This document shows positions 1-64,000 of a stretch of 64,000 nt of DNA, piece after piece. Numbering within the stretch: position 1 is the stretch's first letter; the number at the start of each line of letters is the position of its first letter. Under the pieces are notes generated by a model. It was not told where the DNA came from. It did not search any database and saw only the letters and a list, made by a program, of their open reading frames with translations. The position numbers were made by a program, and so were the translations under genes. The stretch comes from an uncultured Verrucomicrobiales bacterium (GTDB lineage: Bacteria > Verrucomicrobiota > Verrucomicrobiia > JADLBR01 > JAIBCM01), in NCBI GenBank assembly GCA_964435495.1, contig CAYSZK010000001.1, forward strand, positions 699 to 64,698, in the 5' to 3' direction.

Positions 1-1
1 T

Positions 2-793
2 TACGAGAACTACGGGGCGGACGCGATTCTGTGCGGGGCGCGTCCGGTGTTTGTGCGGTTGCACGCGCCAGGGTTCCGGTTTGACCCGGAGGAACTGCGG
101 GCGGCGATGCGCGGGGCGAAGGCGGTGGTGGTGTGCAATCCGTCCAATCCCTGCGGGCGGGTGTTCACGCGGGCGGAGCTGGAGGCCATTGGGGGGCTGG
201 CGGCGGAGAACGGCGCGTGGGTATTGATGGACGAGGTGTATGAACACATTGTGTATGAGCCCCACCGGCATGTGTACATGGCGGCGCTGCCGGGCATGTG
301 GGAGCGGACGCTCACGACGGGGTCGTTGTCGAAGACCTACTCGATTACGGGCTGGCGGCTTGGGTATGTGATTGGGCCGCCCGCGGCGATTGGGGCGGCG
401 CGAAAAGTGCATGATTTTCTAACCGTCGGAGCGGCGGCGCCGTTGCAGGCGGCGGCGGTGGCGGGGTTGCGGTTCCCGGATGCCTACTACGCGGAGTTGC
501 GCGGGGCGTACGCGCGGCGGCGGGAGTTGTTTCTGGGGTATTTGGAGCGGACGGGCCTGCCGTTCACGCGTCCGGAGGGGGCCTATTATGTGTTGGTGGA
601 CATTTCGCGGTTTGGGCGGGCGACGGACACGGAATTTTGCCGGTGGCTGGCGCGGGAGATCGGGGTGGCGGCGGTGCCGGGGTCGAGTTTTTTTGATGTG
701 CCGGAGCACCGGTTCATGCGGCTGCACTTTGCGAAGCGGGACGAGACCCTGCGCGAGGCGGGGCGGCGGCTGCTGAAACTGGCGGAGTTCTGA
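2..793 (+). CDS. PLP-dependent aminotransferase (class I/II), C-terminal part; 5' end lies outside the window
   Basis: The frame is open from base 2. The translation (…VVCNPSNPCGRVF…LSKTYSITGWRLGY…) has the typical fold-type I aminotransferase C-terminal small domain and the SK(T/S) region. Confidence 0.7.
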   Translation, partial: YENYGADAILCGARPVFVRLHAPGFRFDPEELRAAMRGAKAVVVCNPSNPCGRVFTRAELEAIGGLAAENGAWVLMDEVYEHIVYEPHRHVYMAALPGMWERTLTTGSLSKTYSITGWRLGYVIGPPAAIGAARKVHDFLTVGAAAPLQAAAVAGLRFPDAYYAELRGAYARRRELFLGYLERTGLPFTRPEGAYYVLVDISRFGRATDTEFCRWLAREIGVAAVPGSSFFDVPEHRFMRLHFAKRDETLREAGRRLLKLAEF

Positions 794-930
794 GCGCCCG
801 AATCGTGACGATGCGGGCCCGCCGCGGGATTCCGGTGCGCCCTTTGCCCGGATCGCAAGGATTCGGGCGCGTGCGCAAGGGAAATCGCGGCGTTGATTTG
901 GGGGGCGGGTTTGTGCTTATCTCGCGGGCT

Positions 931-3621
931 GTGGAATACAAGGCGACGCTGAATCTTCCGAAGACGGACTTTCCGATGAAGGCGGACCTTCCGGTCCGGG
1001 AGCCGGAACGGTTGGAGCAATGGGGGCGGGAGGACGTGTACCGGCGGCTGATGGAACGGCGGGCGGGGGGTCCGGAGTTTGTGCTTCACGACGGGCCGCC
1101 GTTCGCAAACGCGGACCTGCACATGGGCACGGCGTTGAACATGGCGCTCAAGGATATGGTGCTGAAGTCGCGGAGCATGGCGGGGTTCCGCGCGCCGTAC
1201 GTGCCGGGGTGGGACTGCCACGGCCTGCCGATTGAGCACAAGGTGATGAAAGAATCGGGCGCGGGCGCGATGTCCCCGGCGGAAATCCGGGCGAAGTGCG
1301 CGGCGTATGCCCGGAAGTTCATGGGCATCCAGAGCGGGCAGCGGCAGCGGCTGGGGGTGTTGGGGGAGTGGGACGATCCCTATTACACCATGGCGCCGGG
1401 GTACGAGGCGGATATCCTGCGCGTGTTCGCCGCGCTCGTGGGCAAGGGGCTTGTGTACCGCGGCCTGCGCCCCGTGCACTGGAGCACCGGCTGCCGCACC
1501 GCATTGGCTGAGGCCGAGATCGAGTACCAGCCGAAGACCGACCTTTCGGTGTACGTGAAGTTTCCGCTGGCGGACGCGGCCGGAGCGGGGTTGCCGGGGG
1601 ACACGGCGTTTCTGGTGTGGACGACGACGCCATGGACGCTTCCGGCAAACCTCGCGCTGGCGGTGGCGCCGGGGCTGGTGTACGGGCTGTTCGAAACCGC
1701 GCGCGGGCCGGTGATTGCCCTCGTGCCGCTTGCCGCGAAGTTGCCGGGCTTCGAACCGGGCGCCGCGCCGGTGCGGACGTGGGAGGGCGCGGAGCTGGAG
1801 GGCTGGGCGTTCCGGCATCCGTTCCTGGAGCGGGCGGGAAAGGTATTTGGGGCGGACTTTGTGACGGACGACACCGGCACGGGGATCGTGCACATCGCGC
1901 CGGGGCACGGCCAGGACGACTACGCGCTGGGGAGGGAGAAAGGGCTGGCGGTGTTGTCGCCGGTGGATGACGCGGGGCGGTTGACGGCGGAGGCGGGATT
2001 GCCGGAGTTGGCGGGGACCTACGTGTTCGACGCGAACCCGAAGATACGGGATTTGTTGCGGGAACGGGGCTTCTTGTGGGCGGAGGAAGAGTTTGCGCAC
2101 GAGTACCCGCATTGCTGGCGGTCGAAGACGCCGACGGTGTTCCGGGCGGTGCAGCAGTGGTTCATCAAGGTGGACGCGATCCGTGAGGAAGCGTTGCGCG
2201 CGATTGACGGTGTCACATGGGTCCCGGCGTGGGGGCGCAACCGCATCCGCGGCGCGGTGGAAAGCCGCCCGGACTGGTGCATTTCGCGCCAGCGCACCTG
2301 GGGTGTGCCGATCCCGGTGTTCTTCCGCGCGGACGGCGAGCCAGTGCTTGAGGAGCGCGTGATCCGGCGGTTCGCGGACTTTGTGGAGCAGCACGGGACG
2401 GACCTGTGGTTTGTGGCTTCCCATGGCGAGTTGGGAAAGGCGCTGGGGCTGGGGCCGGGGCTGGAGAAAGGGCGGGACACGCTGGACGTGTGGATCGACT
2501 CCGGTGTGAGCCACACGGCGGTGGTGCGCAAGCGGCTGCGGTTTCCGGCGGACCTGTATCTTGAGGGAAGCGACCAGCATCGCGGATGGTTCCAGTCGTC
2601 GCTGCTGACGTCGGTGGCGGCGCACGGGGTGGCGCCTTTCAAACAGGTGCTCACGCACGGGTTCGTGCTGGACGAGGACCGGAAGAAAATCTCGAAATCG
2701 GCCACCTACGAAAAGCCGATGGACCTGATGAGTTTCGTGAACCGGCACGGCGCGGACGTGGTGCGGCTGTGGGTGGCGAGCCAGGATTTCCGGGACGACG
2801 TGCCGTTCTCGGAGGAAATCTTCCAGCGCGTGGCGGAGACCTACCGCTCGATCCGGAACACCCTCCGGATTCTCCTGGGGAATCTGGCGGGGTTCGACCC
2901 GGCGCGCGACGCCGTGGCGTGGGACAGGATGACTTCAATTGATCGCCACATCCTCCTGCGCTTGCAGGCGGTGGAGGCGGAGGCAATCGGCGGGTACGAC
3001 CGGTACGAGTTCCATGTGGCCTATCACGCGCTGAACCGGTTTTGCGCGGTGGACTTGTCGGCCTTCTACGTGGATGCGCTCAAGGACCGGATGTATTGCG
3101 ACGCGGCGCGGTCGGAGCGGCGGCGGTCGGCGCAGACAGCGATGCGGGAGGCGGCGTCGAGCCTCTGCCGGCTGCTTGCGCCGATGGCGCCGTTCACGGC
3201 CGACGAGGCGTGGCGGGCGCTGGGCGGGCGGGAGTGCGTGCACTTGGAGGAGTTCCCGAAGCCGGTCCGGTTCGCGGCGGCGCCGGGGTTCGAGGAGGGA
3301 TTCGGCGCGATCCTGGGCGTGCGTGAGAAAGTGAACGCGGCGCTGGAACCATTGCGGCGGGAGAAGCGGATCGGGAAGAGCCTTGAGGCGGCGGTCGAAG
3401 TCGGGACGGAGCTGTTGTCGGCCCGCGACGCCGGGGAGTTGGCGGAAATTTTCAACGTGTCGCAGGTGGCGTTTGTGAACGGGGACGGCGTTCGCGCGTT
3501 TCCGGCGGAGGGGAAAAAGTGCGTGCGCTGCTGGCGGGTGCTGCCGGATGTGGGCTTGAACGCAATGCATCCGGAGCTTTGTCCGAGGTGCGTGGAGGCG
3601 GTGGAGGGGGGAGGATCGTAG
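931..3621 (+). CDS. ileS: isoleucine--tRNA ligase
   Basis: The HIGH-type motif (ADLHMGTA), KISKS (KMSKS) and the C-terminal Zn-finger CxxC…CxxC are present. The N-terminus 'VEYKATLNLPKTDFPM' matches the canonical IleRS start, so the GTG at 931 is preferred over the upstream ORF-track start at 805. Confidence 0.93.
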   Translation: MEYKATLNLPKTDFPMKADLPVREPERLEQWGREDVYRRLMERRAGGPEFVLHDGPPFANADLHMGTALNMALKDMVLKSRSMAGFRAPYVPGWDCHGLPIEHKVMKESGAGAMSPAEIRAKCAAYARKFMGIQSGQRQRLGVLGEWDDPYYTMAPGYEADILRVFAALVGKGLVYRGLRPVHWSTGCRTALAEAEIEYQPKTDLSVYVKFPLADAAGAGLPGDTAFLVWTTTPWTLPANLALAVAPGLVYGLFETARGPVIALVPLAAKLPGFEPGAAPVRTWEGAELEGWAFRHPFLERAGKVFGADFVTDDTGTGIVHIAPGHGQDDYALGREKGLAVLSPVDDAGRLTAEAGLPELAGTYVFDANPKIRDLLRERGFLWAEEEFAHEYPHCWRSKTPTVFRAVQQWFIKVDAIREEALRAIDGVTWVPAWGRNRIRGAVESRPDWCISRQRTWGVPIPVFFRADGEPVLEERVIRRFADFVEQHGTDLWFVASHGELGKALGLGPGLEKGRDTLDVWIDSGVSHTAVVRKRLRFPADLYLEGSDQHRGWFQSSLLTSVAAHGVAPFKQVLTHGFVLDEDRKKISKSATYEKPMDLMSFVNRHGADVVRLWVASQDFRDDVPFSEEIFQRVAETYRSIRNTLRILLGNLAGFDPARDAVAWDRMTSIDRHILLRLQAVEAEAIGGYDRYEFHVAYHALNRFCAVDLSAFYVDALKDRMYCDAARSERRRSAQTAMREAASSLCRLLAPMAPFTADEAWRALGGRECVHLEEFPKPVRFAAAPGFEEGFGAILGVREKVNAALEPLRREKRIGKSLEAAVEVGTELLSARDAGELAEIFNVSQVAFVNGDGVRAFPAEGKKCVRCWRVLPDVGLNAMHPELCPRCVEAVEGGGS

Positions 3622-3714
3622 CCGATGGCCGGTCAAGGAGGTCCGAGCGGATCTCCAGAGATAGATTCCGCCTGCGCGCGTCCAGCGAAACCTCAACCGC
3701 CCGGGGGCGGCCCG

Positions 3715-5133
3715 TCAAGCCCCCTGCTCGCGCGGAATCCGGGCTGGCCGTTTGTGCGCGTCGCTGGCGCGGGACGTTGGCGCCTCGGCCGGGTCGCGGC
3801 CCGCCGCTTCCCCCTCGCGCCCCCGCCGCCCGATCCCCCACGCCCGAACCCGCGCCCAATACGCCAGATTCACGCCCGCCACAAACGGCAGCGTCGCCCA
3901 GCCGCGCGGACGCGCCAGGTGCCGCCCCACCCGGCGCGCAATCCGCCAGGGCCGGTAAAACTCCCGCGTGATCCAATCGTGCCCCCGCTGCAGTTGGCCC
4001 GCCGTCATCCGCTCGGGATGAAACACGGTATGATGAAAGTCGTAATGCGCCCAGTCCCAGTCAAAAATCCGCCCCGCCCACCGTTTGTGGGCCGGGGTCC
4101 CCGGCAACGGCGTGAAGATCGAGAATTGGACCGCGTCCACGCCCACCGCGTCCAGCGCGGCCAGGGTCCGGGCAAACGTCTCGGGCCCGTCCTCCGGAAA
4201 CCCCAGCACGATCCCCGCCTCCACCCCGATCCCGTTCCGGTGGAACGCATCCACCAGCGCCCTGTAGCGGTCGATCCGGTTGAACCCTTTCTCCATCGCT
4301 TCCAGGTTTCCGCTCGAGAAGGTTTCCATCCCCACAAACACTCCAATGCACCCTGATTCCGCGGCCGCCGCCACAAACCCCGGATCCTCCGCGACGTCCA
4401 GAGTCGCCTGGGTCATCCACCGCTTGCCCAACGGCGCCAGCGCCTCGAACAACGCCCGCGCATACCCGCGGTCCGCCGCCAGGTTGTCGTCCATAAACAG
4501 CACGTACTTGTCCGCCACCGCCGCCAGTTCCGCGGCCACCTCGGCCACCGGGCGGCGCGAATGCGCGCCCCCGTGAAACGCCGACACCGCGCAAAACCCG
4601 CACCGGTTCGGGCACCCCCGCGTTGCCTCGACCGGATACACCGGCGCGTAGCGCCGCCGGTCAATCAAGTCGTGCCTGGGCGCGCCCAATCCCGCCAGCC
4701 CATCCTCCGGCGCCCCGCGATAAACCCCGCCCAACCGCCCCGCCACCGCGTCCGCCACCGCGCGCGGCCATGCGCCTTCCGCCCCGCCCGCCACCACGGC
4801 GTCCGCGTGCCCCAGCGCCTCGCCCGTGCACAACGTCGGATGCATCCCCCCAAGCACCACGGGAACGCCCCGTGCCCGGAACCGCGCCGCAATCTCATAC
4901 GCCCGCGGCGCCAGCGCCGTCATGCATGTGATTCCCACCAGCCCCGCGTCCGCGTCCCACGGAACCGCGTCAAGCTGTTCGTCCACAATCCGAATCCGGT
5001 GCCCGGTCGGCGTCGCCGCCGCCACCCGCAGCAGGCTCAGCAGCGAAAACCGGAACGTACGGCCATTCCCGAACCGGCGGCGCCCGACTTGCCGCCAATG
5101 CCCCGACGCGGGCGCGATGAGTAGAATGTTCAC
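3715..5133 (-). CDS. B12-binding-domain radical SAM protein (class B rSAM)
   Basis: The N-terminus has a cobalamin-binding Rossmann region (ILLIAP…GITCMT…VVLGGMHPT). This is followed by a CPNRCGFC (CxxxCxxC) radical SAM motif. Confidence 0.8.
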   Translation of the reverse strand: MNILLIAPASGHWRQVGRRRFGNGRTFRFSLLSLLRVAAATPTGHRIRIVDEQLDAVPWDADAGLVGITCMTALAPRAYEIAARFRARGVPVVLGGMHPTLCTGEALGHADAVVAGGAEGAWPRAVADAVAGRLGGVYRGAPEDGLAGLGAPRHDLIDRRRYAPVYPVEATRGCPNRCGFCAVSAFHGGAHSRRPVAEVAAELAAVADKYVLFMDDNLAADRGYARALFEALAPLGKRWMTQATLDVAEDPGFVAAAAESGCIGVFVGMETFSSGNLEAMEKGFNRIDRYRALVDAFHRNGIGVEAGIVLGFPEDGPETFARTLAALDAVGVDAVQFSIFTPLPGTPAHKRWAGRIFDWDWAHYDFHHTVFHPERMTAGQLQRGHDWITREFYRPWRIARRVGRHLARPRGWATLPFVAGVNLAYWARVRAWGIGRRGREGEAAGRDPAEAPTSRASDAHKRPARIPREQGA

Positions 5134-5258
5134 GCTTTGAACCTGCCCCGAACCCGCGGGAGTGGGAAATTGATTGGATTTGGATGTATATTGATCCCAT
5201 CAATGGCCTATGGCTGCGAAACCCGTGCCGCACGCGACGGGAGGTTCCCCGCATGGGG

Positions 5259-5830
5259 CTAGTCCAAGATCCGCCGAATCCTCCGGATGTTCTCTTCGAC
5301 GGGCCGCAGGCCATCGAGAACGAGCCGCCGCGCATAGGCCGCCGGCAGGCCGTCGGACGGGGGGTTCGCAATGCGCTCCCAGTTCTTCCGCAATTGCGCG
5401 GGCCACTCCGCCACATCGGGATTGCGGCGTGCGACACGCTCCACGGCGCGACGTCCCGCGGAATGAGCAGTTGGATAAACAAGTCGGCGGGCGGGAACGG
5501 AAGCATGGAATCCACGAGGACGATGGGACGAAGGGTGAAGCGATTCCAGCCGGACTCCTCGGCGATCCGGCGGAAGGCGCGGAAATCGTACTCGGGACAG
5601 GCGCACACGGTTCCGACGGGCTGCGCCAGTTGGCGGGCAAGCCTTGGGAAATCGAAGCCGAGGTTTGAGAGCATCCGGCCGTCCCGGTCCTCAAGGTAGA
5701 AATCCGAGTTGATCGCCGTCATCCGCGCCTCGCCGTATTCCGCTTGCAGCGCGCGGGCCAGGGTGGATTTTCCGGCCCCGGAAGGGCCGAAGAGATTGAC
5801 TATGCGTTTGTCGGGCGGGGATGGGTTCAT
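5259..5830 (-). CDS. udk: uridine kinase / phosphoribulokinase-family P-loop nucleoside kinase, apparently frameshifted near 5445-5450
   Basis: Walker A (GPSGAGKST) and the Udk-like segments (CPEYDF…, IVLVDSML, LLIPRDVA) continue in the -1 frame (VERVARRNPDVAEW…NIRRIRRILD). The join is at a gcgcc|gtgg C-run; one extra C restores a ~190-aa Udk-like protein. Confidence 0.55.
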
Positions 5831-5964
5831 CGGGAAACATTGAAACCATCATGCGGTCGGGAGGAATGGCCGGCGATGGGGTGGGGGAGATGGAATGTGG
5901 GAGATGGCCGGGCTGCGTTCGAAGTGCGCCTGCCCGTCCAGGGGTGTCATGGGAGCGATCGATT

Positions 5965-6330
5965 TCAGATCGAATACGGAAAGCGGACGCGGGGATCGTC
6001 TTTGGGGAAGTCCCGGCGGTTGCGGGTGACGAGGATGCATCCTTCCACATCGGCGCTGGCGAGGACCACGGCATCGGGCAGTTTGAGGCGGAGGTCCCGG
6101 CGGAGTTCCACGGCACGGCGTGCCACTTGCTCATTCAACTCCACCCGCGAGAGGGTGGCCAGCAGAGTATTCACCGCGACGGTTTCTCCCGGATCCCGCG
6201 CCCCGCAATGCAGCTCGATGAACGAGATCATCGAGTAATGCGGCTGGCGATAACGCGCCAATTCCTCGCGGGCTTCGGGCATCCCTTGCAGGAAATCGAT
6301 CAACACGTCGGTATCCAATATCGCTTTCAT
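5965..6330 (-). CDS. vapC: PIN-domain toxin, VapC family
   Basis: MKAILDTDVLIDF… carries the PIN acidic residues (D5/D7…, D near the C-terminus). It is 121 aa and sits immediately downstream of a small RHH antitoxin gene. Confidence 0.85.
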   Translation of the reverse strand: MKAILDTDVLIDFLQGMPEAREELARYRQPHYSMISFIELHCGARDPGETVAVNTLLATLSRVELNEQVARRAVELRRDLRLKLPDAVVLASADVEGCILVTRNRRDFPKDDPRVRFPYSI

Positions 6331-6342
6331 GAGGGCCGCGAT

Positions 6343-6558
6343 TCACCGCCATTCGTCGCGCAGGGTTTTCACGACGGCGCGGCTGTCGCCTCTGGACGAC
6401 CAGGCCCCGAAAGCGGCGTCCCGGCGGCCGTTTCTCTGGGTGGCCAACAGTTGATCGACAGCGCGACGGATCGCTTCGGCGCGTGAAATCTTTTCCCGAG
6501 CGCAGAAGTCGCCTAGTGCCGCCACCTGCCTTTCTGCAAGGTCAATAATGGTTCGCAT
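6343..6558 (-). CDS. vapB: ribbon-helix-helix antitoxin (VapB/CopG-like)
   Basis: The product is about 72 aa (MRTIIDLAERQVAAL…) and lies upstream of and adjacent to vapC. The internal Met was chosen as the start. Confidence 0.7.
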   Translation of the reverse strand: MRTIIDLAERQVAALGDFCAREKISRAEAIRRAVDQLLATQRNGRRDAAFGAWSSRGDSRAVVKTLRDEWR

Positions 6559-6709
6559 GATGACGCCATCATATATCATTCATTGGAGTTGGCAAGTTCT
6601 GGCTCCCCAGGCAACCTTACGGCTTCGGGTTTCCGGCAGCTCAACAGAGGTTACGAGGTGTGGACCCATGAACCGCGGAGGACGGGGTGGGGGGAATGGG
6701 GCGAAAGCG

Positions 6710-6780
6710 TTGCCCGACATGGATTCGAACCATGACCAGAGGCTCCAAAGACCTCTGTGCTACCCTTACACCATCGGGCA
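6710..6780 (-). tRNA. tRNA-Gln (anticodon UUG)
   Basis: I folded it by hand: a 7-bp acceptor stem TGCCCGA/TCGGGCA, D-stem GTGT/GCAC, anticodon stem GAGGT/GCCTC with loop CTTTGGA (U33, anticodon TTG), T-stem CATGG/CCATG with the canonical TTCGAAT loop, and discriminator A. It has the U1:A72 pair seen in E. coli tRNA-Gln. Confidence 0.9.
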
Positions 6781-6833
6781 GGTGAAGACCCATCATTCTC
6801 GCCCGAAAGCGGGCTGGTGGCAAGCAGGGAGTG

Positions 6834-8027
6834 TCAACCGCCTTCGCTGAGGCGTTTCTTCGGGGCCTCGGCAAAAAGTTCGTGGGCCTCGCGGAGGATG
6901 GCGGGGATGCGGTCGGCGAAGGGGCTGGCGGCGACGGCCTTGCGGACGGCGGCTTCGTCGAACTCGGCGGCGTTGGTTCCGGGGAACCAATGCCCGGCGT
7001 TGCCCATGAGATTGTAGCGCATCTTGCCGAAGGCGACCAGGTCAAGGGCCTTGGCCCACGACCAGAGCCGGACGATTTCGCGGACGTTGAGCTGGTTGGG
7101 CATTTCGGTGTATTCGGGGAGGCCTTCGGGCCAGCGTTTCCACCACTCCTCGCCGAGGGCGTCGTTCATGGCGGCGCGGAGGCGCTGTTCGATGGGGGCG
7201 ATGGCCTCGGCGGCGCGGTCGTAGTGTTCGAGCGCGGCGATGTGTTCGTCGAAGTCGGACGGGCGGGCGGCGCCGAGGGAAAGCGTGTGGACCTGGGGGC
7301 GGGCGAGGCACCAGAGGTCGTTGAACTGCATGGGGGTGAGGGGCTGGCAGAGGCCGGCGAGGCGCGCGGGGGCTTCATAGAGTTTGCCGCCTTTGTCGTT
7401 GGGGCTGATGATGAAGACGCCCATGTCGAGGCGTGCGGCGGCCTCGACCGCGGGCCAGTTGAGTTCATTGACGAAGTACCAGTGCAGATTGACGTAGTCG
7501 AAGGCGTTGGTTTCGATGGCCTGGAGGATGATCCCGCAGGGGGCGTGGGTGGAGAAGCCAATGAACCGGCAACGGCCTTCGCGCTGGAGCTGGCGGGCGC
7601 CGTCAAGGGCGCCGTCCTTGCGGATGGCGCGGTCGAGGCATCCGGCGTCGTTGATGCCGTGGAGCGAGAGAAGATCGACGTATTCGATGCCGAGATACTT
7701 CATTGACGTGTTGAACGTCTCGAGAAACTCGGCGCCGGTCTCCGCGGGGGCGACCTTGGTTTGGACGATGATCTTCCCGCGCGGAAGCGCGGGGAGCACG
7801 CGGCCGAGCTGCATTTCGGAGGAGCCGTAGCCGCGGGCGGTTTCGATGTGGTTGATGCCGAGCTCCACGGCGCGGTGGATGGTGGCTTCGAGGTTGGCCT
7901 GGTTGTCGGCGGGGATTTCCTCGGGAGGCACGTCCTGCCATTTGTGCTGGTAGCGCATGCCGCCGCAGGAAAAGACGGGCATTTGAAGGTTGGTGCGTCC
8001 AAACCGGCGGTAGCGCATGGAGGCCAT
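6834..8027 (-). CDS. aldo/keto reductase family oxidoreductase
   Basis: The translation shows AKR signatures throughout (…[12 protein letters not shown]…, NAD(P)-binding C-terminal region). Confidence 0.85.
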
Positions 8028-8078
8028 GGGGGGAAGATTACGCGGCGCGGGGGCTGGGGGAAAGCACGAAGCGTTGGG

Positions 8079-9386
8079 TCAGGGTTTCACGATGATGCGC
8101 GAGCCGCGTTTGTACATGGCGTAGCTGTAGAACCATTGGAGAAGAACGGCAATGCGGTTGCGGAACCCGACAAGGAACACCAAATGGACGAAGAGCCAGG
8201 CGAGCCAAGCCGGGTAGCCGGTGAGCCGGACCGGGCCGATGTGGGCGATGGCGGCGGAGCGCCCGATGGTGGCCATGGAGCCCTTGTCAAAATAACGGAA
8301 CGGGGGGCGCGACAAAGGTTCCGCGGCGGCGGGGTTATCGATGGCGGCGGCGATGAGGCGGGCGGTGTGGCGGCCCATCTGCATGGCAGCGGGGGAGACG
8401 CCGGGGACGGGTTTGCCGTCTTCGCCTGTGACGGAGGCGATGTCGCCGATGGCAAAGGCGTGGGGATGGCCGGGGAGCGAGAGATCGGGAAGGACCTTGA
8501 GGCGTCCGGCGCGGTCGGTTTCGACGCCCAGGGCGCGGGTGATGGGCGGGGCGGCGACGCCGGCGGACCAGATGACGTTGGGAGTTTCGATGCGTCCGGG
8601 GTGGGCGCCTTCGAGCGTGACGGTTCCGGGGGCGAGGTCCTTGACGCGGGTGTTGAGGAGGATTTCGACGCCCATTTGTTCGAGCTTGAGGCGGGCGTTT
8701 TCGGCGAGGCCGTCCGGGAACTGGCCGAGGAGCCGGGGGGAGGCTTCAACCAGGAGGATGCGCGTCTCAGCGGGGTTGATATGGTCGAAGTCGCGGCGGA
8801 GGACGTGGCGGGCGAGTTCGGCGAGGGCGCCGGCGAGCTCGACGCCGGTGGGGCCGCCGCCGACAACGGCGAGGGTCATAAGGGCGCGGCGGCGGGCGGG
8901 GTCGGGCTCCATCTCGGCGCGCTCGAAAGCGGCGAGGACGTTGGCGCGGATGGCCATGGCGTCGGCGAGGGATTTCAGGCCGGGGGCGTGCGCGGCCCAT
9001 TCGGGGTGGCCGAAATACGAAGTGGCCACGCCGAGGGCGAGGACGAGGAAATCGAAGGGGAGCTCCCGGGAGGCCAGGGTGGCGCGGCGGTTTGGGAGGT
9101 CGATGCCGAGGACGTCGTCCATGAGGACGTTGAGGTTGGGGGCGCGGTTGAGGATGGCGCGGAGGGGTTGGGCGATTTCCGGGGCGGACAAGCCGGCGGT
9201 GGCGACCTGGTAGAGGAGGGGCTGGAAGAGGTGATGATTCTGGCGGTCCACGAGCGTGACGGAGGCGCGTGGGTGGCGGAAGGCCTGGCAGAAGGCGAGT
9301 CCGCCGAAGCCGCCGCCAAGGACGAGCACGCGGGCGGGCGAGGGGGGTTGCATGGAGGAGGGTAGGTGGGGCACGCGGGATTGCAA
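8079..9386 (-). CDS. ndh: NAD(P)/FAD-dependent oxidoreductase, type II NADH dehydrogenase (NDH-2)-like
   Basis: There are two dinucleotide-binding GxGxxG motifs (VLVLGGGFGG…, LAVVGGGPTGVE) and a C-terminal amphipathic membrane-anchor region. Confidence 0.8.
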   Translation of the reverse strand: MQSRVPHLPSSMQPPSPARVLVLGGGFGGLAFCQAFRHPRASVTLVDRQNHHLFQPLLYQVATAGLSAPEIAQPLRAILNRAPNLNVLMDDVLGIDLPNRRATLASRELPFDFLVLALGVATSYFGHPEWAAHAPGLKSLADAMAIRANVLAAFERAEMEPDPARRRALMTLAVVGGGPTGVELAGALAELARHVLRRDFDHINPAETRILLVEASPRLLGQFPDGLAENARLKLEQMGVEILLNTRVKDLAPGTVTLEGAHPGRIETPNVIWSAGVAAPPITRALGVETDRAGRLKVLPDLSLPGHPHAFAIGDIASVTGEDGKPVPGVSPAAMQMGRHTARLIAAAIDNPAAAEPLSRPPFRYFDKGSMATIGRSAAIAHIGPVRLTGYPAWLAWLFVHLVFLVGFRNRIAVLLQWFYSYAMYKRGSRIIVKP

Positions 9387-9454
9387 CCGGGGTTCAGCGG
9401 GGCGTTTGAATTGAGGCTGGCGCGCGGTGGGAATGCGGCTAGATTCTCTGGAAG

Positions 9455-10681
9455 ATGAAGAGGCGGCTGCTTTGGGCGGCGATGGCGGTGGTGTTGTTTC
9501 CGGCGGTGAGTCCGGCGCCGTTGGTGTGGCGTCCCGGGGAGGGTTGGAGCACGGAGGGCGGTGGCGGGGAGGAGGCGTCGAGTTCGCGGGAGCAGTTGGA
9601 GTTGGGCCGGCGTTTGGAGAAGGATGAGGAATGGAACCGGGCGCGGCTGGCGTATGTTTCGCTGGTGCGGCGGTGGCCGTTTTCGTTCAACGCGGGGGAG
9701 GCGCAGTTCAAGGTGGGGTGGTGCGCCGAGAAACTGGCGGATTTCGCGGGGGCGTTCAAGGCGTACCAGACGTGCGTGGAGAAGTATCCGGCGAGCAACT
9801 ATTACGAGAAATCGCTGGAGCGCCAGTTCAACATTGCGAACCTGTTTTTGGCGGGGGAACGGCAGAAGATATGGAAGGTGCCGATAGCGCCGTCGATGGA
9901 CAAGGCGGTGGAAATGTACGGGCAGGTGATCCGGAACGCGCCGTACGGGCGGTACGCGGCGGAGGCGCAGTTCAAGATTGGGCTGGCGCACGAGAAAAAG
10001 AAGGCGTGGAGCGAGGCGATCAAGGCGTATCAGGTGATCATCGACCGGTACTCGAACCACGACACCGTGGACGACGCGCATTACCAGATCGGGTACGCGT
10101 GGATGCAGGCGGCGACCTCCGGGGAATACGACCAGGGCGCGGCGGACAAGGCGATCGACGCGTTCAACGAATTTCTGACGCGGTTCCCGAACAACGAGAA
10201 GGCGTTTCAGGCGCGGGACAACATTGCCAACTTGAAGGGGCGGTTGACGGAGGGGGCGTTCAGCATCGCGAAGTTTTACGAGAGCCAGAAGAAGATTGAG
10301 GCGGCGATCCTGTACTATAATGATGTGATCCAGAAGGACCCGGAATCGGAGCAGGCGAAGGTGGCGCGGGAGCGGATCGCGGCGCTTACGCCGTTGAAGG
10401 AGTCGGGGCCGCCGAAACCCGAAAATCTGGAGCGCCTGGCCGCAAAAACGCAGGTGCGCGAGGCGCGCGACAAGAACCGCGAGGCGCGCGGGCGCGAGGC
10501 GGAGGAGGGCGGCGGGGGCGCGGGCGAATTTGTGGGGCCGGAACCGGAGCTGCCTTCGGAGGCGGGGGGGGAAGGGGCGGAGGGATCGTTGGCGCCTCCG
10601 GTGGAGACGGCGCCGCGGGTGGAGACTTCGGATTCGGACGCGTTCATTGGGCCGCGGATGCCGGAGCCGAGCGTGGAATAG
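9455..10681 (+). CDS. bamD: outer membrane protein assembly factor BamD-like TPR lipoprotein
   Basis: It has a signal peptide and TPR repeats with the BamD/YfiO-type pattern (AQFKIGLAHEKKK…YQVIIDRYSNHD…), plus a C-terminal acidic/Gly-rich tail. Confidence 0.65.
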   Translation: MKRRLLWAAMAVVLFPAVSPAPLVWRPGEGWSTEGGGGEEASSSREQLELGRRLEKDEEWNRARLAYVSLVRRWPFSFNAGEAQFKVGWCAEKLADFAGAFKAYQTCVEKYPASNYYEKSLERQFNIANLFLAGERQKIWKVPIAPSMDKAVEMYGQVIRNAPYGRYAAEAQFKIGLAHEKKKAWSEAIKAYQVIIDRYSNHDTVDDAHYQIGYAWMQAATSGEYDQGAADKAIDAFNEFLTRFPNNEKAFQARDNIANLKGRLTEGAFSIAKFYESQKKIEAAILYYNDVIQKDPESEQAKVARERIAALTPLKESGPPKPENLERLAAKTQVREARDKNREARGREAEEGGGGAGEFVGPEPELPSEAGGEGAEGSLAPPVETAPRVETSDSDAFIGPRMPEPSVE

Positions 10682-10688
10682 GAGGAAT

Positions 10689-11198
10689 ATGAGGAGAGCA
10701 TGGATGATGGCGGCGTTGGCCGTGGCGGCGCTCGCGGGTTGCGGGTACAAATTGGGCAACCTCGCGGGGCGTGAGTTGGAGGGAGTGAAGACTGTGTACG
10801 TGCCGGTGGCGCGGAACGAGACGTACGAGCCCGCGATTTCGGTGCTGGTCACGGATGCGTTGATCCGGAGGCTGCACGCGGACGGGACCCTGCGGGTGGC
10901 GCGGCGGGAGGAGGCGGATGCGACCTTGGCGGTGGTGCTTAAGGAGATCGACCGGAACCCTCTGCGTTCGGCGCGCGGGGACTACCGGGTGACGCAGGAG
11001 TTCCGGGTCAACCTGAGGGCGGAGGTGACGCTAACGCGGAAGGGGGGCGGCATTCCGATCATGAACGCCCGGGGTTTCACGGGCCGGACGGAGTATTTTG
11101 TCGGGCGGGACCCGCAGGAGGGCGAGCGCCAGGCGATGGGCTTGGTGGCGGAGGATTTGGCCAACGAAATTGTCCTGAACGTGGCCGAAGGATGGTGA
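10689..11198 (+). CDS. lptE: LptE-like LPS-assembly lipoprotein (putative)
   Basis: A GGAGGA ribosome-binding site precedes the ATG. The lipobox is LAGC-GY and the product is ~170 aa, following bamD. The family assignment is tentative. Confidence 0.45.
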   Translation: MRRAWMMAALAVAALAGCGYKLGNLAGRELEGVKTVYVPVARNETYEPAISVLVTDALIRRLHADGTLRVARREEADATLAVVLKEIDRNPLRSARGDYRVTQEFRVNLRAEVTLTRKGGGIPIMNARGFTGRTEYFVGRDPQEGERQAMGLVAEDLANEIVLNVAEGW

Positions 11199-11235
11199 TC
11201 CGGCGGCTTCGCGCGAAGGAGAGGGGATTGGTGGC

Positions 11236-13347
11236 GTGGGGGAATTCCTTCGGGAAGGGCCGATGACGGGGCGCGCGCGCGGTTGTTGGGCGGGTTTGGC
11301 GGTTGGGGTCGCGGCGCTGGTTGTGGGGGCGCTGACGGTTCCGGCGTGGCTTTCGGGGATCGTGGAGGGGCTGGCGGCGAAGGATGGGTTTCGGGGGATG
11401 CTGTCGCGCCAGGTGGGCGGCGCGATGAAAGTGCGCGGGGAATTCGCGGAGCTGGATCTGAAAGATTGGAGGGTGCGCACGGCCCATTTCCGGTCGGAGG
11501 GGATGCCTGGGGAGGCGATTGAGGCGCTGGAGGCGGAGGGGATCACGGGGAAGTTTGATCCGGCGGGTGTGCTGCGGCGTGTGTGGCGGGTGGACTGGGT
11601 GGATGTGGAGCGCGCGCGGATCGCGCTGCGGATGCCGGATGACGCGAAGAAGATCGTGAAACAAAAGGGGCGGCGGCCGCCGTGGGCTGTGTTGATGCCG
11701 GACCGGTTTTCGTGCGGGCCGATTCGTTGCCCGGACGCGGTGATGGAATTCCCGTTCCAGGGGGGCACGGCATCGCTGACGAACCTGGCGGTGACGGCGG
11801 AGCTCATTGGCCGGGACTTCCGTTACCACGCGACCAATGGATTCCTGGATTTCCCGCTTTTTCCGCCGATGCGCGTGGAGGATTTGGTGATTTTCGTGAC
11901 GCGCCCGATGATCGACGTCGAACAAGCGCGGCTGGTGGCGTCCGCGCCCGGAGACCCGGCGGCGGCGAACCTGAAAGTGCGGATGGGCATGCGCGAGGAC
12001 AAGAGCGTGAAGGCGGACGTGGTGCTCAAGCGGATGCCGATTGGCCAGGCGATGCCGGAGCGCCTTCGCGGGCGGCTGGCGGGTCGGGCCTCGGGCCGGA
12101 TGGTCTGGGAGAACGACCCGACCGGGGGGAATATCGTGTCGGACGGGGCGTTGTCGCTGGAGGACGTGCGGCTGGGGAACCTGCCGATGTTGGACGAGCT
12201 GGCGCGCCTGCATTCCAATCCGGAGCTCAAGCAGTTCGATTTCGACAAGTTCCAGTGCAAGTTTTTTGTCCGCACGAACCTCTTCTGGGCGGAGCGGCTG
12301 CAACTGGCGTCCGAGGGCAAGGTGAAGCTGCGCGGGGACGTTTGGTACCTTGCGAAGGAGCAGACGGGCGGGGTGGAGATGGTGCTTGCCGAGGTGCCTC
12401 TGGCGCGCTGGCTGCCGGAGGACGCCAAGCCGCGCGTGTCCGCGGTGGCTGGCGGGTGGTTCCGGTGGACGGGCCGTCCGGACAATCTGGAAGGCTCCAG
12501 CGGATCGGCGCTGCTGGAGACGGCGGGGGAGATTCGGAATCCGACAGGGCTCAAGTCGCTGCTGGCGCCGGTGGGCATCAGCGTGCCCGATTTCCTGCAA
12601 GTGACCAACGCGCGGGTGCAGCTTGATTACGCCGGGCGCGTGTTCGAGGTGCGGGACCTTGCGCTGGACGCGCCGGGATTCATCCATCTCCGGGCGAAGG
12701 GATCGTGGGCGCCGAATGATGTGCTGGAGTTGGATGCGGCAGTTGGGGGGCTGGAATTCGAGCGGTGGCTGCCGGCGGCGGCCCGAAGCTATGTGAAGGG
12801 AAGCGCGCGTTTGGAAGGGCGGTGGCGGTGTCCCAAGCTGGAGTTTGACCGCGGGGACGGGGAGGTCCGGCTGAACCTGGACGGGATGCGCGTGACGGAC
12901 GTGAAGATTCTCCGGCAGGCCGCGCGGTTCCTGAAGGATTCCGGTTTGAACGAACTCCGGTTCCAGCGGGCGCGCCTGACGGCGGTGTACCGGAGGGGGA
13001 GGATTACCTTGCGGGACATTGACTTCATGTCCGCGGGAAAGCTGGGGGTGCGGGGAACTGTGGAGATTGGGTTGCGGCGGGAGTTGTCGGGGGGGCTGGA
13101 AGTTGGCCTGGCGCCGAAGAACGTCGGCTGGCTGCCGGAGGCCGGGGGCGGCCTGTTTTCCGGCCGCGGCGAAAACCTGGCGTGGGCGCCGGTGCGCCTG
13201 GCGGGGACGCTGAAGAAACCGGAGCAGGACTTTGACCGGCGCGTCTTGAGCGAAGTGAAGGGGAGCCCGTCCACGTTGGTTTGGCTGTTGATGAAGGCGG
13301 TGAGCTGGGTGCTGGGGGATTGGCTGGGGACGGCGCCGAAAATGTGA
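11236..13347 (+). CDS. AsmA-family / DUF748-like membrane-anchored periplasmic protein
   Basis: It has a single N-terminal TM helix and a long predicted beta-rich domain. It lies in an outer-membrane biogenesis neighbourhood (bamD, lptE). Confidence 0.5.
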   Translation: MGEFLREGPMTGRARGCWAGLAVGVAALVVGALTVPAWLSGIVEGLAAKDGFRGMLSRQVGGAMKVRGEFAELDLKDWRVRTAHFRSEGMPGEAIEALEAEGITGKFDPAGVLRRVWRVDWVDVERARIALRMPDDAKKIVKQKGRRPPWAVLMPDRFSCGPIRCPDAVMEFPFQGGTASLTNLAVTAELIGRDFRYHATNGFLDFPLFPPMRVEDLVIFVTRPMIDVEQARLVASAPGDPAAANLKVRMGMREDKSVKADVVLKRMPIGQAMPERLRGRLAGRASGRMVWENDPTGGNIVSDGALSLEDVRLGNLPMLDELARLHSNPELKQFDFDKFQCKFFVRTNLFWAERLQLASEGKVKLRGDVWYLAKEQTGGVEMVLAEVPLARWLPEDAKPRVSAVAGGWFRWTGRPDNLEGSSGSALLETAGEIRNPTGLKSLLAPVGISVPDFLQVTNARVQLDYAGRVFEVRDLALDAPGFIHLRAKGSWAPNDVLELDAAVGGLEFERWLPAAARSYVKGSARLEGRWRCPKLEFDRGDGEVRLNLDGMRVTDVKILRQAARFLKDSGLNELRFQRARLTAVYRRGRITLRDIDFMSAGKLGVRGTVEIGLRRELSGGLEVGLAPKNVGWLPEAGGGLFSGRGENLAWAPVRLAGTLKKPEQDFDRRVLSEVKGSPSTLVWLLMKAVSWVLGDWLGTAPKM

Positions 13348-13351
13348 GCGC

Positions 13352-15481
13352 CTACTTGTAGCGGTCGAGGGTCTTGGCGAGTTTGGCTTTCTCGTCGGGG
13401 GACAGGTTCTGGCGGGACACCCAGGCGCGCGCGGCGTCGGCATCGGAGCGCACCCAGCGCCGGAGGACGTTGTCGATGGCCGAGGCGCGCTGGTTGGAGT
13501 CGCCGATGACGGCGGCCCAGTCGGCGGCGACGGAGGCGTCGAAAGTGGCCACTTCCCCGGCAAAAGCCGCGAGGGCGCGGTCGGTGGAAGCGCCGGCGGG
13601 GAGCGCGTCGAGCCATTTGGTGGCGCTGTTGGGATCGTGGCGGCCCCAGGCGCGCGCGACCTGTTCCAGGGCGCGGTCGCGGGCGCCGGAATCCTGGAGC
13701 GCGGCGGCCCACGCGGCCGCGTCGGCGGGGTTGTTTTCGGCCCATTCCCCGGCGATGCGGCTTGCGGCGTCGCGGCGGGCGTTTTCGTCGGTGATCTTGG
13801 GGAACTCGCTGGCGGCGAGGCGGGGGTCGGTGTCGGCGAGCGTGGAGAGGAGATTGGGCATGACCGCCGAGAGGAGCGCGGGATCGGAGACGGAGCGCGT
13901 CCAGGCCAGGGCGGCGGCGGAGTCGCGCCTGGCCCATTGGCTGACGGTTTGCTGGACGGCGCGGCGTTTGAGATCGGCGGATTCGATCCGAAGCGCGGCG
14001 GCGGCGGCCGCGGGCGGATCGGAATTGGCCCAAGTCGAGAAGATGTTGGCCGTGCCGTTGTCGCGGGATTCGCCGGGCGGAAGTTTTTGGAAGAACGCGA
14101 GGGCGGACTGGGGATCGCGTGAGGCCCACTGCCCGGCGACGGAGTCGAGAAACCGGTTGCGGGTTTCGCCTGGGGGCAGGCTCAGGGCGTGGCCTGCGGC
14201 GCCGACGGGGTCGGTGGACGCCCAGTTGTGGGCGATGGACCAAATGGCGTTGCGGGAGCCCTGGCCTGGGGGAAGCGACGCGAGCCATTGCGCGGCGGCT
14301 TTCGGGTCGGTCTGGCTCCAGGCGGAAACCACGGACTGGATGGCGGTGTCGCGGGCGCGGGAGGCGGGGAGCTGCAGCACTTCGGCGGCGGCCTTCTTTG
14401 GGTCCTGGTTGGCGGTTTGTTGCAGGACGCTCTGAAGGGCGGCGGTCCTGGCGCGTTCGTCGGGAAGGTTGCGTGCCCACGCGAGGGCGGCATCGGGGTT
14501 GGAAGCCGCCCAGGAGGAGGTCACGCTGTTGATCAGGTTGTCCCGTTCGGCAGCCGGCGGAAGGGCGAGGACGAACGCCGCGGCCGCGGCCGGATCGGTT
14601 TGCGCCCACGAGGCGATCGCGGTGGACGTGGCGGAATCCCGGCTGCGGCCCGCGGGCAGGTTGCGCGCCCAGGCAAGGGCGGCCTGGGGATCGGCGGATG
14701 CCCAGCGCGAGGCGATGGCGGAGTATTGCGATTGCAGATCGGAATCGTTGGCGCGCGAGGCGAGGGCTTTTGCGGCGGCCAGAGGGTCGCGTTCCGCCCA
14801 GCGGAAGAACACCATGTAATCAAAGCGGTGGTTGCCGGACTTCAGTTCATCGGCGAGGCGCAGCGCGCGCTCCGGGTCCTTCTCGGCAACCGCCTGGATG
14901 AGCGCGTTGGCCGCGATCATGCGTTCGCGGGGATTGCGGGACACGACCCAGGCCCCCGCGGCAGACGGATCGTTGGCGGCCCAGGAGGATACCGCGGCGG
15001 AGATGGCCTGGTAGCGGGCGTTCGGTTCGGTGAGTCCAATGGCGAAGGCCGCGGCGGCCGGCCCGTCCACGGCGCCCCATCGTTCCAGAAGGATTGGCAG
15101 GACGCGCTCGCGGTCCGTGGCGTTGCGGTCCGCGGCAAATCGCGTCGCGGCTTCGCGAAGGGCGGCCGGGTCCTGCGTGGAGGCCCAGGCGTACATTCCC
15201 GCGAGCCGGTCGAATCGCGACGAAAGCTTGAGGACGGCGTCGAGGCCGCTTGGGGCGGCGCCGGCGGTATCCGGCGGCTCGGCGGCTGGGCCGGACGCCT
15301 GGGAGGGCGCAGCCGCCGGGCGCGGTGGCATGGAGCGCCCGGCGGCGGCCGCGGTTTCCGAGGAGGCGCCGGGCCGTGGGACGGAGGGAGCGGAGGCCGT
15401 GGCGTGGCGGACGCTGAGCCGTCCGGCGACAAAGGCGGCGGCGAGGCATGCCGCGGTGGCGGCGAGACGCCATGCGTTCAT
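13352..15481 (-). CDS. secreted tandem-repeat protein (~17 x ~36-aa alpha-helical W-A-x-x-D-P…L-P…R-D repeats)
   Basis: It has a signal peptide and the repeated unit xxWAxxDPxAAxxWxxxLPxGxxRDxA is visible by eye through most of its 709 aa. Confidence 0.6.
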   Translation of the reverse strand: MNAWRLAATAACLAAAFVAGRLSVRHATASAPSVPRPGASSETAAAAGRSMPPRPAAAPSQASGPAAEPPDTAGAAPSGLDAVLKLSSRFDRLAGMYAWASTQDPAALREAATRFAADRNATDRERVLPILLERWGAVDGPAAAAFAIGLTEPNARYQAISAAVSSWAANDPSAAGAWVVSRNPRERMIAANALIQAVAEKDPERALRLADELKSGNHRFDYMVFFRWAERDPLAAAKALASRANDSDLQSQYSAIASRWASADPQAALAWARNLPAGRSRDSATSTAIASWAQTDPAAAAAFVLALPPAAERDNLINSVTSSWAASNPDAALAWARNLPDERARTAALQSVLQQTANQDPKKAAAEVLQLPASRARDTAIQSVVSAWSQTDPKAAAQWLASLPPGQGSRNAIWSIAHNWASTDPVGAAGHALSLPPGETRNRFLDSVAGQWASRDPQSALAFFQKLPPGESRDNGTANIFSTWANSDPPAAAAAALRIESADLKRRAVQQTVSQWARRDSAAALAWTRSVSDPALLSAVMPNLLSTLADTDPRLAASEFPKITDENARRDAASRIAGEWAENNPADAAAWAAALQDSGARDRALEQVARAWGRHDPNSATKWLDALPAGASTDRALAAFAGEVATFDASVAADWAAVIGDSNQRASAIDNVLRRWVRSDADAARAWVSRQNLSPDEKAKLAKTLDRYK

Positions 15482-15577
15482 AAGAGTATCAGTAGCGCGG
15501 ATGGGGCGGATTGCGACTGAATACCGATGGGGCGGACGCCGGTTGCGGGTGGCACGGCGGGCGGGCGCCGCAGGGCT

Positions 15578-15976
15578 TCATGCCGCGATGTGCCGGGAGT
15601 CGTTCTCGTCCTTTTCCTTGTAGCCGGTGTCCTGGCGCTGCAAGTTGACGGCGTTTTTCTGAAGGTAAGCGTCGTAAACGTCCCTGGCGGACATGCCCAT
15701 GACCTGGGCCGCGGAGATGAGGAAATGGAACAGGTCCACGATCTCGACGCGGGCATTCTGCTTGTCAAACTTCTGGTATTTCGCCCACCACTTCCACGGG
15801 ACCGAGTCGGTGAGCTCGGCGAGTTCCTGGGTCATGGCGCGGCAGTAGTTCAGGAGCCAATGAATGCGTTGTTCGTCCGTCATGGAGGCGGTGTCCACGC
15901 CGATGCGGCGGTTGAGGGCTTCCTGGAGCCGCCAGATTTCGTCGAGGTGGTCGGGGTTTGTCGCGGGGTCGGTCAT
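15578..15976 (-). CDS. dimeric (all-alpha) dUTPase / dUTPase_2 family NTP pyrophosphatase
   Basis: The translation (…WKWWAKYQKF…EIVDLFHFLIS…AVNLQRQDTGY) matches dimeric dUTPase-family motifs. The start is taken at MTDPAT, and the upstream ORF extension is Pro/Arg-rich junk. Confidence 0.65.
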   Translation of the reverse strand: MTDPATNPDHLDEIWRLQEALNRRIGVDTASMTDEQRIHWLLNYCRAMTQELAELTDSVPWKWWAKYQKFDKQNARVEIVDLFHFLISAAQVMGMSARDVYDAYLQKNAVNLQRQDTGYKEKDENDSRHIAA

Positions 15977-16100
15977 GGGACGGTGGTAGCGCCGGGCGCG
16001 CGCGGAACCGAGAAGAAAAAGTGGGGGGCGCCCCCCATGGCCGGGAGGCCGATGGCCCGGAAGATTGACGGGCGGAGGGAATGGCCCAAACTTTGCGGGC

Positions 16101-16499
16101 ATGGGCAAGCGAGGTGAGCGGAGCGGGAAGATCGATGTTGCGGGGCCGGCAGCGCCCCTGGCCACTCCTTTTGCGGCGATGGACCTTGGGGGGTTGCCGC
16201 CGGGACCGGAGACAGAGGTTCGCCCCGGCGAAGCGCGCATGGGAACGAAGGGGCGCGTGGTGTTGCGCCGGGAAACAGCCCACCGTGGCGGCAAAACGGT
16301 GGTGGTCGTGGGCGGGTTTGCGGATTCGGTGGGCGCCGGGGAATTGGAGCGTATTGCAAAAGGATTGCGAAAAGCCTGCGGCTGCGGAGGAACGGTCCGT
16401 GGCCGGGAGATTGAAGTGCAGGGGGAGCAGGCGGACCGGGTGCGGGCCTGGCTGGAGGGGGAGGGCTATCGGGTGGCGGGGGTGCGGGGCGGCGGGTGA
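16101..16499 (+). CDS. yciH: translation initiation factor SUI1/YciH family
   Basis: The SUI1 core is present (GGKTVVVVGGF…LRKACGCGGTV…IEVQG). Confidence 0.8.
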   Translation: MGKRGERSGKIDVAGPAAPLATPFAAMDLGGLPPGPETEVRPGEARMGTKGRVVLRRETAHRGGKTVVVVGGFADSVGAGELERIAKGLRKACGCGGTVRGREIEVQGEQADRVRAWLEGEGYRVAGVRGGG

Positions 16500-17086
16500 A
16501 CGGCGACCCCCACGACTGGGAGGAGCGGTACCGCTCCGGGGAGATGCCGTGGGAGAAGGGGTACGCGGCGCCGCCGTTGACGGAGTACCTGGCGCGTTGC
16601 CGGATCGAGGGGCGGGTGCTCGCGCCGGGCTGCGGGTCGGGGCACGACGTCCGGGCGCTGGCGGCGCAGGGGGCGGAGGTGGTGGGAATGGACATCGCGC
16701 CCTCGGCGATACGATTGGCGCGGGCGCATGCGCCGGCAGGAACGGAGGCCTATATTGAGGGGGATTGGTTCGCTCCGCCCGTGGAGTGGTCCGGCGCATT
16801 TGATTGGGTGGTGGAGCACACCTGTTTTTGCGCGATTGACCCGGTGCGGCGTCCGGACTACGTGCGCTCGGCGGCGCATGTCTTGCGGGCGGGCGGGCGG
16901 CTCTTCGGAATATTCTACCGGGACCCAGGACCAAGGGACTATGTTGGGCCTCCTTACGGCGTGAGTGGCGCGGAGCTGGACGCCTTGTTTGGCCGGGCGT
17001 TTCGGGCGGTGGAGGAATGGGAGCCGGCCTCGGCGTATCCTGGGCGGGAAGGCCGGGAGTTGGTGCGGATTCTGGAAAGGGTCTAG
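16496..17086 (+). CDS. class I SAM-dependent methyltransferase (thiopurine S-methyltransferase-like)
   Basis: W…W…PPL…RVLAPGCGSGHDV…VVGMDIAPSA. The start overlaps the yciH stop (GTGA). Confidence 0.7.
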   Translation: MNGDPHDWEERYRSGEMPWEKGYAAPPLTEYLARCRIEGRVLAPGCGSGHDVRALAAQGAEVVGMDIAPSAIRLARAHAPAGTEAYIEGDWFAPPVEWSGAFDWVVEHTCFCAIDPVRRPDYVRSAAHVLRAGGRLFGIFYRDPGPRDYVGPPYGVSGAELDALFGRAFRAVEEWEPASAYPGREGRELVRILERV

Positions 17087-17088
17087 GG

Positions 17089-19584
17089 TCAGCGGGTGAG
17101 GAAGGGCGGCGAAGTGACAATCGCGTTGATGAGGGCGGAAAAACGGAACTGGCCGCGGGTGGCGTGGGCGAGGATGGGCGGCAGATGCCGTTCGTCGGCG
17201 GGTTCGAGGGCGCGGCCAAGGGCGTAGAGCAGGAGTTTTTCCGTGAAGCCGCGGAGGAATTGGTCGCGGCGGGCCATGAGTTCCTTGCGCAGGCCGGCGG
17301 GCCCGGTGAGTTCGCCCCCGCCGGGGATTTGCGCGGTGAGATCGGCGGGGGAAGCCGCGCGGAGGGCGCCGATGCCGTTGAAACGTTCCAGGGGCAGGCC
17401 CCAGGGATCGATGCGCTCGTGGCAGGAGGCGCAGGACGGATCGGCGGCGTGCAGCGCGAGCTGCTGGCGCAGCGAGGCGGGGGAGGGTTCGGTGCTTGAG
17501 GCCGGAATCTGGGGCACATCGGCCGGGGGATTGGGCGGGGGACGGTTGAAGAGCTTCTCCAGGATGAACACGCCGCGCATGACGGGCGAGGAACGGGTGG
17601 GTTGGGAGTGGACGGCGAGGATGCCGGCGTGCGCGGCCACGCCGCCGCGTTCGGAGTCCGGCGGCAGGCTGACCCGGCGCATGGCGGCCCCTTCGACGCC
17701 GGGGATGCCGTAGTGGGCGGCGAGCCGGTCGTTGAGGTAGGTGAAATCGCTGTCGAGAAACGTGAAAACCGGGCGGTCCTCGCGCATCACGTCGCGGAAG
17801 AAATATTCCGATTCGGCGCGCATGGCTTTGCGCAGGGCCTCATCCCAATCCTTGAAGATGCCGGGGTCGGGCGCGATGTCGCTGATCCGGCGGAGGCCGA
17901 GCCATTGGCCCGCGAAATCCTGGACGAGGGCTTCGGCCCTGGGATCGGCGAGCATGCGCCGCGCCTCGGCCTGGAGGACCGACGGAATGCGCAGGCGGCC
18001 CTGGGCGGCGACTTCGAAGAGGCGGTCATCGGGCATGGATCCCCAGAGGAAATAGGAGAGCCGTGCCGCGGTCTCGAACTCGCCGAGATGCCCCCCGGGG
18101 CGGCGGTCTTCCACGAGATAGAGGAAGCTTGGCGAGCAGAGCACGGCTTCGAGCGCGGCGGCGAGTGCGTCGGCGGGTTTGGCGCCGGCGGCGAGTTCGG
18201 CGGAGGCGACAGCGGCGTAACGGGCGATTTCATCGTTGGACACGGGCCGCCGGAAGGCGCGCGGCAGGAAATGGGCGAGCACGCCATGGAAATCGCCGAC
18301 CGGCGCCTCGCCGCAGACGAGGCGATGGCTTCGGGGCGGCCACGGGTTGCGGATGGGTCCGGCCAGCTCAATTTCGCACAAAACGAGCCGGGGCACATGG
18401 TCCAGCATACTGCGCCGGACCTCGGAGGCCGCGCCTATGTCCAGGCGGGTGCCGGCGAAGTCGGACTCGAACTCGAACTCGAACACCCGCGGTTCCCCGG
18501 TGACGGGCACGGCGAACTCGAACTTGCGGCGGTTGTTGACATCCACGCCCATGACGCAGCCGGACCTGGGTTCGACCACGGCGCCTTTGCGGTCCCGCGC
18601 GGGCTCGGCATACGCTTTGACCCGCACCTTGTAGCGTCCGTACTCGAGCGGGTTGCGGAACGCAATCGAGCCGCGCCGTTCGAGGCGGCCCGTGGGCGGG
18701 AGCACCACCTCATAGCCGTGGGCGCCCCTGCCTTCGCGAACGCTCCGCTTGTCGCCCGGGGATCCGGAGGAGTGATCGAGGCCGAGGAACTTGACCGGCG
18801 ACGTTTCGTAGGCCTTCTCGCGGTCCCTGCCCGCCCATTCGTGGAGGCCGGTTGGGGAGGGCTTGATCCCGGACTTTGCGTCGCGCTGGTCGCGATCGAC
18901 GGGATAATAGGTTGTCGTGGTGGTGGCGGGCTGGCTTTCTGTGACCAGGGCAAGGCGGACGAGGTCGCGGGCGGCCTTCTGGTATTTCTCAAATAGCATC
19001 GGCGAAATGCTCTGCACGTTGGCGATGCTGTCGAAACCTTCCAGGCCGAGGTCCTGGGGGAACGCATCCGCCGGGGCGATGTCCACACCGAGCAGGTCGC
19101 GGACGGTGTTGTTGTACTGGGCGCGGTTCAGCCTGCGGACGAAGCGGCCCGACGGGCTGGATTCACCGGCGAGCGAAGCCGAAATCCAGGCCCGCATGCG
19201 GTCGTAGTCCGCGGCGGCGGGGCGGGGGAGGCCGGCCGGCTTGGAGGGCGGCATGGCGCGGATTTCCAACTGGTCGCGGATGTCGCGCCATTCGGCGAGG
19301 TGTTTGCCGACGGGGCCGCCGCCCAGGAGCGGGCGCATGTCCACGTCCCCCTCGATCTTCGCGCCTTCGCCGTGGCAGGAAAGACAATAGGTGCGCAGAA
19401 ACTGGCGGGCCTCGTCCGGACGGAGCGGCGGATCTTGTTCGGGGAATGCCGGAGCGCGCCCGCCCGCGGCAACAAGAACGGCGATCGCGAAGACGTGGCC
19501 CTGGAGTTGGAGCCTCGATCCCCAGCGGGCCGGGACGGGCGGGTAGGAGCGCAAGGGCGTGCCGCGCAGCGGGGGGTGGGCCAT
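17089..19584 (-). CDS. DUF1592/DUF1595/DUF1587/DUF1588 (PSD1/PSCyt) domain protein with N-terminal haem CxxCH
   Basis: It has a signal peptide and CLSCHG, then the long conserved PVC-specific domain series. It is always paired with a DUF1552 protein. Confidence 0.8.
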   Translation of the reverse strand: MAHPPLRGTPLRSYPPVPARWGSRLQLQGHVFAIAVLVAAGGRAPAFPEQDPPLRPDEARQFLRTYCLSCHGEGAKIEGDVDMRPLLGGGPVGKHLAEWRDIRDQLEIRAMPPSKPAGLPRPAAADYDRMRAWISASLAGESSPSGRFVRRLNRAQYNNTVRDLLGVDIAPADAFPQDLGLEGFDSIANVQSISPMLFEKYQKAARDLVRLALVTESQPATTTTTYYPVDRDQRDAKSGIKPSPTGLHEWAGRDREKAYETSPVKFLGLDHSSGSPGDKRSVREGRGAHGYEVVLPPTGRLERRGSIAFRNPLEYGRYKVRVKAYAEPARDRKGAVVEPRSGCVMGVDVNNRRKFEFAVPVTGEPRVFEFEFESDFAGTRLDIGAASEVRRSMLDHVPRLVLCEIELAGPIRNPWPPRSHRLVCGEAPVGDFHGVLAHFLPRAFRRPVSNDEIARYAAVASAELAAGAKPADALAAALEAVLCSPSFLYLVEDRRPGGHLGEFETAARLSYFLWGSMPDDRLFEVAAQGRLRIPSVLQAEARRMLADPRAEALVQDFAGQWLGLRRISDIAPDPGIFKDWDEALRKAMRAESEYFFRDVMREDRPVFTFLDSDFTYLNDRLAAHYGIPGVEGAAMRRVSLPPDSERGGVAAHAGILAVHSQPTRSSPVMRGVFILEKLFNRPPPNPPADVPQIPASSTEPSPASLRQQLALHAADPSCASCHERIDPWGLPLERFNGIGALRAASPADLTAQIPGGGELTGPAGLRKELMARRDQFLRGFTEKLLLYALGRALEPADERHLPPILAHATRGQFRFSALINAIVTSPPFLTR

Positions 19585-19595
19585 CGCGGCGGGGA

Positions 19596-21089
19596 TCAGC
19601 CGAGGCCGGCCAAGGGGCCCGTGCTGTCGGAGAACCGGATGTCAGGTACGCCCGCGGCCCCGGCGATGGACACCAGGACGTTGGCAAGCGGGGTGCCGTG
19701 GTCGAAGTTGAGGTGCCGCCCTGTCTGGAACGCCCCCCCGCCTTTGCCGGCGACAAGGAGCGGCGTGTTGACCTGGCCGTGGGCGTCGAAATGGACGGAG
19801 TCGCCTTGGACCCGGCGCGAGGGGCCATTGGTCAGCCCGGCACCGTAAAGGACGACGCAGTTGTCGAGCAGGGGAACGCCGTCGGCGTCGGGAGTCGCCT
19901 TCAGGCGGGCCAGGAAATAGGCGAGCTGTTCGACATGCAGCCGGTCGATGGCCTTGGCGCCGGCGACGCGTTCCGGGCTGCCGCCGTTGTGGGCGTACAC
20001 GCCGTGCGGGTCCTCCGGGAATCCGAGGAATCCGAAGCTGCCATAATACCCGCCCAGCCGCAACGTGGCGACGCGCGTGACGTCGGTCTGGAGCGCGAGG
20101 ACGAGGACGTCCAGCATCAGGCGCATCCGCTGGACACGGTCTTCGCCCCGCGCGCCCGAGCCGCGGTCCTGGCCCGTCTCCGGGCGGACGGCGCCTGGCG
20201 GCAGGGTGATCGGGTTGTTTTCCCATTGCACCGATTTCTCGATGCGCCGCTCCACATCGCGGATGGCCGTGGCGTATTCGTCGAGCCTCTGGCGGTCTTC
20301 GGACGGGACGCGCCCGTCGAGGGATTTCATGTCGCCGAGGATGGCGTCGAGAACCGAACGCTTGCGCCGGCGTTCGGCGTCGCGTTCGGACTTCTGCCGC
20401 CCGGAACCATCGGTGAAGAGCCGGTCAAAGACCGCGGCGGGGTCGCCTTCGGTGGGGAGGGCGTTGCCATTTTCGTCGTAGCTCAGGAACCCCATGTATC
20501 CGAGGCCTGACGCCTCGCGGGTGTTGTAGGAACCATGCCCGACGGTGAGGGCAAGCGAGGCGACGCGGGTGTTCATCCCCGCGCCCTGCGCGATGAGTTG
20601 GTCGATCGAAATTCCGTTGCGCAGCGCGACGCCGGGCGTGGAGGAGATGTTCTGGCCGGTGAGGAGAGTCCCGAGATCCTGGCCATGGCCGTTGACGACG
20701 GAGTTGGGGATCGTGTCGTGCTTGTGGTGGAGGCCGCTGAGGATGTTAAAATCCGATTTCAGGGCGCGCAGCGGTTCGAGCGTGGAGGTCAGCTCGTAAT
20801 CCTTGCCAGTGTGCGCCACGCAGCCGCCGGGCAGGACACCTCCCTTGCCCCAGTCTTTGGCGCGGACAGGGTCGGTCCACTCGCGGCAGGGAAAGAAACC
20901 ATCTTCCCCAGTCCAGACGCCGCCTTCGACGCCGAGAAAGACCGTTCGAACGGGCGCGGCGGATTTGGCGCGGCCCAGGGCGGCCAGGACCGACGGGGGC
21001 GCCATGGCGTGGAGGAACGGGAGGGCAACGCTGGCGCCGAGGCCGCGGAGGATCGTGCGCCGCGAAAGGGGAGACAGGCCGGGATGCAC
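19596..21089 (-). CDS. DUF1552 domain protein with twin-arginine signal
   Basis: The N-terminus SRRTILRGLGASVALPFL is a TAT motif, and the gene lies directly downstream of the DUF1592 gene. Confidence 0.8.
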   Translation of the reverse strand: MHPGLSPLSRRTILRGLGASVALPFLHAMAPPSVLAALGRAKSAAPVRTVFLGVEGGVWTGEDGFFPCREWTDPVRAKDWGKGGVLPGGCVAHTGKDYELTSTLEPLRALKSDFNILSGLHHKHDTIPNSVVNGHGQDLGTLLTGQNISSTPGVALRNGISIDQLIAQGAGMNTRVASLALTVGHGSYNTREASGLGYMGFLSYDENGNALPTEGDPAAVFDRLFTDGSGRQKSERDAERRRKRSVLDAILGDMKSLDGRVPSEDRQRLDEYATAIRDVERRIEKSVQWENNPITLPPGAVRPETGQDRGSGARGEDRVQRMRLMLDVLVLALQTDVTRVATLRLGGYYGSFGFLGFPEDPHGVYAHNGGSPERVAGAKAIDRLHVEQLAYFLARLKATPDADGVPLLDNCVVLYGAGLTNGPSRRVQGDSVHFDAHGQVNTPLLVAGKGGGAFQTGRHLNFDHGTPLANVLVSIAGAAGVPDIRFSDSTGPLAGLG

Positions 21090-21282
21090 AGATATAAGCT
21101 GTCAAGTTCACATGGGAAGTCCACCTAATGCTGATTCCGTCTTTGGTAGGGTGGATGCCGGCGCCGTGGCCTTCCAGCCCGGAAGCCGAACGGCTCCTCA
21201 TTGCGCGGGTGGCGGAGCGGGAATGCGAAGGGAAAACCAGCCTCGTCCCTGTGACTTCAGGCGTCCTGGCCAAAGCCCTCGG

Positions 21283-22005
21283 TCACCCCACGGCGGTCTT
21301 TGCGGAAGCGGGAACCACGACGGGCGGTTCGCGTGGCGTGGACGCTGTCGAAGAAATCGCGTGGGAGACCTTTTCAAAGCGCGTCACCGTGAACGACTTC
21401 CCCGAATGCAGTGTGACAACTCTTCGGGCGCCTTCATGCAAACCGCAAGCCTTTGCCGTTGCCGCCATCTCTTCCAGGTCGATGTACGTGAAGGACGCGC
21501 CCACACCCGCCAGGCTCCGCGCGTACGGGGATGCGCTGACCGTCGGCAAGCCGACGCTCTTTCTCTGCACCAGAGCGCAGAGCGCGCCACCGGGCCGGAT
21601 TGCGAAGGACAAGGACCTGATCGCCTCGTGGAGCCTTGTGTATTCGAATACAAGCGCCCCGAAAAAGAGGTCGAGCGGTTCCGTCAAGGAAAGCTTCTCA
21701 ACCTCGGTGCAAAGCACCTCCAATCCCCTGATTTTTCCCAGGTAACGCTGGGAAAGCCGGTGTACGTAGGCGGGGTTGACATCAACACAAACAACACGGG
21801 CCAAATCCAGCCGGGCGATTTCATCCAGTCCGTTTCCGCCCGCACACCCAACGAGCCCCACAGAGCGTGCCCCGGACATTTCGACCGCGCGGCGGAATTC
21901 CCCGGCAAGCATGGCCGCCTGCCCGACTTCCGGCAGGGCCATGTGGCTTTCGTACTCCGCCAGGTCCACGGCAAGCCATGGATTGGCTTTCATATGATCC
22001 ATCAT
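21283..22005 (-). CDS. class I SAM-dependent methyltransferase
   Basis: A glycine-rich motif I (VGLVGCAGGNGLD) and motif II/III spacing are present. Confidence 0.6.
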   Translation of the reverse strand: MMDHMKANPWLAVDLAEYESHMALPEVGQAAMLAGEFRRAVEMSGARSVGLVGCAGGNGLDEIARLDLARVVCVDVNPAYVHRLSQRYLGKIRGLEVLCTEVEKLSLTEPLDLFFGALVFEYTRLHEAIRSLSFAIRPGGALCALVQRKSVGLPTVSASPYARSLAGVGASFTYIDLEEMAATAKACGLHEGARRVVTLHSGKSFTVTRFEKVSHAISSTASTPREPPVVVPASAKTAVG

Positions 22006-22017
22006 CCCGAGGAAGAA

Positions 22018-22623
22018 TCAGGCGGCTTTCATGTAGTCGAGGCTGCCGGCGGTCTTTTCGACCTCCGGCAGGCCGTCGAGCAGGTCGCCAATGGCGTCCC
22101 AGCGGCCTTCGAGCAATCCCTGGCGGGCGGAATCGCGCAGGGAACAGGGAAAGCTTTTTCCCGCGATGCGCAGTTGGAGTTTGACGATGTCCACGGCCAG
22201 TTCCTCGGCGGGGTCGCTTTCGACGATGGCGCGGATGGCGGCGATGTCGGCGCGGCTTGCGGAGACGCAGGGCATGCCCAGGGTGATGGAGTTGCCGAAG
22301 AAAATCTCGGCGTACCCTTCGGCGACGATGGCCTTGAAACCGGCGCGGCGAATGGCCTGGGGGGCGTGCTCGCGGGAGGAGCCGCAACCGAAATTATTTC
22401 CGGTGAGCAGGATGGTGGCGCCGGCGAATCGCGGGTCGTTGAGCGGATGGGGTTTGGGCCTCTTCTGTTCGTCGTAGCGGACGTCGTGGAAAAGGAACTC
22501 GCCGAGGCCGTCGAACGTGACGCACTTCATGAAGCGCGCGGGGATGATGCGGTCGGTGTCGATGTCATCGCCGGGGACGGCGGCGCAACGGCCTTTGACT
22601 ACGTAGATTTTTGCGAGGGGCAT
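22018..22623 (-). CDS. leuD: 3-isopropylmalate dehydratase small subunit
   Basis: MPLAKIYVVKG…IDTDRIIPARF…NFGCGSSREHAPQA. The start is taken at the internal Met. Confidence 0.9.
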   Translation of the reverse strand: MPLAKIYVVKGRCAAVPGDDIDTDRIIPARFMKCVTFDGLGEFLFHDVRYDEQKRPKPHPLNDPRFAGATILLTGNNFGCGSSREHAPQAIRRAGFKAIVAEGYAEIFFGNSITLGMPCVSASRADIAAIRAIVESDPAEELAVDIVKLQLRIAGKSFPCSLRDSARQGLLEGRWDAIGDLLDGLPEVEKTAGSLDYMKAA

Positions 22624-22692
22624 GGTGGTGGGTATCCGGTTGGGCGGGGCGGGGGGGATCAGAAGTGGCCGTTGGGCCACTCGGCGGCTTGG

Positions 22693-24111
22693 TCAATGGC
22701 GTGTGTCATGGGGGAAAACTTCGCGGGCGTCGGCGACGTGGCCGGTGACGGCGGCGGCGGCAACCATGACGGGGCTCATGAGGATGGTGCGCCCCGTGGG
22801 GCTGCCCTGGCGGCCCTTGAAGTTGCGGTTGCTGGAGCTGGCGCAGATTTGGTCGCCGACGAGTTTGTCCGGGTTCATGGCAAGGCACATGGAGCAACCG
22901 GCTTCGCGCCATTCGAAGCCGGCCTCGCGGAAGACGCGGTCAATGCCCAGATCGCGGCAGTGGTTGTTGACAATCTGGGAGCCGGGGACGGCGATGGCCG
23001 TGACGCCTTCGGCGACCTTGCGCCCTTTGAGATGGCGTGCGACCTCGATGAAATCGGAGAGGCGCGCGTTGGTGCAGGAGCCGACGAAGGCGACCTGGAT
23101 GGGCGTGCCTTGGATGGGTTTGCCGGGGGGCAGTTTCATGTGTTCCAGGGCTTCGGCGACCGAGGCCTTTTCGGACTCGGGACTGCCTTCGACGGTGGGG
23201 ACGCTTTCGCTGATGAAGATCGCCTGGCCGGGGTTGATGCCCCAGGTGACGGTGGGTTCGATCGCGGCGGCGTCGAAGGTGGCAACGTCGTCGTATTTGG
23301 CGTCGGAGTCGGAAGCGACGGCGCGCCAGCGTTGCACGGCGCGGTCCCAGGCGGCGCCGGAGGGGCAATAGGGACGGCCCTTGAGATAATCGAAGGTCGT
23401 GTTGTCGGGGTTGACGTAGCCGACGCGGGCGCCGCCTTCGATGGACATGTTGCAGACGGTCATGCGTTCCTCCTGGGAGAAGCGGTCGAACACGTCGCCG
23501 CCATATTCGTAGGCGAAACCGGTGCCGCCGTTGACGCCGAGTTTGCGGATGATATGGAGAATGACATCCTTGGCATAGACGCCGGGGCGGAGCCTGCCGT
23601 TAACATTGATGCGGCGGACCTTGAGCTTGCCGATGGCCATGGTCTGGGTGGCGAGCACGTCGCGGACCTGGCTGGTGCCGATGCCGAAGGCAATGGCGCC
23701 GAACGCGCCGTGGGTGGAGGTGTGCGAGTCTCCGCAGGCGATCGTGGTGCCGGGCTGGGTGATGCCCTGCTCGGGGCCGACGATGTGGACGATGCCCTGT
23801 TTGCCGGTGGCACGGTCGAAGAACGTGACCCCGAACTCGCGGCAGTTCTTGCGCAGCTCGTCCATCATGGCCTGGGCGAGCGGGTCGCGGTAGGGTTCGG
23901 CGAATTCGTCGGTCGGGACGATATGATCGACCGTGGCGAAAGTGCGTTGGGGGAAGCGGACCTTCAGCCCGAGTTCGCGGAGCATGGAAAAGGCCTGCGG
24001 GCTGGTGACCTCATGGATGAGGTGGGTGCCGATCAGGAGTTGGGTCTGGCCATTGGGAAGCGTGCGCACCGCGTGCGCCTCCCATACTTTCTCGAACAGT
24101 GTCTTGCCCAT
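22693..24111 (-). CDS. leuC: 3-isopropylmalate dehydratase large subunit
   Basis: Aconitase-family motifs are present (…[11 protein letters not shown]…, Cys ligands [13 protein letters not shown]), and it is adjacent to leuD. Confidence 0.95.
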
Positions 24112-24145
24112 TGTTGTGTCTCCTGAATGCGGTGAACCATCTAAG

Positions 24146-24665
24146 CTACACCATCGGCGGGCGGGATGTCCAGCGCGCGATTGCCGTCTGTCGCGCCCGG
24201 TTGGTCACCGCCCCAGCGCCCAACCTGTAGCGCACTGTTGCCGGTTCGTTGACCGTGCCGGACATCCATGTGGCCGTGCCCGCGGCCACGTTGGTCACCT
24301 GGTTGAGGCCGTTGTGCTTCGCAGCGCGCAGCGTTGTGCCCGCTTTCTCCCAGAGCCGGTTGTCCGCCTTGTCGTAGCCGTAGCCGTAATCGGTCTCCGG
24401 CGTCCAGTTGCCCCCGCCGCTGTCCCGCCACACGGGCGCGGCGACGAGCTGGTTCACCTCGTCATACACCGCCCGCATTTCCCGCGCCGGGTCCACCCCC
24501 CGAATCTGCCCCCATTGCGTGATTTGGTCCAGCGCATCGTACTCGTAGGTGAACGTGCTCAGGTGCGTGGCGCCCACGCTGTTGGTGATGCCCCGGAGCC
24601 GCCGATCCCCCATGGCGTCCCAGTATCCAAAGGCCGTGGTTTGGCTGTTGGGATAGGCGCGAATC
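24146..24665 (-). pseudogene. truncated Rhs/YD-repeat core fragment (remnant of an rhs cassette)
   Basis: About 170 aa is nearly identical to an internal segment of the full Rhs (…[19 protein letters not shown]…[12 protein letters not shown]). Homology ends abruptly on both sides and there is no N-terminus, C-terminal core or toxin tip. Confidence 0.7.
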
Positions 24666-24929
24666 TCAATTCGCCCAGTGAGGCATTACAACAAAATGCG
24701 CAAAGAGGAGCCCATCAAAAACAACAGCAACAAAGAGAAGCGCGTTGCTCTTGAAATAGAAGGCGAAAGCGGTACCTATGACCGAAACACAAAATAGCGC
24801 CACATTGAAGCGACACACCAAAGAATAGGCACGGCTCGCCGATTCGTGAAGAAAGCCCATCGATGGATACAGTAATAAACATGAACTCACGAGAAGGACA
24901 CTCATTATTGCGGTTTTACACAATTTCAT
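24666..24929 (-). CDS. putative Rhs immunity protein (small hydrophobic, low-GC)
   Basis: An 87-aa membrane-like ORF overlaps the orphan-3 stop by ATGA. Local GC drops to ~45 % against a 70 % background. Confidence 0.5.
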   Translation of the reverse strand: MKLCKTAIMSVLLVSSCLLLYPSMGFLHESASRAYSLVCRFNVALFCVSVIGTAFAFYFKSNALLFVAVVFDGLLFAHFVVMPHWAN

Positions 24930-25783
24930 GGCTTACTACTCCGGTACTCAATCAGCTTGGCCTCCGCGTCATTCTTAACTTGAATAACATCGTCGCGCTC
25001 TCGGGATCCTCGCGGCAGCGATTGCTCATCGAGCAGCATCATGCCAGCCAAATCCCGCTGGAGTTCGTAAGCGGGAATCTCATTGGCCGCTTCATTGAAG
25101 AAATCATCGAAAAACCCTTGTCGCGAGTGGACTTTCTCATGTTCATCAATAATTGAACGAGCCGGGCATGACAATTCATAATATCGTCTCCCATGGAAAA
25201 CGAAATCGGTTCCCTTAATGGTTAGCGCGTATGCGTCTCCAATGGTAAGATCAATGGCGAATTTGGCGGCAACGACTGCTGCAGCGCCAACGAGTCCGGC
25301 CCCAATAACCGGCACGACTGCAAACTCCCCTGTGGAATCGCGGTAACTTAGCGCACGATCGCCCGCATAGGCATACACGTTGATGCCCCCATTCTCCGCG
25401 ATTCGATCCCTCGAGACCCACCTCCCCAACTCCGCCGAATACGCCCGATACGGGGCCAAGTGCAACCCACTCAGTGCGTGGAAATAGTGCCCCGTAAAGG
25501 CGAAATCCGCATCCCGATCCCCTGCCGTCTTCGTCACCCGGCCCCAGGGATCGTAGCTGTAGCCGGCGCGCAGCGCGCCACTGTTGTCCACCATCTCCCT
25601 CACGGAGCCCAGGTGATCCCGCGTGTAGAAAAGTTTCTCTCCGCCTCCGGTCTCTACCCCCTGTGGGAAAAACTGTTTCACCACCGCACCGCTCGAGTCC
25701 CGCTCCTCGCACAACTCCAGCCCGCACCAGACAAACCGTTTCACCGCGTTGGTCACCGCCCCGGCCTTCTCCACGATCTGCAC
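24926..25783 (-). CDS. orphan rhs C-terminal cassette 3 (Rhs core 3' end plus divergent toxin tip)
   Basis: The N-terminal ~110 aa match the main Rhs core end ([16 protein letters not shown]…YTRDHLGSV…[10 protein letters not shown]). It then diverges into a unique ~150-aa C-terminus. Confidence 0.7.
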   Translation of the reverse strand: MQIVEKAGAVTNAVKRFVWCGLELCEERDSSGAVVKQFFPQGVETGGGEKLFYTRDHLGSVREMVDNSGALRAGYSYDPWGRVTKTAGDRDADFAFTGHYFHALSGLHLAPYRAYSAELGRWVSRDRIAENGGINVYAYAGDRALSYRDSTGEFAVVPVIGAGLVGAAAVVAAKFAIDLTIGDAYALTIKGTDFVFHGRRYYELSCPARSIIDEHEKVHSRQGFFDDFFNEAANEIPAYELQRDLAGMMLLDEQSLPRGSRERDDVIQVKNDAEAKLIEYRSSKP

Positions 25784-25870
25784 CCATCGGTCCAGACCGT
25801 CGTAGCTGATCTGGGTCGTGTTGGTGCCTCGGGTGATCTGGGTAAGCCGGTTCTTCGCGTCCCACTCATC

Positions 25871-26155
25871 TTAGACCAAATCCAATCTAACCCGCTTCCG
25901 AACGCTGGCGGACTGAGTTCGAATAAAACTCATAATGTCTTCAAAGGACGCTTTGGCAAGTGTCAGATGGTCGCCTGAGTGATGTTCTTCAAGCCAAGTC
26001 GTTGCCTCTTGAAAATCTCTCCATGCGGGGATTGAAAGAACGTCATCAGGCAATTTCCTTAACACATAGCCTGCCGCGCCACGTTCACGGACTACCCACA
26101 CATGGCCACTGCCATTCTTAAACTGTTGAAAGAAAATGACCTTTTCAGAATTCAT
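25871..26155 (-). CDS. putative Rhs immunity protein (low-GC small ORF)
   Basis: A 94-aa ORF lies immediately downstream of the orphan-2 toxin tip, in an AT-rich pocket. Confidence 0.45.
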   Translation of the reverse strand: MNSEKVIFFQQFKNGSGHVWVVRERGAAGYVLRKLPDDVLSIPAWRDFQEATTWLEEHHSGDHLTLAKASFEDIMSFIRTQSASVRKRVRLDLV

Positions 26156-26260
26156 GCCATTATTTCAAAAAGCCTTATTGCTCCTCAAGATTCATCAAAT
26201 CCCCTAGCGCACTTGACCGCGGGTCATCGCCCGAGCCTTCGATGTAGCCCCCGTTCCCAA

Positions 26261-27289
26261 TCAAACCTCCATATGGTATGTCTTTGTATTTGACAGTTTC
26301 TCCGGTGGGTTGACCGCCTTTGATAATCGGCAACTCATCATCGGGATCAAATGTCTTGCTGGGAGGCAGGCCCTGCCTGGCGGGCTTGCCGGACACGGTT
26401 CCCGGTCTCCAAGCGACTCATGAAACAAGGGTCCAAGAAAACCAAGCACCGCCGCCGCGGCCGCCAGTTTGGTCCGCAAGTCTGGCGGCCTTGGCGTCGG
26501 ACTTTCCGGGGTCGGCGCGTCCGCGTTGTCGGGTTCGACAAGGAGCAGCGTCGCCACAACCGCCGCGATCACCAGCGGATTGTCCCCTTTCGGGTCAGTG
26601 TAGTTCACCGGGTTATTGGCAAGGGCGCCGTAGATGTTTATCCCTCCCCGCTCGCCAATGGCGTCCCGCCGGAGCCACCTTCCCAGAACCGCGCTGTAGG
26701 GCCTGCCGAGTTTCGGAAACTGCAGTTCTGACAGGCCATGCGCATACATCCCCTGAAACAAGAATTCCGCGTCCCGATCCCCCGCCGTCTTCGTAACACG
26801 CCCCCAGGGATCGTAGCTGTAGCTCGCACGAACTGCCCCATTCGTGTCCACGAGTTCCCGCACTGAGCCCAGATGATCCCGCGTGTAGAACAGTTTCTCC
26901 CCGCCTCCGGTCTCCACCCCCTGCGGAAAGAACCGCTTCACGACCGCGCCGCTCTGGTCCCGTTCCTCACACAACTCCAGCCCGCACCAGACAAACCGCT
27001 TGACCGAGTTCGTTGTGGCTCCGGCCTTCTCCACAATCTGGACCCAGCGGTCCAGACCATCATAGCTGATCTGGGTCGTGTTGGTGCCACGGGTGATCTG
27101 GGTGAGCCGGTTCTTCGCGTCCCAGGAAAGGATGCGGTCATAGACCGCATCTATAGTCAGGTTGCCGTCGGCGTCGTACGTGAGGCTTTGCGAGGGGCTG
27201 TTGGTACCGATCACGATCCTGGTCCCCCCTAGGGCCGGCGTTCGTCGCCAAGCGCACCAGCGGCTCCGCTTATACTTGGCGTAAAGCAT
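26261..27289 (-). CDS. orphan rhs C-terminal cassette 2; the toxin tip is probably in the overlapping frame 26175..26396 (apparent frameshift)
   Basis: Homology to the Rhs core runs from about 27200 (IVIGTNS…) through DPKGDNPLV…HESLGD. The in-frame tail is junk-like. The -1 frame instead gives a plausible Pro/Asp-rich tip (…PSKTFDPDDELP…GGYIEGSGDD…). Confidence 0.65.
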   Translation of the reverse strand: MLYAKYKRSRWCAWRRTPALGGTRIVIGTNSPSQSLTYDADGNLTIDAVYDRILSWDAKNRLTQITRGTNTTQISYDGLDRWVQIVEKAGATTNSVKRFVWCGLELCEERDQSGAVVKRFFPQGVETGGGEKLFYTRDHLGSVRELVDTNGAVRASYSYDPWGRVTKTAGDRDAEFLFQGMYAHGLSELQFPKLGRPYSAVLGRWLRRDAIGERGGINIYGALANNPVNYTDPKGDNPLVIAAVVATLLLVEPDNADAPTPESPTPRPPDLRTKLAAAAAVLGFLGPLFHESLGDREPCPASPPGRACLPARHLIPMMSCRLSKAVNPPEKLSNTKTYHMEV

Positions 27290-27480
27290 ATCGTCAACTT
27301 TTTAGATCCAGCAGAAAGAGTTCCCATTTCTTCGCTTAAGTGCCAATGCCCGGATGGTCCCTCCTTGCCAATAATGCGTTCACAAATCTCGGCCAGAAAC
27401 CTCAATCCTGCTTCGTTAGCCACAATATCAACCTCGCTGGATTCCTCATCTAACGAGACATTAATCTCTATATTGCTCAT
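27229..27480 (-). CDS. putative Rhs immunity protein
   Basis: It is 83 aa, has an ATGA overlap with the orphan-1 stop and sits in a low-GC island. Confidence 0.5.
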   Translation of the reverse strand: MSNIEINVSLDEESSEVDIVANEAGLRFLAEICERIIGKEGPSGHWHLSEEMGTLSAGSKKLTICFTPSISGAAGALGDERRP

Positions 27481-29075
27481 TTCGGATGCCAATTGACCCC
27501 GTCTGGAGACCACTCCTGTTGACTCCCATCACGCAAATGCCCGCGATCCCAATGCGGCTGACCACCTCGTTTATCGTGAGGGCTCTTATCCCAGTGATAA
27601 TGCCAATCATCATCTCTCTGGTCCATTTTATTGTTTGGATCAAAGCTACTGCCTCCACCTGAATCTGATGGACAGATGTCATTTGAATCCCGAAATGACT
27701 CATGAAACAAGGGTCCAAGAGAACCAAGCACCGCTGCTGCGGCAGCGAGTTTTGTCCGCAAGTCCGGCGGCCTTGGCGTCGGACTGTCCGGGGTCGGAGC
27801 ATCCGCGTTGTCGGGTTCGACAAGGAGCAGCGTCGCCACAACCGCCGCGATCACCAGCGGATTGTCCCCTTTCGGGTCAGTGTAGTTCACCGGGTTATTG
27901 GCAAGGGCGCCGTAGATGTTTATCCCTCCCCGCTCGCCAATGGCGTCCCGCCGGAGCCACCTTCCCAGAACCGCGCTGTAGGGCCTGCCGAGTTTCGGAA
28001 ACTGCAGTTCTGACAGGCCATGCGCATACATCCCCTGAAACAAGAATTCCGCGTCCCTATCCCCTGACGTCTTCGTCACCCGGCCCCAGGGATCGTAGCT
28101 GTAGCTGGCTCGGACTGCGCCACTGTTGTCCACAAGTTCCCGCACCGAGCCAAGATGATCCCGCGTGTAAAACAGCTTCTCGCCGCCGACGCCCTCGGCC
28201 CCCTGGGGAAAGAAGCGCTTCACCACCGCGCCGCTCTGGTCCCGTTCCTCGCACAGATCCAGCCCGCACCAGACGAACCGCTTGACCGAGTTCGTTGTGG
28301 TTCCGGCTTTCTCTAGGATCTGCACCCAGCGGTCCAACCCATCGTAGCTGATCTGGGTCGTGTTGGTGCCGCGCGCGATCTGGGTGAGCCGGTTCTTGGC
28401 GTCCCAGGAGAGGATGCGGTCACAGACCGCATCTACAGTCAGGTTCCCATCCGCGTCATAGGTGAGGGTTTGCGAGGCGCTGTTGGTCCCGATAACGATC
28501 TTGTAGTGGTTCGTCGCGGTGTTGGTGTTGCCGTCGGTGGCGGTGATCGTGAGCAGGTTCTCACCGGGCACCAGGTTGTTGAGCAGCGCGGAAAAACTGC
28601 TTCCTTCCGTCTGTCGCGCCTTGTTGGTCACCGCCCCACCGCCCAAGCGGTAGCGCACTGTGGCCGGTTCATTGACCGTGCCCGACATCCATGTGGCCGT
28701 GCCCGCGGCCACGTTGGTCACCTGGTTGAGGCCGTTGTGCTTCGCAGCGCGCAGCGTTGTGCCCGCTTTCTCCCAGAGCCGGTTGTCCGCCTTGTCGTAG
28801 CCGTAGCCGTAATCGGTCTCCGGCGTCCAGTTGCCCCCGCCGCTGTCCCGCCACACGGGCGCGGCGACGAGCTGGTTCACCTCGTCATACACCGCCCGCA
28901 TTTCCCGCGCCGGGTCCACCCCCCGAATCTGCCCCCATTGCGTGATTTGGTCCAGCGCATCGTACTCGCAGATGAAGGTGCTCAAGTGCGTTGCGCCCAC
29001 GCAGTTGGTGATGCCCCGGAGCCCACGGTCCCCCATGGCGTCCCAGTAACCGAAGGCCGCGCTTTGGCCGCACAA
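27477..29075 (-). CDS. orphan rhs C-terminal cassette 1 (YD repeats, Rhs core end, unique His/Trp/Asp-rich tip)
   Basis: The 532 aa are nearly identical to the main Rhs over ~460 aa. They diverge after the HESFRD motif into a lower-GC tip (…DDDWHYHWDKSPHDKRGG…). Confidence 0.75.
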   Translation of the reverse strand: MCGQSAAFGYWDAMGDRGLRGITNCVGATHLSTFICEYDALDQITQWGQIRGVDPAREMRAVYDEVNQLVAAPVWRDSGGGNWTPETDYGYGYDKADNRLWEKAGTTLRAAKHNGLNQVTNVAAGTATWMSGTVNEPATVRYRLGGGAVTNKARQTEGSSFSALLNNLVPGENLLTITATDGNTNTATNHYKIVIGTNSASQTLTYDADGNLTVDAVCDRILSWDAKNRLTQIARGTNTTQISYDGLDRWVQILEKAGTTTNSVKRFVWCGLDLCEERDQSGAVVKRFFPQGAEGVGGEKLFYTRDHLGSVRELVDNSGAVRASYSYDPWGRVTKTSGDRDAEFLFQGMYAHGLSELQFPKLGRPYSAVLGRWLRRDAIGERGGINIYGALANNPVNYTDPKGDNPLVIAAVVATLLLVEPDNADAPTPDSPTPRPPDLRTKLAAAAAVLGSLGPLFHESFRDSNDICPSDSGGGSSFDPNNKMDQRDDDWHYHWDKSPHDKRGGQPHWDRGHLRDGSQQEWSPDGVNWHPK

Positions 29076-29113
29076 CGCCCTCTGGTAAGCTCATATGAAT
29101 GTCATGACCGGCT

Positions 29114-29467
29114 CTAAGCCACATAAATGCGCCCGTCCAAGTGAACTTGAAACGATTCAAAGTCCCTCGAACTATTGAAAACATCTAGTGAGTAACTATT
29201 CTCAAACATCAATATCATTCCACCTTCCTCGGTGCGCGTCGCGTGCTCACACGAAAGCCCAACTAGCTGACAAATCGCCGACGCATGTATTGTGTAGTCG
29301 CTGAATTCCGATCGGAGTGTGATGCCATGCTTAAGCAGGCATGCCCCCTCAATGGACACCCTGCTGTCTTCAAAATTCAAAATGCATTGGTGTTCACTAA
29401 TGCAGACTTGAAGCACCTTCTTGCCAATAAGGGGACTTAGATCGATCTCAACAGGCAATCCATTCAT
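29114..29467 (-). CDS. putative cognate immunity protein of the full-length Rhs
   Basis: A ~117-aa ORF lies in an AT-rich island 4 nt downstream of the rhs stop. Confidence 0.5.
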   Translation of the reverse strand: MNGLPVEIDLSPLIGKKVLQVCISEHQCILNFEDSRVSIEGACLLKHGITLRSEFSDYTIHASAICQLVGLSCEHATRTEEGGMILMFENSYSLDVFNSSRDFESFQVHLDGRIYVA

Positions 29468-29471
29468 AAGG

Positions 29472-32400
29472 CTACCTAGGGGGAAGGGGAACATGCGTCT
29501 GGGCCTGAAACTCAGGCCTGCTCACGTTGGAAGGAGGCTTTCCAGTAGCGGGATTTACTGGCTGGCCATTCTGATTGTATTGCCTCCAATATCCGTTTGG
29601 ATACTGCTCAGTTGGCGACATTTCTCGAATGGTATGTCCAGGTGGAAGCTCGTCTGGCGTGGGAGGTTCTTGTGGAGAATTAGTCGGCTCCTTGAAATAT
29701 GGACTAGGCTTTGGAGATGCGGGGTTTACGGGACACGGCTCCCCGTCTCCAAAAGACTCATGAAACAATGGTCCAAGAAAACCAAGCACAGCCGCCGCGG
29801 CCGCCAGTTTTGTCCGCAAGTCCGGCGGCCTTGGCGTCGGACTGTCCGGGGTCGGAGCATCCGCGTTGTCGGGTTCAACAAGGAGCAGCGTCGCCACAAC
29901 CGCGGCAACAACCAGCGGGTTGTCCCCTTTCGGGTCAATGTAGTTCACCGGGTTGTCGGCAAGGGCTCCGTAGAGGTTGATGCCGCCCCGCTCGCCAATG
30001 GCGTCCCGCCGCAGCCACCTGCCGAGCAAGGGGCTGTAGGGCCTGCCGAGCTTCGGAAGTTGCAGCTCTGACGAGCCATGCTGATACATGCCCTGAAACA
30101 GGAAATCCGAATCCCGATCCCCTGCCGTCTTCGTAACACGCCCCCAGGGATCGTAGCTGTAGCTCGCACGAACTGCCCCATTCGTGTCCACGAGTTCCCG
30201 CACTGAGCCAAGATGATCTCGCGTGTAAAACAGCTTCTCGCCGCCGACGCCCTCGGCCCCCTGCGGAAAGAACCGTTTCACGACCGCGCCATTTCCATCC
30301 CGCTCCTCGCACAGTTCCAGCCCGCACCAGACAAACCGCTTCACCGCGTTGGTCACGGTCCCGGCCTTCTCCACAATCTGGACCCAGCGGTCCAGGCCGT
30401 CGTAGCTAATCTGGGTTGTGTTCGTGCCTCGCGTGATCTGCGTGAGCCGGTTCTTGGCGTCCCAGGAGAGGATGCGGTCATAGACCGCATCTACAGTCAT
30501 GTTCCCATCGGCGTCATAGGTGAAGGTTTGCGAAGCGCTGTTAGTGCCGATCACGATCGTGTAGCGGTTTGTTGCCGTGTTGGTATTTCCATCCTTGGCT
30601 GTGATCGTCAACGTGTTGCTGCCCACGACCAAATTGGTCAGCAACGCCGAAAAACTGGTTCCTTCCGTCTGTTGCGCTTGATTGGTCACCGCTCCTGTAC
30701 CGAGCCGGTATCGCACCGTCGCCGGTTCGTTCACCGTGCCGGACATCCATGTGGCCGTGCCCGCGGCCACGTTGGTCACCTGGTTGAGGCCGTTGTGCTT
30801 CGCAGCGCGCAGCGTTGTGCCCGCTTTTTCCCAGAGCCGGTTGTCCGCCTTGTCGTAGCCATAGCCGTAATCGGTCTCCGGCGCCCAGTTCCCCCCGCCG
30901 CTGTCCCGCCACACGGGCGCGGCGACGAGACGGTTCACCTCGTCAAAGACCGCCCGCATTTCCCGCGCCGGGTTCACCCCACGAATCTGCCCCCATTGCG
31001 TGATTTGGTCCAGCGCATCGTACTCGTAGGTGAAGGTGCTCAGGTGCGTGGTGCCCACGCTGTTGGTGATGCCCCGCAGCCGCCGATCCCCCATGACATC
31101 CCAGTAACCGAAGGCCGTGGTCTGGCCGTTGGGATAGGCGACGCCCGCCAGCAGCGGCGACACCGGGTTTTCGTAGGTGTAGGCGAAGTCGCCAAGGGCA
31201 TTGGCCGCGTTTGTGGCGCGCCCTTGGCTGTCAAACGCCCAAGCGGCCACCACGCCGTTGATGGCGCGGTTGGTCATGCGCCCCAGTCCGTCATAGCCGT
31301 AGGAGACAAGATCATTGGCCCATGGCCCGTCTTCGGCCACAAGCTGGCCGGCGTTATCGAAAGTGTAGGCGGTGGCGCCGATGCCGTCGGCCATGTTAGT
31401 GCGCCAGTTGCGCCGGTCATAGCCGAAACTCACCGGGGCCAGGCCTGTGCCGGTGATGTTGGTGAGGTTCCGAGCGGCGTCGTAACGGAATTCGTTGGTC
31501 TGGCCCCGGCTGTTGACCGCCGCCGCCAGCAACCCGCGCGGGTCATAGGCGTAGGCGATCCGGTTGCCGTCGCTCCACTCCCGGTTGGTGACGCGGTTGA
31601 GTGCGTCGTAGGCAAAGCGCGTGGCGTTGCCGTTGCCATCGCGCAGAACGGTGAGATTGTCGGCGGCGTCATACTGCATCTGAATCCAGCTTCCGTCGGG
31701 GCGGCCCTCGGCCACCATCCGTTTGTTGCCGTCGTAGGCGAACACCGTCTTGCGCCCAAGCCGGTCGGTCACCGAGGCCGGCACGCAGCATTCCCACTCG
31801 TACTCGTCGAAGGTCCCGTCAGGGCGGGTGGCGCGAATGAGCCGGTTGAGATTGTCGTAATCAAAAGACCGCGTTCTTCCCGCGGCGTCGGTGGAAGCCT
31901 GGACCCGTCCCACTGCGTCATAGGCCGCCGTGGCGACGGCCAGGCCCTGGTGGGTGACATTGGTTACGCGGAAGAGGTGGTCGCGTTGGAGGGCGGTGAC
32001 TTCGCCCAGCGCGTTGGTGACCGCCGCAGGCAGGCCGTTGGGCGCGTAGGCAACGCGGGTGGCGCGGTTGAGCGCGTCGGTGATCAAGACGGGCTGGCGC
32101 GCAGCGTTGTACTCGATCCGGGCGGCGCTGTTGCCCGCGCCGTCGATGATGTTGGTCACGTCCAGGCCGTTGGCGGCGTAGAACCAGCGGTTGGTGTTGT
32201 TGCGGGCATCGACGCGTTCGATGGGCATACCCTGGTCGTTGTAGGCCATCCGGACCATTACGTTGGCGGGGTCAATGATGCGGCGGGGATGGCCGTCGAG
32301 GTCGAAGTCCATGAACTGCCAGCGGGTGCCGTCGGCGCGCTTGATTTCCGACAAGAGCGCTTTGCCTTCGACGACCGAGTAGCGCAGTTCGGTCTTGGGC

Positions 32401-34721
32401 GCCTGTTTGGCAGGCAGCGGGGATTCCATCTGCCGGCCATCGCGAATCCAACTGAACCGGCTGTACCCATTGTAATAATACTCCATCCGGTTGTTCTCCG
32501 GGGTTGTCACGGTGATGCGGTAGTTCTCCCACATGGCGGCGCCGGTGGCGGGGTAGTAGTTGGCGGCGCGCACGCCGTCGGTGGGTTCGGTGAGAAAACC
32601 GGTGGCGCCCATCGGGGTGGTGACGCGGTCGAGGAAAAGATTCCCGTTATTGGTGGTGTAGCCATAGGAGTAGGCGACGCCGCCCATGTCGGTTTGGTTG
32701 GTGAGGTTGCCGGAGGCGCTGTAAAGGAACGTGGCCTGGCGTCCAAAGGGATCGGCAATCGCCTGGATTTTTCCCTGGGCGTTATACGACACCGTGAAAT
32801 CGCGGTTGAGGGCGTCGGTGACTTTGAGAATCTGGCCCGCGGCGTCGTGGGTGACGCGCACGGTGTTGGTGTGGGGGTCGCGGATTTCCAGCAGCAGCGG
32901 CGTGGCGCCGCCGCCGCCCATGGCCGCCGGGATGCCGTAGGCGTAGATCATGCCCTCGGGAGTCTGGACTTGATAGGCGCTGGCGGCGGTCTTGCGCAGC
33001 GTCCACGCCCCGTGTTCGATGGGCGGGAGATAGCCGCCGACGCCGTCGGGGGTGTAAACGTCGCGGCGCCCGTCGGGCATGATGACGGTGACCTTGCCGT
33101 CCGGCCCAACCAGGGCGTAGGACGCGTAGTTCAGCGTCCATTTGTTGCCGACGGGCCGGGCTTGGTTGAGGGCGTCCTGGCTGTTGTAGGTGAGGTCGAA
33201 GGAAACCGCGGGGCCGAGCCCGGAGTTGTGCCACAGAGGCGTGTCCAACACGCAAAGGTTGAGATTCGCCGGATTGATGTCCCAAACGGGGAGGCCGGAA
33301 CCGGCGGGCAACCCGCCGCCGCCAGACTCGTCACGTTCGCCCTGGCATCGGCGTTTGTCGGAGCCCAGATCGTCCTCAGGGCGGGGAATGCCACAGCAGC
33401 CGCCGAGGACCTCGGTTTCGGAAGGTGTCGCGGCGGGAAACGCCCGCGCGGCGCCGGGATCGAAGACCACTGCCAAGCCGCTCCATTGGGAATCAAACTG
33501 CTCGAGCGTGAGGGTGACGGTTTGCTTGAGGCGGGGGTCGTAGATCGTGAGGAGAGCCGGGGCGGCGCCCGATTTTTCCAGACCGCTGACGACGACGAAG
33601 TGGAGGTCGCGGTAGTGGGCGATGAAAGGGCGGGGGAGACTGGCGATGCCGCCGGCGTCGGCCTGGACGGCGGCGGTCTCAAGGCCGTGACTTTCGGCAA
33701 ACCGCTGGAGTTGGCCGATGGTAAAACCCTCGTCGCCGGGGGCAGGGAGGCGGCGGACCTCGCGCGCCTCGCGGATGCGCCCGCGCAATTCAAGCACACG
33801 GGCGACGGCTTCGGCGCCGCAATCGCGCAGCTCGGCGAGGTGGCCTTGGAAATGGTTCAACTGGCGAATCCAGTTCTGGGCGTAGGTGCGGCGTTCCCAC
33901 TCCGTCTCCACGGCCAGCATATCGGCAAAAGCGGCGCGTGAATTGGCTATTTCGCCCCGTTCCATCAGGAGGACCGCGCGGCGGAGCCTGGCTTTCTGGC
34001 GCATGGCAAAAGCCGAGTCCTGGGCCGTCTCCGGAATGGCGGAAAGGATGGCGTTGAAGTGGCCCTCGGCTTCGTCCCAGCGCCCCGTGAATTGCGCCTC
34101 GCAACCCAGGTGCAGCCGCGCCTCACCGGCCCACGGACTGTCCGGGAACTCGCGCAAGTGCGCATGGAAGACCGGAACGGCCTCCGCATACCGGTGCGCA
34201 TTCCACAGATTCATCGCGCGGGCGAAGTGAAGATTCACCCGCTCCATCCGCGCGCGCTGTCCGGCATCCTTCAGCCGTAGCGGCTCGGCGGGCGCGGTGG
34301 GCGTCAACGGGCTGCCCAATTGTCCGGCCATTCGGAGTTCGCGTTCGGTGGGCACGCGGTCGAGGCGCAAATCGAGCAGGCTGATTGCGCCTTCCACGCC
34401 GCCATAGAGGCTGGCGCGCTGGCCGCGGCGTTCAGGCGGGTCGCGGCGTTCGAGGTCGCGGATGCGTTCTAGGGTGAGAGGCGGCTCGATCCTGGCGGTT
34501 GGCGCCTGCGGGGCGGGCTTCGAGCAAGCGGCCAGGAGCACGAACGCCATCCAGTGGAGATGCGGTCTGTGACAGCGTCGGACGCATTCCCGGTTCTGGG
34601 ATGCGTGGCTGGCATGGTTCGGGCGGTTTGTGGCGGATCGTCGGACGGCATGGCACACTTCCATGGAGAACGACCGGATGCGGTCACAAGCCGAATCGAC
34701 AGAATAGGGAGTCGGGATCAT
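29472..34721 (-). CDS. rhs: Rhs-family polymorphic toxin (TPR region, C39-peptidase-like domain, YD/RHS repeats, RHS core, variable C-terminal tip)
   Basis: It has many YD repeats and an Rhs core end (YTRDHLGSV…YSYDPWGRV…[34 protein letters not shown]). A papain-like Cys…His region ([12 protein letters not shown]…[13 protein letters not shown]) lies in the N-terminus. The ATG at 34721 overlaps the upstream gene's stop (ATGA). Confidence 0.9.
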
Positions 34722-37700
34722 GGCAGGGACTCCGCGTTGGCGGGGGTTTGAAGCTGGATCACAGGGGCCGACACATCACCGGGCACGAAACCGGGCGGTG
34801 CAGAACGGGCAGGGTCGAGAGGGAATGCGTCGAGCGCGTCGTTCACGCCGTCACCGTCTGAATCCGTGCGGAATGGGCTTGTTCCTTTGGCGGCCTCCTG
34901 GCTCAGGCTCAAGCCGTCGCCGTCCGGGTCGCCGCTGGCGGGATGCAGGCCCGCGGCCCACGCGGCGCCATCGAGGAGCCCGTCTCCGTTGGTGTCGGGA
35001 TTCTGAAAATCGCTGGGGGGCGAGAGTGTAAGCTCGGCGAAGTCGGAGAGGCCATCGCCATCGGTATCGCCGCCTGAATAGACAGTGACGGAGACGGGCG
35101 TGGACACGGTGGAGACACCGCGGTCGTCGGTGGCGACGGCCTTCAGGATGGCCGCGCCGAGCGGCGCGTTGGTCCATTGAAGGGTGTAGGGTGACGAGAT
35201 ATCCTCGCCGATCTTATTCGTGCCGGAAAAGAACTCGACCTTGGCGACGTAACCGTCGGGGTCTGAAGCGGTGGCGGCCAGCCAGAGCGTTCCGGTCGCA
35301 TCGGTGGCGGCGGCGCCGGCGGCAGGAGAGGTGATGGCCACCGTGGGCGGATAACTGAAGACGTTGAACCCGGTGATGCGCGTTGGGGTTAAACGGTTGT
35401 CGCTGTCGCCCAGGCCGAGGCGTCCGCTTCCCCCGGAGCCCCACGCCCACACAAAACCCGCCCCGTCGATGGCGAGGCTGTGATGGGCGCCCGCGGCGAT
35501 GGCGATGGCGTTGCTGAGCCCCGGCGCGGCGGCCTGGCGCGGTGTTTCCACATCGCCGCCAGTCGTGCCGTCGCCCACCGCCCCATACTCCCGGCGTCCC
35601 CACGCCCAGACCGTGCCGTCGCTTTTCAAGGCGAGCATGTGATCATTGCCCGCGGCGATGGCGGTAGCGTTGGAGATGCCGGCGACAACTGTGGGATTGC
35701 CATCAAATCCGTTGGTGATTCTGCCGAGCTGCCTGTCGCTGTTCTCGCCCCATGTCAGCACCCGTCCATCCGAACGCAGCGCCGCGGCAAACTGGTAACC
35801 AGCGGCGATTTCGATCATTGTGCCGCTCCCCGACCATGAAGTCAGGGCGTCATATATGGCGGTCGTGTCGTTCTTGACCTGGCGCATGCTGTTGTCGCCG
35901 GTGGCGCGCGGGTTGGGCGTGGTGACGGTTTCGGCGATGATATGGCTGTTGCGGCGTCCGGCGGCCACGCGAAGCGTTCCAACCGCCGAGAATGTGATTA
36001 AGCGCGGCTGATTTGTCCATGTGGACGCTCCGGAGTCCCCTTTCCCCAACTGGCCCCGTTCGTTGCCGCCCCATGTGTACAGCCTTCCGTTGGTTGTGAC
36101 ACACATGGAATGGTCCTCCCCGGCCGAGACCGCGGCGGCGTTGGGATGATGTTGACGGTGACCGGGCTCTGCTTGTCCTCGTCGTCCCCGTTTCCCAAAC
36201 GGCCTTCAGCGCCGGCGCCCCAGGCCCGCAGCCGCCCGTCGTGGCGCACCGCCAGGCAGTGGAGGGAACCCGCCGCCACCGACCGGACCAGGGAAATCCC
36301 CGAAACCTGCGCGGGACGGTTCGTAGAGCCCGCGTCCGAACCGTTCCCCATCTGGCCGGAGGAGTCTGAACCCCAGGTCCACACCGTTCCATCGTACATC
36401 AGCGCGATGGAATGCTCGTCGCCGCCGTCGATGCCGACGGCTCCGGTCTTGTCGTCGTCGGAAATGGTGTTGGTTGCCGTGCCGGGAGAACCGATGTTGT
36501 AGCCGGAACTGGTGGAGATCGCCACGGCGACGGTTTCATTGGTTTCAACCACGGTGTCATCGAGTACGGAGACCTGAAGATTCGTGAAACTTGCTCCGGC
36601 CGGGATCACCACGGGCGAGCTGATCGCGCGATAGTCGCCGCCGTTGCTGGCGGAGCCGCCGATGGAAAAGTTGACCGCCAACGGCCCGAACGTGTTGCCG
36701 GTGCGGGCAAAGGTGAACACTCCGGAATTGAATCCAGGCTCCGACGCCGATGGATCGGAGGCGGCCACCGTCACCGTGGGTTTGTTGCCGCTGGACTGCG
36801 CGAAAGCCTCAAAAATCACCGCCTGTCCGACCGCCTGGGTGCTCATCGCCAGGTCCACGGCCTGGGCGTAGATCGTTTGCAGCGCCCCGGTGGGGCACAT
36901 CTTGAGAAACACGGAAGCCTCGCCGTTGGCGGCCGTGCGGACCGTTCTGGAGGCCAGTTGCGAGCCGCTGCCCTTGTTCGTGGCGAACAACCCGCCAACG
37001 GGCGAGATCGAGAACGTAACCGGCGCGTTGGTGAGAACATTGCCCACGGCGTCGCGCACCAGCACCACGAGTGGATTGGCCGCGAAAGCGCCGGTGTTCG
37101 TGGTTTGGCGGTCTCCGCTGGCCAGCGACAGCAACGGGGCCTGGCCATTGAAAAAGTCGTTCGGCAGCGTGCCCGCTTGGAACTCCGCCAGGTTTGAGGC
37201 GCCGTCGCCATCGTAATCGCCGGCGGCCGGCTGGTTCGTGCCGCCAAGCCATTCGTATTCCCATGCGTCGTCCATGCCGTCGGCATCGGCATCGCCGCCC
37301 ACGATCGTCACGGAGACCGGAGTGGTGTTGGTGGTCGCGCCGCCGTTGTCGGTGGCGCGGGCGGTGAGGACATGGGCGCCGAAGCCGGCATTGGTCCACT
37401 CCACCGCGTACGGGGCGAGGCCGTCCTCGCCCAGCTTGTTGGTCCCCGCAAAAAACTCGACCTTTGCAACCGTCCCATCCGTGTCGGCGGCGGACGCGCG
37501 CAGCCAGACGCTGGCGGAATTTAGGACCACCGCGCCATCCATCGGGGCGTTCCAGGCCACCGATGGCGGGATGTTGCCGTCAATGAGCCCATGGCCCGCC
37601 ACGGCGGAAAAGGATGCCGCCTGTTCGGAAATGGGATCATCCCCAGCTCCAAACAACCCCGCAAGCGCCGTTTCGGGCAGAGCCACGTTCATCACGCCGC

Positions 37701-38223
37701 GCGGCGACCAGTTTGTGCCGTCGGTGGAGGTGAAAGCCGCCACCGCCTTGCCGCCGCGGTCCAGGCGCAGCCAAAGGGGCGGGTTGGCCAGGGTCCAGTT
37801 GGTCAATTGCCAATCCGCGCCATCGGCAGTGCGCCACGCCATGGACCACGCGGCGATTTGGGAGGGGAGCGCCGCGGACACCAGGAAAAGGGAAGCGTAG
37901 GCGGCATCGGGCGTGTTCGTGGCGCGGATCATGAGGCCGGCGTTGGCCAGCCGGCCAGGCGAAGCGTTGGAAACCTGGACCAAAGCCGAAATGCTGCCCG
38001 TGGTTCCCATGGGCGCGTGGCGGAAGAGAATCGCGTCGGCGCCGGGACCCAGTTCCGTGTTTCTGGCGGCGATCGCAGCCTCGTTGGAAGAAACGGTGAA
38101 CGTTCCCGACTCGCCCTGCAAAGCGGGAACGGGGGTGATAACCGAATTGGTCCAGGTCTGCGCGTGCGCCACGGCGGCGGCGAGCGCGGCGGCGGGCAGG
38201 AGCGGGCGCAAGAACGGCTTCAT
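34718..38223 (-). CDS. secreted multidomain protein: signal peptide, Ig-like/thrombospondin-type-3 Ca-binding segments, Calx-beta, RCC1 beta-propeller repeats; apparent frameshift at ~36143-36146
   Basis: [21 protein letters not shown] is a signal peptide. A Calx-beta-like block is present (FTFARTGNT…[14 protein letters not shown]). RCC1 repeats (…HS/HCLAL…DGxVWxWGxxxxGQLG) continue seamlessly from the 1121-aa ORF frame into the 462-aa ORF frame at an atcatccc|aacgcc C-run. Confidence 0.7.
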
Positions 38224-40684
38224 TGCGCGAGCACCCGGTAAAGGTTGGCGGAGTCCGCGGCCAAGCCGTTGGTTTGGACAACCGTCTCGGGGGCGCCGGC
38301 GCCGGTGACGGCTGCGATGGGCCGGTAGGTCTTGCCGTCGGTGGAGTGTTCGACGACGTAATCCACGCCAACTTGGGCGTCGAAGGTGATGGCAATGCCC
38401 TGGGGCGCACCCTCCAACTGGACAACAGGCGGCGCGGCGGGCGCGGCGTTGGTGAGCACGTTGCACCACGCGGCCATGGACCAGCGCGAGAGCCAATTGC
38501 CGTCGCGGAAGGCGCCGGCGTGGGCCGCGGGGGCGAACCAGCCGTTCCACGGGGCGGCCAGCGCGATGGAGCGCGCGCCCGCGCCGGCGGCGAGGAGCGG
38601 ATTCAGGGCGCGTTCGTTGAGCCGCGCGATGCGGCGCAGGCCGGGGTTTTCCGCAAATACGTTGCCGTTGCTGCCCGCGCCGAGGATCGGGGCCACTACC
38701 GCGTCGTTGGCGCCGCCGTTGACGCTGGCGGCGTCGCACGCGCCCGTGGCGCCGATGCTCCACCAGTGGACGCCCTGGAAGGAAAGATCGGGGCCCGGCG
38801 CGGCGGCGCTGTCGGCGGCCAGGTTGAATTCGCCCCCGGAACTGCGCGTGGCCGCCAGGCGCGCCTCCTGCAGCGCGTTGGTCCCGATCCAGAGGCCGGG
38901 ACCGGCGGTGTCCATGACGATGCTGTTGCGCAGCCGCCCGCCGGAGTTGTGGCGGAAGCGCAGGCCGTTGCCCGGCGCCGTGTTGCCCGAGTCCGTGCCG
39001 CGCCCGATGAGCGTGGCGTTGTAGATGAGCGGGACCGAATACGGACCCGCGGGATTCATGTCGTCGGGTTCGGGGCCCTGCCCGTCGAGGAGGGCGTCGC
39101 CGGCTTCGGCGACCGGGTCGCGGCCAGTGCCGTCGCTGGCATTGTCCTGGATGGCGAACCATTGCTGGCCCAAGCCATGCCAGCCTTCGTCCCAAGCGAA
39201 GGCGTCCTGTCCGGCGAACCACGCCGCCGCCCGCGCCAGCCGCGCCGAGCCGCCGCGCAGCTCGAAGCCGTTGCCCGCGGCGTTCCAGACCTCCACCAGT
39301 TCCACCACCGTGTTGCTGCCCACTCCCGCCAGCGCCAATCCCGCCAGCCGGTGCGCGCCCCACGCGCGCGCACCCGCGTAGCGGATCGACACGAACCGCA
39401 TCACCCCGCTATCGCTGCCTTCGTCAGTGCCCCCGTAGAGGCCCTTTGCGGAGCCCTCCAAGCCGCGGAGATAGTCGCAGCCGGTTCCGGTGTCGATTGC
39501 GCCGGGGTTATCGATGAATTGCGCCCCTGTGGCGTTGCCCTGGGCGACGGGCGCCTCGCCCAGCAGAACCACTCCGCCCCAGAGGCCGGAGTGCTCGAAA
39601 GCATTGGGCTGGCCGGGATCGGCGGTCTGGTATTGGCGGCGGTTGGCGGGGTCGGTCAAATCCCGGCTGCCCGCTCCGGCAAGCGGGTTTTCCCATGGCG
39701 GAATGGTGTTATCCCCGCACGGAAGCAGCGGGTCGTCGATGGAGGTAAAGATGATGGGGGATTGGGCGGTGCCGTTGGCCACCAGCTTGGCGCCGCGGCA
39801 GACGATTAGCGCTCCGGCGTCGGAGGGCGACTGCCCGGAAATGCCGGTGGTGGTGGGGCCTTCGGCGCGGACGATGGTGCCGGGTTCAACAATAAGAACC
39901 GCTCCGGCGCGCACGTAAATGGGGCGGTCGAGCACATAGATATTGTTGGCGGTGAAGCGCGTGTCATTGGTGATGTCGGCAACGATCTTGAGGTAACTGC
40001 GGCTGTTCCACTGCTGGGGGCGCCCGCGTTGTACGCCGCCTCGTCAAACTCGGGCGCTCCCTCCATGCCCATGAGCGCCATCATGCCGCCCTCCGGCGGC
40101 GGGGGATCGGCGAGAAGCTCCGCGCGATGGGCGTCGAAGTAGCCATGGACCCAGTCCAGGAAAGCCGCGTCCTCCGGACGGAGGGGCTTGTCATGTTTGG
40201 CAAGCACGGGAAATTCACCCGGCCGCGGCCCGCGCCACTGGGAGGCCTCCTGCCCCTTGCCTGAAGCGGCGGCCAATTCGTTCTTGAGCGCCATTTCGGA
40301 AGGCAAAGCCTCCCATTTCCGGTAGTTCTCCCAATCCCCGCAAAACCGCAAACACCACGCGCCATAACCGGCCTTGGGGTCTTCCCAGTCACGATGGTTT
40401 CGGATGGCGTCAAAAGGGATTGAGGAGATGACGCGCGCCCAGCCGCTTCCCGTCCATATTTGGATCACGGACAGGCCATTGCCGAAGCACTCCACCCAGA
40501 GCACTTGGCGGACGATCGGCGTCTGAGTCTTGGCGGGTCCGGCTTCAAGAGCGATGGGCTCAGCGGATGCCGTTTCGACGCCGTGGGAGAAGAGGCAGAA
40601 TATGCCGCAAACCGCAAATGCGGCGAACGAAACGCGGGCGGCGACCAGCACCCGCTGGAAAAAGTCCCCAGACCCCAGTCTCAT
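38220..40684 (-). CDS. secreted right-handed beta-helix (pectate-lyase-fold-like) protein; apparent frameshift at ~40016-40021
   Basis: The signal peptide and N-domain are in ORF 39806..40684. The body is in ORF 38220..39935, whose frame is open back to ~40000. The join is at a gcgccccc|agcag C-run. The stop overlaps the downstream start (ATGA). Confidence 0.6.
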
Positions 40685-40756
40685 TCATGCGAAGGGTGCG
40701 ACTGGGAAACCGTGGACGTCAATGGAAAAATCGCCGAAGTCGGGTGGCGGTTTGCG

Positions 40757-41758
40757 TCACGCGGTTCCCGTTAGGAACCAGGTTGCCATGGGGCCTTTGC
40801 CCTTGATCTCGATTTCGCCCCGGGGCTCGAACGTGAAGGCGCCGCCCAAGCGTTCCTTGACGGCGGCGCTCACATGGATTTTGCCGGGTTCGCCGTGGGA
40901 TTCCAAGCGGCTGGCGGTGTTTACGGTGTCACCCCAGATGTCGTAGATGAATTTGCGCTTGCCGATGACGCCGGCGACGACGGCGCCGGCGTGAAGGCCG
41001 ATGCGCAACTGGAGCGCTTGGCGCCCGCTGTCGGCGACCGCGGCCCGCATCTCCAGGGCGAGCCGGGCCATGGCGGCAAGGTTGTCCGGACGCGGATCGG
41101 GCAGGCCCCCGGCCACCATGTAGGCGTCGCCGATCGTCTTGATTTTCTCCAGGCCGTGTTTTTCGACGAGGTTGTCGAAGGCGGAGAACACGCGGTTGAG
41201 CATTTCGACGAGGCTGATGGCGTCGAGCTTCGCGGAGAGCGGCGTGAAATTGACGATGTCGGCGAACAGCACGGAGGCGTCTTCGAAACGTTCCGCGATG
41301 ATTCCGCCGCCGCGCTTGAGGCGGTCGGCGATGGGGGCGGGGAGGACGTTGAGGAGGAGGCGGGTGTTTTCCCGGTTGAGGCGGTCGAGGGCGAGATGGG
41401 TGTTGACGCGGGCTAGCAGCTCGTGGGCGTTGAACGGCTTGGCGACGTAATCCACGGCGCCCAGTTCGAAGCCTTTGACGATGTCGGCGGTCTCGGTCCT
41501 GGCGGTGAGGAAGATGACGGGGATGTCCCGCCAGCCGGGATGTTCCTTGAGGCGGCGGCAGGTTTCGAAGCCGTCCATTTCCGGCATCATCACGTCGAGA
41601 AGGATCAGGTCGGGGACCTGCCGGGCGAGGGCGTCGAGGGCGATCCTGCCGTTGGTGGCCACGCTGATCTGGTAGCCTTGCTCCTTGAGAATGGCGGTGA
41701 CCGCCTGGATGTTGGCCGGGGTGTCCTCGACCAGCAGGATGCGTCCTTCTTTGTTCAT
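40757..41758 (-). CDS. response regulator receiver fused to class III adenylate/guanylate cyclase domain
   Basis: ILLVEDT…DLILLDVMMPEMDG is a REC domain. FADIVNFT…GDAYMVAGG…YDIWGDTVNTASR is a CYC domain. The start overlaps the HK stop (ATGA). Confidence 0.85.
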   Translation of the reverse strand: MNKEGRILLVEDTPANIQAVTAILKEQGYQISVATNGRIALDALARQVPDLILLDVMMPEMDGFETCRRLKEHPGWRDIPVIFLTARTETADIVKGFELGAVDYVAKPFNAHELLARVNTHLALDRLNRENTRLLLNVLPAPIADRLKRGGGIIAERFEDASVLFADIVNFTPLSAKLDAISLVEMLNRVFSAFDNLVEKHGLEKIKTIGDAYMVAGGLPDPRPDNLAAMARLALEMRAAVADSGRQALQLRIGLHAGAVVAGVIGKRKFIYDIWGDTVNTASRLESHGEPGKIHVSAAVKERLGGAFTFEPRGEIEIKGKGPMATWFLTGTA

Positions 41759-44700
41759 GAAATTCCGTCCGTGGCGGAGGGGCATGCCTCGTCGAGCCGG
41801 CCCAGGGCGCCGTGGAAGTCGTAACCGCGCACGGCGGCGGCAACGGCATCGAACGCCGGGGCGGGCATGGCGGCGCGCAGGAGCGCCTCCGATTCGTCGA
41901 GCCAGTCCACCGAGGCCGCGTCGAAATCGGCGAGGCGGCGGCGAAGCTCGATGGCCGCGGCGCGGGCCTGGGCGGGGTCCACGGTGGCGGTTTCGGCGGG
42001 CGCGGGCATGGCGGGCGCGGCGGGCGCCGGTTCTTCGGGGAGACGCAAGAAAGCGCGCACTGCGGGGAGCAGGGCGTCGAGCGCGGCGGCGGTGGCGGCG
42101 TGAAGGCTCTGGATTTCGGCGGCCGGGGCTCGGGAACGGAGGGCGGCTTCGAGTTGGGCGGCGGCGGCATGCAAGGCTTTTGCGCCGAGATTGCCGGCGA
42201 CTCCCTTGAGGGCGTGCGTGGCGGCCTCGGCGGCGGGGAGGTCGCCGGAGGCGATGCTGGTCCCGATGCGGGCGGCGGTCCCGGCATTGTTCTCCGCGAA
42301 CTGGCGGAGCAACTTGTCGTAGAGCCTGGCGTTGCCGGCGACGCGCATGAGGCCGTCGGCGGTATCGAGGGTGGGGAGGGCTGGGGGCGGCGCGGGTTCA
42401 ACGGGGGAGGCCGGGGGGGCCGGAGGGGCGGGGAGTGGGGCGGTGTGGGTTGGGCGGAAATGCTTGGTGATGGTGGCGAACATCTGGACGGGGTCGATCG
42501 GCTTGGCGATGTGGTCGTTCATGCCGGCATCAATGCAGCGTTGCCGTTCCTCGTGCGTGGCGTGGGCGGTCATGGCGAGGATCGGCAGAGCCGCGAACTG
42601 GGGATCGGAGCGGATGAGCATGGTGGCCTGGTATCCGTCCATTTCGGGCATTTGCAGGTCCATGAGAACCAGATCGAACGCCGCGGGCGCGGCGGCGAGT
42701 TTTTCGACGGCATCGCGCCCGTTGTGGGCGAGGGAGACGGTGGCGCCGGCGCTTTCGAGGAGTTCCGTGGCGACCTGCTGGTTGATTTCGTTGTCTTCGG
42801 TGAGGAGGACGCGGGCGCCATCGATCCGGGCGGTGGCGTCGCGGGGCGCGGCCTGCGCGGCGGCGCCGGAGTCGGGTGCGAAGACGTTGACGAGCGTATC
42901 GACGAGCATGGACTTGGTGACGGGCTTGACGAGGAATCCGTCCACGCTCTCGGCCTCAGCCTCCTCGCGGACTTCCTCCCGGCCGAAGGCGGTGACGATG
43001 ACGAAGGCGGGCGGGTTGGGGATGGCGGGATCGTTCTTGATTTGGCGGATGGCCTGGATGCCGTCCATGCCGGGCATGCGCCAGTCCATGAAGACGATGT
43101 CGTAGGGGCTGGCGGCGGCGTGCTGGCGGACGGCGGCGATGGCTTCGAGGCCGGAGGCGACGGCATCGACGGCGGCGGCCATGGGGGCGAGGGCGTCGGC
43201 GAGGATTTCCCTGGCGGCGGCGTTGTCATCGACGACGAGGGCGCGGAAGGCGCGGAGGCCATCGGGGACGAGGCGCTGGGAGGAGCGTCCGGCGCCGATG
43301 CCGAGCCAGACGGTGAAATGGAACTGGCTGCCTTTGCCGGGCTGGCTTTCGAGCCAGATTTGGCCGCCCATGAGTTCGACGAGCCTGCGGCAGATGGTGA
43401 GGCCGAGGCCGGTGCCTCCGTGCTTGCGGGTGGTGGACATGTCGGCCTGGCTGAAAGGCTGGAACAGGCGGGCGGCTTGTTCCGGGGTCATGCCGATGCC
43501 CGTGTCGCGGACGGTGAACTGGAGTTTGGCCTTGTCGCCGGTGCGCTCGGCGACTTGGGCGGTGACCCGGACTTCGCCGGTTTCGGTGAACTTGACGGCA
43601 TTGGTGATGAGATTGGTGAGGATTTGGCCGAGGCGCAGGGGATCGCCGACCAGGTCCTGGGGGACATCGGCGGGGATATCGACTAGGAATTCGAGGCCTT
43701 TGTCGTGGGCCTTGCCGCCGGTGATGTTGACGGTGGAGGTGATGACATCGTCGAGGCGGAAGGTAGTGGATTCGATTTCGAGGCGGCCGGCCTCGACCTT
43801 GGAGAAATCGAGGATGTCGTTGATGATGGAAAGCAGGGAGGTGCCGGCGTTGTGGATTTTGGCGAGGTAATCGCGTTGTTTGGGTGTGAGGGCGGTTTTG
43901 AGGGCGAGGTGGGCGAGGCCGATGATGGCGTTCATCGGGGTGCGTATCTCGTGGCTCATGTTGGCGAGGAACATGGACTTCATCTGGGTGGCTTCCTCGG
44001 CCCTGGCCTTGGCCTCGATCATGGCCTCCTCCTGCCGGCGGCGCAGGGTGATGTCGGTGAAGCTGACGACCGCCCCCACGACGGCGCCGTCCTTGCGGAT
44101 CGGTGTGGCGCCGTATTCGACGGGAAGGGGCGAGCCGTCCTTGCGCCAGAGGCATTCGTCGTCCACAACGCGGGCCTCGCCGCGGGTGTAGGCGGCGTGC
44201 ATCGGGCATTCCTCGACCGGGTAGTCCGAGCCGTCGGGCCGGTGGTGGTGGATGAGGGCGTGGGACGGCTGGCCGATGAGATCGGCGGTGTCGAAGCCGA
44301 GCATTTTGCAGGCGGCCGGGTTGACGAAGGTGACGCAGCCTTTGACATCAACGCCGAAAATGCCCTCCGACGCCGACTGGAGGATCAGGCGGTTGCTTTC
44401 CTCGGCGGCGCGCAGCTCGGCGTTGCGGGCGGCGAACCGGAGGGCGTTGGCGACGGCCTCGGCGGCCTTGTCCAACCATTTGGATTGGATTTCCGAGAGC
44501 GGCTTGAAGAGGGCGAATTCGGCGGCGCCGACGAGATCGTCATCGGCGAGGAGGGGTTGGGCGACGATCTCGGCGGGGGCGACTTCGCCAAACCCGAAAT
44601 GGACGCGCAACGAGGAGGCGTCGGGGCCATGGACCAGGCGCTGGCGGGAGCGGGCGGCCTCGCCCACGGTGCCGACTCCGGGGGGATAGGCATGGCCCGC

Positions 44701-46278
44701 CGCGGCGTCCGGGTAGGCGTGGGCGGCGAGGCGGTGGAGGTTGCCGTCATCGGCGAGGGTGAAGATGGCGCCGGCCGGGGCTTCGAGGAACCGGATCATG
44801 ACGCCGAGGGCGCGCTGGGCGAGATCGGCGGTGGACAGGCAGCCGCGGAGGCTGGAGTTGAGCTCGGAGAGGCTGGATTCAAGGGCGGCCTGCTGGCGGG
44901 CTTGGCAGGCCTGGGTTTCCAGGGCGTCCTCGGCGGCCTGGCGGCGTTCGGCCATGAGATTGATGGCGTCGGAGAGGGAATCCTCGCTGCCGCGGCGGGG
45001 CACGCGGCGGCTGAAATCGCCTCCGGCGATGGAGGCGCAGACCGAGGCAACGTGGCGGTAGGAATCGACGACGCGGTTGAAGCTGCGGAACATCGCGCCG
45101 ATCTCGTCTTTCATTCGTCCGGGATCGGGGAGGTCCTGGCCGAGATTGCCGGAGGCGACGCGATCGGCGGCGTGCAGGGCGAGGCCGATGCGGCGGGAGG
45201 CGGAGGAGGAGAAGGCCCATGCGAGCGCGAGCGCGAGGCCGAGGGCGGAAAAGGCGATGGTCGAGGCCAGGAAGCCATGGCGCTTGATGGGGCCGAGGAC
45301 GGCGGCCTCCGGGAACTTGACGAGGACCATCCATTCCCCCGTGGGAACGGGGGCGGAGGCGAAGTAGCAGGGTTGTCCATCCACGGGATCAACGGCGGCG
45401 GTAAACCGCGCTTCCTGGCGGTTGGCGTGGAAGGCGGAGGCGATCTCCTTGTAAGGGGTGTCCTTGATCTCCTTGGTCCGGTAATGCACGGCAAGCGTGG
45501 AGGCGATGAACCGTCCCCGGCTGCTGATGAGGATGACGCCGACGCCGGTGTCTTTCTGGATGGACAGGAGGGATTCGGCGATGTCTTCGAGGGCGCGGTC
45601 CACTCCGGCGACGCCCGCGAAACGCCCGTCGCGGACGATGGGAAAGGTTTGTTCGACAATCATTTTGCCCTCGTACACGTAGGGCTCCGTCACCATGGGA
45701 ACGGGTTTGCCCTCGGCCAGGAAGCGGTCTTTGCAGCCCTGATAGTACAGGCTTTTTTCCATGTCGATCAGGGGGGTGAGCGAGATGGCGCCCGCCGCCT
45801 TGTTGTCGCGGAACCAGTAGGGGATGAACCGGCCTTCGGGACCAAAGGCGTTGCCGAGGGCGGCGGCATCGGGCGTGCCGGCGTAGGCGGCGTCCTGGCC
45901 GTCGGCGCCGGGTTCGTAGCCGAAATAGGCGCCTGTGAATTCGGGCGATTCTTCGAGAATCCGGCGGGCGTAGCGGAGGGAGGCGCCGCGGTTGCCGAAA
46001 AGGCCCTCCTCCTGAGCGAGGGCCATGATGCGGGCGGTTTGGACGGCCCGCTGGTTGCTTTCATCGATTTGGACGGCGATGGTTCGGGCGCGGGCGCGGA
46101 GGAGGTCCTCGGCCTGGGCGCGCATGGCTTTCTGGGTGCGCGAGGAAAGGAAGAGCAGGACGGCGGTGAGGACGGCCATGGCGGGGAGCATGACCCAGAG
46201 CATGAGGCGCCCACGCAGGCTGTGGCGGAAGGCGACGCGGGTGGGCGCGGTTGCGGGGGTTGGAGTTTGATCCGCCAT
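41755..46278 (-). CDS. hybrid sensor histidine kinase (periplasmic sensor, HAMP, GAF/PAS, HisKA-HATPase, two REC, HPt)
   Basis: An N-terminal TM helix and a Cache-like region are followed by HEIRTPMN (H-box), N/G boxes, two DxxxD…D…K receiver blocks and a C-terminal HPt (HALKG). Confidence 0.9.
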   Translation of the reverse strand: MADQTPTPATAPTRVAFRHSLRGRLMLWVMLPAMAVLTAVLLFLSSRTQKAMRAQAEDLLRARARTIAVQIDESNQRAVQTARIMALAQEEGLFGNRGASLRYARRILEESPEFTGAYFGYEPGADGQDAAYAGTPDAAALGNAFGPEGRFIPYWFRDNKAAGAISLTPLIDMEKSLYYQGCKDRFLAEGKPVPMVTEPYVYEGKMIVEQTFPIVRDGRFAGVAGVDRALEDIAESLLSIQKDTGVGVILISSRGRFIASTLAVHYRTKEIKDTPYKEIASAFHANRQEARFTAAVDPVDGQPCYFASAPVPTGEWMVLVKFPEAAVLGPIKRHGFLASTIAFSALGLALALAWAFSSSASRRIGLALHAADRVASGNLGQDLPDPGRMKDEIGAMFRSFNRVVDSYRHVASVCASIAGGDFSRRVPRRGSEDSLSDAINLMAERRQAAEDALETQACQARQQAALESSLSELNSSLRGCLSTADLAQRALGVMIRFLEAPAGAIFTLADDGNLHRLAAHAYPDAAAGHAYPPGVGTVGEAARSRQRLVHGPDASSLRVHFGFGEVAPAEIVAQPLLADDDLVGAAEFALFKPLSEIQSKWLDKAAEAVANALRFAARNAELRAAEESNRLILQSASEGIFGVDVKGCVTFVNPAACKMLGFDTADLIGQPSHALIHHHRPDGSDYPVEECPMHAAYTRGEARVVDDECLWRKDGSPLPVEYGATPIRKDGAVVGAVVSFTDITLRRRQEEAMIEAKARAEEATQMKSMFLANMSHEIRTPMNAIIGLAHLALKTALTPKQRDYLAKIHNAGTSLLSIINDILDFSKVEAGRLEIESTTFRLDDVITSTVNITGGKAHDKGLEFLVDIPADVPQDLVGDPLRLGQILTNLITNAVKFTETGEVRVTAQVAERTGDKAKLQFTVRDTGIGMTPEQAARLFQPFSQADMSTTRKHGGTGLGLTICRRLVELMGGQIWLESQPGKGSQFHFTVWLGIGAGRSSQRLVPDGLRAFRALVVDDNAAAREILADALAPMAAAVDAVASGLEAIAAVRQHAAASPYDIVFMDWRMPGMDGIQAIRQIKNDPAIPNPPAFVIVTAFGREEVREEAEAESVDGFLVKPVTKSMLVDTLVNVFAPDSGAAAQAAPRDATARIDGARVLLTEDNEINQQVATELLESAGATVSLAHNGRDAVEKLAAAPAAFDLVLMDLQMPEMDGYQATMLIRSDPQFAALPILAMTAHATHEERQRCIDAGMNDHIAKPIDPVQMFATITKHFRPTHTAPLPAPPAPPASPVEPAPPPALPTLDTADGLMRVAGNARLYDKLLRQFAENNAGTAARIGTSIASGDLPAAEAATHALKGVAGNLGAKALHAAAAQLEAALRSRAPAAEIQSLHAATAAALDALLPAVRAFLRLPEEPAPAAPAMPAPAETATVDPAQARAAAIELRRRLADFDAASVDWLDESEALLRAAMPAPAFDAVAAAVRGYDFHGALGRLDEACPSATDGIS

Positions 46279-46427
46279 GGGAGATATTTTGGCCGGGGCT
46301 TTGGAGAGGGGAGCGTAGGGGATGGAGCGGGGGATTGTCGATGGCGAACCGCTCGCACGCGGGGTTCAGCGCGTGAGAAGGGGTCTGAAGAGGGTTCGGG
46401 AAAAGGCGAAAAGGGGTCAGGGCGCAC

Positions 46428-46491
46428 AAATCAAGGGCCTTGCGCGAGCGCGGAGCGCTTCTTGCCAATCCAGCGGCTCAACCCGGGGGGC
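46428..46491. repeat. ~64-bp imperfect direct repeat, copy A (upstream of vapB-2)
   Basis: aatcaagggccttgcgcgagcgcggagcgcttcttgccaatccagcggctcaacccggggggcag differs by ~5 mismatches/1 indel from the copy at 47351..47414. Confidence 0.7.
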
Positions 46492-46581
46492 AGCAGTGAC
46501 GAGGGCCAATCCCCCAATCGACATGATCCGGGCGGTCCGACTGCGGGGGGGAACGGATTGACGGAAAGCCGTAAAGCCGGT

Positions 46582-46824
46582 ATGGATTTCCATATGAAGG
46601 TGAAAACGACACTCAACATTAGCGGCGCGACGATGCGGGAAGTCAAGCGTGAGGCCGCGCGGCGCCGGCAGACCATGTCCGAACTGGTCGAGGCCGCGCT
46701 GCGGATCGTTGTGGAACCGCAACAGCACGGCACGGTGCTGCCGCCCCTGCCGGAGTTCCGCGGCGGCGGGCTGCGCGTCGATGTGGCCAACCGCGACGCG
46801 CTATACAATGTAATGGAGCGGTAG
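46582..46824 (+). CDS. vapB: VapB-family antitoxin (Rv0623/PSK-like)
   Basis: MKVKTTLNISGATMREVKREAARRRQTMSELVEAALR is a classic VapB N-terminus. Its stop is 2 nt before the PIN gene start. Confidence 0.65.
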   Translation: MDFHMKVKTTLNISGATMREVKREAARRRQTMSELVEAALRIVVEPQQHGTVLPPLPEFRGGGLRVDVANRDALYNVMER

Positions 46825-46826
46825 CC

Positions 46827-47309
46827 GTGTTCGTTGTGGACACCAACATCCTGATCTACGGGTCTGACAAGGACTCGCCCGATCACAAGCGATGCCGGGG
46901 ATTGTTGGAATCGTGGAGGACGCAGCCGACGCCATGGTATGTGACATGGGGCATTGTCTATGAATTCCTCCGGGTGGTTACCCATCCCCGTGTTCTTACC
47001 CGCCCTTTTACGCCGGAGGAGGCATGGATGTTTTTAAACGCCCTGTTTGCCTCCCCGCGTCTTGGCGTGCTCGCCGAGACGGACCGGCACCGGCATGTCG
47101 CCGCGGAAGTGTTTTCCGAAGTGCCCGGCATTTCAGGCAATCTGGTGTTTGACGCGCATACCGCAATCCTGATGAGAGAAAACGGCATCCGGACGATTTA
47201 CACACGGGATTCAGATTTCAATCGGTTTCCGTTCCTGGATACGATCGATCCGATTACGGACAACCGACGAACCGGCAAATCCCGCGTACGCGGCAAACCG
47301 CGCCGCTGA
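46827..47309 (+). CDS. vapC: PIN-domain toxin VapC
   Basis: VFVVDTNILIY…LVFDAHTAILMRENGIRTIYTRDSDFNRF shows the PIN D…E…D…D pattern. It has a GTG start. Confidence 0.8.
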   Translation: MFVVDTNILIYGSDKDSPDHKRCRGLLESWRTQPTPWYVTWGIVYEFLRVVTHPRVLTRPFTPEEAWMFLNALFASPRLGVLAETDRHRHVAAEVFSEVPGISGNLVFDAHTAILMRENGIRTIYTRDSDFNRFPFLDTIDPITDNRRTGKSRVRGKPRR

Positions 47310-47350
47310 TTAGCGGCCCGCCGCGCAGCATGAAGGGGCCGGGGAGCATC

Positions 47351-47414
47351 AATCAAGGGCCTCGCGCGAGCGCGGAGCGTTTTTGCCAATCCAGCGGCTC
47401 AATCCGGGGGGCAG
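47351..47414. repeat. ~64-bp imperfect direct repeat, copy B (downstream of vapC-2)
   Basis: See copy A. Together the two copies bracket the ~860-bp vapBC module. Confidence 0.7.
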
Positions 47415-47437
47415 GTCTCCTTTCCCAAAGGGACGCT

Positions 47438-48136
47438 TCAAGGCAGAAGCAGGAGATAGCTTTGGGCGGCGAGGAGGGTGGTCAGGTGGAAGAACAGGGC
47501 TTCTTCCAGGGGGAGAATGCCGAAGAGACGGATGCCGAGAGTTTGGGAATCGTCGAAGAACCAGACGCCCGCGGCGATGGCGGCGGTGTCGAAGGCGCAG
47601 AGGATGAAACCCAGACCGAAGGTAACGGCAAGGACAGGGACGGGCATGCCGATCCAGACGCCACCGGCGCACCACTGGAGCGCGATGACGGGGAGCATCC
47701 AGACCAGAAGATGGCGAAGGTAGGCCAGGCGCGGCGGAAGGGGCAGGCGGAGGATAACCCACCCTGCGGGGATTGAAGCGGCGAGGGTCCAGGCGGCGGC
47801 AGTCCAGTCGGGCGGAAGTTTCATGGGGATGGGATGGCCGTGGAGCTTCCAAATGGTGACGTGCATGAGGAGGCAGGCCTGGACGGTCTGGATGACGAAA
47901 AAGGCGTATTCTTCCACGGGGCATTTGCCGATGCGGAAGCGGATGCGGTTGTCGGGGAAATCCCAGATGCCGCGGGCAACGGCCCAGTTATCCCAAGGGG
48001 TGGTGAAGGCGACGGCGAGGAGAACGACGCCGGCGGTGACGGCGGTGTCGGTCCAGGTCCAGGTGAAGGAGGCGGCGCCGGCGAGGAGGAGCAGCAGGGG
48101 CGCGTTGAATCGCCAATGGAAGGATTCGTAGGTCAT
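47438..48136 (-). CDS. lycopene cyclase domain-containing membrane protein (CrtYcd-type)
   Basis: It is polytopic, with lycopene-cyclase-domain motifs (…PVEEYAFFVIQT…, repeated half-domains). Confidence 0.65.
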   Translation of the reverse strand: MTYESFHWRFNAPLLLLLAGAASFTWTWTDTAVTAGVVLLAVAFTTPWDNWAVARGIWDFPDNRIRFRIGKCPVEEYAFFVIQTVQACLLMHVTIWKLHGHPIPMKLPPDWTAAAWTLAASIPAGWVILRLPLPPRLAYLRHLLVWMLPVIALQWCAGGVWIGMPVPVLAVTFGLGFILCAFDTAAIAAGVWFFDDSQTLGIRLFGILPLEEALFFHLTTLLAAQSYLLLLP

Positions 48137-48159
48137 GATGCCGGGGCGCCGCGCGGGGG

Positions 48160-48633
48160 TCAGCGCGAGATGTCGTGTTGGGTGAGGATTTCATAACCCG
48201 CGGCGCGGAGGACGGTGCGCGCGCAGTCGCGGTCTTCGACATGAAGGACGAGGCAGGGGCGTCCGCGCGGGCGGGTGAGGAGCGGGTACATGAAAAGGAT
48301 GTTGCACTCGCCCTGGAAGAGGGCGGCGAGGAGGCCGCGGAGTTCGGCGGCCTCGGCCATTTCGGCGACGAGGACGTGGGTTTCGGTGAAGGCATGGGCG
48401 TGTTCGTGGAGGATGTGGCGGGTGCGGTCCGGGTCGCTGACGAGGATGCGTTCGATGCCGCAATCGGAAGTGTCGAGGACGGAGACGGCGACGATCTGGA
48501 TGCCGGCGGTTTCCAGCATGCGGGTGAGGTCAAGGAGGCGTCCGACCTTGTTTTCGAGGAAGACGGAGAATTGGATGGTGCGTTCGGGTTCGCGCGCGCG
48601 TTGCGTTTCGGCCTGCACGCCCCCAGCTTGCAT
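48160..48633 (-). CDS. ACT domain-containing protein
   Basis: Two beta-alpha-beta-beta-alpha-beta ACT-like halves are present (FSVFLENKVGRLLDLTRMLETAGIQIV…). Confidence 0.55.
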   Translation of the reverse strand: MQAGGVQAETQRAREPERTIQFSVFLENKVGRLLDLTRMLETAGIQIVAVSVLDTSDCGIERILVSDPDRTRHILHEHAHAFTETHVLVAEMAEAAELRGLLAALFQGECNILFMYPLLTRPRGRPCLVLHVEDRDCARTVLRAAGYEILTQHDISR

Positions 48634-48683
48634 GAAGGCGCGGAAAAATCGAGCCTTTCAAGAAACTCGCATGGGCGCCGGGA

Positions 48684-48986
48684 TCAGGCGGGTTTTGGGG
48701 CGACGGACTCGAGGGTGGAAGCGAGGCGCGCGGAGATGATGCGGGAGATATTGAGCAGGACCTGGGAGACAAGGTAGGGGGAGAAGCGGCGGAGGGAAAG
48801 GAGGGAATCGTAGTCGAGGCTGAGGAGGCGGGCCTGGGTGCGCGCGACGACGTCGGCGGTGCGGGGGCGTTGGGAGACGAACGCCATTTCGCCGAAGATG
48901 TCGCCCAAGCCCAGGGTGGCGACGGTCTTGCGCGCATCGCCGGCGCCGACGGCGACTTCGAGGCCGCCGGAAAGGACGACGTACAT
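48684..48986 (-). CDS. cyclic-nucleotide-binding domain, C-terminal half (continuation of the upstream MMPL ORF across an in-frame TAA)
   Basis: YVVLSGGLEV…GDIFGEMAF…RTADVVA are the cNMP phosphate-binding-cassette motifs. It is in the same frame as 48999..51404. Confidence 0.6.
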   Translation of the reverse strand: MYVVLSGGLEVAVGAGDARKTVATLGLGDIFGEMAFVSQRPRTADVVARTQARLLSLDYDSLLSLRRFSPYLVSQVLLNISRIISARLASTLESVAPKPA

Positions 48987-48998
48987 GCGCGCGCCGGG

Positions 48999-51404
48999 TT
49001 ACCCGGGGGGGACGACGAGGGAGCCCGGGGGATGCTCTTCGATGTCGGAGGCGAGGATGATTTTGCGTGCCTGCCATGGGGTCAGCCCCTCGAAGAACGG
49101 GGATTTGGCGAGCAGGGCGGTGCGGAGGTGGAGGCCGACGATGTCCCAGAGCGTGACGACGCGGGTGTGGCCGAAGAAGAGGGGGGTGACAAGCATTTCG
49201 GTGGCGAGCGCGACGAGCATGACGCCGGCGCTGAGGAGGCCGAATTCGCGGACGGGCTGGAAACTGGAGAGGCCGAGGACGGCGAAACCGGCGCCGAGGG
49301 CGAGGGATGTGGCGGTGATGGGGACCAGCTCGTCGCGGATGGCGGTGCGCATCCCGGCGCGTTCGTCCTTGAGGCGGCGGGCCTCGCGGTTGAAATGGAC
49401 GAGCAGGTGCATCGTGTCGTCCACGGCGATGCCCAGCGTGATGGCGGCGACCATGCAGGTGCCGACGTTGAGGGTGATGCCGGCGGCGCCCATGGCGCCG
49501 AAGATGGCGAGGACGGGGAGCATGTTTGCGACGACCGTGAGCGCTCCGCAACGCCAGGAAAGGAAAAGGACCCCGACGATGAGAAAAAGCGAGAGCATCA
49601 TGCCGCCGAGGGAAAGGGTCTGCGCCCAGGTGATCGAGTCGGCGCCGCCGGCGAACAGGAGGGCGCGCCCGCCAAGGCTGTACACTACCGGGCCGAATAG
49701 TTGGGCGTCGAGGGCGGCGCGGATGCGGGCGGCGAGGGCGCTGATTTCGCGGCTTTGGTCGAGGTGGCAACGGATCACGAGATTGGCGCGGGCGAGGTCC
49801 GGGGTGAGCAGGCTCTTGTATTCGGCGGGGTGGGCGAAGAGGAGAAGCTGGCGGACGGCGGCGGCGGTGGCGGGGACGGTCTGGTGGACGGGATCGCCGT
49901 CGTGGATCTGGCCGTTGATGCGGGCGAGGAGCCCGGCGGCGGACATGACGCTGTCCACGCCTTCCTGTTTGCGGAGGAAATCGGCGATGGCGGCCACCTG
50001 GCGGAGGGCTTGGGGATCGGCGAAGGCGCCTGGGGCGGCGTGGAGGGTGAGGTTGAGGACTTGGAGGCCTGGGAGGCGGGCGGTGAGGCGGTTGTTGTTG
50101 AGGATGACGGGGGAGTCCGTGCGGAAGAAGGCGCGGAAGTTGTTGCTGACCTCGATGCGGACGGCGAGGAAAATGGATGCGGCGGCGAGGAGGGCGAGCC
50201 CGGCGAGGACGGCGCGAGTGTGGCGGAACAGGAGCCGGTCCAGCCAGGCGACGATCCGGTCGGGCCAGGTGCGGCGGGAGGGGGCGCGGTTGCCGTGGAG
50301 GAGCGGGGCGGCGAAGCGGAAGCAGGCGGGGAGGAAGAGGATGGAGACCAGGAACCGGGCGGTCATGGCGAGCGCGGCGGCGATGCCAAACTCGCGGAGG
50401 ATGGGGACATTGCTGGTGGCGGTGGAGGCGAACCCGAGGATGGTGGTGCCGGAGGTGAGGGCGAGGGCGAGGCTGATGCGGCGGGCGGCGTGTTCGACGG
50501 CCTGGCGCGGGGACGCGCCCGTTTGGAGGTGTTCCCGGAACTCGTGGATGATGTGGATGTCGCTGGTGGCGCCGATGACGAGGACGAGGGCGGGCAGGAT
50601 GTAGTTGAGGGGGTTGACAGGCAGGCCGATGGCCGCCATGGCTGCGCCGGTCCAGAGGACGGCGATGGCGGCGTTGAGGATCGGGAAAACCGCGGCGGGC
50701 AGGCTGCGCAGAGTAAAGATCAGGAGGGCGAAAAGGACACCGAGAGACAGGGGGAGCAGCACGGCCTGGTCGCGGACCAACTGGCGGCGCAGCCAAGTCT
50801 CGGACGCCGGCGCGCCCGCGTAGAAAAGCGCGGCGAAATCGCCGGTGAACTCCGCAAGGACATGCTCGACCGCGGCCGTGACCCGTTCGGCGGGAGGCGC
50901 ATCCGGGCCGTCGGGGAGGTGAAGGAGGAAGAGCGTGGCTTCGCCGTCCTGGGAGACCACCTGGCCGGTGAGGAGCGGGTTGGCGATGACGCGGGCGCGG
51001 AGGGCGGCGGCGGCTTCGGGGGTGGCGGGTGGGGAGGCGATGGCGGGGCCGGTTTCCAGGATGCCGTTTTCGTTGCGGATATCGGAGAGGTTGAAGAGGC
51101 TTTCGACGCGGGAGAAGACGGGAAGGGCGGCGAGGCGGTCGTGAAGGGCGCGCAGGCGCGCGAGGCGTGCGGGGGAGAAGAGAGCGGCATCTTCCGCATA
51201 GACGGCGGAGGGTTCGCCGCCGCCGAAGTGGCTGCGCAGCGTGTTCCATTCGTCGCGTTCGCGGCTGGCGGCGGGGATGAGCGCATCGCCGGAGACTTCG
51301 ACGCGGACCTGGCGGGCGACGGGAAGGGCGAGGACCGTGGCGAGGATTACGGCCAGGGCGATCCAGCGGGCCTGGTCAAACGCGAAAAGGGGAATCCGCC
51401 ACAC
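48999..51404 (-). CDS. MMPL/RND-superfamily transporter with the start of a C-terminal cNMP-binding domain
   Basis: It has 12 predicted TM helices in two 6-TM bundles with periplasmic loops. The C-terminal …FFEGLTPWQARKIILASDIEEHPPGSLVV is the N-terminal half of a cNMP-binding domain. Confidence 0.75.
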   Translation of the reverse strand: MWRIPLFAFDQARWIALAVILATVLALPVARQVRVEVSGDALIPAASRERDEWNTLRSHFGGGEPSAVYAEDAALFSPARLARLRALHDRLAALPVFSRVESLFNLSDIRNENGILETGPAIASPPATPEAAAALRARVIANPLLTGQVVSQDGEATLFLLHLPDGPDAPPAERVTAAVEHVLAEFTGDFAALFYAGAPASETWLRRQLVRDQAVLLPLSLGVLFALLIFTLRSLPAAVFPILNAAIAVLWTGAAMAAIGLPVNPLNYILPALVLVIGATSDIHIIHEFREHLQTGASPRQAVEHAARRISLALALTSGTTILGFASTATSNVPILREFGIAAALAMTARFLVSILFLPACFRFAAPLLHGNRAPSRRTWPDRIVAWLDRLLFRHTRAVLAGLALLAAASIFLAVRIEVSNNFRAFFRTDSPVILNNNRLTARLPGLQVLNLTLHAAPGAFADPQALRQVAAIADFLRKQEGVDSVMSAAGLLARINGQIHDGDPVHQTVPATAAAVRQLLLFAHPAEYKSLLTPDLARANLVIRCHLDQSREISALAARIRAALDAQLFGPVVYSLGGRALLFAGGADSITWAQTLSLGGMMLSLFLIVGVLFLSWRCGALTVVANMLPVLAIFGAMGAAGITLNVGTCMVAAITLGIAVDDTMHLLVHFNREARRLKDERAGMRTAIRDELVPITATSLALGAGFAVLGLSSFQPVREFGLLSAGVMLVALATEMLVTPLFFGHTRVVTLWDIVGLHLRTALLAKSPFFEGLTPWQARKIILASDIEEHPPGSLVVPPG

Positions 51405-51434
51405 AACCGGGCCGCGCTCCTTAGCCGCCGAACC

Positions 51435-52331
51435 TCATTCGAGCGTGACGGTCATGCCAAACTGAAAGATGAACTCCTCGACATCCTCCGGCTTCCATTT
51501 TTCCTGGAAATCCGTGGAGAAGAGATGGTCTTCAAATTTTTCATTGAGGCGCCCTTCGACGACAAGAAACTCGGTGAAACTGCCGCGGGCGAAATCCTTC
51601 ATGATGGCGGATTTGGGGCGGGTGGTCTTGCCCTTGACGTCGGGGGAGCGGTAGCCGGAGGCTTCGAGGGCCTTGATTTTCCCGCCGTTGGGGCCGTAGA
51701 ACTCGGCCTTGAGCAGGTCGAACGTCTCCTGGTCAAGGAACAGGTCGCGATGGGCGTAGGCGCTGGATTTGGAGGCGCGGGACTCAATGGCGCGGACGAC
51801 GTAACATTTGCGGTTGTCCACCACGGCGTCTTCGAGGCGTTCGTAGGTGTGGGCGGAAGGCATCTCCTCCAGGAGGTCTTCGTAGGTGAAATCGGAGCCG
51901 AGGAAGGCGGAGGAGCGGGCGCCCCCGGCGAGATCCTTGGATTTCCCGACGGCGGGGAGGAAGAAAAACTGTTTGAGGCCGGCCACCGGGTCGTTGACGG
52001 CGAGGACGGTGACGCCTTCGACGTCCTTGGGGCGAACCATGCGCAGGAAGTAGGATTGGCCGCCGCTGGGATTGGTGCGATAGACGACGAGGAATCGATG
52101 TTCCTTTTCGGGGGCGCCGGGCACGCTGGTGGTCATTTTGATGAAGGCCATTTCCGAATCGCTCTTCTTTGTGGCGATCCAGCGCTCGATGATCTCGTTG
52201 GCCGGCGGCGTGGCGGCGGGGGCGTCCACGGCGTTCGCGCGCGGCACGGGGACGGCGCCGAGGGCTCCGGCTGCGAAGGTGATGGCGGCAAGGGCCGCAC
52301 TGCGTGAAGGATTCCACTCCCGAGGCTTCAT
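51435..52331 (-). CDS. outer-membrane lipoprotein-sorting (LolA-like) fold protein
   Basis: It has a signal peptide and is immediately upstream of and co-directional with the MMPL transporter. The family call is by pattern only. Confidence 0.5.
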   Translation of the reverse strand: MKPREWNPSRSAALAAITFAAGALGAVPVPRANAVDAPAATPPANEIIERWIATKKSDSEMAFIKMTTSVPGAPEKEHRFLVVYRTNPSGGQSYFLRMVRPKDVEGVTVLAVNDPVAGLKQFFFLPAVGKSKDLAGGARSSAFLGSDFTYEDLLEEMPSAHTYERLEDAVVDNRKCYVVRAIESRASKSSAYAHRDLFLDQETFDLLKAEFYGPNGGKIKALEASGYRSPDVKGKTTRPKSAIMKDFARGSFTEFLVVEGRLNEKFEDHLFSTDFQEKWKPEDVEEFIFQFGMTVTLE

Positions 52332-52503
52332 TTGGCCGGAAAGATGCCTTCCGGGGGCGGGTGGTCAAACGAAATTGACAGATTCGCGGATGGCGAAATC
52401 GGCGGCAGCCGCGTGCGCCTCCCCAATCCTGGCGGTCCGAGGCAGAGCGGCGCAAAACGGGCGCACCGCGCGCATGGGCGATCGTCAGGAATGGGGCGTG
52501 TGT

Positions 52504-53586
52504 CTATTGGCTTCCGACCTGTCCGGTGGCGGCGGTGTCGGCGGCGGATTTCGCGGTATCGCCGCGAAGGGTCCAGACGCGGGCGCGCTCGCGCAAGGCT
52601 CGGGCGTGGTCGGGGTCCGCGGCAAGGGCGTGTTCGAGGGCCTCGGTGGCCTTGGGGAGGTCGCCTGTGGCCGCAAGGAGGATGCCTTGGAGCGTCCAAA
52701 CGTCGGCGGGAACGGCTTTGAGCCGGAGAAGCGGCGCGAGGACGGCGAGGGCATCGTCGTGGCGGGCAAGGGTGTTGAGCACGACCGCGTGATTGTACGC
52801 GATGGCGGAGTCGCCGGGCCGGAGGATTCCCGCGCGGCGCAGATCGGCTTCGATGATCTCACCCATCTGCGTGCGCACAACGCCGCGGGAGGCGAGCGCG
52901 CCGGCGTCCTTGGGATCGTTCAGGATGATGAAGTCATAATCCGCCACGGCGCCCTTCCAGTCTTTGAGGAAGCCGTGGATCTGGGCGCGCATCTTTCGGG
53001 CGGGCATGGCGTCCGGGGCCGAATCGATGGCGCGGTCGAGATCGCGGCGGGCGTCTTCGAACCGGCGCTGGCTCATGAAAACCTTGGCGCGGAGAAAAAG
53101 GCACGCGGGGTCGCTGGGCTCGGATTCGATCCCCTTGTCAAGGTCCGCCAAGACGGCGCCGATCCGGGCCGCCCGCAGATGAATGGCGGCCCGGAGGCAA
53201 AGCGCGGGCGCGGAGCGCGGATCGCGGGCGAGAACGAAGTTCACGCGGGCCTCGGCCCCCGCGGTGTCGCCCCTTGAAAAAAGTTCAGCGGCCTCTTTGA
53301 GCGGCTGGGGTGGGGGCGTCGGACCAAAACTCCGAACCGAGTCCCTGTAGGAAGCGTGGGTGGAAAGATTGGTGCGAATGAACTCGGCGGCGCGCGCGGG
53401 GGTGACATCCTGAATTGCAATAGGCGGTTCTGTGTGCGCGCTGGATGTCTGGTGGCGGCGCGCAAGCGGCCAGAGAACGGCTGCCGCGGCGGCAAGGGCC
53501 ACGGCGGCGGCCGCCGCGACCGGGGGCGGAACCCTTTGCAGTGTGCGCCAAGCGCCGGCCCTGATTGAACTTCTTCGCGACCCCAT
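52504..53586 (-). CDS. tetratricopeptide repeat protein
   Basis: An N-terminal TM/signal is followed by multiple TPR units. Confidence 0.6.
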   Translation of the reverse strand: MGSRRSSIRAGAWRTLQRVPPPVAAAAAVALAAAAAVLWPLARRHQTSSAHTEPPIAIQDVTPARAAEFIRTNLSTHASYRDSVRSFGPTPPPQPLKEAAELFSRGDTAGAEARVNFVLARDPRSAPALCLRAAIHLRAARIGAVLADLDKGIESEPSDPACLFLRAKVFMSQRRFEDARRDLDRAIDSAPDAMPARKMRAQIHGFLKDWKGAVADYDFIILNDPKDAGALASRGVVRTQMGEIIEADLRRAGILRPGDSAIAYNHAVVLNTLARHDDALAVLAPLLRLKAVPADVWTLQGILLAATGDLPKATEALEHALAADPDHARALRERARVWTLRGDTAKSAADTAATGQVGSQ

Positions 53587-53892
53587 GGGAAGGACGGTAC
53601 CAAGCGGGAGGCGACCTGTCTATAAAAAATACAATATACACGTATTTGAGGTTTTGCTTAAATGTGGCGCATCGCTGCTAATCTTGGCGATTGGGGGGGC
53701 GCCAAGGCGTTCGGCTGGCTCAGGCGGATCGCCGTTGGCGGCATGCGGCCGTTCGGTCCGTGCGGGGAGTGGATCAAGGGACGGTTTGAGGAGCGGCATT
53801 GGCGAACCAGGGAAGAGGGAATAGGAAGTGTGGGACGGGGGCCATGGCCGCCGCCGCATGAATCCCGGCGCCCGCCTGGGAGAGGCCCGCCC

Positions 53893-55992
53893 TCACGCGG
53901 CGTCGATCCATTTTTCTTCGTTGCCGTGTTGGAGGGCGTGGACGCGGGCGCGGAGGGGGAGGTTGGCGGGGGTTGTGAGGGCGGGATCGAGGTTCACGAG
54001 TTCGCGGGCGGCGAGTTGGGCCGCGCGGATGATGGGGAGGTCTGTGTGAAGGTTGCCGAGGCGGAAGGGTGCGGCGCCGCTTTGCAATTTGCCCATGAGA
54101 TCGCCGGTGCCGCGGAGCTGGAGGTCGGCCTCGGCGATGCGGAAGCCGTCGCGGGTTTGTTCGAGGACCTTGAGCCTTCGCCAGGCGGGGGACTCCTCGT
54201 CGGCGGTGACGAGGACGCACCAGGACTTGTGGGCGCCGCGGCCGACGCGCCCGCGGAGCTGGTGGAGCTGGGCGAGGCCGAAGCGTTCGGCGTTTTCGAT
54301 GACGATGACGGAGGCGTTGGGGACATCGACGCCGACCTCGATGACGGTGGTGGCGACGAGAACGGCGGCACGGCCGTCGCGGAAGGCGCGCATGACGGCG
54401 TCGCGGGCTTCGGGGTCAAGGCGTCCGTGGAGCTCGGCGACAGTGTGGGGGGCGAGGCGTTGGCGGAGGCGTGCGGCTTCCTGGCGGACGGTTTTGATTT
54501 CGGCGGCGGCGGATTCGATGTGGGGATAGACGACGTAGGCCTGGCGTCCGGCGGCGCACTCGGCCTTGACGAAGTCCCAAATTTTTTCGAGGGCGGCGGG
54601 GGAGCGGACGGCGGTGAGGAGCGGGCCGCGTCCGCGGGGGAGTTCGTCGATGACGGAGACATCGAGGCCGCCATAGACCGTCAAGGCCAGCGTGCGGGGG
54701 ATGGGTGTGGCGGTCATGACAAGGGTATGGGGGGCGCGGCCTTTGGCGCGGAGGCGGGCGCGTTGTTCGACGCCGAACTTGTGTTGTTCGTCGATGACGG
54801 CGAGGGCGAGGTTTTCGAGGGGCGCGTTGTCCTGGAAGAGCGCATGGGTGCCCGTCCACAGGCGGGGTTGGAAAAAAATGTCGGGGCGCGATTTCTCGGA
54901 GCCGGTGAAGAGGCCGACTTCGAGGCCGAGGCCCTGGACGAGGCGTTTGAGGGTGGCGTGGTGCTGGCGGGCGAGGATTTCGGTGGGGGCCATGAGGACG
55001 GCGGTGGCGCCGGCTTCGGCGGCGTGGAGCATGGCGAGGGCGGCGACGAGCGTTTTGCCGGAGCCGACGTCGCCCTGGAGGAGGCGGTTCATGGGCGCGG
55101 GGGCGCGCATGTCGGCGAGGATTTCGCGCAGGGCGCGGGCCTGGGCCTGGGTTGGAGTGAGCCCGGAGGCTTCGAGGGCGGCGGCGGCGAGGCGGCCCGG
55201 GGTTTTGATGGGAAGGGCGGGGGATTGGCGGGCGCGGGCGCGGCGCTGGGCCACTGCTGTTTGCCAGACGAGGAACTCGTCGAAGGCAAGGCGGCGGCGG
55301 GCGATTTCGGCGGCGCTGCGGGACGAGGGGAAATGGAGGGCATCGACGGCATCGCGCCATTCGATGGGGGGCGCGGCGGGGAGGCGCCAAGGGGCGGAGT
55401 CGCGGGGGATGGAGCGGAGCGTGCGAAAGATGACGGCACGGTAGAGGCGCTGGCCGAGGCCTTCGGTGGTGGAGTAGATGGGGACGATGCGGTCGGTGTG
55501 GATTTGGCGGTCTTCGTCTTCGGGAACGATCTCCCATTCGGGCATATCGAGCATCCAGCGGCGGCCCTGGCGTTTGAGTTTGCCGAAGACGCAGAGCGTG
55601 GGGGGTTGCGGGGTGAAGGTTTTGGCGAGGTAGGGGACGTTGAACCAGCGGAGGATGACCGCCTGGGAGGGGTCGGCTTCACAGGCGCCGCGGAGCTCGA
55701 CGACGGCGCGTCCGAAGCGGAGGCGCCGGAGGGCGGCGGGGCCGGCGGGGCGGAAGCGGAGGGCGGTCCATGCGCCTTCCTCCCAGTGGTCCGGGGGGCG
55801 GAGGCGGCGGTCCTCGTAGCGGCGGGGTTTGGTGAAGAGCAGGTCGCCGGCGGTGAGGATGTCGAGGCGGGCGAAGAGCGCGGCGCGGACGGGGCCGACG
55901 GGGGGGATGGCGTCGAGGGGCAGGTCAAGGCTGAAGGGCGCGGAGTTCAGAATGGGGAAAATGGCAGCGTTGGGCGTCCGCCGCAATCCCAT
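53893..55992 (-). CDS. recG: ATP-dependent DNA helicase RecG
   Basis: A wedge domain is followed by helicase motifs (GDVGSGKT Walker A, DEQH, SAT, QLRGRVGRG). Confidence 0.9.
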   Translation of the reverse strand: MGLRRTPNAAIFPILNSAPFSLDLPLDAIPPVGPVRAALFARLDILTAGDLLFTKPRRYEDRRLRPPDHWEEGAWTALRFRPAGPAALRRLRFGRAVVELRGACEADPSQAVILRWFNVPYLAKTFTPQPPTLCVFGKLKRQGRRWMLDMPEWEIVPEDEDRQIHTDRIVPIYSTTEGLGQRLYRAVIFRTLRSIPRDSAPWRLPAAPPIEWRDAVDALHFPSSRSAAEIARRRLAFDEFLVWQTAVAQRRARARQSPALPIKTPGRLAAAALEASGLTPTQAQARALREILADMRAPAPMNRLLQGDVGSGKTLVAALAMLHAAEAGATAVLMAPTEILARQHHATLKRLVQGLGLEVGLFTGSEKSRPDIFFQPRLWTGTHALFQDNAPLENLALAVIDEQHKFGVEQRARLRAKGRAPHTLVMTATPIPRTLALTVYGGLDVSVIDELPRGRGPLLTAVRSPAALEKIWDFVKAECAAGRQAYVVYPHIESAAAEIKTVRQEAARLRQRLAPHTVAELHGRLDPEARDAVMRAFRDGRAAVLVATTVIEVGVDVPNASVIVIENAERFGLAQLHQLRGRVGRGAHKSWCVLVTADEESPAWRRLKVLEQTRDGFRIAEADLQLRGTGDLMGKLQSGAAPFRLGNLHTDLPIIRAAQLAARELVNLDPALTTPANLPLRARVHALQHGNEEKWIDAA

Positions 55993-56026
55993 TGCCCTCC
56001 GGCAAAAGCCTGTCTAGTCTGGGGGC

Positions 56027-56512
56027 TTGAAGACATTGGCACTTGCCTGGGTTCTGGCGGCGCTGGCGGCGGGGTTCGCCCTGGCGCAGGATCCGTCCGC
56101 CGACGAGGAGGCGGCCCCGGAAAAGGACCGGCTTGAGGAGCTAGCGCGGCCCGGGGCGGCGGTGAAGGGGTTTAGCGTGCCGGATTTCGACGCGACCGGG
56201 GCGTTGCGCGGGAGGCTGACGGGGATTACGGCGGTGATGGTGGACGATCACACTTTGAAGGTGCAGGGAATCCGGTACCAGCAGATGACGAACGGGCGGG
56301 TGCTGGTGGGCATTGAGGTGCCGGAGTGTTTGTTTGACCAGCGGACCCAGACGGTGACAACGCACGAGTTTGTGAAGGTGGAGCGGCAGGGTGTGTCGAT
56401 TTCGGGGCGCGGGTTTTTCTGGAGTGTGCCGCACCAGCGGGGCAGCATCCAATCCAACGTCGTGATGGTGATTCACGACATTGAAAAGGGCTTGGTGAAG
56501 AGGGATAAATGA
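56027..56512 (+). CDS. lptC: LptC-like periplasmic LPS-transport protein
   Basis: It is a small signal-peptide protein immediately upstream of lptA-lptB. Sequence similarity is weak. Confidence 0.45.
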   Translation: MKTLALAWVLAALAAGFALAQDPSADEEAAPEKDRLEELARPGAAVKGFSVPDFDATGALRGRLTGITAVMVDDHTLKVQGIRYQQMTNGRVLVGIEVPECLFDQRTQTVTTHEFVKVERQGVSISGRGFFWSVPHQRGSIQSNVVMVIHDIEKGLVKRDK

Positions 56513-57144
56513 AGGCGTGGCATGGAAACAGGCGGGCCGTGGCGGCCGCGGGGCTGGCCGGGGCGCTGGCGGCGCTGGCCGGGGTGGCGGCGCGGGCGCA
56601 ATTCAGTCCGGTGCCCGAGCCGGCGGCGCCCGCGGCGGTCGGGACGGGGGCGGTGGCCGCGCCGGTGGCGGGGACCAATTCGGCGACGATAGTGACGGCG
56701 GACCGGTTGGACGCGGACCTTCTCAATCGGACGGCGGTATTCCGGGGGAACGTGACCGTGCGGGACGCGGCGTTCCAGATGCGGTCGGATGAGATGACCG
56801 TGTCCTTCAACAACGGGCAGAACGGGGTGGACTCGATCCACGCGAAAGGGCGCGTGGTGATCACGCAGCAGGACAAGTCCGCGTCGGCGGACGAGGCGAT
56901 TTACGTGATCCGGGAGGAAAAGATCGTGTTGAACGGAAGCCCGAAGGTGCAACAGGGGGCGAACACGCTGACGGGGGCGAGCATAACCTTTTACCGGAAC
57001 GAGAACCGGGTGCAGGTGGACGGGCGGACGATCCTGTTGATCCAGAATCCCGGGGCGCTGGGGACGTTTACGCCAAAGCCGCAGGCGCCGTCGCCGCCAC
57101 AGGTTCCGGCGGCGCCGGGCGGGCCGGGGGTTGGAGCGCCCTGA
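56509..57144 (+). CDS. lptA: LPS transport periplasmic protein LptA (OstA-like)
   Basis: A signal peptide is followed by OstA-like beta-jellyroll motifs (ADRLDAD…TAVFRGNVTV…). It overlaps lptC by ATGA. Confidence 0.6.
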   Translation: MKAWHGNRRAVAAAGLAGALAALAGVAARAQFSPVPEPAAPAAVGTGAVAAPVAGTNSATIVTADRLDADLLNRTAVFRGNVTVRDAAFQMRSDEMTVSFNNGQNGVDSIHAKGRVVITQQDKSASADEAIYVIREEKIVLNGSPKVQQGANTLTGASITFYRNENRVQVDGRTILLIQNPGALGTFTPKPQAPSPPQVPAAPGGPGVGAP

Positions 57145-57160
57145 GGGCGAAGGAGGCGGG

Positions 57161-57883
57161 ATGGATTTGTTGCAGACGAGCGATTTACAGAAGGCCTACG
57201 GGGGGCGGATGGTGGTGAAGGGGGTGAACATGTCGGTGCAGGCCGGGGAAATCGTGGGGTTGCTGGGGCCCAACGGCGCGGGGAAGACGACGACCTTTTA
57301 CATGATTGTGGGTTTGGTGCCGCCGACGGCTGGGGAGGTGTTTTTCCAGGGGCGGGAGGTATCGCGGGAGCCGATGCACCGGCGGGCGCGGATGGGGATG
57401 GGGTATCTGGCGCAAGAGCCGTCGGTGTTCCGCAAACTGACGGTGGAGGACAACATGATGTCGATTGCGGAGACGATCGCGTGCGGCCGGGAGGAGCGGG
57501 ACGAGCGGGTGGACGCGCTGCTGGGGGAGCTGGGGTTGAGCCATTTGCGCAAGGCGCGGGCGTTCACGTTGTCGGGGGGCGAACGGCGGCGGCTGGAGAT
57601 CGCGCGGGCGCTGATCACGCAGCCGAGTTTTCTGCTTTTGGACGAGCCGTTCAGCGGCGTGGACCCGAAGGCGGTGAACGACGTGCAGGACATCATCCGC
57701 GCGCTGCAGGCGCGGGGGCTGGGGATCTTGATCACCGACCACAACGTGCGGGAGACGTTGTCGGTGTGCAACCGGGCGTACCTGATCTGCGAAGGGCGGG
57801 TGGAGCGGGAGGGGACGAGCGACTTTCTCATCAACGACCCGGTGAGCCGGGACTTGTATCTGGGGCCGAGGTTCTCGATGTGA
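57161..57883 (+). CDS. lptB: LPS export ABC transporter ATP-binding protein LptB
   Basis: GPNGAGKTTTFYMIVGL (Walker A), LSGGERRRLEIARAL (ABC signature) and LLLDEPFSGVDP (Walker B) are present. Confidence 0.9.
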   Translation: MDLLQTSDLQKAYGGRMVVKGVNMSVQAGEIVGLLGPNGAGKTTTFYMIVGLVPPTAGEVFFQGREVSREPMHRRARMGMGYLAQEPSVFRKLTVEDNMMSIAETIACGREERDERVDALLGELGLSHLRKARAFTLSGGERRRLEIARALITQPSFLLLDEPFSGVDPKAVNDVQDIIRALQARGLGILITDHNVRETLSVCNRAYLICEGRVEREGTSDFLINDPVSRDLYLGPRFSM

Positions 57884-57887
57884 CGGC

Positions 57888-58832
57888 ATGAAGCGCGCGC
57901 GGACCCTGATCACGGTTGAGAATTTCTACACGATCCACGCGGGGGCGCTGCATCTGCGGATCATCGCGGGGGCGTCGGGGCTGAAGCGCCCGATCCGGGA
58001 GGGTTCGGTGAACCGTCCGGGGCTGGCGCTGGCGGGGTATTACCGGGATTTTGCGAACAAGCGGGTGCAGGTGATCGGGAAGCACGAGACGGGGTACCTG
58101 AAGAGCCTTCCCGCGGAGGAGCAGCGGCTGCGGATCAAGCAATTTTTCAACCAGCGGATTCCGTGCGTGATCGTGGCGCGGAACCTGCAGCCGCCGCGGA
58201 TGTTCATGCAGGAGGCGGAGGCGCACACCATACCGGTGTTTGCGTCGCCGATGATCACCTACCGGCTGGTAAACGCGGTGACGATCTGCCTGGAGATGGA
58301 TTTTGCGCCGACGGTATCGGAGCACGGGAGCATGGTGGACATCCAGGGGATCGGGGTGTTGATCCGCGGGAAAAGCGGGATCGGGAAGAGCGAAGCGGTG
58401 CTGGGGTTGATCGAGAGGGGATACAGCCTGGTGGCGGACGACGTGACCAAGTTCCGGTTGATTGAGGGGCGGGATTTGGTGGGGACGTCCGACGACCTGG
58501 TGCGGCATCACATGGAAATCCGGGGGTTGGGGATCATCAACGTGGGGACGGTGTTTGGGGTGGGTTCCATCCGGTTGGAGGAGAAACTGGACCTGGTGGT
58601 GACCCTGGTGGAGTGGGACGAGGCCACGGATATCGACCGGACGGGGCTGGACGATTTGTATTACGAAATACTTGGCATTCGCGTGCCGCATGTCATAGTG
58701 CCGATCAAGCCGGCGCGCGATGTGGCGCGTTTGGTGGAAGTGGCCGCGCTGGATGCCAAGCTCAAGCAGATGGGGCATCATTCGGCGCGGGAGTTCAACG
58801 CAAAGTTGTTGGCGGCAATGAAAGCATCGTGA
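57888..58832 (+). CDS. hprK: HPr kinase/phosphorylase
   Basis: The P-loop GKSGIGKSE and HprK C-terminal signatures are present. Confidence 0.9.
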   Translation: MKRARTLITVENFYTIHAGALHLRIIAGASGLKRPIREGSVNRPGLALAGYYRDFANKRVQVIGKHETGYLKSLPAEEQRLRIKQFFNQRIPCVIVARNLQPPRMFMQEAEAHTIPVFASPMITYRLVNAVTICLEMDFAPTVSEHGSMVDIQGIGVLIRGKSGIGKSEAVLGLIERGYSLVADDVTKFRLIEGRDLVGTSDDLVRHHMEIRGLGIINVGTVFGVGSIRLEEKLDLVVTLVEWDEATDIDRTGLDDLYYEILGIRVPHVIVPIKPARDVARLVEVAALDAKLKQMGHHSAREFNAKLLAAMKAS

Positions 58833-58835
58833 GGC

Positions 58836-59129
58836 ATGGTGAAGACAGCGGAAAAGGATAAGAAGGCGTCGCGGGAGATGCTGATCTCGAACAAGCTGGG
58901 CATGCACGCCCGGCCCGCGGCGCTGTTTGTGAAGATGGCCAACCGGTTTGCGTGCGAGGTTTGGGTCGAGAAAGACGGCGAGGAGGTCAACGGCAAGAGC
59001 ATCATGGGCCTGATGATGCTGGCCGCCGGGTGCGGCTCGAAAATCCGGGTGACCGCGACGGGGGACGCCGCCGAGGAGGCCCTGCGGCAACTGGAGGAAC
59101 TGATCAACCGGAAGTTCGACGAGGACTAG
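58836..59129 (+). CDS. ptsH: phosphocarrier protein HPr
   Basis: LGMHARPA contains the active-site His. GKSIMGLMML is the regulatory serine region. Confidence 0.9.
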   Translation: MVKTAEKDKKASREMLISNKLGMHARPAALFVKMANRFACEVWVEKDGEEVNGKSIMGLMMLAAGCGSKIRVTATGDAAEEALRQLEELINRKFDED

Positions 59130-59163
59130 GCGCGGCCGCGTCCCGTCAAAGGAGCCTCAACCC

Positions 59164-60927
59164 ATGGCCGTCCGGGGCGCTGAAGAAAGCAGAATCCAGG
59201 GGATCGGCGTGTCGCCGGGGATCGCGCACGGCCCGCTTTTCATAATCAGCCGGGACGAGCCGGTGGCACCGCGGCGGGAGATTCGGGAGGGGGATTTGCC
59301 GGGCGAACTGCGGCGCCTGGAGAAGGCGATCCAATTGACGCGGGAGCAACTGCTGGAAATCCAGCGGGACACGGCGGCGCGGTTGGGCGGGGCGGAGGCG
59401 GGGGTGTTCGAGGCGCACCTGCTGGTGCTGGAGGACGCGACGCTGCTCGGGGCGGTGCACAAGCAACTGGAAATGAGCCGCCACAACGTCGAGTCGGTTT
59501 ACGCCCATGTGATCCGCCGGTATTCCGACGCGCTGGAGAATGTGCCCGACTCCTATCTGCGCGAGCGCGCGGCGGACGTGCGGGACGTGGGGCGGCGGGT
59601 GCTGCGCAATCTGATGGGAACGGAGGACCGTCCGTTTGCGGGCATCACGGCGCCGTGCGTGGTGGCCGCGCACGACCTTGCGCCGAGCGACACGGCGCGG
59701 TTGCCGCGGGACTTGGTGCTGGGCTTCGTGACCTACGCCGGGTCGAAGACCTCGCACACGGCGATCATGGCGCGGTCCATGGACATCCCGGCGGTGGTCG
59801 GCATCCATCCCGATCCGTCCCATCTGGAGGAGGGCACACAAGTTATCGTGGATGGGTACGGCGGGTTGCTGATCCTGCATCCGTCGCCGGCGACGGTGGC
59901 GTCGTTTGGGGCGATCGAGACGCGCCACGAGCAGGTGGAAGAAAGCCTGGAGGCGTTGCGGGCGACACCGGCGGTGACGACCGACGGGCGGCGGGTGGTG
60001 TTGTCGGCGAACATCGAGATGCTGGAGGACCTGCCGTGGGTGCTGGAGTCGGGGGCGGAAGGCATCGGCCTGTTCCGGTCCGAGTTCCTGTTCACGGGGC
60101 GGCGGGATGCGCCCGAGGAGGAGGAACAGTACCAGGCGTACGTGAAGGCGGCGCGGGCGGTGGCGCCAAACCATGTGGTGCTGCGGACGCTGGACATTGG
60201 GGGGGACAAATTTCTGGACCGGATGCAGGAGGAGAGCGAGGCGAACCCGTTCCTGGGCCTGCGGGCGATCCGGTTTTGTCTGGTGCACAAGCCGCTGTTC
60301 CGGGTGCAGCTGCGGGCGATGCTGCGGGCGAGCGTGGAGGGCAACGTGCGCATCATGTATCCGATGGTATCGGGGATTGATGAGGTGCGCCTGGCGAACC
60401 GGCTGCTGGAGGAGGAGCGGGCGCGGCTGTTGGGCGAGGGGGTCAGGGTGCCCGAGGCGCTGGAGATCGGGGTGATGATCGAGGTGCCGTCGGCGGCGAT
60501 GACCGCGGAGATTCTCGCGGAGGAGGCGGACTTTTTCAGCATCGGGACCAATGACCTGATCCAATATTCCATCGCCATCGACCGGGGCAACGAGCTGCTT
60601 GCGCACCTGTACCAGCCGACCCATCCGGGAATCCTGCGCTTGATCCAGCGCACGATTGAAGCGGGCCACGCCGCGGGGATATCCGTGTCGGTCTGCGGCG
60701 AGATGGCGGGCGAGATCACCCTGGTGCCGCTGCTTCTGGGGATGGGTGTGGACGAGCTTTCGACCGGCGCCGCGCTGGTGCCGCGCATCAAGAAAGTCGT
60801 CCGTTCCGTCGCCCACAGCGAGATGCGGAAGCTCGCGGAGGAACTCCTCGCGAACCCGTCCGGAGAAGCGATTCAGGAAAAGCTCGCCGCGTTCGCGAAA
60901 GAGCGGTTTGGCGACCTCCTGGACTGA
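59164..60927 (+). CDS. ptsI: phosphoenolpyruvate-protein phosphotransferase (Enzyme I)
   Basis: GSKTSHTAIMARS is the phospho-His region, followed by a C-terminal PEP-utilising TIM barrel. Confidence 0.9.
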   Translation: MAVRGAEESRIQGIGVSPGIAHGPLFIISRDEPVAPRREIREGDLPGELRRLEKAIQLTREQLLEIQRDTAARLGGAEAGVFEAHLLVLEDATLLGAVHKQLEMSRHNVESVYAHVIRRYSDALENVPDSYLRERAADVRDVGRRVLRNLMGTEDRPFAGITAPCVVAAHDLAPSDTARLPRDLVLGFVTYAGSKTSHTAIMARSMDIPAVVGIHPDPSHLEEGTQVIVDGYGGLLILHPSPATVASFGAIETRHEQVEESLEALRATPAVTTDGRRVVLSANIEMLEDLPWVLESGAEGIGLFRSEFLFTGRRDAPEEEEQYQAYVKAARAVAPNHVVLRTLDIGGDKFLDRMQEESEANPFLGLRAIRFCLVHKPLFRVQLRAMLRASVEGNVRIMYPMVSGIDEVRLANRLLEEERARLLGEGVRVPEALEIGVMIEVPSAAMTAEILAEEADFFSIGTNDLIQYSIAIDRGNELLAHLYQPTHPGILRLIQRTIEAGHAAGISVSVCGEMAGEITLVPLLLGMGVDELSTGAALVPRIKKVVRSVAHSEMRKLAEELLANPSGEAIQEKLAAFAKERFGDLLD

Positions 60928-60940
60928 CCTGGGTTGTATT

Positions 60941-61792
60941 GTGAACCCGGCCGCCGCAATCCGCGCCCTCGTGGAGATGGCCCTGGCCGAGGATGTGGGG
61001 GCGGGGGACCTGACGTCGCGCTGGTTTGTGCCGGAGGGACTGCGTGGGCGCGCGGCGGTGATGGCGCGCCGGCCGCTGACGGTTTCCGGAACGGACGCGG
61101 CGGTGGAGGTGTTTCGGAGGCTGGACGCCGGCGCGGTTGTCGAGGTGTTGATTGGCGACGGCGGGCGGGCGGAGGCCGGGACCGCCTGCATGCGGGTGGC
61201 GGGGCGGCTGAGGCCGATGCTGGCGGCGGAGCGGACGGCGCTCAATTTCCTGCAGCGGCTCTCGGGGGTGGCGACGTTGACGCGGCGGTTTGTGGAGGCG
61301 GTGAAGGGCACCAAGGCCAGGATTCTGGACACGCGCAAGACGACGCCCGGCTGGCGGGCGTTGGAGAAGGCGGCGGTGCGGCACGGGGGAGGGTGCAACC
61401 ACCGGCAGGGACTCTACGACGCGATTTTGGTGAAGGACAATCACTGGGCGGCGCACCCGCCGGACGCGGCGTGGCTGGCGGACCGCATCGCGGCGATCCG
61501 GCGCGAGCATCCCGGGATCGAGATCGGATTCGAAGCCGACACGCTGGACCAGGCGGCGCGGTTCGCGGGGCTTGGCGTGGACGTGATCCTGCTGGACAAC
61601 ATGAGTCCGGAGGCCCTCCGCGCGGCGGTGGGAGTGGTGGCGGGCCGGGCGCAAACCGAGGCTTCGGGCGGGGTGACCCTCGAGACCGTGCGCGCCATTG
61701 CGGAGACGGGCGTGGACAGGATTTCGGTGGGGGCGCTCACCCATTCGGCGCCGGCGGCGGACCTTGCGCTGGACTTCGAGCCCGCGGGATGA
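60941..61792 (+). CDS. nadC: nicotinate-nucleotide diphosphorylase (quinolinate phosphoribosyltransferase)
   Basis: …LNFLQRLSGVAT…ILDTRKTTPGWR…DNHW… is the type II PRTase fold. It has a GTG start. Confidence 0.85.
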   Translation: MNPAAAIRALVEMALAEDVGAGDLTSRWFVPEGLRGRAAVMARRPLTVSGTDAAVEVFRRLDAGAVVEVLIGDGGRAEAGTACMRVAGRLRPMLAAERTALNFLQRLSGVATLTRRFVEAVKGTKARILDTRKTTPGWRALEKAAVRHGGGCNHRQGLYDAILVKDNHWAAHPPDAAWLADRIAAIRREHPGIEIGFEADTLDQAARFAGLGVDVILLDNMSPEALRAAVGVVAGRAQTEASGGVTLETVRAIAETGVDRISVGALTHSAPAADLALDFEPAG

Positions 61793-62739
61793 GCCCGCTG
61801 GCGGTGGTCTTCCGGGAATTGGAGGCGGTGGCGCCCGCGCATTGTCCCGTGCCCCGGCTTGCGAACGCGGGCGTGGCCGGGGACGCATTGCGGGCGGCGA
61901 TTGCGGAACTTGCCCACCTGGGTTTCCGGCCGGAGGCCGATCCCGTCGCGGGACTGCGTCTCGGGGCGCGCCCGGACGTTCTTGTGCCCGACGAGATTGA
62001 GGCGGTGGCGGGGACGGGCGGCGGGTCATTCCGCGTCCGGGTATTCCGAAGCACCGAATCGACCAACGACTTGGCGGCGCGGGCGGCGGCGGCGGGCGGG
62101 GCGGCGGGGCTGGCGGTGTTTGCGGAGGCGCAAACAGCCGGGCGCGGGCGGCGGGGACGGGCCTGGGAATCGCGGGCCGGGCTGGGGCTGTGGTTTTCGG
62201 TTCTGGCGCGGCCGGGGGATGTGGCACAGCCGGGGCGCTTGTCGGCGGCGGCGACGGTGGCGGTGGCGGTGGCGGTGCGGGAAGCGGCGGGGCTTGGCAC
62301 GGAGGTGAAGTGGCCCAACGACGTGCTCGTGGGCGGGCGGAAGTTGGCGGGGATACTGATTGAGACGGGCCGGGACCGGTCGGGCGTGCCGTTTGCGGTG
62401 GTGGGGATTGGCTTGAATGTCAACCACGAGCCGGGGGATTTCGGGGAGAAGGCGGCGGGGCGGGCGACGTCGGTTCGGATCGAGACAGGGCGGCTGGTGC
62501 GCCGGGCCGGGCTGGCGGGGGCGATCCTGGCCGGGTTGGCGCGGCGTCTTGCCGAGCCGTTCGAGGAAGTCCGGCGGGAATGGATGGCCTGGTGCGGCAC
62601 CCAGGGCCGGATCGTGCGCGTGACCGGGGATCCGAAGGTTGAGGGATTTGTGGAGGGCCTGGACGATGACGGCTCCCTGCTTGTGCGGACCGCGGGCGGA
62701 GTGTTGCGGCGGGTTGCGGCGGGCGAGGTGCTGGTGTAA
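61789..62739 (+). CDS. birA: biotin--[acetyl-CoA-carboxylase] ligase
   Basis: It carries GRGRRGRAW and KWPNDVLVGGRKLAGIL. It has an ATGA overlap with nadC. Confidence 0.85.
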   Translation: MSPLAVVFRELEAVAPAHCPVPRLANAGVAGDALRAAIAELAHLGFRPEADPVAGLRLGARPDVLVPDEIEAVAGTGGGSFRVRVFRSTESTNDLAARAAAAGGAAGLAVFAEAQTAGRGRRGRAWESRAGLGLWFSVLARPGDVAQPGRLSAAATVAVAVAVREAAGLGTEVKWPNDVLVGGRKLAGILIETGRDRSGVPFAVVGIGLNVNHEPGDFGEKAAGRATSVRIETGRLVRRAGLAGAILAGLARRLAEPFEEVRREWMAWCGTQGRIVRVTGDPKVEGFVEGLDDDGSLLVRTAGGVLRRVAAGEVLV

Positions 62740-63065
62740 CACCAGGAAAACCGCCACTCGGCTTTGCGGGAACGGGATCGGCACCCGGATCATCGGGGCC
62801 ACCAGGAATCTGAACAAGAAAGCCGAACCCGCAGGTTCAGGCGAGGCTTGCCCGCGCGCGCCCCGCCGCGTTGCCCGCCGTGGCGAAAAGTCCCCCCCGT
62901 GCGCCCCGTGCCCTCTGTGAGAGATTTCCCGCGGCGCTTGCCCGCGCCCCATTGAACGGCGCGAAATGGGCTTCCGGCAGGCGGGTTGAGAGGCAGTTTG
63001 CGAGGCGGCGCGCGGCGGCCAGGTGGCCGGCGGCGCCGTAAAACCTGGAGAGGAGACAGAAGAAT

Positions 63066-63260
63066 ATGGATGGCTTGTTATTTTGGATCATCATTGGGTT
63101 GCTGGCGGGATTCCTCGGCACGCTCGCCACCGCCACAATCGGCGCGATCCCGCTGATCTGGATCGTGTCAAGACTCAAAAAGAAGAGGCGCCCGCCGCCA
63201 ATCCGCCGCGCGCAAACGCGGCGAGCAGGCCCGGGAGCCGTTCGACCGGCAGGCCGATGA
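63066..63260 (+). CDS. small hydrophobic membrane protein (GlsB/YeaQ/YmgE-like?)
   Basis: GGAGAcagaagaat-ATG is a ribosome-binding site. The two TM-like stretches are AT-richer than their surroundings. It overlaps the maf 3' end convergently by ~85 nt, so this is uncertain. Confidence 0.3.
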   Translation: MDGLLFWIIIGLLAGFLGTLATATIGAIPLIWIVSRLKKKRRPPPIRRAQTRRAGPGAVRPAGR

Positions 63261-63795
63261 CGTTTGACATCAGGCCTGAGACGGATTCGATGATCTGGCC
63301 GCCGTCCTCCTGGGCCGCGTACGCGCCCGCCTTGTCGAGCACATGGACACGGGCAAGATACGCGTCGATGCCTTCGGCGGTGAGCGGACGGAAGCGCACC
63401 CGCGTGGTTTCCAAGCGCGCGAGGATTTCCAGCCTGGGACCACAGGCGCGGGCGAGCACGACGCCGGAGTGCACATGGTGAACGCGTCCGGCGAGGCTGG
63501 CTAGCATGGCCCGGGCGTGTCCCAGGTCGCGGGGCTTTCCCAGGATGGCCGCGCCGATGGCCACCTCGGTGTCCACGCCAAGGATCAAGCGGCCCGGCAT
63601 GGCGCGGGCGAGCGGACAAGCCTTGCGCGAGGCGTTGAGCAGCGTGATTTCGGCGGGGGACAGATGGAGGATTTCGCCTGGGGCGGCCTCGCGGTCGGGC
63701 GGAACCACGACTTCAAAGGCGATGCCGGCTTCGCGGAGCAGGGAGGCGCGCCGCGGGGAGCGGGAGGCCAGGACCAGGGGCGCGGCGGGTGTCAT
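63175..63795 (-). CDS. maf: Maf-like nucleoside triphosphate pyrophosphatase
   Basis: LVLASRSPRRASLL…GVDTEV…GLPVE are the Maf motifs. The start is taken at MTPAAP. Confidence 0.8.
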   Translation of the reverse strand: MTPAAPLVLASRSPRRASLLREAGIAFEVVVPPDREAAPGEILHLSPAEITLLNASRKACPLARAMPGRLILGVDTEVAIGAAILGKPRDLGHARAMLASLAGRVHHVHSGVVLARACGPRLEILARLETTRVRFRPLTAEGIDAYLARVHVLDKAGAYAAQEDGGQIIESVSGLMSNVIGLPVERLPGLLAAFARGGLAAGASSF

Positions 63796-63835
63796 GGGAG
63801 CGCGGCGGTGTGCGAGGGCGGGCGGGCGGCGTGGG

Positions 63836-64000
63836 TCAGTCACCCGTGGGATGCATCTCGAACGCATGAACTCCCCAGGCGGGGAGATCGACGAAGAGAC
63901 CGGGGTCGGCCATTTCGGCGGCGTTACGGGTAAAGGAAGGGCCGCCGAGGCGGTCTTCGAGGCGCCAGGCGCGGAATTCGGGACCGGTGGGCAGGGGGAG
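63836..64000 (-). CDS. hypothetical protein, C-terminal 54 aa only (the gene continues beyond the window end)
   Basis: An open frame runs from the window edge to TGA at 63836-63838 on the minus strand. No family is recognisable from this fragment. Confidence 0.3.
   Translation of the reverse strand, partial: LPLPTGPEFRAWRLEDRLGGPSFTRNAAEMADPGLFVDLPAWGVHAFEMHPTGD

Follow-up and report, generated by a model that had tools for sequence, protein, structure and literature searches.

The 64,000-nt window analysed here very likely contains, in an Opitutales-like member of the Verrucomicrobiota, an Rhs polymorphic-toxin locus in which one toxin gene is expressed and displaced cassettes are stored downstream of it. 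A 1749-aa Rhs/YD-repeat gene (29472–34721) is followed by four modules, and the gene and the whole array lie on the minus strand. Three of the modules comprise a 3′ Rhs core fragment, a distinct low-GC tip and a small low-GC ORF; the fourth is tipless. A small gene stands behind each of the four tails, counting that of the main gene. Conserved gene order supports three putative toxin/immunity pairs, in which the main tip is matched with a DUF6188 protein, the orphan-1 tip with Imm32 and the orphan-3 tip with a small three-TM protein. The architecture itself is textbook and belongs to a well-known type of inter-bacterial weapon; its value is in the parts. An array of displaced rhs-CT/immunity modules had been proposed in a sequence-only reading of this DNA, and the proposal was supported on every testable point, namely the YD shell, the core end motif, the tails and the small genes.

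Domain matches and ORF layout bore out the earlier view of a full-length rhs with a candidate immunity gene behind it on the same strand. The 1749-aa product is present in the NCBI record and sits in a three-member cluster, the other two members of which are the two orphans. From its N-terminus, the protein consists of TPR repeats, a C39 peptidase domain, a DUF6531 plug, the YD shell, the core, a linker and the tip. The TPR repeats (aa 164–226; 34044–34232, minus strand) gave weak matches to Pfam TPR_2/TPR_12, below cut-off, together with NCBIfam matches to YbgF/BamD-like TPR models. They are followed by a Peptidase C39-like domain (aa 298–423; 33453–33830, minus strand; PF03412, E = 4e-16), which aligns with the peptidase domain of ComA (8hf4/3k8u, E = 5e-8). 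The catalytic Cys (DCG) and His (LHFVVV) are kept, at positions aligned with C17 and H96 of ComA, and the oxyanion Gln position is occupied by His. This domain is fused to the Rhs shell rather than to an ABC exporter (PCAT), and NCBIfam PCAT models matched the peptidase part only, far under their cut-offs. No relative of the TPR–C39 region was found in the metagenome scan. DUF6531 (33057–33209, minus strand; PF20148, 24.9 bits versus a cut-off of 24.1), which is common at the N-terminus of the Rhs shell, comes next, and the YD repeats were recognised by RHS_repeat PF05593 (E = 1e-59, six stretches) and TIGR01643 (E = 1e-42).

The Rhs-associated core (29925–30155, minus strand; TIGR03696, E = 4e-15) ends in an autoproteolysis motif of the PxxxxDPxG type with the Asp retained. 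This motif aligns to the C-terminal ends of the solved Rhs cores 8h8a and 8qjd, and the 8h8b mutant carries a D-to-A change at the aligned Asp; the residue after the Gly is Asp, not Leu. The C-terminal cargo past the core motif, of ~150 aa, is formed by a hydrophobic, Pro-rich linker and a tip of ~80–90 aa. The linker (~59 aa; 29745–29921, minus strand) ends in LFHESFGD and was found by alignment to be common to the main gene, orphan 1 and orphan 2. It contains two hydrophobic stretches of ~15 residues (residues 1–18 and 38–54) and a Pro-rich spacer, and had no match in Pfam.

Sec-dependent, T6SS-independent export of the Rhs protein is probable; a lipobox-like LLAAC lies near the N-terminus and PAAR/VgrG features are missing. 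As an export signal this is weak, with just ~8 hydrophobic residues ahead of the lipobox. It is improbable that the protein is instead a T6SS effector served by secretion genes in another part of the genome. T6SS cargo makes up most of the characterised proteobacterial Rhs toxins, and the window covers 64 kb of genome, but no PAAR, DUF4150, prePAAR or VgrG domain was detected in the Rhs protein with Pfam or NCBIfam, its N-terminus being TPR and C39 peptidase. Neither did the neighbouring ORFs of the 64-kb window show any T6SS, Hcp, VgrG or Eag linkage; the upstream genes encode RCC1/Ig-repeat proteins. A T6SS linkage was rejected on domain content. TccC3/YenC2 and teneurin-like shells can be aligned with the core as well, and Verrucomicrobia often live with eukaryotic hosts, both of which would suit a Tc-toxin-like or teneurin-like YD protein directed at eukaryotes or serving in adhesion. 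Against such a protein, neither an SpvB or TcdB_mid domain nor a TcA/TcB partner was found, and a dedicated small gene, including Imm32, stands behind every tip. Orphan arrays that include immunity genes typify antibacterial systems, and we regard the non-antibacterial alternative as very improbable and prefer an antibacterial polymorphic-toxin locus with probably Sec-dependent export.

When the region downstream of the main gene was compared with that gene by blastn, core fragments with 84–93% DNA identity were found, and these repeats are far above chance expectation. Orphan 1 (29070–27693) corresponds to main aa 1198–1657 (87.8% over 1382 nt), orphan 2 (27221–26391) to aa 1387–1664 (88.0%), orphan 3 (25864–25502) to aa 1420–1540 (83.8%) and the tipless remnant (24659–24184) to aa 1194–1353 (92.9%, and 95.5% to orphan 1), all on the minus strand. 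The restart of each module lies within the 3′ Rhs core, 7–44 nt past the stop codon of the preceding small gene, and the blastn breakpoints agree with the orphan restarts previously read at FGYWD, IVIGTNS and VQIVEKAG. The orphan fragments have 3′ core homology only, on the same strand, without the N-terminal part and without start signals of their own; the starts of the orphan ORFs are fortuitous TTG, ATG or GTG codons inside or just ahead of the core homology. Past the core end motif, alignment gave four unrelated tails, which begin after the shared post-core linker in the main gene, orphan 1 and orphan 2, and directly after the core end in orphan 3. GC content was 0.62–0.65 in the core, 0.49–0.54 in the tips and 0.45–0.49 in the small ORFs, with 0.663 for the whole window. 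The low-GC small ORF described behind each orphan was confirmed, as were the two ATGA overlaps (27480/27477 and 24929/24926). A promoter and terminator scan gave signals not above shuffled expectation, and no tRNA or Rfam features were found near the array.

Tandem core fragments of this kind could arise as an assembly artefact, with metagenome strain variants of one rhs 3′ end joined head to tail. The source is apparently a draft contig with singleton clusters, two apparent frameshifts fall inside 12 kb, and the repeats are 84–97% similar, which is enough to confuse assemblers. No two modules, however, share a tip or a small gene, the residue at which the core restarts differs per module (1198, 1387, 1420 and 1194), and the junctions are clean, 7–44 nt past the stop codon. 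The copies also differ by 5–16% and are therefore not collapsed repeats, and unrelated contigs (L089, L085–87, L090) show this architecture too. An artefact is, on this evidence, extremely improbable, and the modules are taken as a genuine store of displaced cassettes.

The main toxin tip (90 aa; 29475–29744, minus strand) carries a family motif ending in AQTHVPLPP, and 10 relatives of it were found. Behind it, immunity gene 1 (117 aa; 29114–29467, within ORF 29114–29494, minus strand) encodes a DUF6188 protein (PF19686, E = 1e-6) that scored above the Pfam gathering threshold (29.4 bits versus 27.1). A DUF6188 gene lies directly 3′ of main-tip homologues in all three outside contexts (L081, L082, L083), and these three neighbours are 30–44% identical to immunity gene 1 and share the MNGLP start. 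Because all four homologues begin MNGLP/MYGLP, ATG 29467 is most likely the start codon, and there would therefore be no overlap with rhs, the DUF6188 gene beginning 4 nt past the rhs stop codon. This gene order gives DUF6188 a first proposed function, that of an immunity protein; a literature search returned no paper mentioning the family. The main tip is perhaps a small beta/alpha enzyme, such as a nuclease. A near known system considered for this tip was PT7(Bc)/PIM7 (PDB 8owu; bioRxiv 10.1101/2021.10.19.465003), a polymorphic toxin of 76 aa that acts as a metal-dependent DNase. No relation between the main-tip family and that of the orphan-1 tip emerged from a profile–profile comparison.

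Orphan cassette 1 (27477–29075, minus strand) comprises a core fragment (27693–29070), the linker and a tip (27480–27695) with the successive motifs WHYHWD, PHWDRG and EWSPDG. The orphan-1 and orphan-3 tips were joined into a single search query, with matched segments checked by reading the matches, and three relatives of the orphan-1 tip were found. Its stop codon forms an ATGA overlap with immunity gene 2 (27229–27480, within ORF 27229–27513, minus strand), whose product, 83 aa from ATG 27480, belongs to Imm32 (PF15566, E = 4e-8; 33.5 bits versus a Pfam gathering threshold of 27). Imm32 was encoded behind the orphan-1 tip homologues in three of three distinct relatives, on five contigs (L084, L085–87, L088), and immunity gene 2 is 36–46% identical to the three Imm32 neighbours, with an H..H pair and other residues conserved. 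Imm32 has been described only in polymorphic-toxin immunity, and the toxins linked to it are Ntox12, Ntox37 and Ntox7 (PMC3482391). The orphan-1 tip resembles these in being small and always followed by Imm32, and its KRGGxPHWD loosely recalls the Ntox37 signature '[KR], Hx[DH]' (PMC3482391). Membership of Ntox12, Ntox37 or Ntox7 was unsupported, as the tip had no Pfam match at E ≤ 10 and none was precomputed for its three relatives. We infer that the tip is a small His/Trp-rich domain of the Imm32-associated kind.

A different tip had been assigned to each orphan. Four distinct tails are indeed present, but the tip annotated for orphan 2, in ORF 26261–27289, proved to be out-of-frame nonsense. 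The core fragment and linker of this cassette (26391–27221, minus strand) correspond to main aa 1387–1664, and the real tip (26175–26396, minus strand), ending in KTFDPDDELPIIKGGQPTGETVKYKDIPYGGLIGNGGYIEGSGDDPRSSALGDLMNLEEQ before the stop codon, is out of frame from the core through a 1-nt indel, runs on in the frame of ORF 26175–26396, with its stop codon 19 nt short of the third small ORF. Besides the frameshift in orphan 2 (about 26345–26417), a second apparent one (about 36100) splits the RCC1 gene just upstream of rhs, and some of the indels may therefore be assembly errors. Candidate immunity gene 3 (94 aa; 25871–26155, minus strand) has no family and no relatives; its exact sequence also occurs on a 1-kb Logan contig. 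A single query joining the orphan-2 tip with small ORFs 3 and 4 returned no homologues.

Orphan cassette 3 (24926–25783, minus strand) is formed by a core fragment (25502–25864) and a tip (24929–25330) with a hydrophobic helix and an invariant HExxH...E. Across 14 sequences at 29–40% identity (the orphan-3 tip and 13 remote relatives), H64, E65, H68 and E84 do not vary, and in the window's own tip E84 lies 16 residues past the second His, H68. The motif is placed on predicted consecutive helices behind a beta-hairpin, and the same HExxH with a downstream Glu is found in gluzincin-type minimal metallopeptidases and Tox-MPTase domains. No zincin was retrieved with the orphan-3 model, by fold or by HMM, and its matches were generic helical or membrane proteins only. 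Behind the tip, candidate immunity gene 4 (87 aa; 24666–24929, minus strand; ATGA overlap) encodes three hydrophobic segments, and a small three-TM ORF stands behind orphan-3 tip relatives in three of four outside contexts (L090, L091, L092). Its candidacy as an immunity gene draws on this shared small-membrane-protein type, without detectable homology. We infer that the tip is a membrane-anchored metal-dependent hydrolase, blocked by a small polytopic membrane protein. That the family is instead a pore-forming, helical, membrane-damaging toxin appears somewhat unlikely. The model, with its long hydrophobic helix and helical bundle matching generic helical and membrane proteins only, would fit a pore former, as would the ~90-aa three-TM partner, which is comparable to the immunity proteins of pore-forming colicins; the invariant H64, E65, H68 and E84, on the other hand, would be unexpected in a pore former and are typical of HExxH...E metal sites. 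A metal-dependent hydrolase is therefore the assignment kept for orphan 3.

Searches of all tips and small ORFs against Pfam (E ≤ 10) and NCBIfam gave matches to Imm32 and DUF6188 alone, and sequence and profile searches of the tips against the PDB gave nothing beyond the Rhs core. The tips had been said to show no recognisable toxin fold, and this held in Pfam, NCBIfam and the PDB even at E ≤ 10, with no match to a known toxin family. Their relatives are placed after Rhs core ends in other organisms, and the small ORFs are present beside homologous tips elsewhere, with DUF6188, Imm32 and three-TM partners recurring. Of four proposed immunity candidates, two fall in named families (Imm32 and DUF6188) and the one behind orphan 3 is retained by its membrane-protein type, without detectable homology; the third small ORF, without relatives, gained no such backing. 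The toxin tips are rare families so far without description, and three of these C-terminal families, with no match in Pfam or the PDB and each tied by gene order to a partner, provide ready candidate toxin/antidote pairs.

At the downstream end of the array, the tipless core remnant previously placed at 24146–24665 is present, with homology spanning 24184–24659 on the minus strand (ORF 24146–24613). It ends 72 nt upstream of the ATG of leuC, and leuC (22693–24111; Aconitase, E = 7e-162) and leuD (22018–22680) together occupy 22018–24111 on the minus strand. The suggestion that housekeeping flanks delimit the island was correct for this side, where leuCD adjoin the array; on the far side of rhs, upstream, the genes are RCC1/Ig-repeat surface-protein genes. 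Insertion next to leuC was only weakly testable by flank comparison: the 80 leuC loci retrieved from other species all lacked an upstream Rhs gene, but the closest LeuC was just 82% identical and the synteny was confined to leuCD. The tblastx output at the leuC flanks was noisy because of the high GC content.

By analogy with established Rhs biology, the Rhs shell would enclose the cargo and an aspartyl autoprotease would cut at ..IDPKG; the tip would then poison neighbouring bacteria, and the DUF6188 protein would bind and neutralise it in the producer. The orphan cassettes would be silent, because they lack the N-terminal ~1200–1400 residues and a start signal of their own, and the orphan immunity genes could still protect against neighbours using those toxins. 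Through homologous recombination via the 84–92% identical core stretches, the expressed gene might exchange its tip/immunity pair for that of an orphan. Horizontal transfer may have brought in the low-GC tips and immunity genes, with every newcomer displacing the earlier tip downstream.

A more far-reaching joint reading would have a T6SS-independent, lipoprotein-type Rhs delivery, anchored or released via the TPR and C39 modules, a hydrophobic hairpin that carries the toxin across the target membrane, three toxin folds without known relatives, and DUF6188 and the three-TM proteins as new immunity families. It is offered tentatively, as it is unlikely to be right in all of these parts together. 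The locus provides an example from the Verrucomicrobiota of an Rhs that lacks T6SS features and has a C39 peptidase in its N-terminal part and a hydrophobic linker past the core; the C39 module and linker bear on how Sec-dependent Rhs toxins of diderms exit the producer and enter the target.

Orphan rhs-CT/rhsI arrays are known from enterobacteria, in Dickeya dadantii RhsA/B, Salmonella Typhimurium LT2 rhs-main/rhs-orphan and the E. coli rhs elements. The present locus shares with them a full-length rhs and a same-strand immunity gene, followed by 3′ core fragments with different CTs and their own immunity genes, as well as core homology usable for recombination and low-GC tips. It differs in its occurrence in the Verrucomicrobiota, without PAAR, VgrG or T6SS linkage, and in its N-terminal TPR and C39 peptidase; the core motif is DPKGD in place of DPxGL, a hydrophobic linker stands between core and tip, and the tip families are undescribed. 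A second comparison is with Rhs/YD toxins that are Sec-dependent and T6SS-independent, such as WapA of Bacillus subtilis, the type placed in the 'T2SS' class of polymorphic toxins (PMC3482391). Presumed signal-peptide export, a YD shell, a C-terminal toxin and an adjacent immunity gene are common to both. WapA is a Gram-positive, cell-wall-attached protein, whereas the protein described here belongs to a diderm and combines a lipobox-like signal with a C39 peptidase module.

The array lies wholly on the minus strand of the window (GC 66%) and is best explained as a classical Rhs polymorphic-toxin locus. As the sequence-only reading had proposed, the ORF map and domain matches gave a full-length rhs gene (29472–34721, 1749 aa) followed on the same strand by a candidate immunity gene, small ORF 1 (29114–29494). 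Downstream lie orphan 1 (27477–29075, 532 aa), orphan 2 (26261–27289, 342 aa) and orphan 3 (24926–25783, 285 aa), together with small ORFs 2–4 (27229–27513, 25871–26155 and 24666–24929), a tipless core remnant (24146–24613, 155 aa), leuC (22693–24111; Aconitase, E = 7e-162) and, beyond it, leuD (22018–22680).

Repeats were delimited by blastn of the DNA downstream of rhs against the main gene. Orphan 1 repeats main aa 1198–1657 (29070–27693, 87.8% over 1382 nt), orphan 2 aa 1387–1664 (27221–26391, 88.0%), orphan 3 aa 1420–1540 (25864–25502, 83.8%), and the remnant aa 1194–1353 (24659–24184, 92.9%, and 95.5% to orphan 1); chance is ruled out as their source. These breakpoints agree with the restarts inside the Rhs core described earlier. 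In every module core homology restarts 7–44 nt past the stop codon of the small ORF before it, so that the array consists of clean units of core fragment, tip and small gene. GC content is 0.62–0.65 in core pieces, 0.49–0.54 in tips and 0.45–0.49 in the small ORFs, bearing out their low-GC character, and both expected ATGA overlaps exist (27480/27477 and 24929/24926). The orphans are closer to each other (91.6–95.5%) than to the main gene (84–93%), which fits successive arrivals by core recombination; that the tandem core fragments are an assembly artefact is less likely. On the polymorphic-toxin reading, DUF6188 would protect against the one Rhs toxin that is expressed, three displaced cassettes would be silent but retain their immunity genes, and the remnant would have been left next to leuC by a still older event.

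Housekeeping genes had been thought to delimit the array on both sides. This held only for leuC, since surface-type proteins of the RCC1/Big_7/Calx-beta/TSP3 kind are encoded on the opposite flank. Verrucomicrobia/Opitutae MAGs gave the best LeuC matches (82%); an Rhs gene was upstream of leuC in 0 of 80 loci of other species, and no synteny extended beyond leuCD in the loci compared. In a cluster look-up, the array-contig products queried had no close relatives from other genomes, the only multi-member cluster being the main Rhs and two orphans of this same contig. By these comparisons, the array is apparently lineage-specific. Long plus-strand ORFs antisense to leuCD (20803–24126, 1107 aa) and rhs (30213–33941, 1242 aa) look like high-GC artefacts rather than genes; their translations are low-complexity and Ala/Gly/Arg-rich. 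Unrelated to the array, a response-regulator/adenylate-cyclase gene lies beside that of a 1507-aa hybrid histidine kinase (dCache, HAMP, GAF, PAS, HisKA, two REC, Hpt) at 40757–46278 (minus strand).

The tips had been said to lack a recognizable toxin fold, and indeed none matched Pfam (E ≤ 10), NCBIfam or PDB sequences. For the main tip, only 10 relatives were found among 5.8 billion clusters. The family motif ends ..AQTHVPLPP, with R40, T45, Y48, P49, G51, Y52, W53, Q61, P65, T67, P70, T83, H84 and P88 invariant, and AF2 (pLDDT 83) folds the tip into a small beta-beta-alpha-beta unit. The three contigs examined from other genomes all have a DUF6188 gene next after the main-tip relative (products 30–44% identical to the window protein). 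All homologues of small ORF 1 begin MNGLP or MYGLP, which places its start at ATG 29467, 4 nt past the rhs stop, and not at 29494. In these contigs the relatives stand alone as short ORFs, each accompanied by DUF6188 (L081, 6547–10510; L082, 933–2336; L083, 304–2511), so the main tip also travels outside Rhs proteins. They sit among PemK/RelE/BrnT toxin–antitoxin genes, a PT-TG cassette or an integrase, and two tip relatives (P0008 and P0009) have their own signal-peptide-like N-termini.

Conserved small genes beside homologous tips had also been anticipated; besides DUF6188, this was found for Imm32 and, in three of four outside contexts, a three-TM type, but not for orphan 2, whose tip and small ORF 3 have no detectable relatives. 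The orphan-1 tip (FDPNxxEDQxDDxWHYHWDxxPHxKRGGxPHWDRG..EWSPDGxxWxPK) has three relatives, all behind Rhs-core-end motifs and each followed by Imm32 (L084, L085–87 and L088; 36–46% identity). Imm32 partners are given as Ntox12, Ntox37 and Ntox7 (Zhang et al., PMC3482391); no Ntox model matched the orphan-1 tip.

For the orphan-3 tip, a word-indexed search returned only the protein itself, and full HMMER against 1.8 billion representatives gave 13 remote relatives (34–42% identity), several clearly behind Rhs core ends. G40, T41, Y50, H64, E65, H68, E84 and A87 are invariant, forming an HExxH...E motif; the AF2 model (pLDDT 88) has a hairpin and three helices in addition to a hydrophobic helix. 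That the tip forms pores instead of acting as a hydrolase is less likely. In the window, L090, L091 and L092 the tip is followed by a small ORF whose product has three hydrophobic segments, and in L089 by a 49-aa, one-TM ORF; pairwise identity among the three-TM ORFs of the window, L090 and L091 is low (23–29%). In L089 (GCA_028713655.1, JAQTNW010000066.1), too, Rhs fragments from the same subfamily (VQIVEKDNT..FIWCGMKICEERD..) form an array at 4869–9891, an HExxH...E tip among them; the design found beside leuC is thus not unique.

Of the three different tips claimed for the orphans, those of orphans 1 and 3 stood. The annotated orphan-2 tip (..REPCPASPPGRACLPARHLIPMMSC..) was shown by translating the other frames to be out-of-frame sequence, the real tip being ORF 26175–26396, which reads ..KTFDPDDELPIIKGGQPTGETVKYKDIPYGGLIGNGGYIEGSGDDPRSSALGDLMNLEEQ to its stop 19 nt before small ORF 3 and carries the FDP motif found ahead of the orphan-1 tip. 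A 1-nt indel within 26345–26417, plausibly in a short C-run, puts it out of frame with the core. A protein identical to the 94-aa product of small ORF 3 is encoded on a Logan (SRA-derived) contig of 1016 bp but missing from the NCBI contig annotation. Upstream of rhs, the RCC1/Big_7 ORFs 35998–39363 and 34718–36106 (minus strand) look like one gene with a frameshift near 36100, the RCC1 blade (..SPVTVN) carrying on in the other frame at the 35998–36106 overlap. Taken together, the two frameshifts may be indel errors of the assembly, and that of orphan 2 may instead be decay.

The main protein matched RHS_repeat (E = 1e-59), YD_repeat (E = 1e-42), Rhs_assc_core (E = 4e-15), Peptidase_C39 (E = 4e-16) and DUF6531, with weak TPR matches. 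As far as the core end motif, its C-terminal core can be aligned with solved shells of Rhs, TcC and teneurin-like proteins; a Tc-like toxin aimed at eukaryotes is a less likely identity. The cleavage-deficient 8h8b chain has D→A at the Asp aligned with the core-end Asp of the window, indicating that the catalytic Asp is present. A conserved post-core linker of ~59 aa, with no Pfam match, is common to the main gene, orphan 1 and orphan 2 (29745–29921, 27696–27872 and about 26415–26590); its two ~15-residue hydrophobic stretches flank a Pro-rich segment, and orphan 3 and its relatives have one longer hydrophobic helix in this position. Unrelated relatives (protein P0012, members of alignment A3 and an 866-aa Rhs fragment in L089) likewise have hydrophobic stretches behind the core end. 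We infer that these segments may help released cargo to enter or cross a membrane.

Delivery as T6SS cargo is less likely, as neither Pfam nor NCBIfam gave a PAAR, DUF4150 or VgrG domain in the main protein and no T6SS gene was found within the 64-kb window. In place of PAAR/VgrG features, the N-terminus has a lipobox-like LLAAC behind a basic stretch, its hydrophobic part short, then TPR repeats and a C39-type peptidase (module at 33453–34232), with a Gly-rich stretch between C39 and DUF6531. The C39 Cys (DCG) and His (LHFVVV) are intact and align with the ComA catalytic residues; self-release from an anchor is one possible role. Candidate rhs starts are M1, M20 and M58. The upstream RCC1/TSP3 gene and rhs, as annotated, overlap by their stop and start codons (ATGA, 34718–34721), suggesting that the two are co-transcribed. 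No paper tying C39 to Rhs N-termini was found in a literature search, nor a close relative of the TPR–C39 module in metagenome contigs.

This kind of system is already known, and the array itself is unsurprising to a specialist. The locus adds three candidate families of toxins, undescribed so far and each with a conserved partner; it also suggests a function for DUF6188 for the first time, as putative immunity, and shows an unusual Rhs architecture without T6SS features in Verrucomicrobiota. Whereas the polymorphic-toxin survey lists C39-like domains as C-terminal toxin domains (PMC3482391), that of the window lies N-terminal to the Rhs shell.

What the first reader, a model, noticed from the sequence alone, without database searches (positions are those of the whole stretch)
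33400..34550. Unusual Rhs N-terminus: TPR repeats plus a peptidase-C39-like (papain-fold) domain and Cys-rich linker ahead of the YD repeats
Residues ~60-280 look like TPR helices. They are followed by [14 protein letters not shown]…(≈95 aa)…[15 protein letters not shown]…LLTIYDP…[15 protein letters not shown]. This reproduces the Cys / His-F-V-V / DP…eF…W-G-a-l layout of bacteriocin-processing C39 peptidases. [13 protein letters not shown]…CQGERD linker comes next. Rhs proteins normally carry PAAR, VgrG-binding or T7SS N-termini. A C39-like domain hints at a different maturation or export logic, or an inactive C39-like docking module.
Basis: inference. Interest (0 to 1): 0.6.

Follow-up and report, generated by a model that had tools for sequence, protein, structure and literature searches.

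The report
Self-releasing C39 protease on Rhs toxin
A large bacterial Rhs toxin carries, ahead of its shell, a helical-repeat domain and an apparently active bacteriocin-type (C39) cysteine protease followed directly by that protease's own "double-glycine" cutting signal, so the toxin probably cuts itself free of its export anchor; the layout recurs in hundreds of uncharacterised proteins.

Summary
The 1749-aa Rhs (window 29472..34721, minus strand) has a probable lipoprotein signal, YbgF/BamD-like TPR helices (aa ~153-290), a Peptidase_C39 domain (Pfam E=4e-16; best structural match the LahT double-glycine protease) and the GGCCG segment.

The family is large: 230 clusters at E<=1e-30 and 33 genome loci. 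Most loci are Verrucomicrobiota, and cultured Aliivibrio also carries it.

- **Catalytic residues:** Cys301 is kept in 180/180 sequences, His374 in 173/173, and Asp395 in 162/173 (9 Asn). An inactive docking module is therefore unlikely.
- **The "Cys-rich linker":** its start is the strongest signal. G(-2) is invariant and position -1 is G/A/S. Family-wide, L-12, S-11, E-8, L/M-7 and I/L/V-4 reproduce the published double-glycine leader consensus, followed by a near-invariant CCG.

Best explanation (inferred, untested): after Sec export, the C39 domain cleaves its own chain at GG|CC. This frees the Rhs cage from its anchor and prodomain.

Caveats are that the canonical oxyanion Gln is not conserved, the window's own leader-like motif is degenerate, and the role of the invariant CC is unknown.

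I also found a conserved upstream partner gene (TSP3-repeat tail) in 21 of 34 loci.

I found no paper describing this layout. I rate it a new variant of known parts.

The parts
29472..34721 (-). Full-length Rhs polymorphic toxin gene (1749 aa from the first ATG; the real start may be a later Met, e.g. Met58 at 34550)
   Evidence: ORF list and translation. RHS_repeat E=1e-59, DUF6531, and Rhs_assc_core at 56 bits against a 32.5 cut-off. Residues 1-57 are not conserved in homologues.
34524..34550 (-). Probable lipoprotein signal peptide end, MAFVLLAAC (lipobox LAAC, Cys66)
   Evidence: Read from the sequence. Almost all family members with an intact N-terminus have a hydrophobic signal, lipobox or membrane-anchor segment there. 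Function is inferred.
34296..34382 (-). Conserved N-terminal motif [29 protein letters not shown] (aa 114-142), function unknown
   Evidence: Nearly invariant in the alignment of close homologues. G133, L139 and P141 are kept in 94-97% of 120 sequences.
33852..34265 (-). TPR-like helical repeat domain (aa ~153-290) containing the invariant SPWxxExxLHxGC patch (W197, E200, H204, C207)
   Evidence: AF2 helices with pLDDT 86-97. Foldseek matches YbgF TPR (TM 0.8 on the target) and BamD. Pfam TPR hits are below their cut-offs. W197 and E200 are 100% and H204 99% conserved in 120 sequences.
33453..33851 (-). Peptidase C39 (papain-fold) domain, aa 291-423; catalytic Cys301 (33819-33821), His374 (33600-33602), Asp395 (33537-33539)
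   Evidence: Pfam PF03412 E=4.3e-16. ComA/LahT alignments. Foldseek top hit 6mpz. Conservation: Cys 180/180, His 173/173, Asp 162/173 plus 9 Asn.
33399..33449 (-). Leader-like segment ending in the double glycine (aa 425-441, [17 protein letters not shown]); proposed recognition helix and P2-P1 of the cleavage site
   Evidence: Family counts: G-2 161/161; position -1 G147/A7/S5/T2; conservation peaks at L-12, S-11, E-8, L/M-7 and I/L/V-4. This matches the published consensus M(R/K)ELX3E(I/L)X2(I/V)XG(G/A). The window copy keeps only V-4, G-2 and G-1.
33297..33398 (-). Cys-Cys start (aa 442-443, 33393-33398) and Gly/Cys-rich linker [12 protein letters not shown]... up to the plug; proposed new N-terminus after cleavage
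   Evidence: C+1 154/158, C+2 150/156, G+3 143/156, P+5 and R+6 common. AF2 confidence is below 50 from aa ~446 onward.
33057..33296 (-). Start of the Rhs cage: DUF6531-type N-terminal plug region (aa 476-555)
   Evidence: Pfam DUF6531 at 24.9 bits against a 24.1 cut-off. The motif G-x-P-x-W-x-x-N..N..D-x-P-x-W is kept in 86-97% of 120 sequences.
29925..30155 (-). Rhs repeat-associated core (C-terminal autoprotease region) ending in ...NYIDPKG
   Evidence: TIGR03696 E=4e-15, aa 1523-1599; coordinates.
29475..29924 (-). C-terminal cargo: two hydrophobic helices shared with two downstream orphan cassettes, then a short variable tail of unknown activity
   Evidence: Translations. No Pfam hit at E<=0.1.
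29114..29494 (-). Probable cognate immunity gene (126 aa), overlapping the Rhs stop
   Evidence: Position directly after the toxin end. DUF6188 at 29.4 bits against a 27.1 cut-off. Role is inferred.
34718..36106 (-). 3' part of the conserved upstream partner gene: RCC1 propeller, Big_7, TSP3 repeats and the conserved tail DAFPLDPxRS...PPxIxLxxP. Its stop overlaps the Rhs ATG (ATGA).
   Evidence: Pfam. Conserved neighbour cluster. Tail alignment. Tail HMM finds it directly upstream of the Rhs gene in 21 of 34 loci. ATGA overlap.
35998..39363 (-). 5' part of the same partner gene in another reading frame (DUF1349/LamG-like, Big_7, Big_1, Calx-beta, first RCC1 blades); interrupted by a frameshift near 36142-36154
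   Evidence: Pfam. The intact L001 partner (1373 aa) aligns to frame -2 up to 36154 and frame -1 from 36142.

Best explanation
This is a Sec-exported Rhs polymorphic toxin made as a pro-protein. The layout is: signal peptide, lipobox or membrane anchor; then a TPR domain; then an active C39 cysteine peptidase; then a built-in double-glycine 'leader' with its cleavage site; then Cys-Cys and a linker; then the Rhs plug, cage and encapsulated toxin.

Proposed mechanism, step by step:
1. The N-terminal signal takes the protein across the inner membrane. It often leaves it tethered, as a lipoprotein in this window. The signal is shown by sequence; its function is inferred.
2. The C39 domain binds the short amphipathic segment that follows it. 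That segment carries hydrophobic residues at -12, -7 and -4 and an acidic residue at -8, as bacteriocin leaders do. The domain then cleaves after G440-G441, in cis or between two precursors. This step is inferred from the motif and the intact triad.
3. Cleavage frees the Rhs cage, which now starts with Cys442-Cys443, from the anchor/TPR-C39 prodomain. This is functionally equivalent to the N-terminal cleavage that T6SS Rhs effectors undergo just before their plug domain.
4. The near-invariant Cys-Cys at P1'-P2' probably adds control. One possibility is redox gating of a thiol protease working in an oxidising compartment; another is a role for the new N-terminal cysteine. This step is speculative.
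5. The TPR domain and, in PVC bacteria, the co-transcribed TSP3-tailed partner protein probably hold or guide the precursor at the envelope. This step is speculative.
6. The C-terminal toxin, the immunity gene and the orphan cassettes work as in other Rhs loci.
For: - **C39 identity and fold.** Pfam E=4.3e-16; ComA/LahT sequence alignments with Cys and His in register; Foldseek top hit 6mpz, the LahT150-leader complex.
- **Triad conservation across about 175 diverse members.** Cys 180/180, His 173/173, Asp 162/173 plus 9 Asn.
- **Cleavage-site signature.** G-2 is 161/161. Position -1 is G147/A7/S5/T2, the Gly-Gly/Ala/Ser specificity stated for C39 peptidases in the StbD preprint discussion.
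- **Leader-like motif.** Ungapped conservation peaks fall at exactly L-12, S-11, E-8, L/M-7 and I/L/V-4. These reproduce the consensus M(R/K)ELX3E(I/L)X2(I/V)XG(G/A) quoted in PMC3140520. The strict motif occurs at this site in 22 of 147 proteins and once elsewhere in 187,842 residues.
- **Diverged members.** They keep the leader-like motif while changing the following residues: GG|CY, GA|CF, GS|S.
- **AF2 model.** It places a helix at -9..-4 and a two-residue beta-bridge at L439-G440 next to the domain, at moderate confidence.
- **Location.** Nearly all members with an intact N-terminus have a signal, lipobox or anchor. There is no second C39 domain and no PCAT-type transporter ORF in the window, and the only gene conserved next to the Rhs gene across loci is the upstream partner, so no conserved transporter.
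- **Precedents.** The C39 domain of StbD-CT cuts its own linker in cis after Gly-Gly, blocked by Cys-to-Ala and GG-to-SS substitutions. T6SS Rhs proteins are N-terminally cleaved just before the plug.
Against: - No experiment exists; cleavage is inferred.
- The canonical oxyanion-hole Gln (Gln11 in ComA, by my recollection of the ComA literature) is not conserved. The aligned position is N/H/Q/K/A and is His294 in the window. The Pfam match also starts at profile position 10.
- AF2 draws the segment around Cys301 as one long helix continuous with the last TPR helix. That would be unusual for a papain-type nucleophile.
- The window's own segment ([12 protein letters not shown]) keeps only V-4, G-2 and G-1 of the consensus. 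Only about 15% of members carry the full strict motif.
- A thiol protease in the oxidising periplasm, next to four conserved cysteines, could be inactive until reduced.
- The invariance of the Cys-Cys is not explained by cleavage alone.
Confidence: 0.62

Rival explanations
1. Redox-latched version. The C39 domain is held inactive in the oxidising periplasm or outside the cell, for example by a disulfide involving the catalytic Cys301 and the adjacent Cys442/Cys443 or Cys207. It fires only on reduction, for example on contact with or entry into a target cell. The prodomain would then travel with the Rhs and cleavage would be a delivery trigger, not a maturation step in the producer.
For: Four conserved cysteines: C207 85%, C301 100%, C442 95%, C443 92%. 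P1' and P2' would sit next to the nucleophile if the GG docks. The location is extracytoplasmic. StbD-CT auto-processing occurs only under reducing conditions.
Against: In StbD the tested disulfide hypothesis (Cys187Ser) did not give constitutive cleavage. Some diverged members have CY, CF or no Cys after the site. Nothing shows that the whole N-terminal part reaches a reducing compartment.
Confidence: 0.15
2. The C39 domain is an active protease that works in trans on other proteins: the upstream partner, an envelope protein, or a target-cell protein. The GGCCG segment would be a structural or disulfide hinge that is not cut.
For: The triad is conserved. C39 domains can be toxins with specific protein substrates, as with StbD-CT on GyrB/ParE and Tox-PL-C39. 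A conserved partner gene sits upstream.
Against: The partner's conserved tail has no GG-type motif, and the partner is absent from the non-PVC loci, which still keep C39 and the GG site. This reading leaves the exact match of positions -12, -11, -8, -7, -4, -2 and -1 to the leader consensus unexplained. The domain is N-terminal and outside the cage, not in the toxin position.
Confidence: 0.12
3. The domain is a non-catalytic C39-like docking or chaperone module, as in HlyB, that only binds a peptide.
For: The canonical oxyanion Gln is missing. C39-like domains are among the structural matches: 3zua and 3b79.
Against: C39-like domains of HlyB type lack the catalytic Cys (my recollection of the literature). 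Here Cys is 180/180, His 173/173 and Asp/Asn 171/173 across phyla, which is hard to explain without catalysis. The best structural match is an active double-glycine protease.
Confidence: 0.05
4. The GG site is cut by a separate enzyme, such as a PCAT-type ABC transporter elsewhere in the genome or another periplasmic protease. The fused C39 would serve another purpose.
For: GG leaders are normally cut by transporter-borne C39 domains.
Against: PCAT C39 domains are cytosolic, whereas this protein has a Sec, lipoprotein or anchor signal. The window has no second C39 domain and no PCAT-type ORF, and no transporter is conserved next to the Rhs gene across loci. A 440-residue folded 'leader' has no precedent that I know of.
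Confidence: 0.04

Closest known systems
C39 peptidase domains of bacteriocin/peptide exporters (PCAT/AMS: ComA, LahT, PCAT1, CvaB)
   Same: Same Pfam family and papain-like fold. Cys, His and Asp are in register. The proposed site has Gly at P2 and Gly/Ala/Ser at P1, preceded by the L-12/E-8/L-7/I-4 leader pattern.
   Different: Those domains are cytosolic, fused to an ABC transporter, and cut separate small peptides during export. Here the domain is extracytoplasmic, fused behind a TPR domain, and the presumed substrate is the same 190-kDa polypeptide. The oxyanion Gln is not conserved, and no transporter is linked.
StbD-CT, the CdiA-like C39 peptidase toxin of Citrobacter rodentium (bioRxiv 10.64898/2026.05.07.723447)
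   Same: A C39 domain inside a polymorphic toxin that cuts its own chain in cis at a Gly-Gly in the neighbouring linker. Cleavage is needed for delivery and sensitive to redox state.
   Different: There the C39 is the C-terminal toxin itself (it cleaves GyrB/ParE) and the GG lies upstream of the domain. Here the C39 is an N-terminal prodomain outside an Rhs cage, the GG lies about 17-19 residues downstream, it is followed by an invariant Cys-Cys, and the toxin is a different C-terminal module.
N-terminal autocleavage of T6SS Rhs effectors (RhsA of P. protegens, TseI, Photorhabdus Rhs1; PMC8765631, PMC8636562)
   Same: Cleavage a short distance upstream of the N-terminal plug of the Rhs cage, separating the delivery-adaptor region from the cage. 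Here the GG site lies 35 residues before the DUF6531 plug.
   Different: In T6SS Rhs the cut is made by residues of the cage or plug (two Glu in TseI) or by an unknown mechanism (RhsA). No dedicated protease domain is involved, and the N-terminus is PAAR/prePAAR or VgrG-binding. Here a recognisable protease with a known recognition motif is fused in, and export is Sec-dependent.
Releasing peptidases and Tox-PL-C39 of polymorphic toxins (Zhang et al. 2012, PMC3482391)
   Same: The general idea of a peptidase domain built into a polymorphic toxin to process it. C39-related domains are recorded in RHS-containing toxins.
   Different: That survey lists Tox-PL-C39 as a toxin domain, in Bacteroidetes, Chloroflexi and Firmicutes. 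For Sec-dependent toxins it lists caspase, HINT, MCF1-SHE, subtilisin and ZU5 as processing proteases, not C39. An N-terminal TPR-C39 prodomain with its own GG site is not described there.

Membership tests
Peptidase family C39 (Pfam PF03412) | Sequence match above the curated threshold | tested here: met
   59.4 bits against a gathering score of 22, E=4.3e-16, aa 298-423, profile positions 10-131 of 133.
Peptidase family C39 (Pfam PF03412) | Papain-like alpha+beta fold superposable on solved C39 domains | tested here: met
   AF2 model with pLDDT 85-90 over the domain. Foldseek top hits are 6mpz (TM 0.71 on the target), 3b79, 3zua and PCAT1.
Peptidase family C39 (Pfam PF03412) | Catalytic Cys, His and Asp/Asn | tested here: met
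   Cys301 and His374 align with the ComA DCG and LHY motifs. Family counts are Cys 180/180, His 173/173, Asp 162 plus Asn 9 of 173. The pairwise alignment around the Asp is ambiguous by two residues because ComA reads DPDP there.
Peptidase family C39 (Pfam PF03412) | Oxyanion-hole Gln a few residues before the catalytic Cys | tested here: not met
   The aligned position is His294 in the window. Across the family it is N51/H26/Q22/K21/A14. The first 9 profile positions are unmatched. Asn or His might substitute; not testable here.
Peptidase family C39 (Pfam PF03412) | Proteolysis after a double-glycine-type motif | not testable with these tools
   Only the candidate site and its conservation can be shown.
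PCAT/AMS peptidase-containing ABC exporters | C39 domain fused to ABC transmembrane and ATPase domains, facing the cytosol | tested here: not met
   There are no ABC domains in the protein, which has an N-terminal signal or lipobox. NCBIfam exporter models match only their first ~130 positions, far below cut-off.
Double-glycine leader (bacteriocin-type signal) | Consensus L-12 ... E-8 (I/L)-7 .. (I/V)-4 . G-2 (G/A)-1 immediately before the cut | tested here: inconclusive
   Met at family level: conservation peaks at exactly these positions, with G-2 at 100%. The strict motif is present in 22 of 147 proteins. The window copy keeps only V-4, G-2 and G-1. Unlike true leaders, the segment is internal rather than at the N-terminus of a small peptide.
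HlyB-type C39-like domain (non-catalytic) | C39 fold without the catalytic Cys | tested here: not met
   Cys is present in 180/180 sequences. The definition of the family rests on my knowledge of the literature.
Rhs / YD-repeat polymorphic toxin | RHS/YD repeats forming the cage, plus the Rhs-associated core | tested here: met
   RHS_repeat E=1e-59 with 10 stretches; YD_repeat_2x E=1e-42; Rhs_assc_core 56 bits against 32.5.
Rhs / YD-repeat polymorphic toxin | Variable C-terminal toxin followed by an immunity gene and orphan toxin/immunity cassettes | tested here: met
   A small ORF lies directly after the toxin end (DUF6188). Four downstream Rhs C-terminal fragments have different tails, in a region of lower G+C. 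Toxicity and immunity were not tested.
Rhs / YD-repeat polymorphic toxin | PAAR, VgrG-binding, LXG/WXG or TcB-type N-terminus (T6SS, T7SS or Tc delivery) | tested here: not met
   No such domain was found by Pfam or NCBIfam at E<=0.1. The N-terminus is signal + TPR + C39.
Tox-PL-C39 toxin domain (Zhang et al. 2012) | C39-related peptidase at the C-terminal toxin position of a polymorphic toxin | tested here: not met
   The domain lies at aa 291-423 of 1749, upstream of the cage.
TPR repeat proteins | Sequence match to TPR profiles / helical-hairpin repeat fold | tested here: inconclusive
   All Pfam TPR hits are below their cut-offs. The fold matches YbgF TPR (TM 0.8 on the target) and BamD, with seven helices at pLDDT 86-97.

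The most novel reading that the evidence does not exclude
A previously unrecognised delivery class of Rhs toxins. The precursor is exported by Sec and tethered to the envelope. It is released by its own C39 protease at an internal double-glycine 'leader'. The invariant N-terminal Cys-Cys created by the cut then serves as a redox switch or as a reactive 1,2-aminothiol handle for covalent attachment, for example acylation. In PVC bacteria the co-transcribed, highly variable TSP3-tailed surface protein (RCC1 propeller, LamG or beta-helix) would act as the receptor-binding or carrier component. That would make a two-gene 'adhesin + self-releasing Rhs' weapon independent of T6SS, T7SS and Tc.
Probability: 0.25. 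Interest if true: 0.8.

Novelty: new variant of a known kind. Interest (0 to 1): 0.62.

Why it matters
How Rhs toxins without T6SS, T7SS or Tc adaptors are matured and delivered is poorly understood. Even for T6SS Rhs proteins, the chemistry of the N-terminal cut is unresolved in some cases.

This family offers an Rhs whose N-terminal processing would be done by a recognisable protease with a known recognition motif. Precise point mutants can therefore be designed at once: C301A, H374A, G440S/G441S, C442S/C443S. Orthologues in cultivable Aliivibrio make genetics feasible.

It would also extend C39 peptidases from cytosolic, transporter-borne leader peptidases to extracytoplasmic, self-processing prodomains of very large proteins. 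It would show that the double-glycine leader logic of bacteriocins has been reused inside a polymorphic toxin.

The conserved partner gene gives a lead to how such toxins reach target cells in Verrucomicrobiota and relatives, where almost nothing is known about interbacterial weapons.

Tried and rejected
- **Inactive docking module.** Rejected because the triad is invariant.
- **Giant leader processed by a PCAT exporter.** Rejected. The window has only one C39 domain and no PCAT-type ORF; the one ABC-ATPase-like ORF (57131..57883) is a 250-aa stand-alone. No transporter is conserved across loci, and the proteins carry Sec-type signals.
- **C39 replaced by another protease in the long (1900-2100 aa) relatives.** Checked because they matched the profile only over the TPR part. 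They still have C39, split by a large insertion between the Cys and His halves, and they keep a leader-like G-G/A site.
- **GG-type site in the partner protein's conserved tail.** None seen.
- **First protein search.** The word-indexed search found only 15 mostly truncated relatives. The exhaustive profile search was needed to see the family's size.
- **Literature.** Seven searches for Rhs combined with terms such as C39, TPR, Aliivibrio and Verrucomicrobia found no description of this architecture. They returned only Tox-PL-C39 as a toxin domain, the StbD preprint, and a remark on C39 domains near the N-terminus of giant Omnitrophota proteins. The library is not complete, so absence is not proof.
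- **Model geometry.** I could not obtain model coordinates, so the distance between Cys301 and the G441 carbonyl was not measured. I did not use the second structure job because pLDDT alone would not settle docking.
- It translated the partner region in a single frame and was uninformative. The frameshift was located by tblastn instead.
Full report
**What is there**

The finding lies in the 5' part of a minus-strand ORF, window 29472..34721, encoding a 1749-aa protein. Pfam and NCBIfam identify it as an Rhs polymorphic toxin. RHS_repeat scores E=1e-59, there is a DUF6531 plug region at aa 505-555, and the Rhs-associated core lies at aa 1523-1599.

The segment aa 298-423 matches Peptidase_C39 (PF03412) with E=4.3e-16 and 59.4 bits against a gathering score of 22. 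phmmer against PDB sequences aligns it with the peptidase domains of ComA and LahT, with the DCG (Cys) and LH[FY] (His) motifs in register.

An AlphaFold2 model of aa 58-470 was built on 16 sequences. Its mean pLDDT is 77, and 85-97 over the folded parts. Its best Foldseek matches in the PDB are:
- the LahT150 double-glycine protease bound to its leader (6mpz, TM 0.71 on the target);
- a papain-like protease toxin/immunity pair (9l5u), then C39 and C39-like domains (3b79, 3zua) and, lower in the list, PCAT1;
- for the N-terminal half, the TPR domains of YbgF/CpoB (TM about 0.8 on the target) and BamD.

The TPR-like helices occupy aa ~153-290. Residues 58-150 hold a probable lipoprotein signal (MAFVLLAAC), a low-confidence stretch and a conserved motif ([24 protein letters not shown]). 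Sequence-profile support for 'TPR' is below threshold, so that label rests on the predicted fold.

**It is a family, not a one-off**

- A word-indexed search found 15 metagenome relatives at 42-50% identity. All share the same N-terminal layout and most are cut by contig ends.
- An exhaustive profile search of 1.84 billion cluster representatives found 230 proteins at E<=1e-30. Most of the top 150 are 1400-2000 aa long.
- A scan of one genome per species returned 33 loci. They are mainly Verrucomicrobiota, including Akkermansiaceae, Luteolibacter and Puniceicoccaceae MAGs. Kiritimatiellales, Thermodesulfobacteriota, a gammaproteobacterial MAG and Abditibacterium also appear.
- In nearly all of these loci the match is the start of a 1500-1800-aa Rhs ORF.
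- One cluster contains proteins of cultured Aliivibrio salmonicida and A. logei. They are named only 'RHS repeat-associated core domain-containing protein' or 'Peptidase C39 domain-containing protein'.

**The protease looks active**

I aligned about 175-180 family members to an HMM of the C39-plus-linker region:

| Residue | Conservation |
|---|---|
| Cys301 | 180/180 |
| His374 | 173/173 |
| Asp395 | Asp in 162 of 173, Asn in 9 |
| W-x-G near the end of the domain | 96-98% |

One canonical feature is missing. The position that aligns with the oxyanion-hole Gln of ComA is variable (N/H/Q/K/A; His294 here), and the Pfam match starts only at profile position 10. The model also draws the stretch around Cys301 as a helix continuous with the last TPR helix. 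Low catalytic efficiency would matter little for a single self-cleavage, but this remains a real caveat.

**The start of the 'Cys-rich linker' looks like a cleavage site**

The most conserved element of the whole N-terminal region, after the catalytic residues, is the segment that starts about 17-19 residues after the last strand of the C39 domain:

| Position | Residue in window | Conservation |
|---|---|---|
| P2 | G440 | Gly 161/161 |
| P1 | G441 | G147 / A7 / S5 / T2 |
| P1' | C442 | Cys 154/158 |
| P2' | C443 | Cys 150/156 |
| P3' | G444 | Gly 143/156 |

Counting positions without gaps back from the glycines in 147 sequences, conservation peaks at -12 (Leu), -11 (Ser/Ala/Thr), -8 (Glu/Asp), -7 (Leu/Met) and -4 (Ile/Leu/Val). 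That is the double-glycine leader consensus of bacteriocin-type precursors, quoted as M(R/K)ELX3E(I/L)X2(I/V)XG(G/A) in PMC3140520. The Gly-Gly/Ala/Ser preference at the cut is the stated specificity of C39 peptidases.

A strict regular expression for the motif hits exactly this site in 22 of 147 proteins and occurs once elsewhere in 187,842 residues. Diverged members with a large insertion in the C39 domain keep the leader-like motif while the residues after it change. Examples are LSSAEMKGITGG|CY, LSPSAMGQMRGA|CF and a GS|S variant. The motif before the cut is therefore the more basic feature.

In the AF2 model the -9..-4 residues form a short helix and L439-G440 form a two-residue beta-bridge, at moderate confidence (pLDDT about 56-73). 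This fits a docked substrate but does not prove one. I had no coordinates to measure the geometry.

The window's own copy ([12 protein letters not shown]|CCG) is a weak version of the leader. It keeps only V-4, G-2 and G-1.

**Where it acts**

Almost every member with an intact N-terminus begins with a hydrophobic signal. This is a cleavable signal peptide, a lipobox, or what looks like an uncleaved membrane anchor. The window protein has LLAAC.

The TPR-C39-Rhs body is therefore outside the cytoplasm, unlike the cytosolic C39 domains of peptide exporters. The window holds no second C39 domain and no PCAT-type transporter ORF. The only gene family conserved next to the Rhs gene across loci is the upstream partner described below, so no transporter is conserved there.

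**Most likely mechanism**

The protein is made as a pro-Rhs. After Sec export, and in this case probably lipidation, the C39 domain recognises the leader-like helix that follows it. It cuts after G441, in cis or between precursors, and so releases the cage from the anchor/TPR-C39 prodomain.

Two precedents make this plausible:
- The C39 toxin domain of the CdiA-like protein StbD cuts its own linker in cis after Gly-Gly. Cleavage is blocked by Cys-to-Ala and GG-to-SS substitutions, happens only under reducing conditions, and is needed for intoxication.
- T6SS Rhs effectors are cleaved just upstream of their plug domain, by cage-borne Glu residues in TseI or by an unknown mechanism in RhsA (also PMC8636562). 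Here the GG lies 35 residues before the plug.

What is shown: domain identity, conservation of the triad, the site motif and its match to an independent consensus, and the export signals. What is inferred: that cleavage happens, where it happens and when.

The near-invariant Cys-Cys after the site is not explained by cleavage alone. Together with the conserved Cys207 in the TPR domain (85%), it suggests redox control, or a function for the new N-terminal cysteine.

**Context in the window**

Downstream of the Rhs stop lie:
- a 126-aa ORF (29114..29494, DUF6188), presumably the immunity gene;
- four Rhs C-terminal fragments with different tails (27477..29075, 26261..27289, 24926..25783, 24146..24613), in a stretch where G+C falls from about 0.67 to 0.57-0.59. 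This is the usual orphan-cassette array.

Upstream lies a gene for a large secreted protein with a DUF1349/LamG-like region, Big_7, Big_1 and Calx-beta domains, an RCC1 propeller and bacterial TSP3 repeats. Its stop overlaps the Rhs ATG (ATGA).

This neighbour is conserved. A protein ending in TSP3 repeats plus the tail DAFPLDPxRS...D.TPPxIxIxxP sits directly upstream of the Rhs gene in 21 of 34 loci. All 21 are Verrucomicrobiota or Kiritimatiellales, while its body varies widely (RCC1, LamG, beta-helix, Ig; 215 to 2231 aa). It is absent from the Thermodesulfobacteriota and gammaproteobacterial loci, which still have C39 and the GG site. It is therefore an accessory of the PVC branch and not needed for the processing logic. 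Whether its tail binds the TPR domain is speculation.

In this window the partner gene is broken by at least one frameshift, near 36142-36154.

**Comparison with what is known**

- It works like a bacteriocin leader peptidase turned on its own chain, and like the StbD-CT self-release.
- By sequence, fold and triad it belongs to peptidase family C39, but it lacks the conserved Gln.
- It is not a PCAT, not a HlyB-type C39-like domain, and not the Tox-PL-C39 toxin domain of Zhang et al. 2012. That domain sits at the C-terminal toxin position. That survey lists caspase, HINT, MCF1-SHE, subtilisin and ZU5, but not C39, as processing proteases of Sec-dependent toxins.
- Seven full-text searches found no description of a TPR-C39 N-terminus on Rhs proteins. 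The nearest remark concerns C39 domains near the N-terminus of giant Omnitrophota proteins, which 'might cleave the giant proteins'. The library is incomplete, so I cannot exclude prior description.

**Verdict**

All parts are of known kinds, so I rate it a new variant of a known kind. The combination is widespread, uncharacterised and directly testable. Interest is 0.62, and confidence in self-cleavage at GG|CC is about 0.6.

Noticed in passing
window 34718..40684 (minus strand); loci L001-L004, L006-L014, L016, L027-L029, L031, L032: A conserved partner gene lies directly upstream of the Rhs gene in 21 of 34 loci, all PVC bacteria. It encodes a secreted protein with a highly variable body (RCC1 propeller, LamG, beta-helix, Ig; 215-2231 aa). 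It always ends in bacterial TSP3 repeats plus the tail DAFPLDPxRS...D.TPPxIxIxxP, which resembles the first strand of an Ig domain. Its stop overlaps or abuts the Rhs start.
   Followed up: partly
window ~36142-36154, and possibly ~39363-39806: The partner gene is split between reading frames. The intact L001 orthologue aligns to frame -2 up to 36154 and to frame -1 from 36142, and a further piece aligns at 40052-40507. This is either a pseudogene or indel errors in the assembly.
   Followed up: partly
window 24146..29494 (minus strand): An array of four orphan Rhs C-terminal fragments with different tails and small ORFs after them, plus the presumed immunity gene (DUF6188) of the main toxin. 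G+C drops to 0.57-0.59 here against about 0.67 around it. The fragment 24926..25783 ends in a tail containing HEKVH (an HExxH motif), possibly a metallopeptidase toxin.
   Followed up: no
window 29475..29924 (aa 1600-1749), and the orphans 27477..29075 and 26261..27289: After the Rhs core (…NYIDPKGD), the main toxin and two orphans share a nearly identical segment with two hydrophobic helices: NPLV(V/I)[20 protein letters not shown]...AAAAVLG(F/S)LGPLFHES. Only the last ~60-70 residues differ. This may be a common membrane-entry or pre-toxin module. There is no Pfam match.
   Followed up: no
window 34077..34133 (aa 197-215): The TPR domain carries an almost invariant patch SPWxxExxLHxGC (W197 and E200 100%, H204 99%, C207 85% of 120 sequences). 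It is more conserved than expected for a plain scaffold and may be a binding site or a partner of the Cys-Cys.
   Followed up: no
window 34296..34382 (aa 114-142): A conserved motif [24 protein letters not shown] lies between the signal and the TPR domain, modelled with high confidence in part (pLDDT block means of 78-93 over roughly aa 118-147). Function unknown.
   Followed up: no
loci L007, L008, L009, L010, L014 (N-termini of the partner proteins): Several partner proteins share an N-terminal motif straight after the signal peptide: AP(Q/A)WW..RGV...(N)DYA.INQGQLKN. I could not place it in a known family.
   Followed up: no
proteins P0072, P0164-P0167 (Aliivibrio salmonicida, A. logei): The TPR-C39-GG-Rhs family occurs in cultivable Aliivibrio species under generic names, which gives a genetically tractable model.
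   Followed up: partly
proteins P0056, P0089, P0099, P0109, P0118 and locus L023: A sub-branch (1900-2100 aa; Abditibacterium and relatives) has a large, low-complexity insertion of roughly 60-130 residues between the Cys half and the His half of the C39 domain. It still keeps the triad and a leader-like G-G/A site.
   Followed up: partly
window 40757..46278 (minus strand): Upstream of the partner gene lie a response-regulator/nucleotide-cyclase fusion (342 aa) and a 1507-aa hybrid sensor kinase (Cache-like, HAMP, GAF, PAS, HisKA, two receiver domains, Hpt). Similar signalling genes occur near a few related loci, but the link may be chance.
   Followed up: no
window 17089..21089 (minus strand): A gene pair that I recognised by eye as the DUF1592-family (cytochrome-c motif CxxCH) plus DUF1552 type common in Planctomycetes and Verrucomicrobia. 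It fits a PVC origin for the window. I did not run a profile search on it.
   Followed up: no

Follow-up and report, generated by a model that had tools for sequence, protein, structure and literature searches.

The window, the whole 64-kb stretch of DNA analyzed here, carries on its minus strand three consecutive coding regions: gene A (38220..40684), gene B (34718..38223), and an Rhs toxin gene (29472..34721). An ATGA joins the stop of gene A to the start of gene B (38220..38223; GCG CAA TGA / ATG AAG), and a second ATGA joins the stop of gene B to the first ATG of the Rhs open reading frame (34718..34721; CTG CCA TGA / ATG ATC). Both are true four-base stop/start overlaps, as a preliminary description of this DNA had claimed. 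This Rhs ATG is preceded, 8 nt upstream on the minus strand, by a GGAG; possible starts of the Rhs gene are ATG 34721, ATG 34664 (M20), and M58, and the Rhs proteins of relatives start ~20 to 40 residues ahead of the hydrophobic segment. Upstream of gene A and on the same strand are a hybrid histidine kinase gene (41755-46278) and a response-regulator/nucleotide cyclase gene (40757-41785) that ends 72 bp before gene A, and these two genes (40757..46278) may be members of its transcription unit. On the other side, a small minus-strand ORF of 126 aa with a DUF6188 domain (29114..29494) overlaps the Rhs stop by 23 nt and is a candidate immunity gene. It is followed by a minus-strand array (24926..29075) made up of three orphan fragments from Rhs C termini (27477-29075, 26261-27289, and 24926-25783), each of which contains an Rhs_assc_core domain in domain searches. 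The array forms a lower-GC stretch (0.57–0.59).

The Rhs gene is intact and encodes 1749 aa, whereas genes A and B, previously read as two large genes, do not exist as single open reading frames, each being one base short. Their spans of 2465 nt (40684-38220) and 3506 nt (38223-34718) are not multiples of 3, and the ORF list shows each gene in two pieces: 39806-40684 and 38220-39935 for gene A, the latter frame being open from 40043, and 35998-38223 (741 aa) and 34718-36106 for gene B. Frame restoration places the lesion of gene A at a C5 run that is one base short (40016..40020, minus strand; GCC CCC [C]AG CAG TGG) and that of gene B at a CCC run short by one within an RCC1 blade (36143..36145, minus strand; ATC ATC CC[C] AAC GCC). 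Adding one C at 40016-20 and one at 36143-45 yields proteins of 821 aa (A) and 1168 aa (B) with no other stops. Both lesions are present in the Logan assemblies of SRR10095373, which is 100% identical over 11.2 kb, and of SRR10095374, which differs by four SNPs and no gaps; both accessions are Illumina NextSeq shotgun metagenomes and replicates of each other (PMC8027834). In the frame of gene A, the four between-sample SNPs are without exception synonymous; they cluster within 28 bp and could represent a single recombination tract. Orthologues in relatives are intact, in one frame each. The single-base deletions in A and B are thus real, and with a frameshift in each accessory gene it is doubtful that the three genes work as an operon in this genome, even though both overlaps on which the operon had been proposed are present.

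Domain searches bore out the earlier assignments of gene A as a beta-helix protein, gene B as an RCC1/Calx-beta/Ig protein, and the third gene as Rhs. The N terminus of the Rhs protein consists of a hydrophobic signal/anchor, a TPR region (aa ~150–297; 33831..34274) similar to CpoB/YbgF and BamD, and a peptidase C39 domain (aa 298–423; 33453..33830; Pfam PF03412, 59 bits) with the catalytic residues Cys301, His374, and Asp395. A GGCCG motif (aa 440–444; 33390..33404) contains GG|CCG, a predicted site of double-glycine cleavage. Next come DUF6531 (aa 505–555; 33057..33209), which precedes the RHS repeats, and the RHS repeat-associated core at the shell end (aa 1523–1599; 29925..30155; TIGR03696, 56 bits versus a cut-off of 32.5). 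The C-terminal toxin region (aa 1600–1749; 29475..29924) includes two hydrophobic stretches and ends in ...QTHVPLPPR; a search for a family match to aa 1600–1749 returned none. All of these features lie on the minus strand.

The Rhs N-terminal profile matches the ComA peptidase domain (E 1.8e-15), with RDCG, HFVV, and YDP aligned to the catalytic residues. Moreover, the AF2 model of the protein is confident for residues 115 to 442, and its best Foldseek match is the LahT double-glycine protease with leader peptide (6mpz). The three catalytic triad residues are kept in 47/48, 48/48, and 46/48 loci; the Rhs C39 domains do not conserve the oxyanion Gln of the ComA type. A search of 1.84 billion representatives gave 225 matches at E<=1e-30, most of them 1400 to 2000 aa long, and G[GA]CCG occurs in 57 of the 74 full-length matches; GGCCG itself is found in both the near and the distant TPR-C39-Rhs clades. 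Textbook double-glycine leaders carry L-12, S-11, E-8, L/M-7, I/V-4, and GG. The conserved segment after C39 reproduces this consensus and continues into CCG, with L-12 at 64%, S-11 at 40%, E/D-8 at 62%, and hydrophobic residues at -7 (58%), -4 (54%), and -3 (69%), although the leader-like segment of the window's own protein, PSETEVLGG, fits it poorly. Together, the hydrophobic anchor, the TPR region, the C39 domain, and the conserved GG|CCG site suggest Sec export and self-release of Rhs.

The gene B product begins with a signal peptide of the Sec type ([21 protein letters not shown]|QT), assigned by eye like all signal peptides in this analysis. Thereafter, it comprises a DUF1349/ConA-like domain, Big_7, Big_1, Calx-beta, an RCC1 propeller, a further Big_7, TSP3-type repeats, and a tail; the matches to RCC1 (x6)/WD40_RLD, Calx-beta, and the two Big_7 domains contrast with weak ones to Big_1, DUF1349, and TSP3. 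The restored protein is colinear with the intact orthologue of locus L088 (50% identity over 962 aa), and the orthologues in L003, L088, L141, and L143 are 45 to 51% identical. The tail, [16 protein letters not shown], is conserved; its coding region (...[20 protein letters not shown]) occupies 34718..34780 on the minus strand. Alignment of 17 partner tails revealed the motif P[VI]Ix[IL]xxP in all partners, and six further proteins carry the tail. In sequence, the motif is similar to Big_7 strand A. As a set, the gene-B-type proteins are large modular surface proteins with a signal peptide and an invariant C-terminal tail of ~16 to 20 residues, and their binding modules vary among one to four RCC1 propellers, Ig, Calx-beta, CHB_HEX_C, and LamG/NIDO. 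TSP3 repeats precede the tail in most of them. The L107 partner is without RCC1 and retains TSP3 and the tail, and the tail is retained even where CHB_HEX_C stands in place of TSP3.

We collected 55 TPR-C39(-Rhs) loci, and dereplication of the near clade at 90% left 14 lineages with readable upstream DNA. A gene-B-type protein lies directly upstream of Rhs on the same strand in 14 of 14, with 10 to 60 bp between the partner stop and the Rhs start, and the same arrangement is present in L084, L141, and L143; the ATGA overlap between the two genes recurs only in L143, the other loci having the 10- to 60-bp spacer. In a blind test, two tail-bearing RCC1 proteins picked by the C-terminal motif only (P0089 and P0129) both proved to precede an Rhs gene, by 24 and 62 bp, and in L144 the RCC1 propeller and Rhs are fused in one chain (P0176). 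The tail-bearing partner is absent from the 10 informative lineages of the distant TPR-C39-Rhs clade. It does occur beside an Rhs without the TPR-C39 module (L147) and beside one with a divergent C39 and no GGCCG (L145); partner and C39 module are therefore separable, and these two pairings weaken the idea that the TPR region binds the partner tail. Judged by synteny and the common tail, gene B is a real conserved partner of the window's Rhs clade, a pairing that recurs in dozens of environmental genomes. The proposal that the two upstream genes are delivery or adhesion partners of Rhs thus holds for gene B as far as genomic pairing is concerned, and its product may have such a role.

Gene A does not share this distribution. 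Its product (P0001) consists of an N-terminal hydrophobic signal/anchor, a ~155-aa domain (A_N) for which a search found no family match, a right-handed beta-helix (PF28492 Beta_helix_4 by precomputed Pfam assignment), and a small domain at the C terminus, and the restored protein is colinear across the lesion with an intact orthologue of 803 aa (P0002; 50% identity over 775 aa). Only the window and L003 showed the order A then B, and L003 keeps the A/B ATGA overlap. In the synteny comparison, gene A was found at 0 of the 55 related loci, and among 80 named genomes with distant Beta_helix_4 homologues there was neither an Rhs within 10 kb nor a gene-B-like neighbor beside the homologue, so the notion of gene A as a general Rhs partner is not supported. 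What recurs is its N-terminal domain only, which three loci carry as part of their gene B orthologue: residues 60 to 214 of gene A align with residues 199 to 344 of the L088 orthologue (27% identity, E 1e-13), and the L141 and L143 orthologues match at E ~1e-11. Because these sister lineages carry the same domain fused to gene B, we infer that gene A is a lineage-specific addition of which only the N-terminal domain is tied to the Rhs system.

We favor, with somewhat better than even confidence, the explanation that A and B are accessories in an Rhs toxin cassette that relies on Sec and not on T6SS. Rhs would be exported via Sec and stay tethered through its N-terminal pro-region. The C39 domain would then cut after GG and free the Rhs cocoon, made up of the DUF6531 plug, the shell, and the C-terminal toxin. 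The partner may act as a surface-display or target-binding subunit for the released or displayed Rhs, docking by its conserved tail on a part common to Rhs proteins and not on the TPR-C39 module specifically.

It is also conceivable, if rather unlikely, that gene A and possibly gene B encode ordinary secreted glycan-binding or adhesion proteins that are chance neighbors of the Rhs island and functionally unlinked to it. Beta_helix_4 is widespread, being present in Opitutales, Rhodothermales, Bacteroidota, and further groups, and a T9SS sorting domain often accompanies it; this reading accords with the 80 named loci and the 55 Rhs loci described above, as it does with tail-less RCC1/Ig proteins that exist apart from Rhs, such as P0088, P0096, P0118, and P0135. 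For gene B, however, it is contradicted by the 14 syntenic lineages, the common tail, and the blind test, and for gene A the coupling kept in L003 and the fusions of its N-terminal domain speak against it. The least probable explanation we considered is that Rhs is an effector of a T6SS or other contractile system whose machinery has its genes in another part of the genome. Most characterized Gram-negative Rhs toxins are T6SS cargo, and only 64 kb of the genome is in view; yet no match to PAAR, VgrG, Hcp, DUF1795/EagR, or DUF4123 was detected in Rhs or in the ~35 window ORFs scanned, in agreement with the preliminary description. Moreover, a hydrophobic anchor followed by a periplasm-type TPR region and C39 domain would place Rhs outside the cytoplasm, a misfit with loading onto a cytoplasmic T6SS spike.

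The lesions bear on this strain in particular. Since A and B each carry one real single-base deletion, the two accessory genes here are probably inactive or expressed as fragments only, whereas Rhs is intact, as are its candidate immunity gene and the array of orphans. In one moderately probable reading, the cassette is decaying in this genome: A and B became pseudogenes recently, only the Rhs/immunity part still works, if anything does, and the operon is a relic. Reproduction of one deletion per gene in both metagenomes is consistent with such decay; in addition, the gene B lesion cuts the RCC1 propeller and leaves a downstream fragment without a signal peptide, and gene callers predict both genes in pieces and miss the N-terminal part of gene A. 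On the other hand, each gene has one lesion only and the remaining frames are open and 45 to 51% identical to intact orthologues, so any inactivation must be recent, and the between-sample SNPs are synonymous in the gene A frame, possibly as one tract. Decay fits the cassette explanation for the family and differs from it for this strain only. Alternatively, a -1 slip of tRNA-Pro on C_CCN or phase variation of the C-runs might give low or regulated amounts of A and B, which we consider very unlikely. The same -1 correction is needed at both sites, and a P-site tRNA-Pro could re-pair on the overlapping CCC; but among indels, contraction of a homopolymer is the most frequent kind, and the same pattern at both sites is therefore expected by chance. 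Neither site has an X XXY YYZ heptamer, runs of 3 and 5 are short for switching, the run length at each site is equal in both samples, and relatives encode these proteins in a single frame.

Bacillus subtilis WapA is a studied example of a Sec-dependent Rhs protein. Signal-peptide Rhs toxins of the Sec/T2SS class are recognized (Zhang et al. 2012; PMC3482391, Table 1), and the earlier view of an undescribed T6SS-independent Rhs system was in this respect overstated. Like members of this class, the window's Rhs has an N-terminal signal sequence and not a PAAR or TPS domain. Its RHS repeats and core, the variable toxin at its C terminus, the small immunity candidate downstream of it, and the array of orphan toxins are further shared features. 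Built-in "releasing peptidases" are also a known theme of these toxins; in that survey, however, C39 is entered solely among the C-terminal toxin domains (Tox-PL-C39) and not as a releasing peptidase at the N terminus of this class, for which no conserved upstream partner is given ("-" under signature neighborhood genes) (PMC3482391). We found no prior description in the literature of the partner gene or of the N-terminal TPR-C39/double-glycine module. Overall, we regard this Rhs as a variant of the Sec-dependent Rhs polymorphic toxins whose novelty lies in these two elements.

The peptidase shares its fold and catalytic Cys/His/Asp with the C39 domains of peptidase-containing ABC transporters (ComA, LahT, and PCAT1), and a cleavage-site consensus like that of their substrates (L-12, S-11, E-8, L-7, I-4, GG) lies beside it. 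However, the Rhs C39 is not fused to ABC membrane or ATPase domains, no ABC exporter is encoded at the locus, conservation of the oxyanion Gln is lacking, and the predicted site is in the same chain, ~15 to 20 residues past the peptidase, instead of in a separate small peptide. T6SS effectors of the PAAR-Rhs type, which go with VgrG and an EagR chaperone, likewise have the Rhs shell, the core, orphan modules, and a polymorphic toxin at the C terminus that is matched by immunity, whereas the window's Rhs is without PAAR/prePAAR, chaperone, or VgrG and begins with a membrane anchor, TPR, and C39. Tc (ABC) complexes, in which TcA joins a TcB-TcC Rhs cocoon, likewise combine a toxin-enclosing cocoon with a separate large binding/delivery protein, the role we propose for the partner, and associate a beta-propeller with the cocoon; an RCC1-like annotation has been given to TcB (PMC4140846; bioRxiv 10.1101/2023.11.21.568195). 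Here, searches for SpvB, TcdB-mid, and TcA-type domains detected none, the propeller is on the partner and not on the cocoon chain, and no pore-forming channel is predicted for the partner; the resemblance is a functional analogy only. Teneurins, the eukaryotic YD-shell proteins of the cell surface, also unite a YD/Rhs shell with a beta-propeller and Ig-like domains, and L144 joins Rhs and an RCC1 propeller in one chain as they do. Teneurins, however, are single chains with an NHL propeller that act in adhesion and signaling, whereas the window pairs an RCC1-type propeller, encoded by a separate gene, with an Rhs protein that bears a polymorphic toxin tip.

On the minus strand of the window, a hybrid histidine kinase gene (46278-41755) and a response-regulator/cyclase gene (41785-40757) are followed by gene A, which encodes a beta-helix protein (40684-38220), gene B, which encodes an RCC1/Calx-beta/Ig protein (38223-34718), the gene for the 1749-aa Rhs toxin (34721-29472), a 126-aa ORF (29494-29114), and three orphan Rhs C-terminal fragments reaching down to 24926. 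The ATGA overlaps that the preliminary description reported between genes A and B and between gene B and Rhs are real on inspection of the sequence, and a GGAG motif lies 8 nt ahead of the Rhs ATG. Scans for promoters and terminators gave chance-level counts (1 versus 1.7 expected and 16 versus 12.5 expected, respectively) and are uninformative on operon structure, and an Rfam scan of the window returned a tRNA at 6710-6780 only. Two long plus-strand ORFs, opposite the Rhs gene (30213-33941, 1242 aa) and gene A (38223-39809, 528 aa), were rejected as genes because DNA of ~67% GC is stop-poor, which makes such ORFs artifacts. At 17089-21089 (minus strand), adjacent genes encode a PSD-family protein (DUF1592/1588/1587/1585/1595) and a DUF1552 (HXXSHH) protein. 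Pairs of PSD/DUF1592 and DUF1552 genes are characteristic of Planctomycetes and Verrucomicrobia, and this pair, the window's only taxonomic hint, fits the earlier guess of a PVC bacterium.

Both upstream genes had been put forward as candidate delivery or adhesion partners of Rhs, with conserved synteny as the check. By this measure, gene B is a conserved Rhs partner, whereas gene A is not. Residues 1-520 of the Rhs N terminus served as the query; nine close homologs and a subsequent metagenome scan led to 55 loci, which were probed by tBLASTn with pieces of A, B, and Rhs. The loci include a near clade, with at least 41% identity in the Rhs N-terminal region and containing the window Rhs, and a distant clade with 29-36% identity. 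In the near clade, essentially every locus with upstream DNA carries a large same-strand ORF, the partner, whose stop lies 10-60 bp ahead of the Rhs start. With dereplication at a 90% identity threshold, the partner is upstream of Rhs in all 14 informative near-clade lineages, and no such partner was found in the 10 informative lineages of the distant clade, where the neighbors of Rhs include PDH E1, GH114, and an fn3 protein. We infer that the partner may have a role in delivery.

The domains assigned to gene B in the preliminary description hold up: its product contains an RCC1 propeller, Calx-beta, and two Big_7 domains, together with weaker matches to Big_1, DUF1349, and TSP3. The tandem RCC1 blades score 244.9 bits with WD40_RLD, against a cut-off of 150, and match RCC1 in six stretches. 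Among the partners, these modules vary, including one to four RCC1 propellers, Big_7, Calx-beta, CHB_HEX_C, and Fn3_assoc, and the partner at locus L107 has LamG, NIDO, and Big_7 and no RCC1. The same tail, the conserved C-terminal motif P[VI]Ix[IL]xxP, ends all partners, usually after TSP3 repeats; besides the window's own, examples are PPVITITYPTTGITQL, GPIITITYPTTGIRQL, and APILIITNPSQGVTPL. Compared with a segment inside gene B, the tail looks like the opening strand of a Big_7 domain.

The closest orthologs found in a search from gene B, P0085 at locus L141 and P0086 at locus L143, each precede a TPR-C39-Rhs with gene A absent nearby, and the window's CTG CCA TGA overlap recurs at L143. 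In a blind test, RCC1 proteins were chosen for the tail, and two on long contigs were looked up. A 1764-aa Rhs starts 24 bp downstream of the tail-bearing P0089, and a 1458-aa Rhs lies 62 bp downstream of the tail-bearing P0129, along with orphan fragments; the contig of the tail-less control P0096 ends 118 bp past the gene, too short to show a neighbor. The tail goes with Rhs proteins in general and not with TPR-C39, because tail-bearing partners stand beside an Rhs without the TPR-C39 module at L147 and beside an Rhs with a divergent C39 only and no GGCCG at L145. For the same reason, the idea that the Rhs TPR domain binds the tail was downgraded.

Two loci show additional features. At L144 (605-6043), a single 1812-aa protein (P0176) combines DUF6531, RHS repeats, and, after the shell, an RCC1 propeller in one chain. 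On the 455-kb contig of L145 (7098-8424 and 10001-21542), a phage-type integrase gene and an HTH_17 excisionase-like gene immediately precede the partner, Rhs, and small-gene cassette, and this neighborhood suggests that the cassette can ride on an integrative element.

Gene A, judged from homologs and gene order, is not a conserved Rhs partner save through one shared domain. The beta-helix call itself agrees with the precomputed Pfam annotation, in which Beta_helix_4 (PF28492) is assigned to P0001, the product of the window ORF, and to all 73 homologs found from gene A; all but one of these match the beta-helix part only. An alignment scan of genome contigs gave homologs at 29-35% identity only. 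The best 80 gene A loci in species-representative genomes belong to Opitutales, Rhodothermales, Bacteroidota, Latescibacterota, and other groups, and none of them has an Rhs or gene-B-like neighbor within 10 kb. Likewise, the gene A beta-helix was missing by tBLASTn from all 55 TPR-C39(-Rhs) loci. Only at L003 is an intact gene A (P0002) followed by a gene B ortholog (45% identity), the two joined by an ATGA overlap, and this contig stops before any third gene.

The shared domain comprises gene A residues 60-214, which had no family match, the Pfam search of this N-terminal domain being empty even at E ≤ 10. These residues are homologous to an internal domain of the L088 gene B (27% identity, E = 1e-13) and also match the gene B orthologs of L141 and L143 (E ~1e-11). 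Two layouts are thus seen. In the window and L003, gene A, with the residues 60-214 domain and the beta-helix, precedes a gene B with a DUF1349-like N terminus; in L088, L141, and L143, there is no gene A, and the A-type N-terminal domain lies inside gene B. Because of this fusion, it is the N-terminal domain, and not the beta-helix, that is tied to the cassette.

Although the overlaps and domain calls of the two upstream genes were right, their description as intact ORFs was not, as both are frameshifted. By the coordinates of the preliminary description, gene A spans 2465 nt and gene B 3506 nt, lengths that are not divisible by three, and in three-frame translation each gene switches frame. 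One extra C in the C5 run at 40016-40020 restores a gene A protein of 821 aa, and one extra C in the CCC run at 36143-36145 restores a gene B protein of 1168 aa, both without further stops. The restored gene A is colinear with the intact P0002, with 50% identity spanning the lesion, and residues 212-1168 of the restored gene B are colinear with the L088 gene B, also at 50% identity. In this genome, the gene B frameshift cuts the RCC1 blade array. Both lesions are present in the Logan assembly of SRR10095373, which is identical over 11,215 bp, and in that of SRR10095374, with 4 SNPs and no gaps. Both runs are shotgun metagenomes, replicates sequenced on Illumina NextSeq from 19 °C sediment of Liard River Hot Springs (PMC8027834, Supplementary Data 2). 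Sequencing error and an assembly or long-read artifact were rejected as the cause, since the replicate assemblies carry the same lesions and the runs are short-read Illumina data. The sole four differences between the two replicate-sample assemblies cluster within 28 bp at 39195-39222, and all are synonymous third positions in the frame of gene A; the cluster may therefore be a short recombination tract.

The Rhs protein itself is arranged as a hydrophobic N-terminal segment, TPR, Peptidase_C39, DUF6531, RHS repeats, Rhs_assc_core, and the tip, the variable C-terminal toxin region. The RHS/YD repeats of the shell match PF05593 (E = 1.2e-59, six stretches) and TIGR01643 (142.7 bits), and Rhs_assc_core matches TIGR03696 at residues 1523-1599 (56 bits, cut-off of 32.5), with the 150-aa tip directly after it. 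The tip (29475-29924) had no Pfam match even at E ≤ 10; it has two hydrophobic stretches, contains GHTIRE, and ends in QTHVPLPPR. The THVP in this ending recalls the THIP motif listed for Ntox30 (PMC3482391), a lead only, as no Pfam model matches. DUF6188 is the sole match of the 126-aa ORF that overlaps Rhs, a candidate immunity gene. Each of the three downstream orphan fragments has an Rhs_assc_core with a different tip, which is typical of a displaced-toxin array. The region 24000-30000 (minus strand), which holds these fragments, has a GC content of 0.57-0.59 versus 0.65-0.70 elsewhere.

The N-terminal part of Rhs appears to carry its own processing device. By eye, the hydrophobic segment of the window Rhs has a lipobox-like LAAC, a TM-like helix is seen at the N terminus in relatives, and hydrophobic N-terminal segments are found in all relatives. 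The TPR region is similar to CpoB/BamD; a separate BamD/YbgF-like TPR protein, whose families the Rhs TPR region weakly resembles, is encoded at 9455-10681 (plus strand). Peptidase_C39 spans residues 298-423 (PF03412, 59.4 bits, cut-off of 22), and a profile of the N-terminal region matches the ComA peptidase domain (E = 1.8e-15), with RDCG, HFVV, and YDP aligned with the catalytic Cys, His, and Asp. The AF2 model is confident at residues 115-442, and its best Foldseek match is the LahT double-glycine protease with bound leader peptide (6mpz); PCAT1 was also matched. C301, H374, and D395 are invariant in alignment A2; across loci, Cys is retained in 47/48, His in 48/48, and Asp in 46/48. The oxyanion-hole Gln (six residues ahead of Cys; Q11 in ComA) is not conserved: the aligned position has E or varies among family members, and the window Rhs has L there.

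An invariant GGCCG lies ~15-20 residues past the C39 domain in both the near and distant clades. An exhaustive HMM search of 1.84 billion representatives yielded 225 matches at E ≤ 1e-30, whose lengths are mostly 1400-2000 aa, and G[GA]CCG is present in 57 of 74 full-length representatives. Ahead of this site, the family favors L at position -12 (64%), S at -11 (40%), E or D at -8 (62%), and hydrophobic residues at -7 (58%), -4 (54%), and -3 (69%). The classical double-glycine leader consensus of bacteriocin and ComC leaders is LSxxELxxIxGG, and, by these residue preferences, the sequence ahead of GG in the TPR-C39-Rhs family is of this pattern, which is degenerate in the window Rhs (PSETEVLGG|CCG). 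We infer that the C39 domain would cut after GG, freeing the Rhs cocoon from a membrane-held pro-region.

Some relatives depart from this organization. The distant-clade TPR-C39-Rhs at L124 (3314-8653) has a glycoside-hydrolase TIM-barrel domain (GH2_C/GH72-like) N-terminal to C39. At L085/L100 (1844-1905) and L084 (11557-11569), gene calling splits the TPR-C39 part and the Rhs part into separate genes. An apparent in-frame interruption, spanned by a single tBLASTn HSP, is seen at L085, and at L084, the frame changes on a contig that bears the tag '5x' in its name.

Little is understood of how Rhs toxins exit the cell and reach a target when no T6SS, T7SS, or Tc apparatus is involved. It is possible, if rather doubtful, that tail-bearing modular surface proteins and signal-peptide Rhs proteins form a widespread two-component T6SS-free delivery system, in which the partner binds a receptor or translocates and C39 mediates self-release in one branch. 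Under this two-component reading, the partner would be the receptor-binding or translocation subunit, and its conserved C-terminal strand would dock on the Rhs cocoon, where it might complete an Ig-like fold. One large branch would have an additional first step, in which the in-built C39 cuts the double-glycine site in cis and releases the cocoon from a membrane-anchored pro-region. The two most interesting elements, the partner tail and the C39/GG module, are found at the edge of the interval 34718-40684 or beyond it. The partner gene, with its variable binding modules and invariant tail, offers a first testable handle; the tail lends itself to searches for systems of this type and to docking tests. 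A second handle is the self-contained device of TPR, C39, and double-glycine site; at least ~225 protein clusters, defined at 50% identity, carry it, and it predicts the exact cleavage bond, GG|CCG. Cleavage in cis would extend C39 double-glycine proteases from small-peptide export to the processing of a ~190 kDa protein.

Comparing this arrangement with known systems, T6SS Rhs effectors have a PAAR/prePAAR or VgrG-interacting N terminus, whereas the only Pfam domains of the window Rhs are TPR, Peptidase_C39, DUF6531, and RHS. The reported absence of T6SS genes from the window is borne out: no PAAR, VgrG, Hcp, chaperone, or T6SS core family was found in Rhs or the ~35 scanned ORFs of the 64-kb window. 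Loading onto a cytoplasmic T6SS spike would not be expected of a protein with an apparent N-terminal anchor and periplasm-type domains. The preliminary description had called this an undescribed T6SS-independent Rhs system. However, Rhs polymorphic toxins that carry a signal peptide (Sec/T2SS class) and an in-built releasing peptidase already form a recognized class, and the survey covering them lists C39 solely as a C-terminal toxin domain and no signature neighbor gene for this class (PMC3482391). What remains of the claim is the partner and the N-terminal module: our literature search on Rhs with C39, RCC1, double-glycine, thrombospondin, Verrucomicrobia, or T6SS-independence did not find this architecture, returning neither an N-terminal TPR-C39/double-glycine module in Rhs nor a conserved tail-bearing partner. 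In PCAT, C39 is fused to ABC transmembrane and ATPase domains, whereas no ABC_membrane or ABC_tran is present in Rhs or its neighbors here, and the sole ABC match in the homolog search is the distant outlier P0084. The nearest functional analogy to the partner and Rhs would be the Tc (ABC) toxin complex, which pairs an Rhs cocoon with a separate protein for binding and delivery and has a propeller associated with the cocoon (PMC4140846; bioRxiv 10.1101/2023.11.21.568195). Genes A, B, and Rhs contain no TcA-type, SpvB, or TcdB-mid Pfam families, and the two-component system, if true, would be a bacterial analog of Tc toxins built from unrelated parts.
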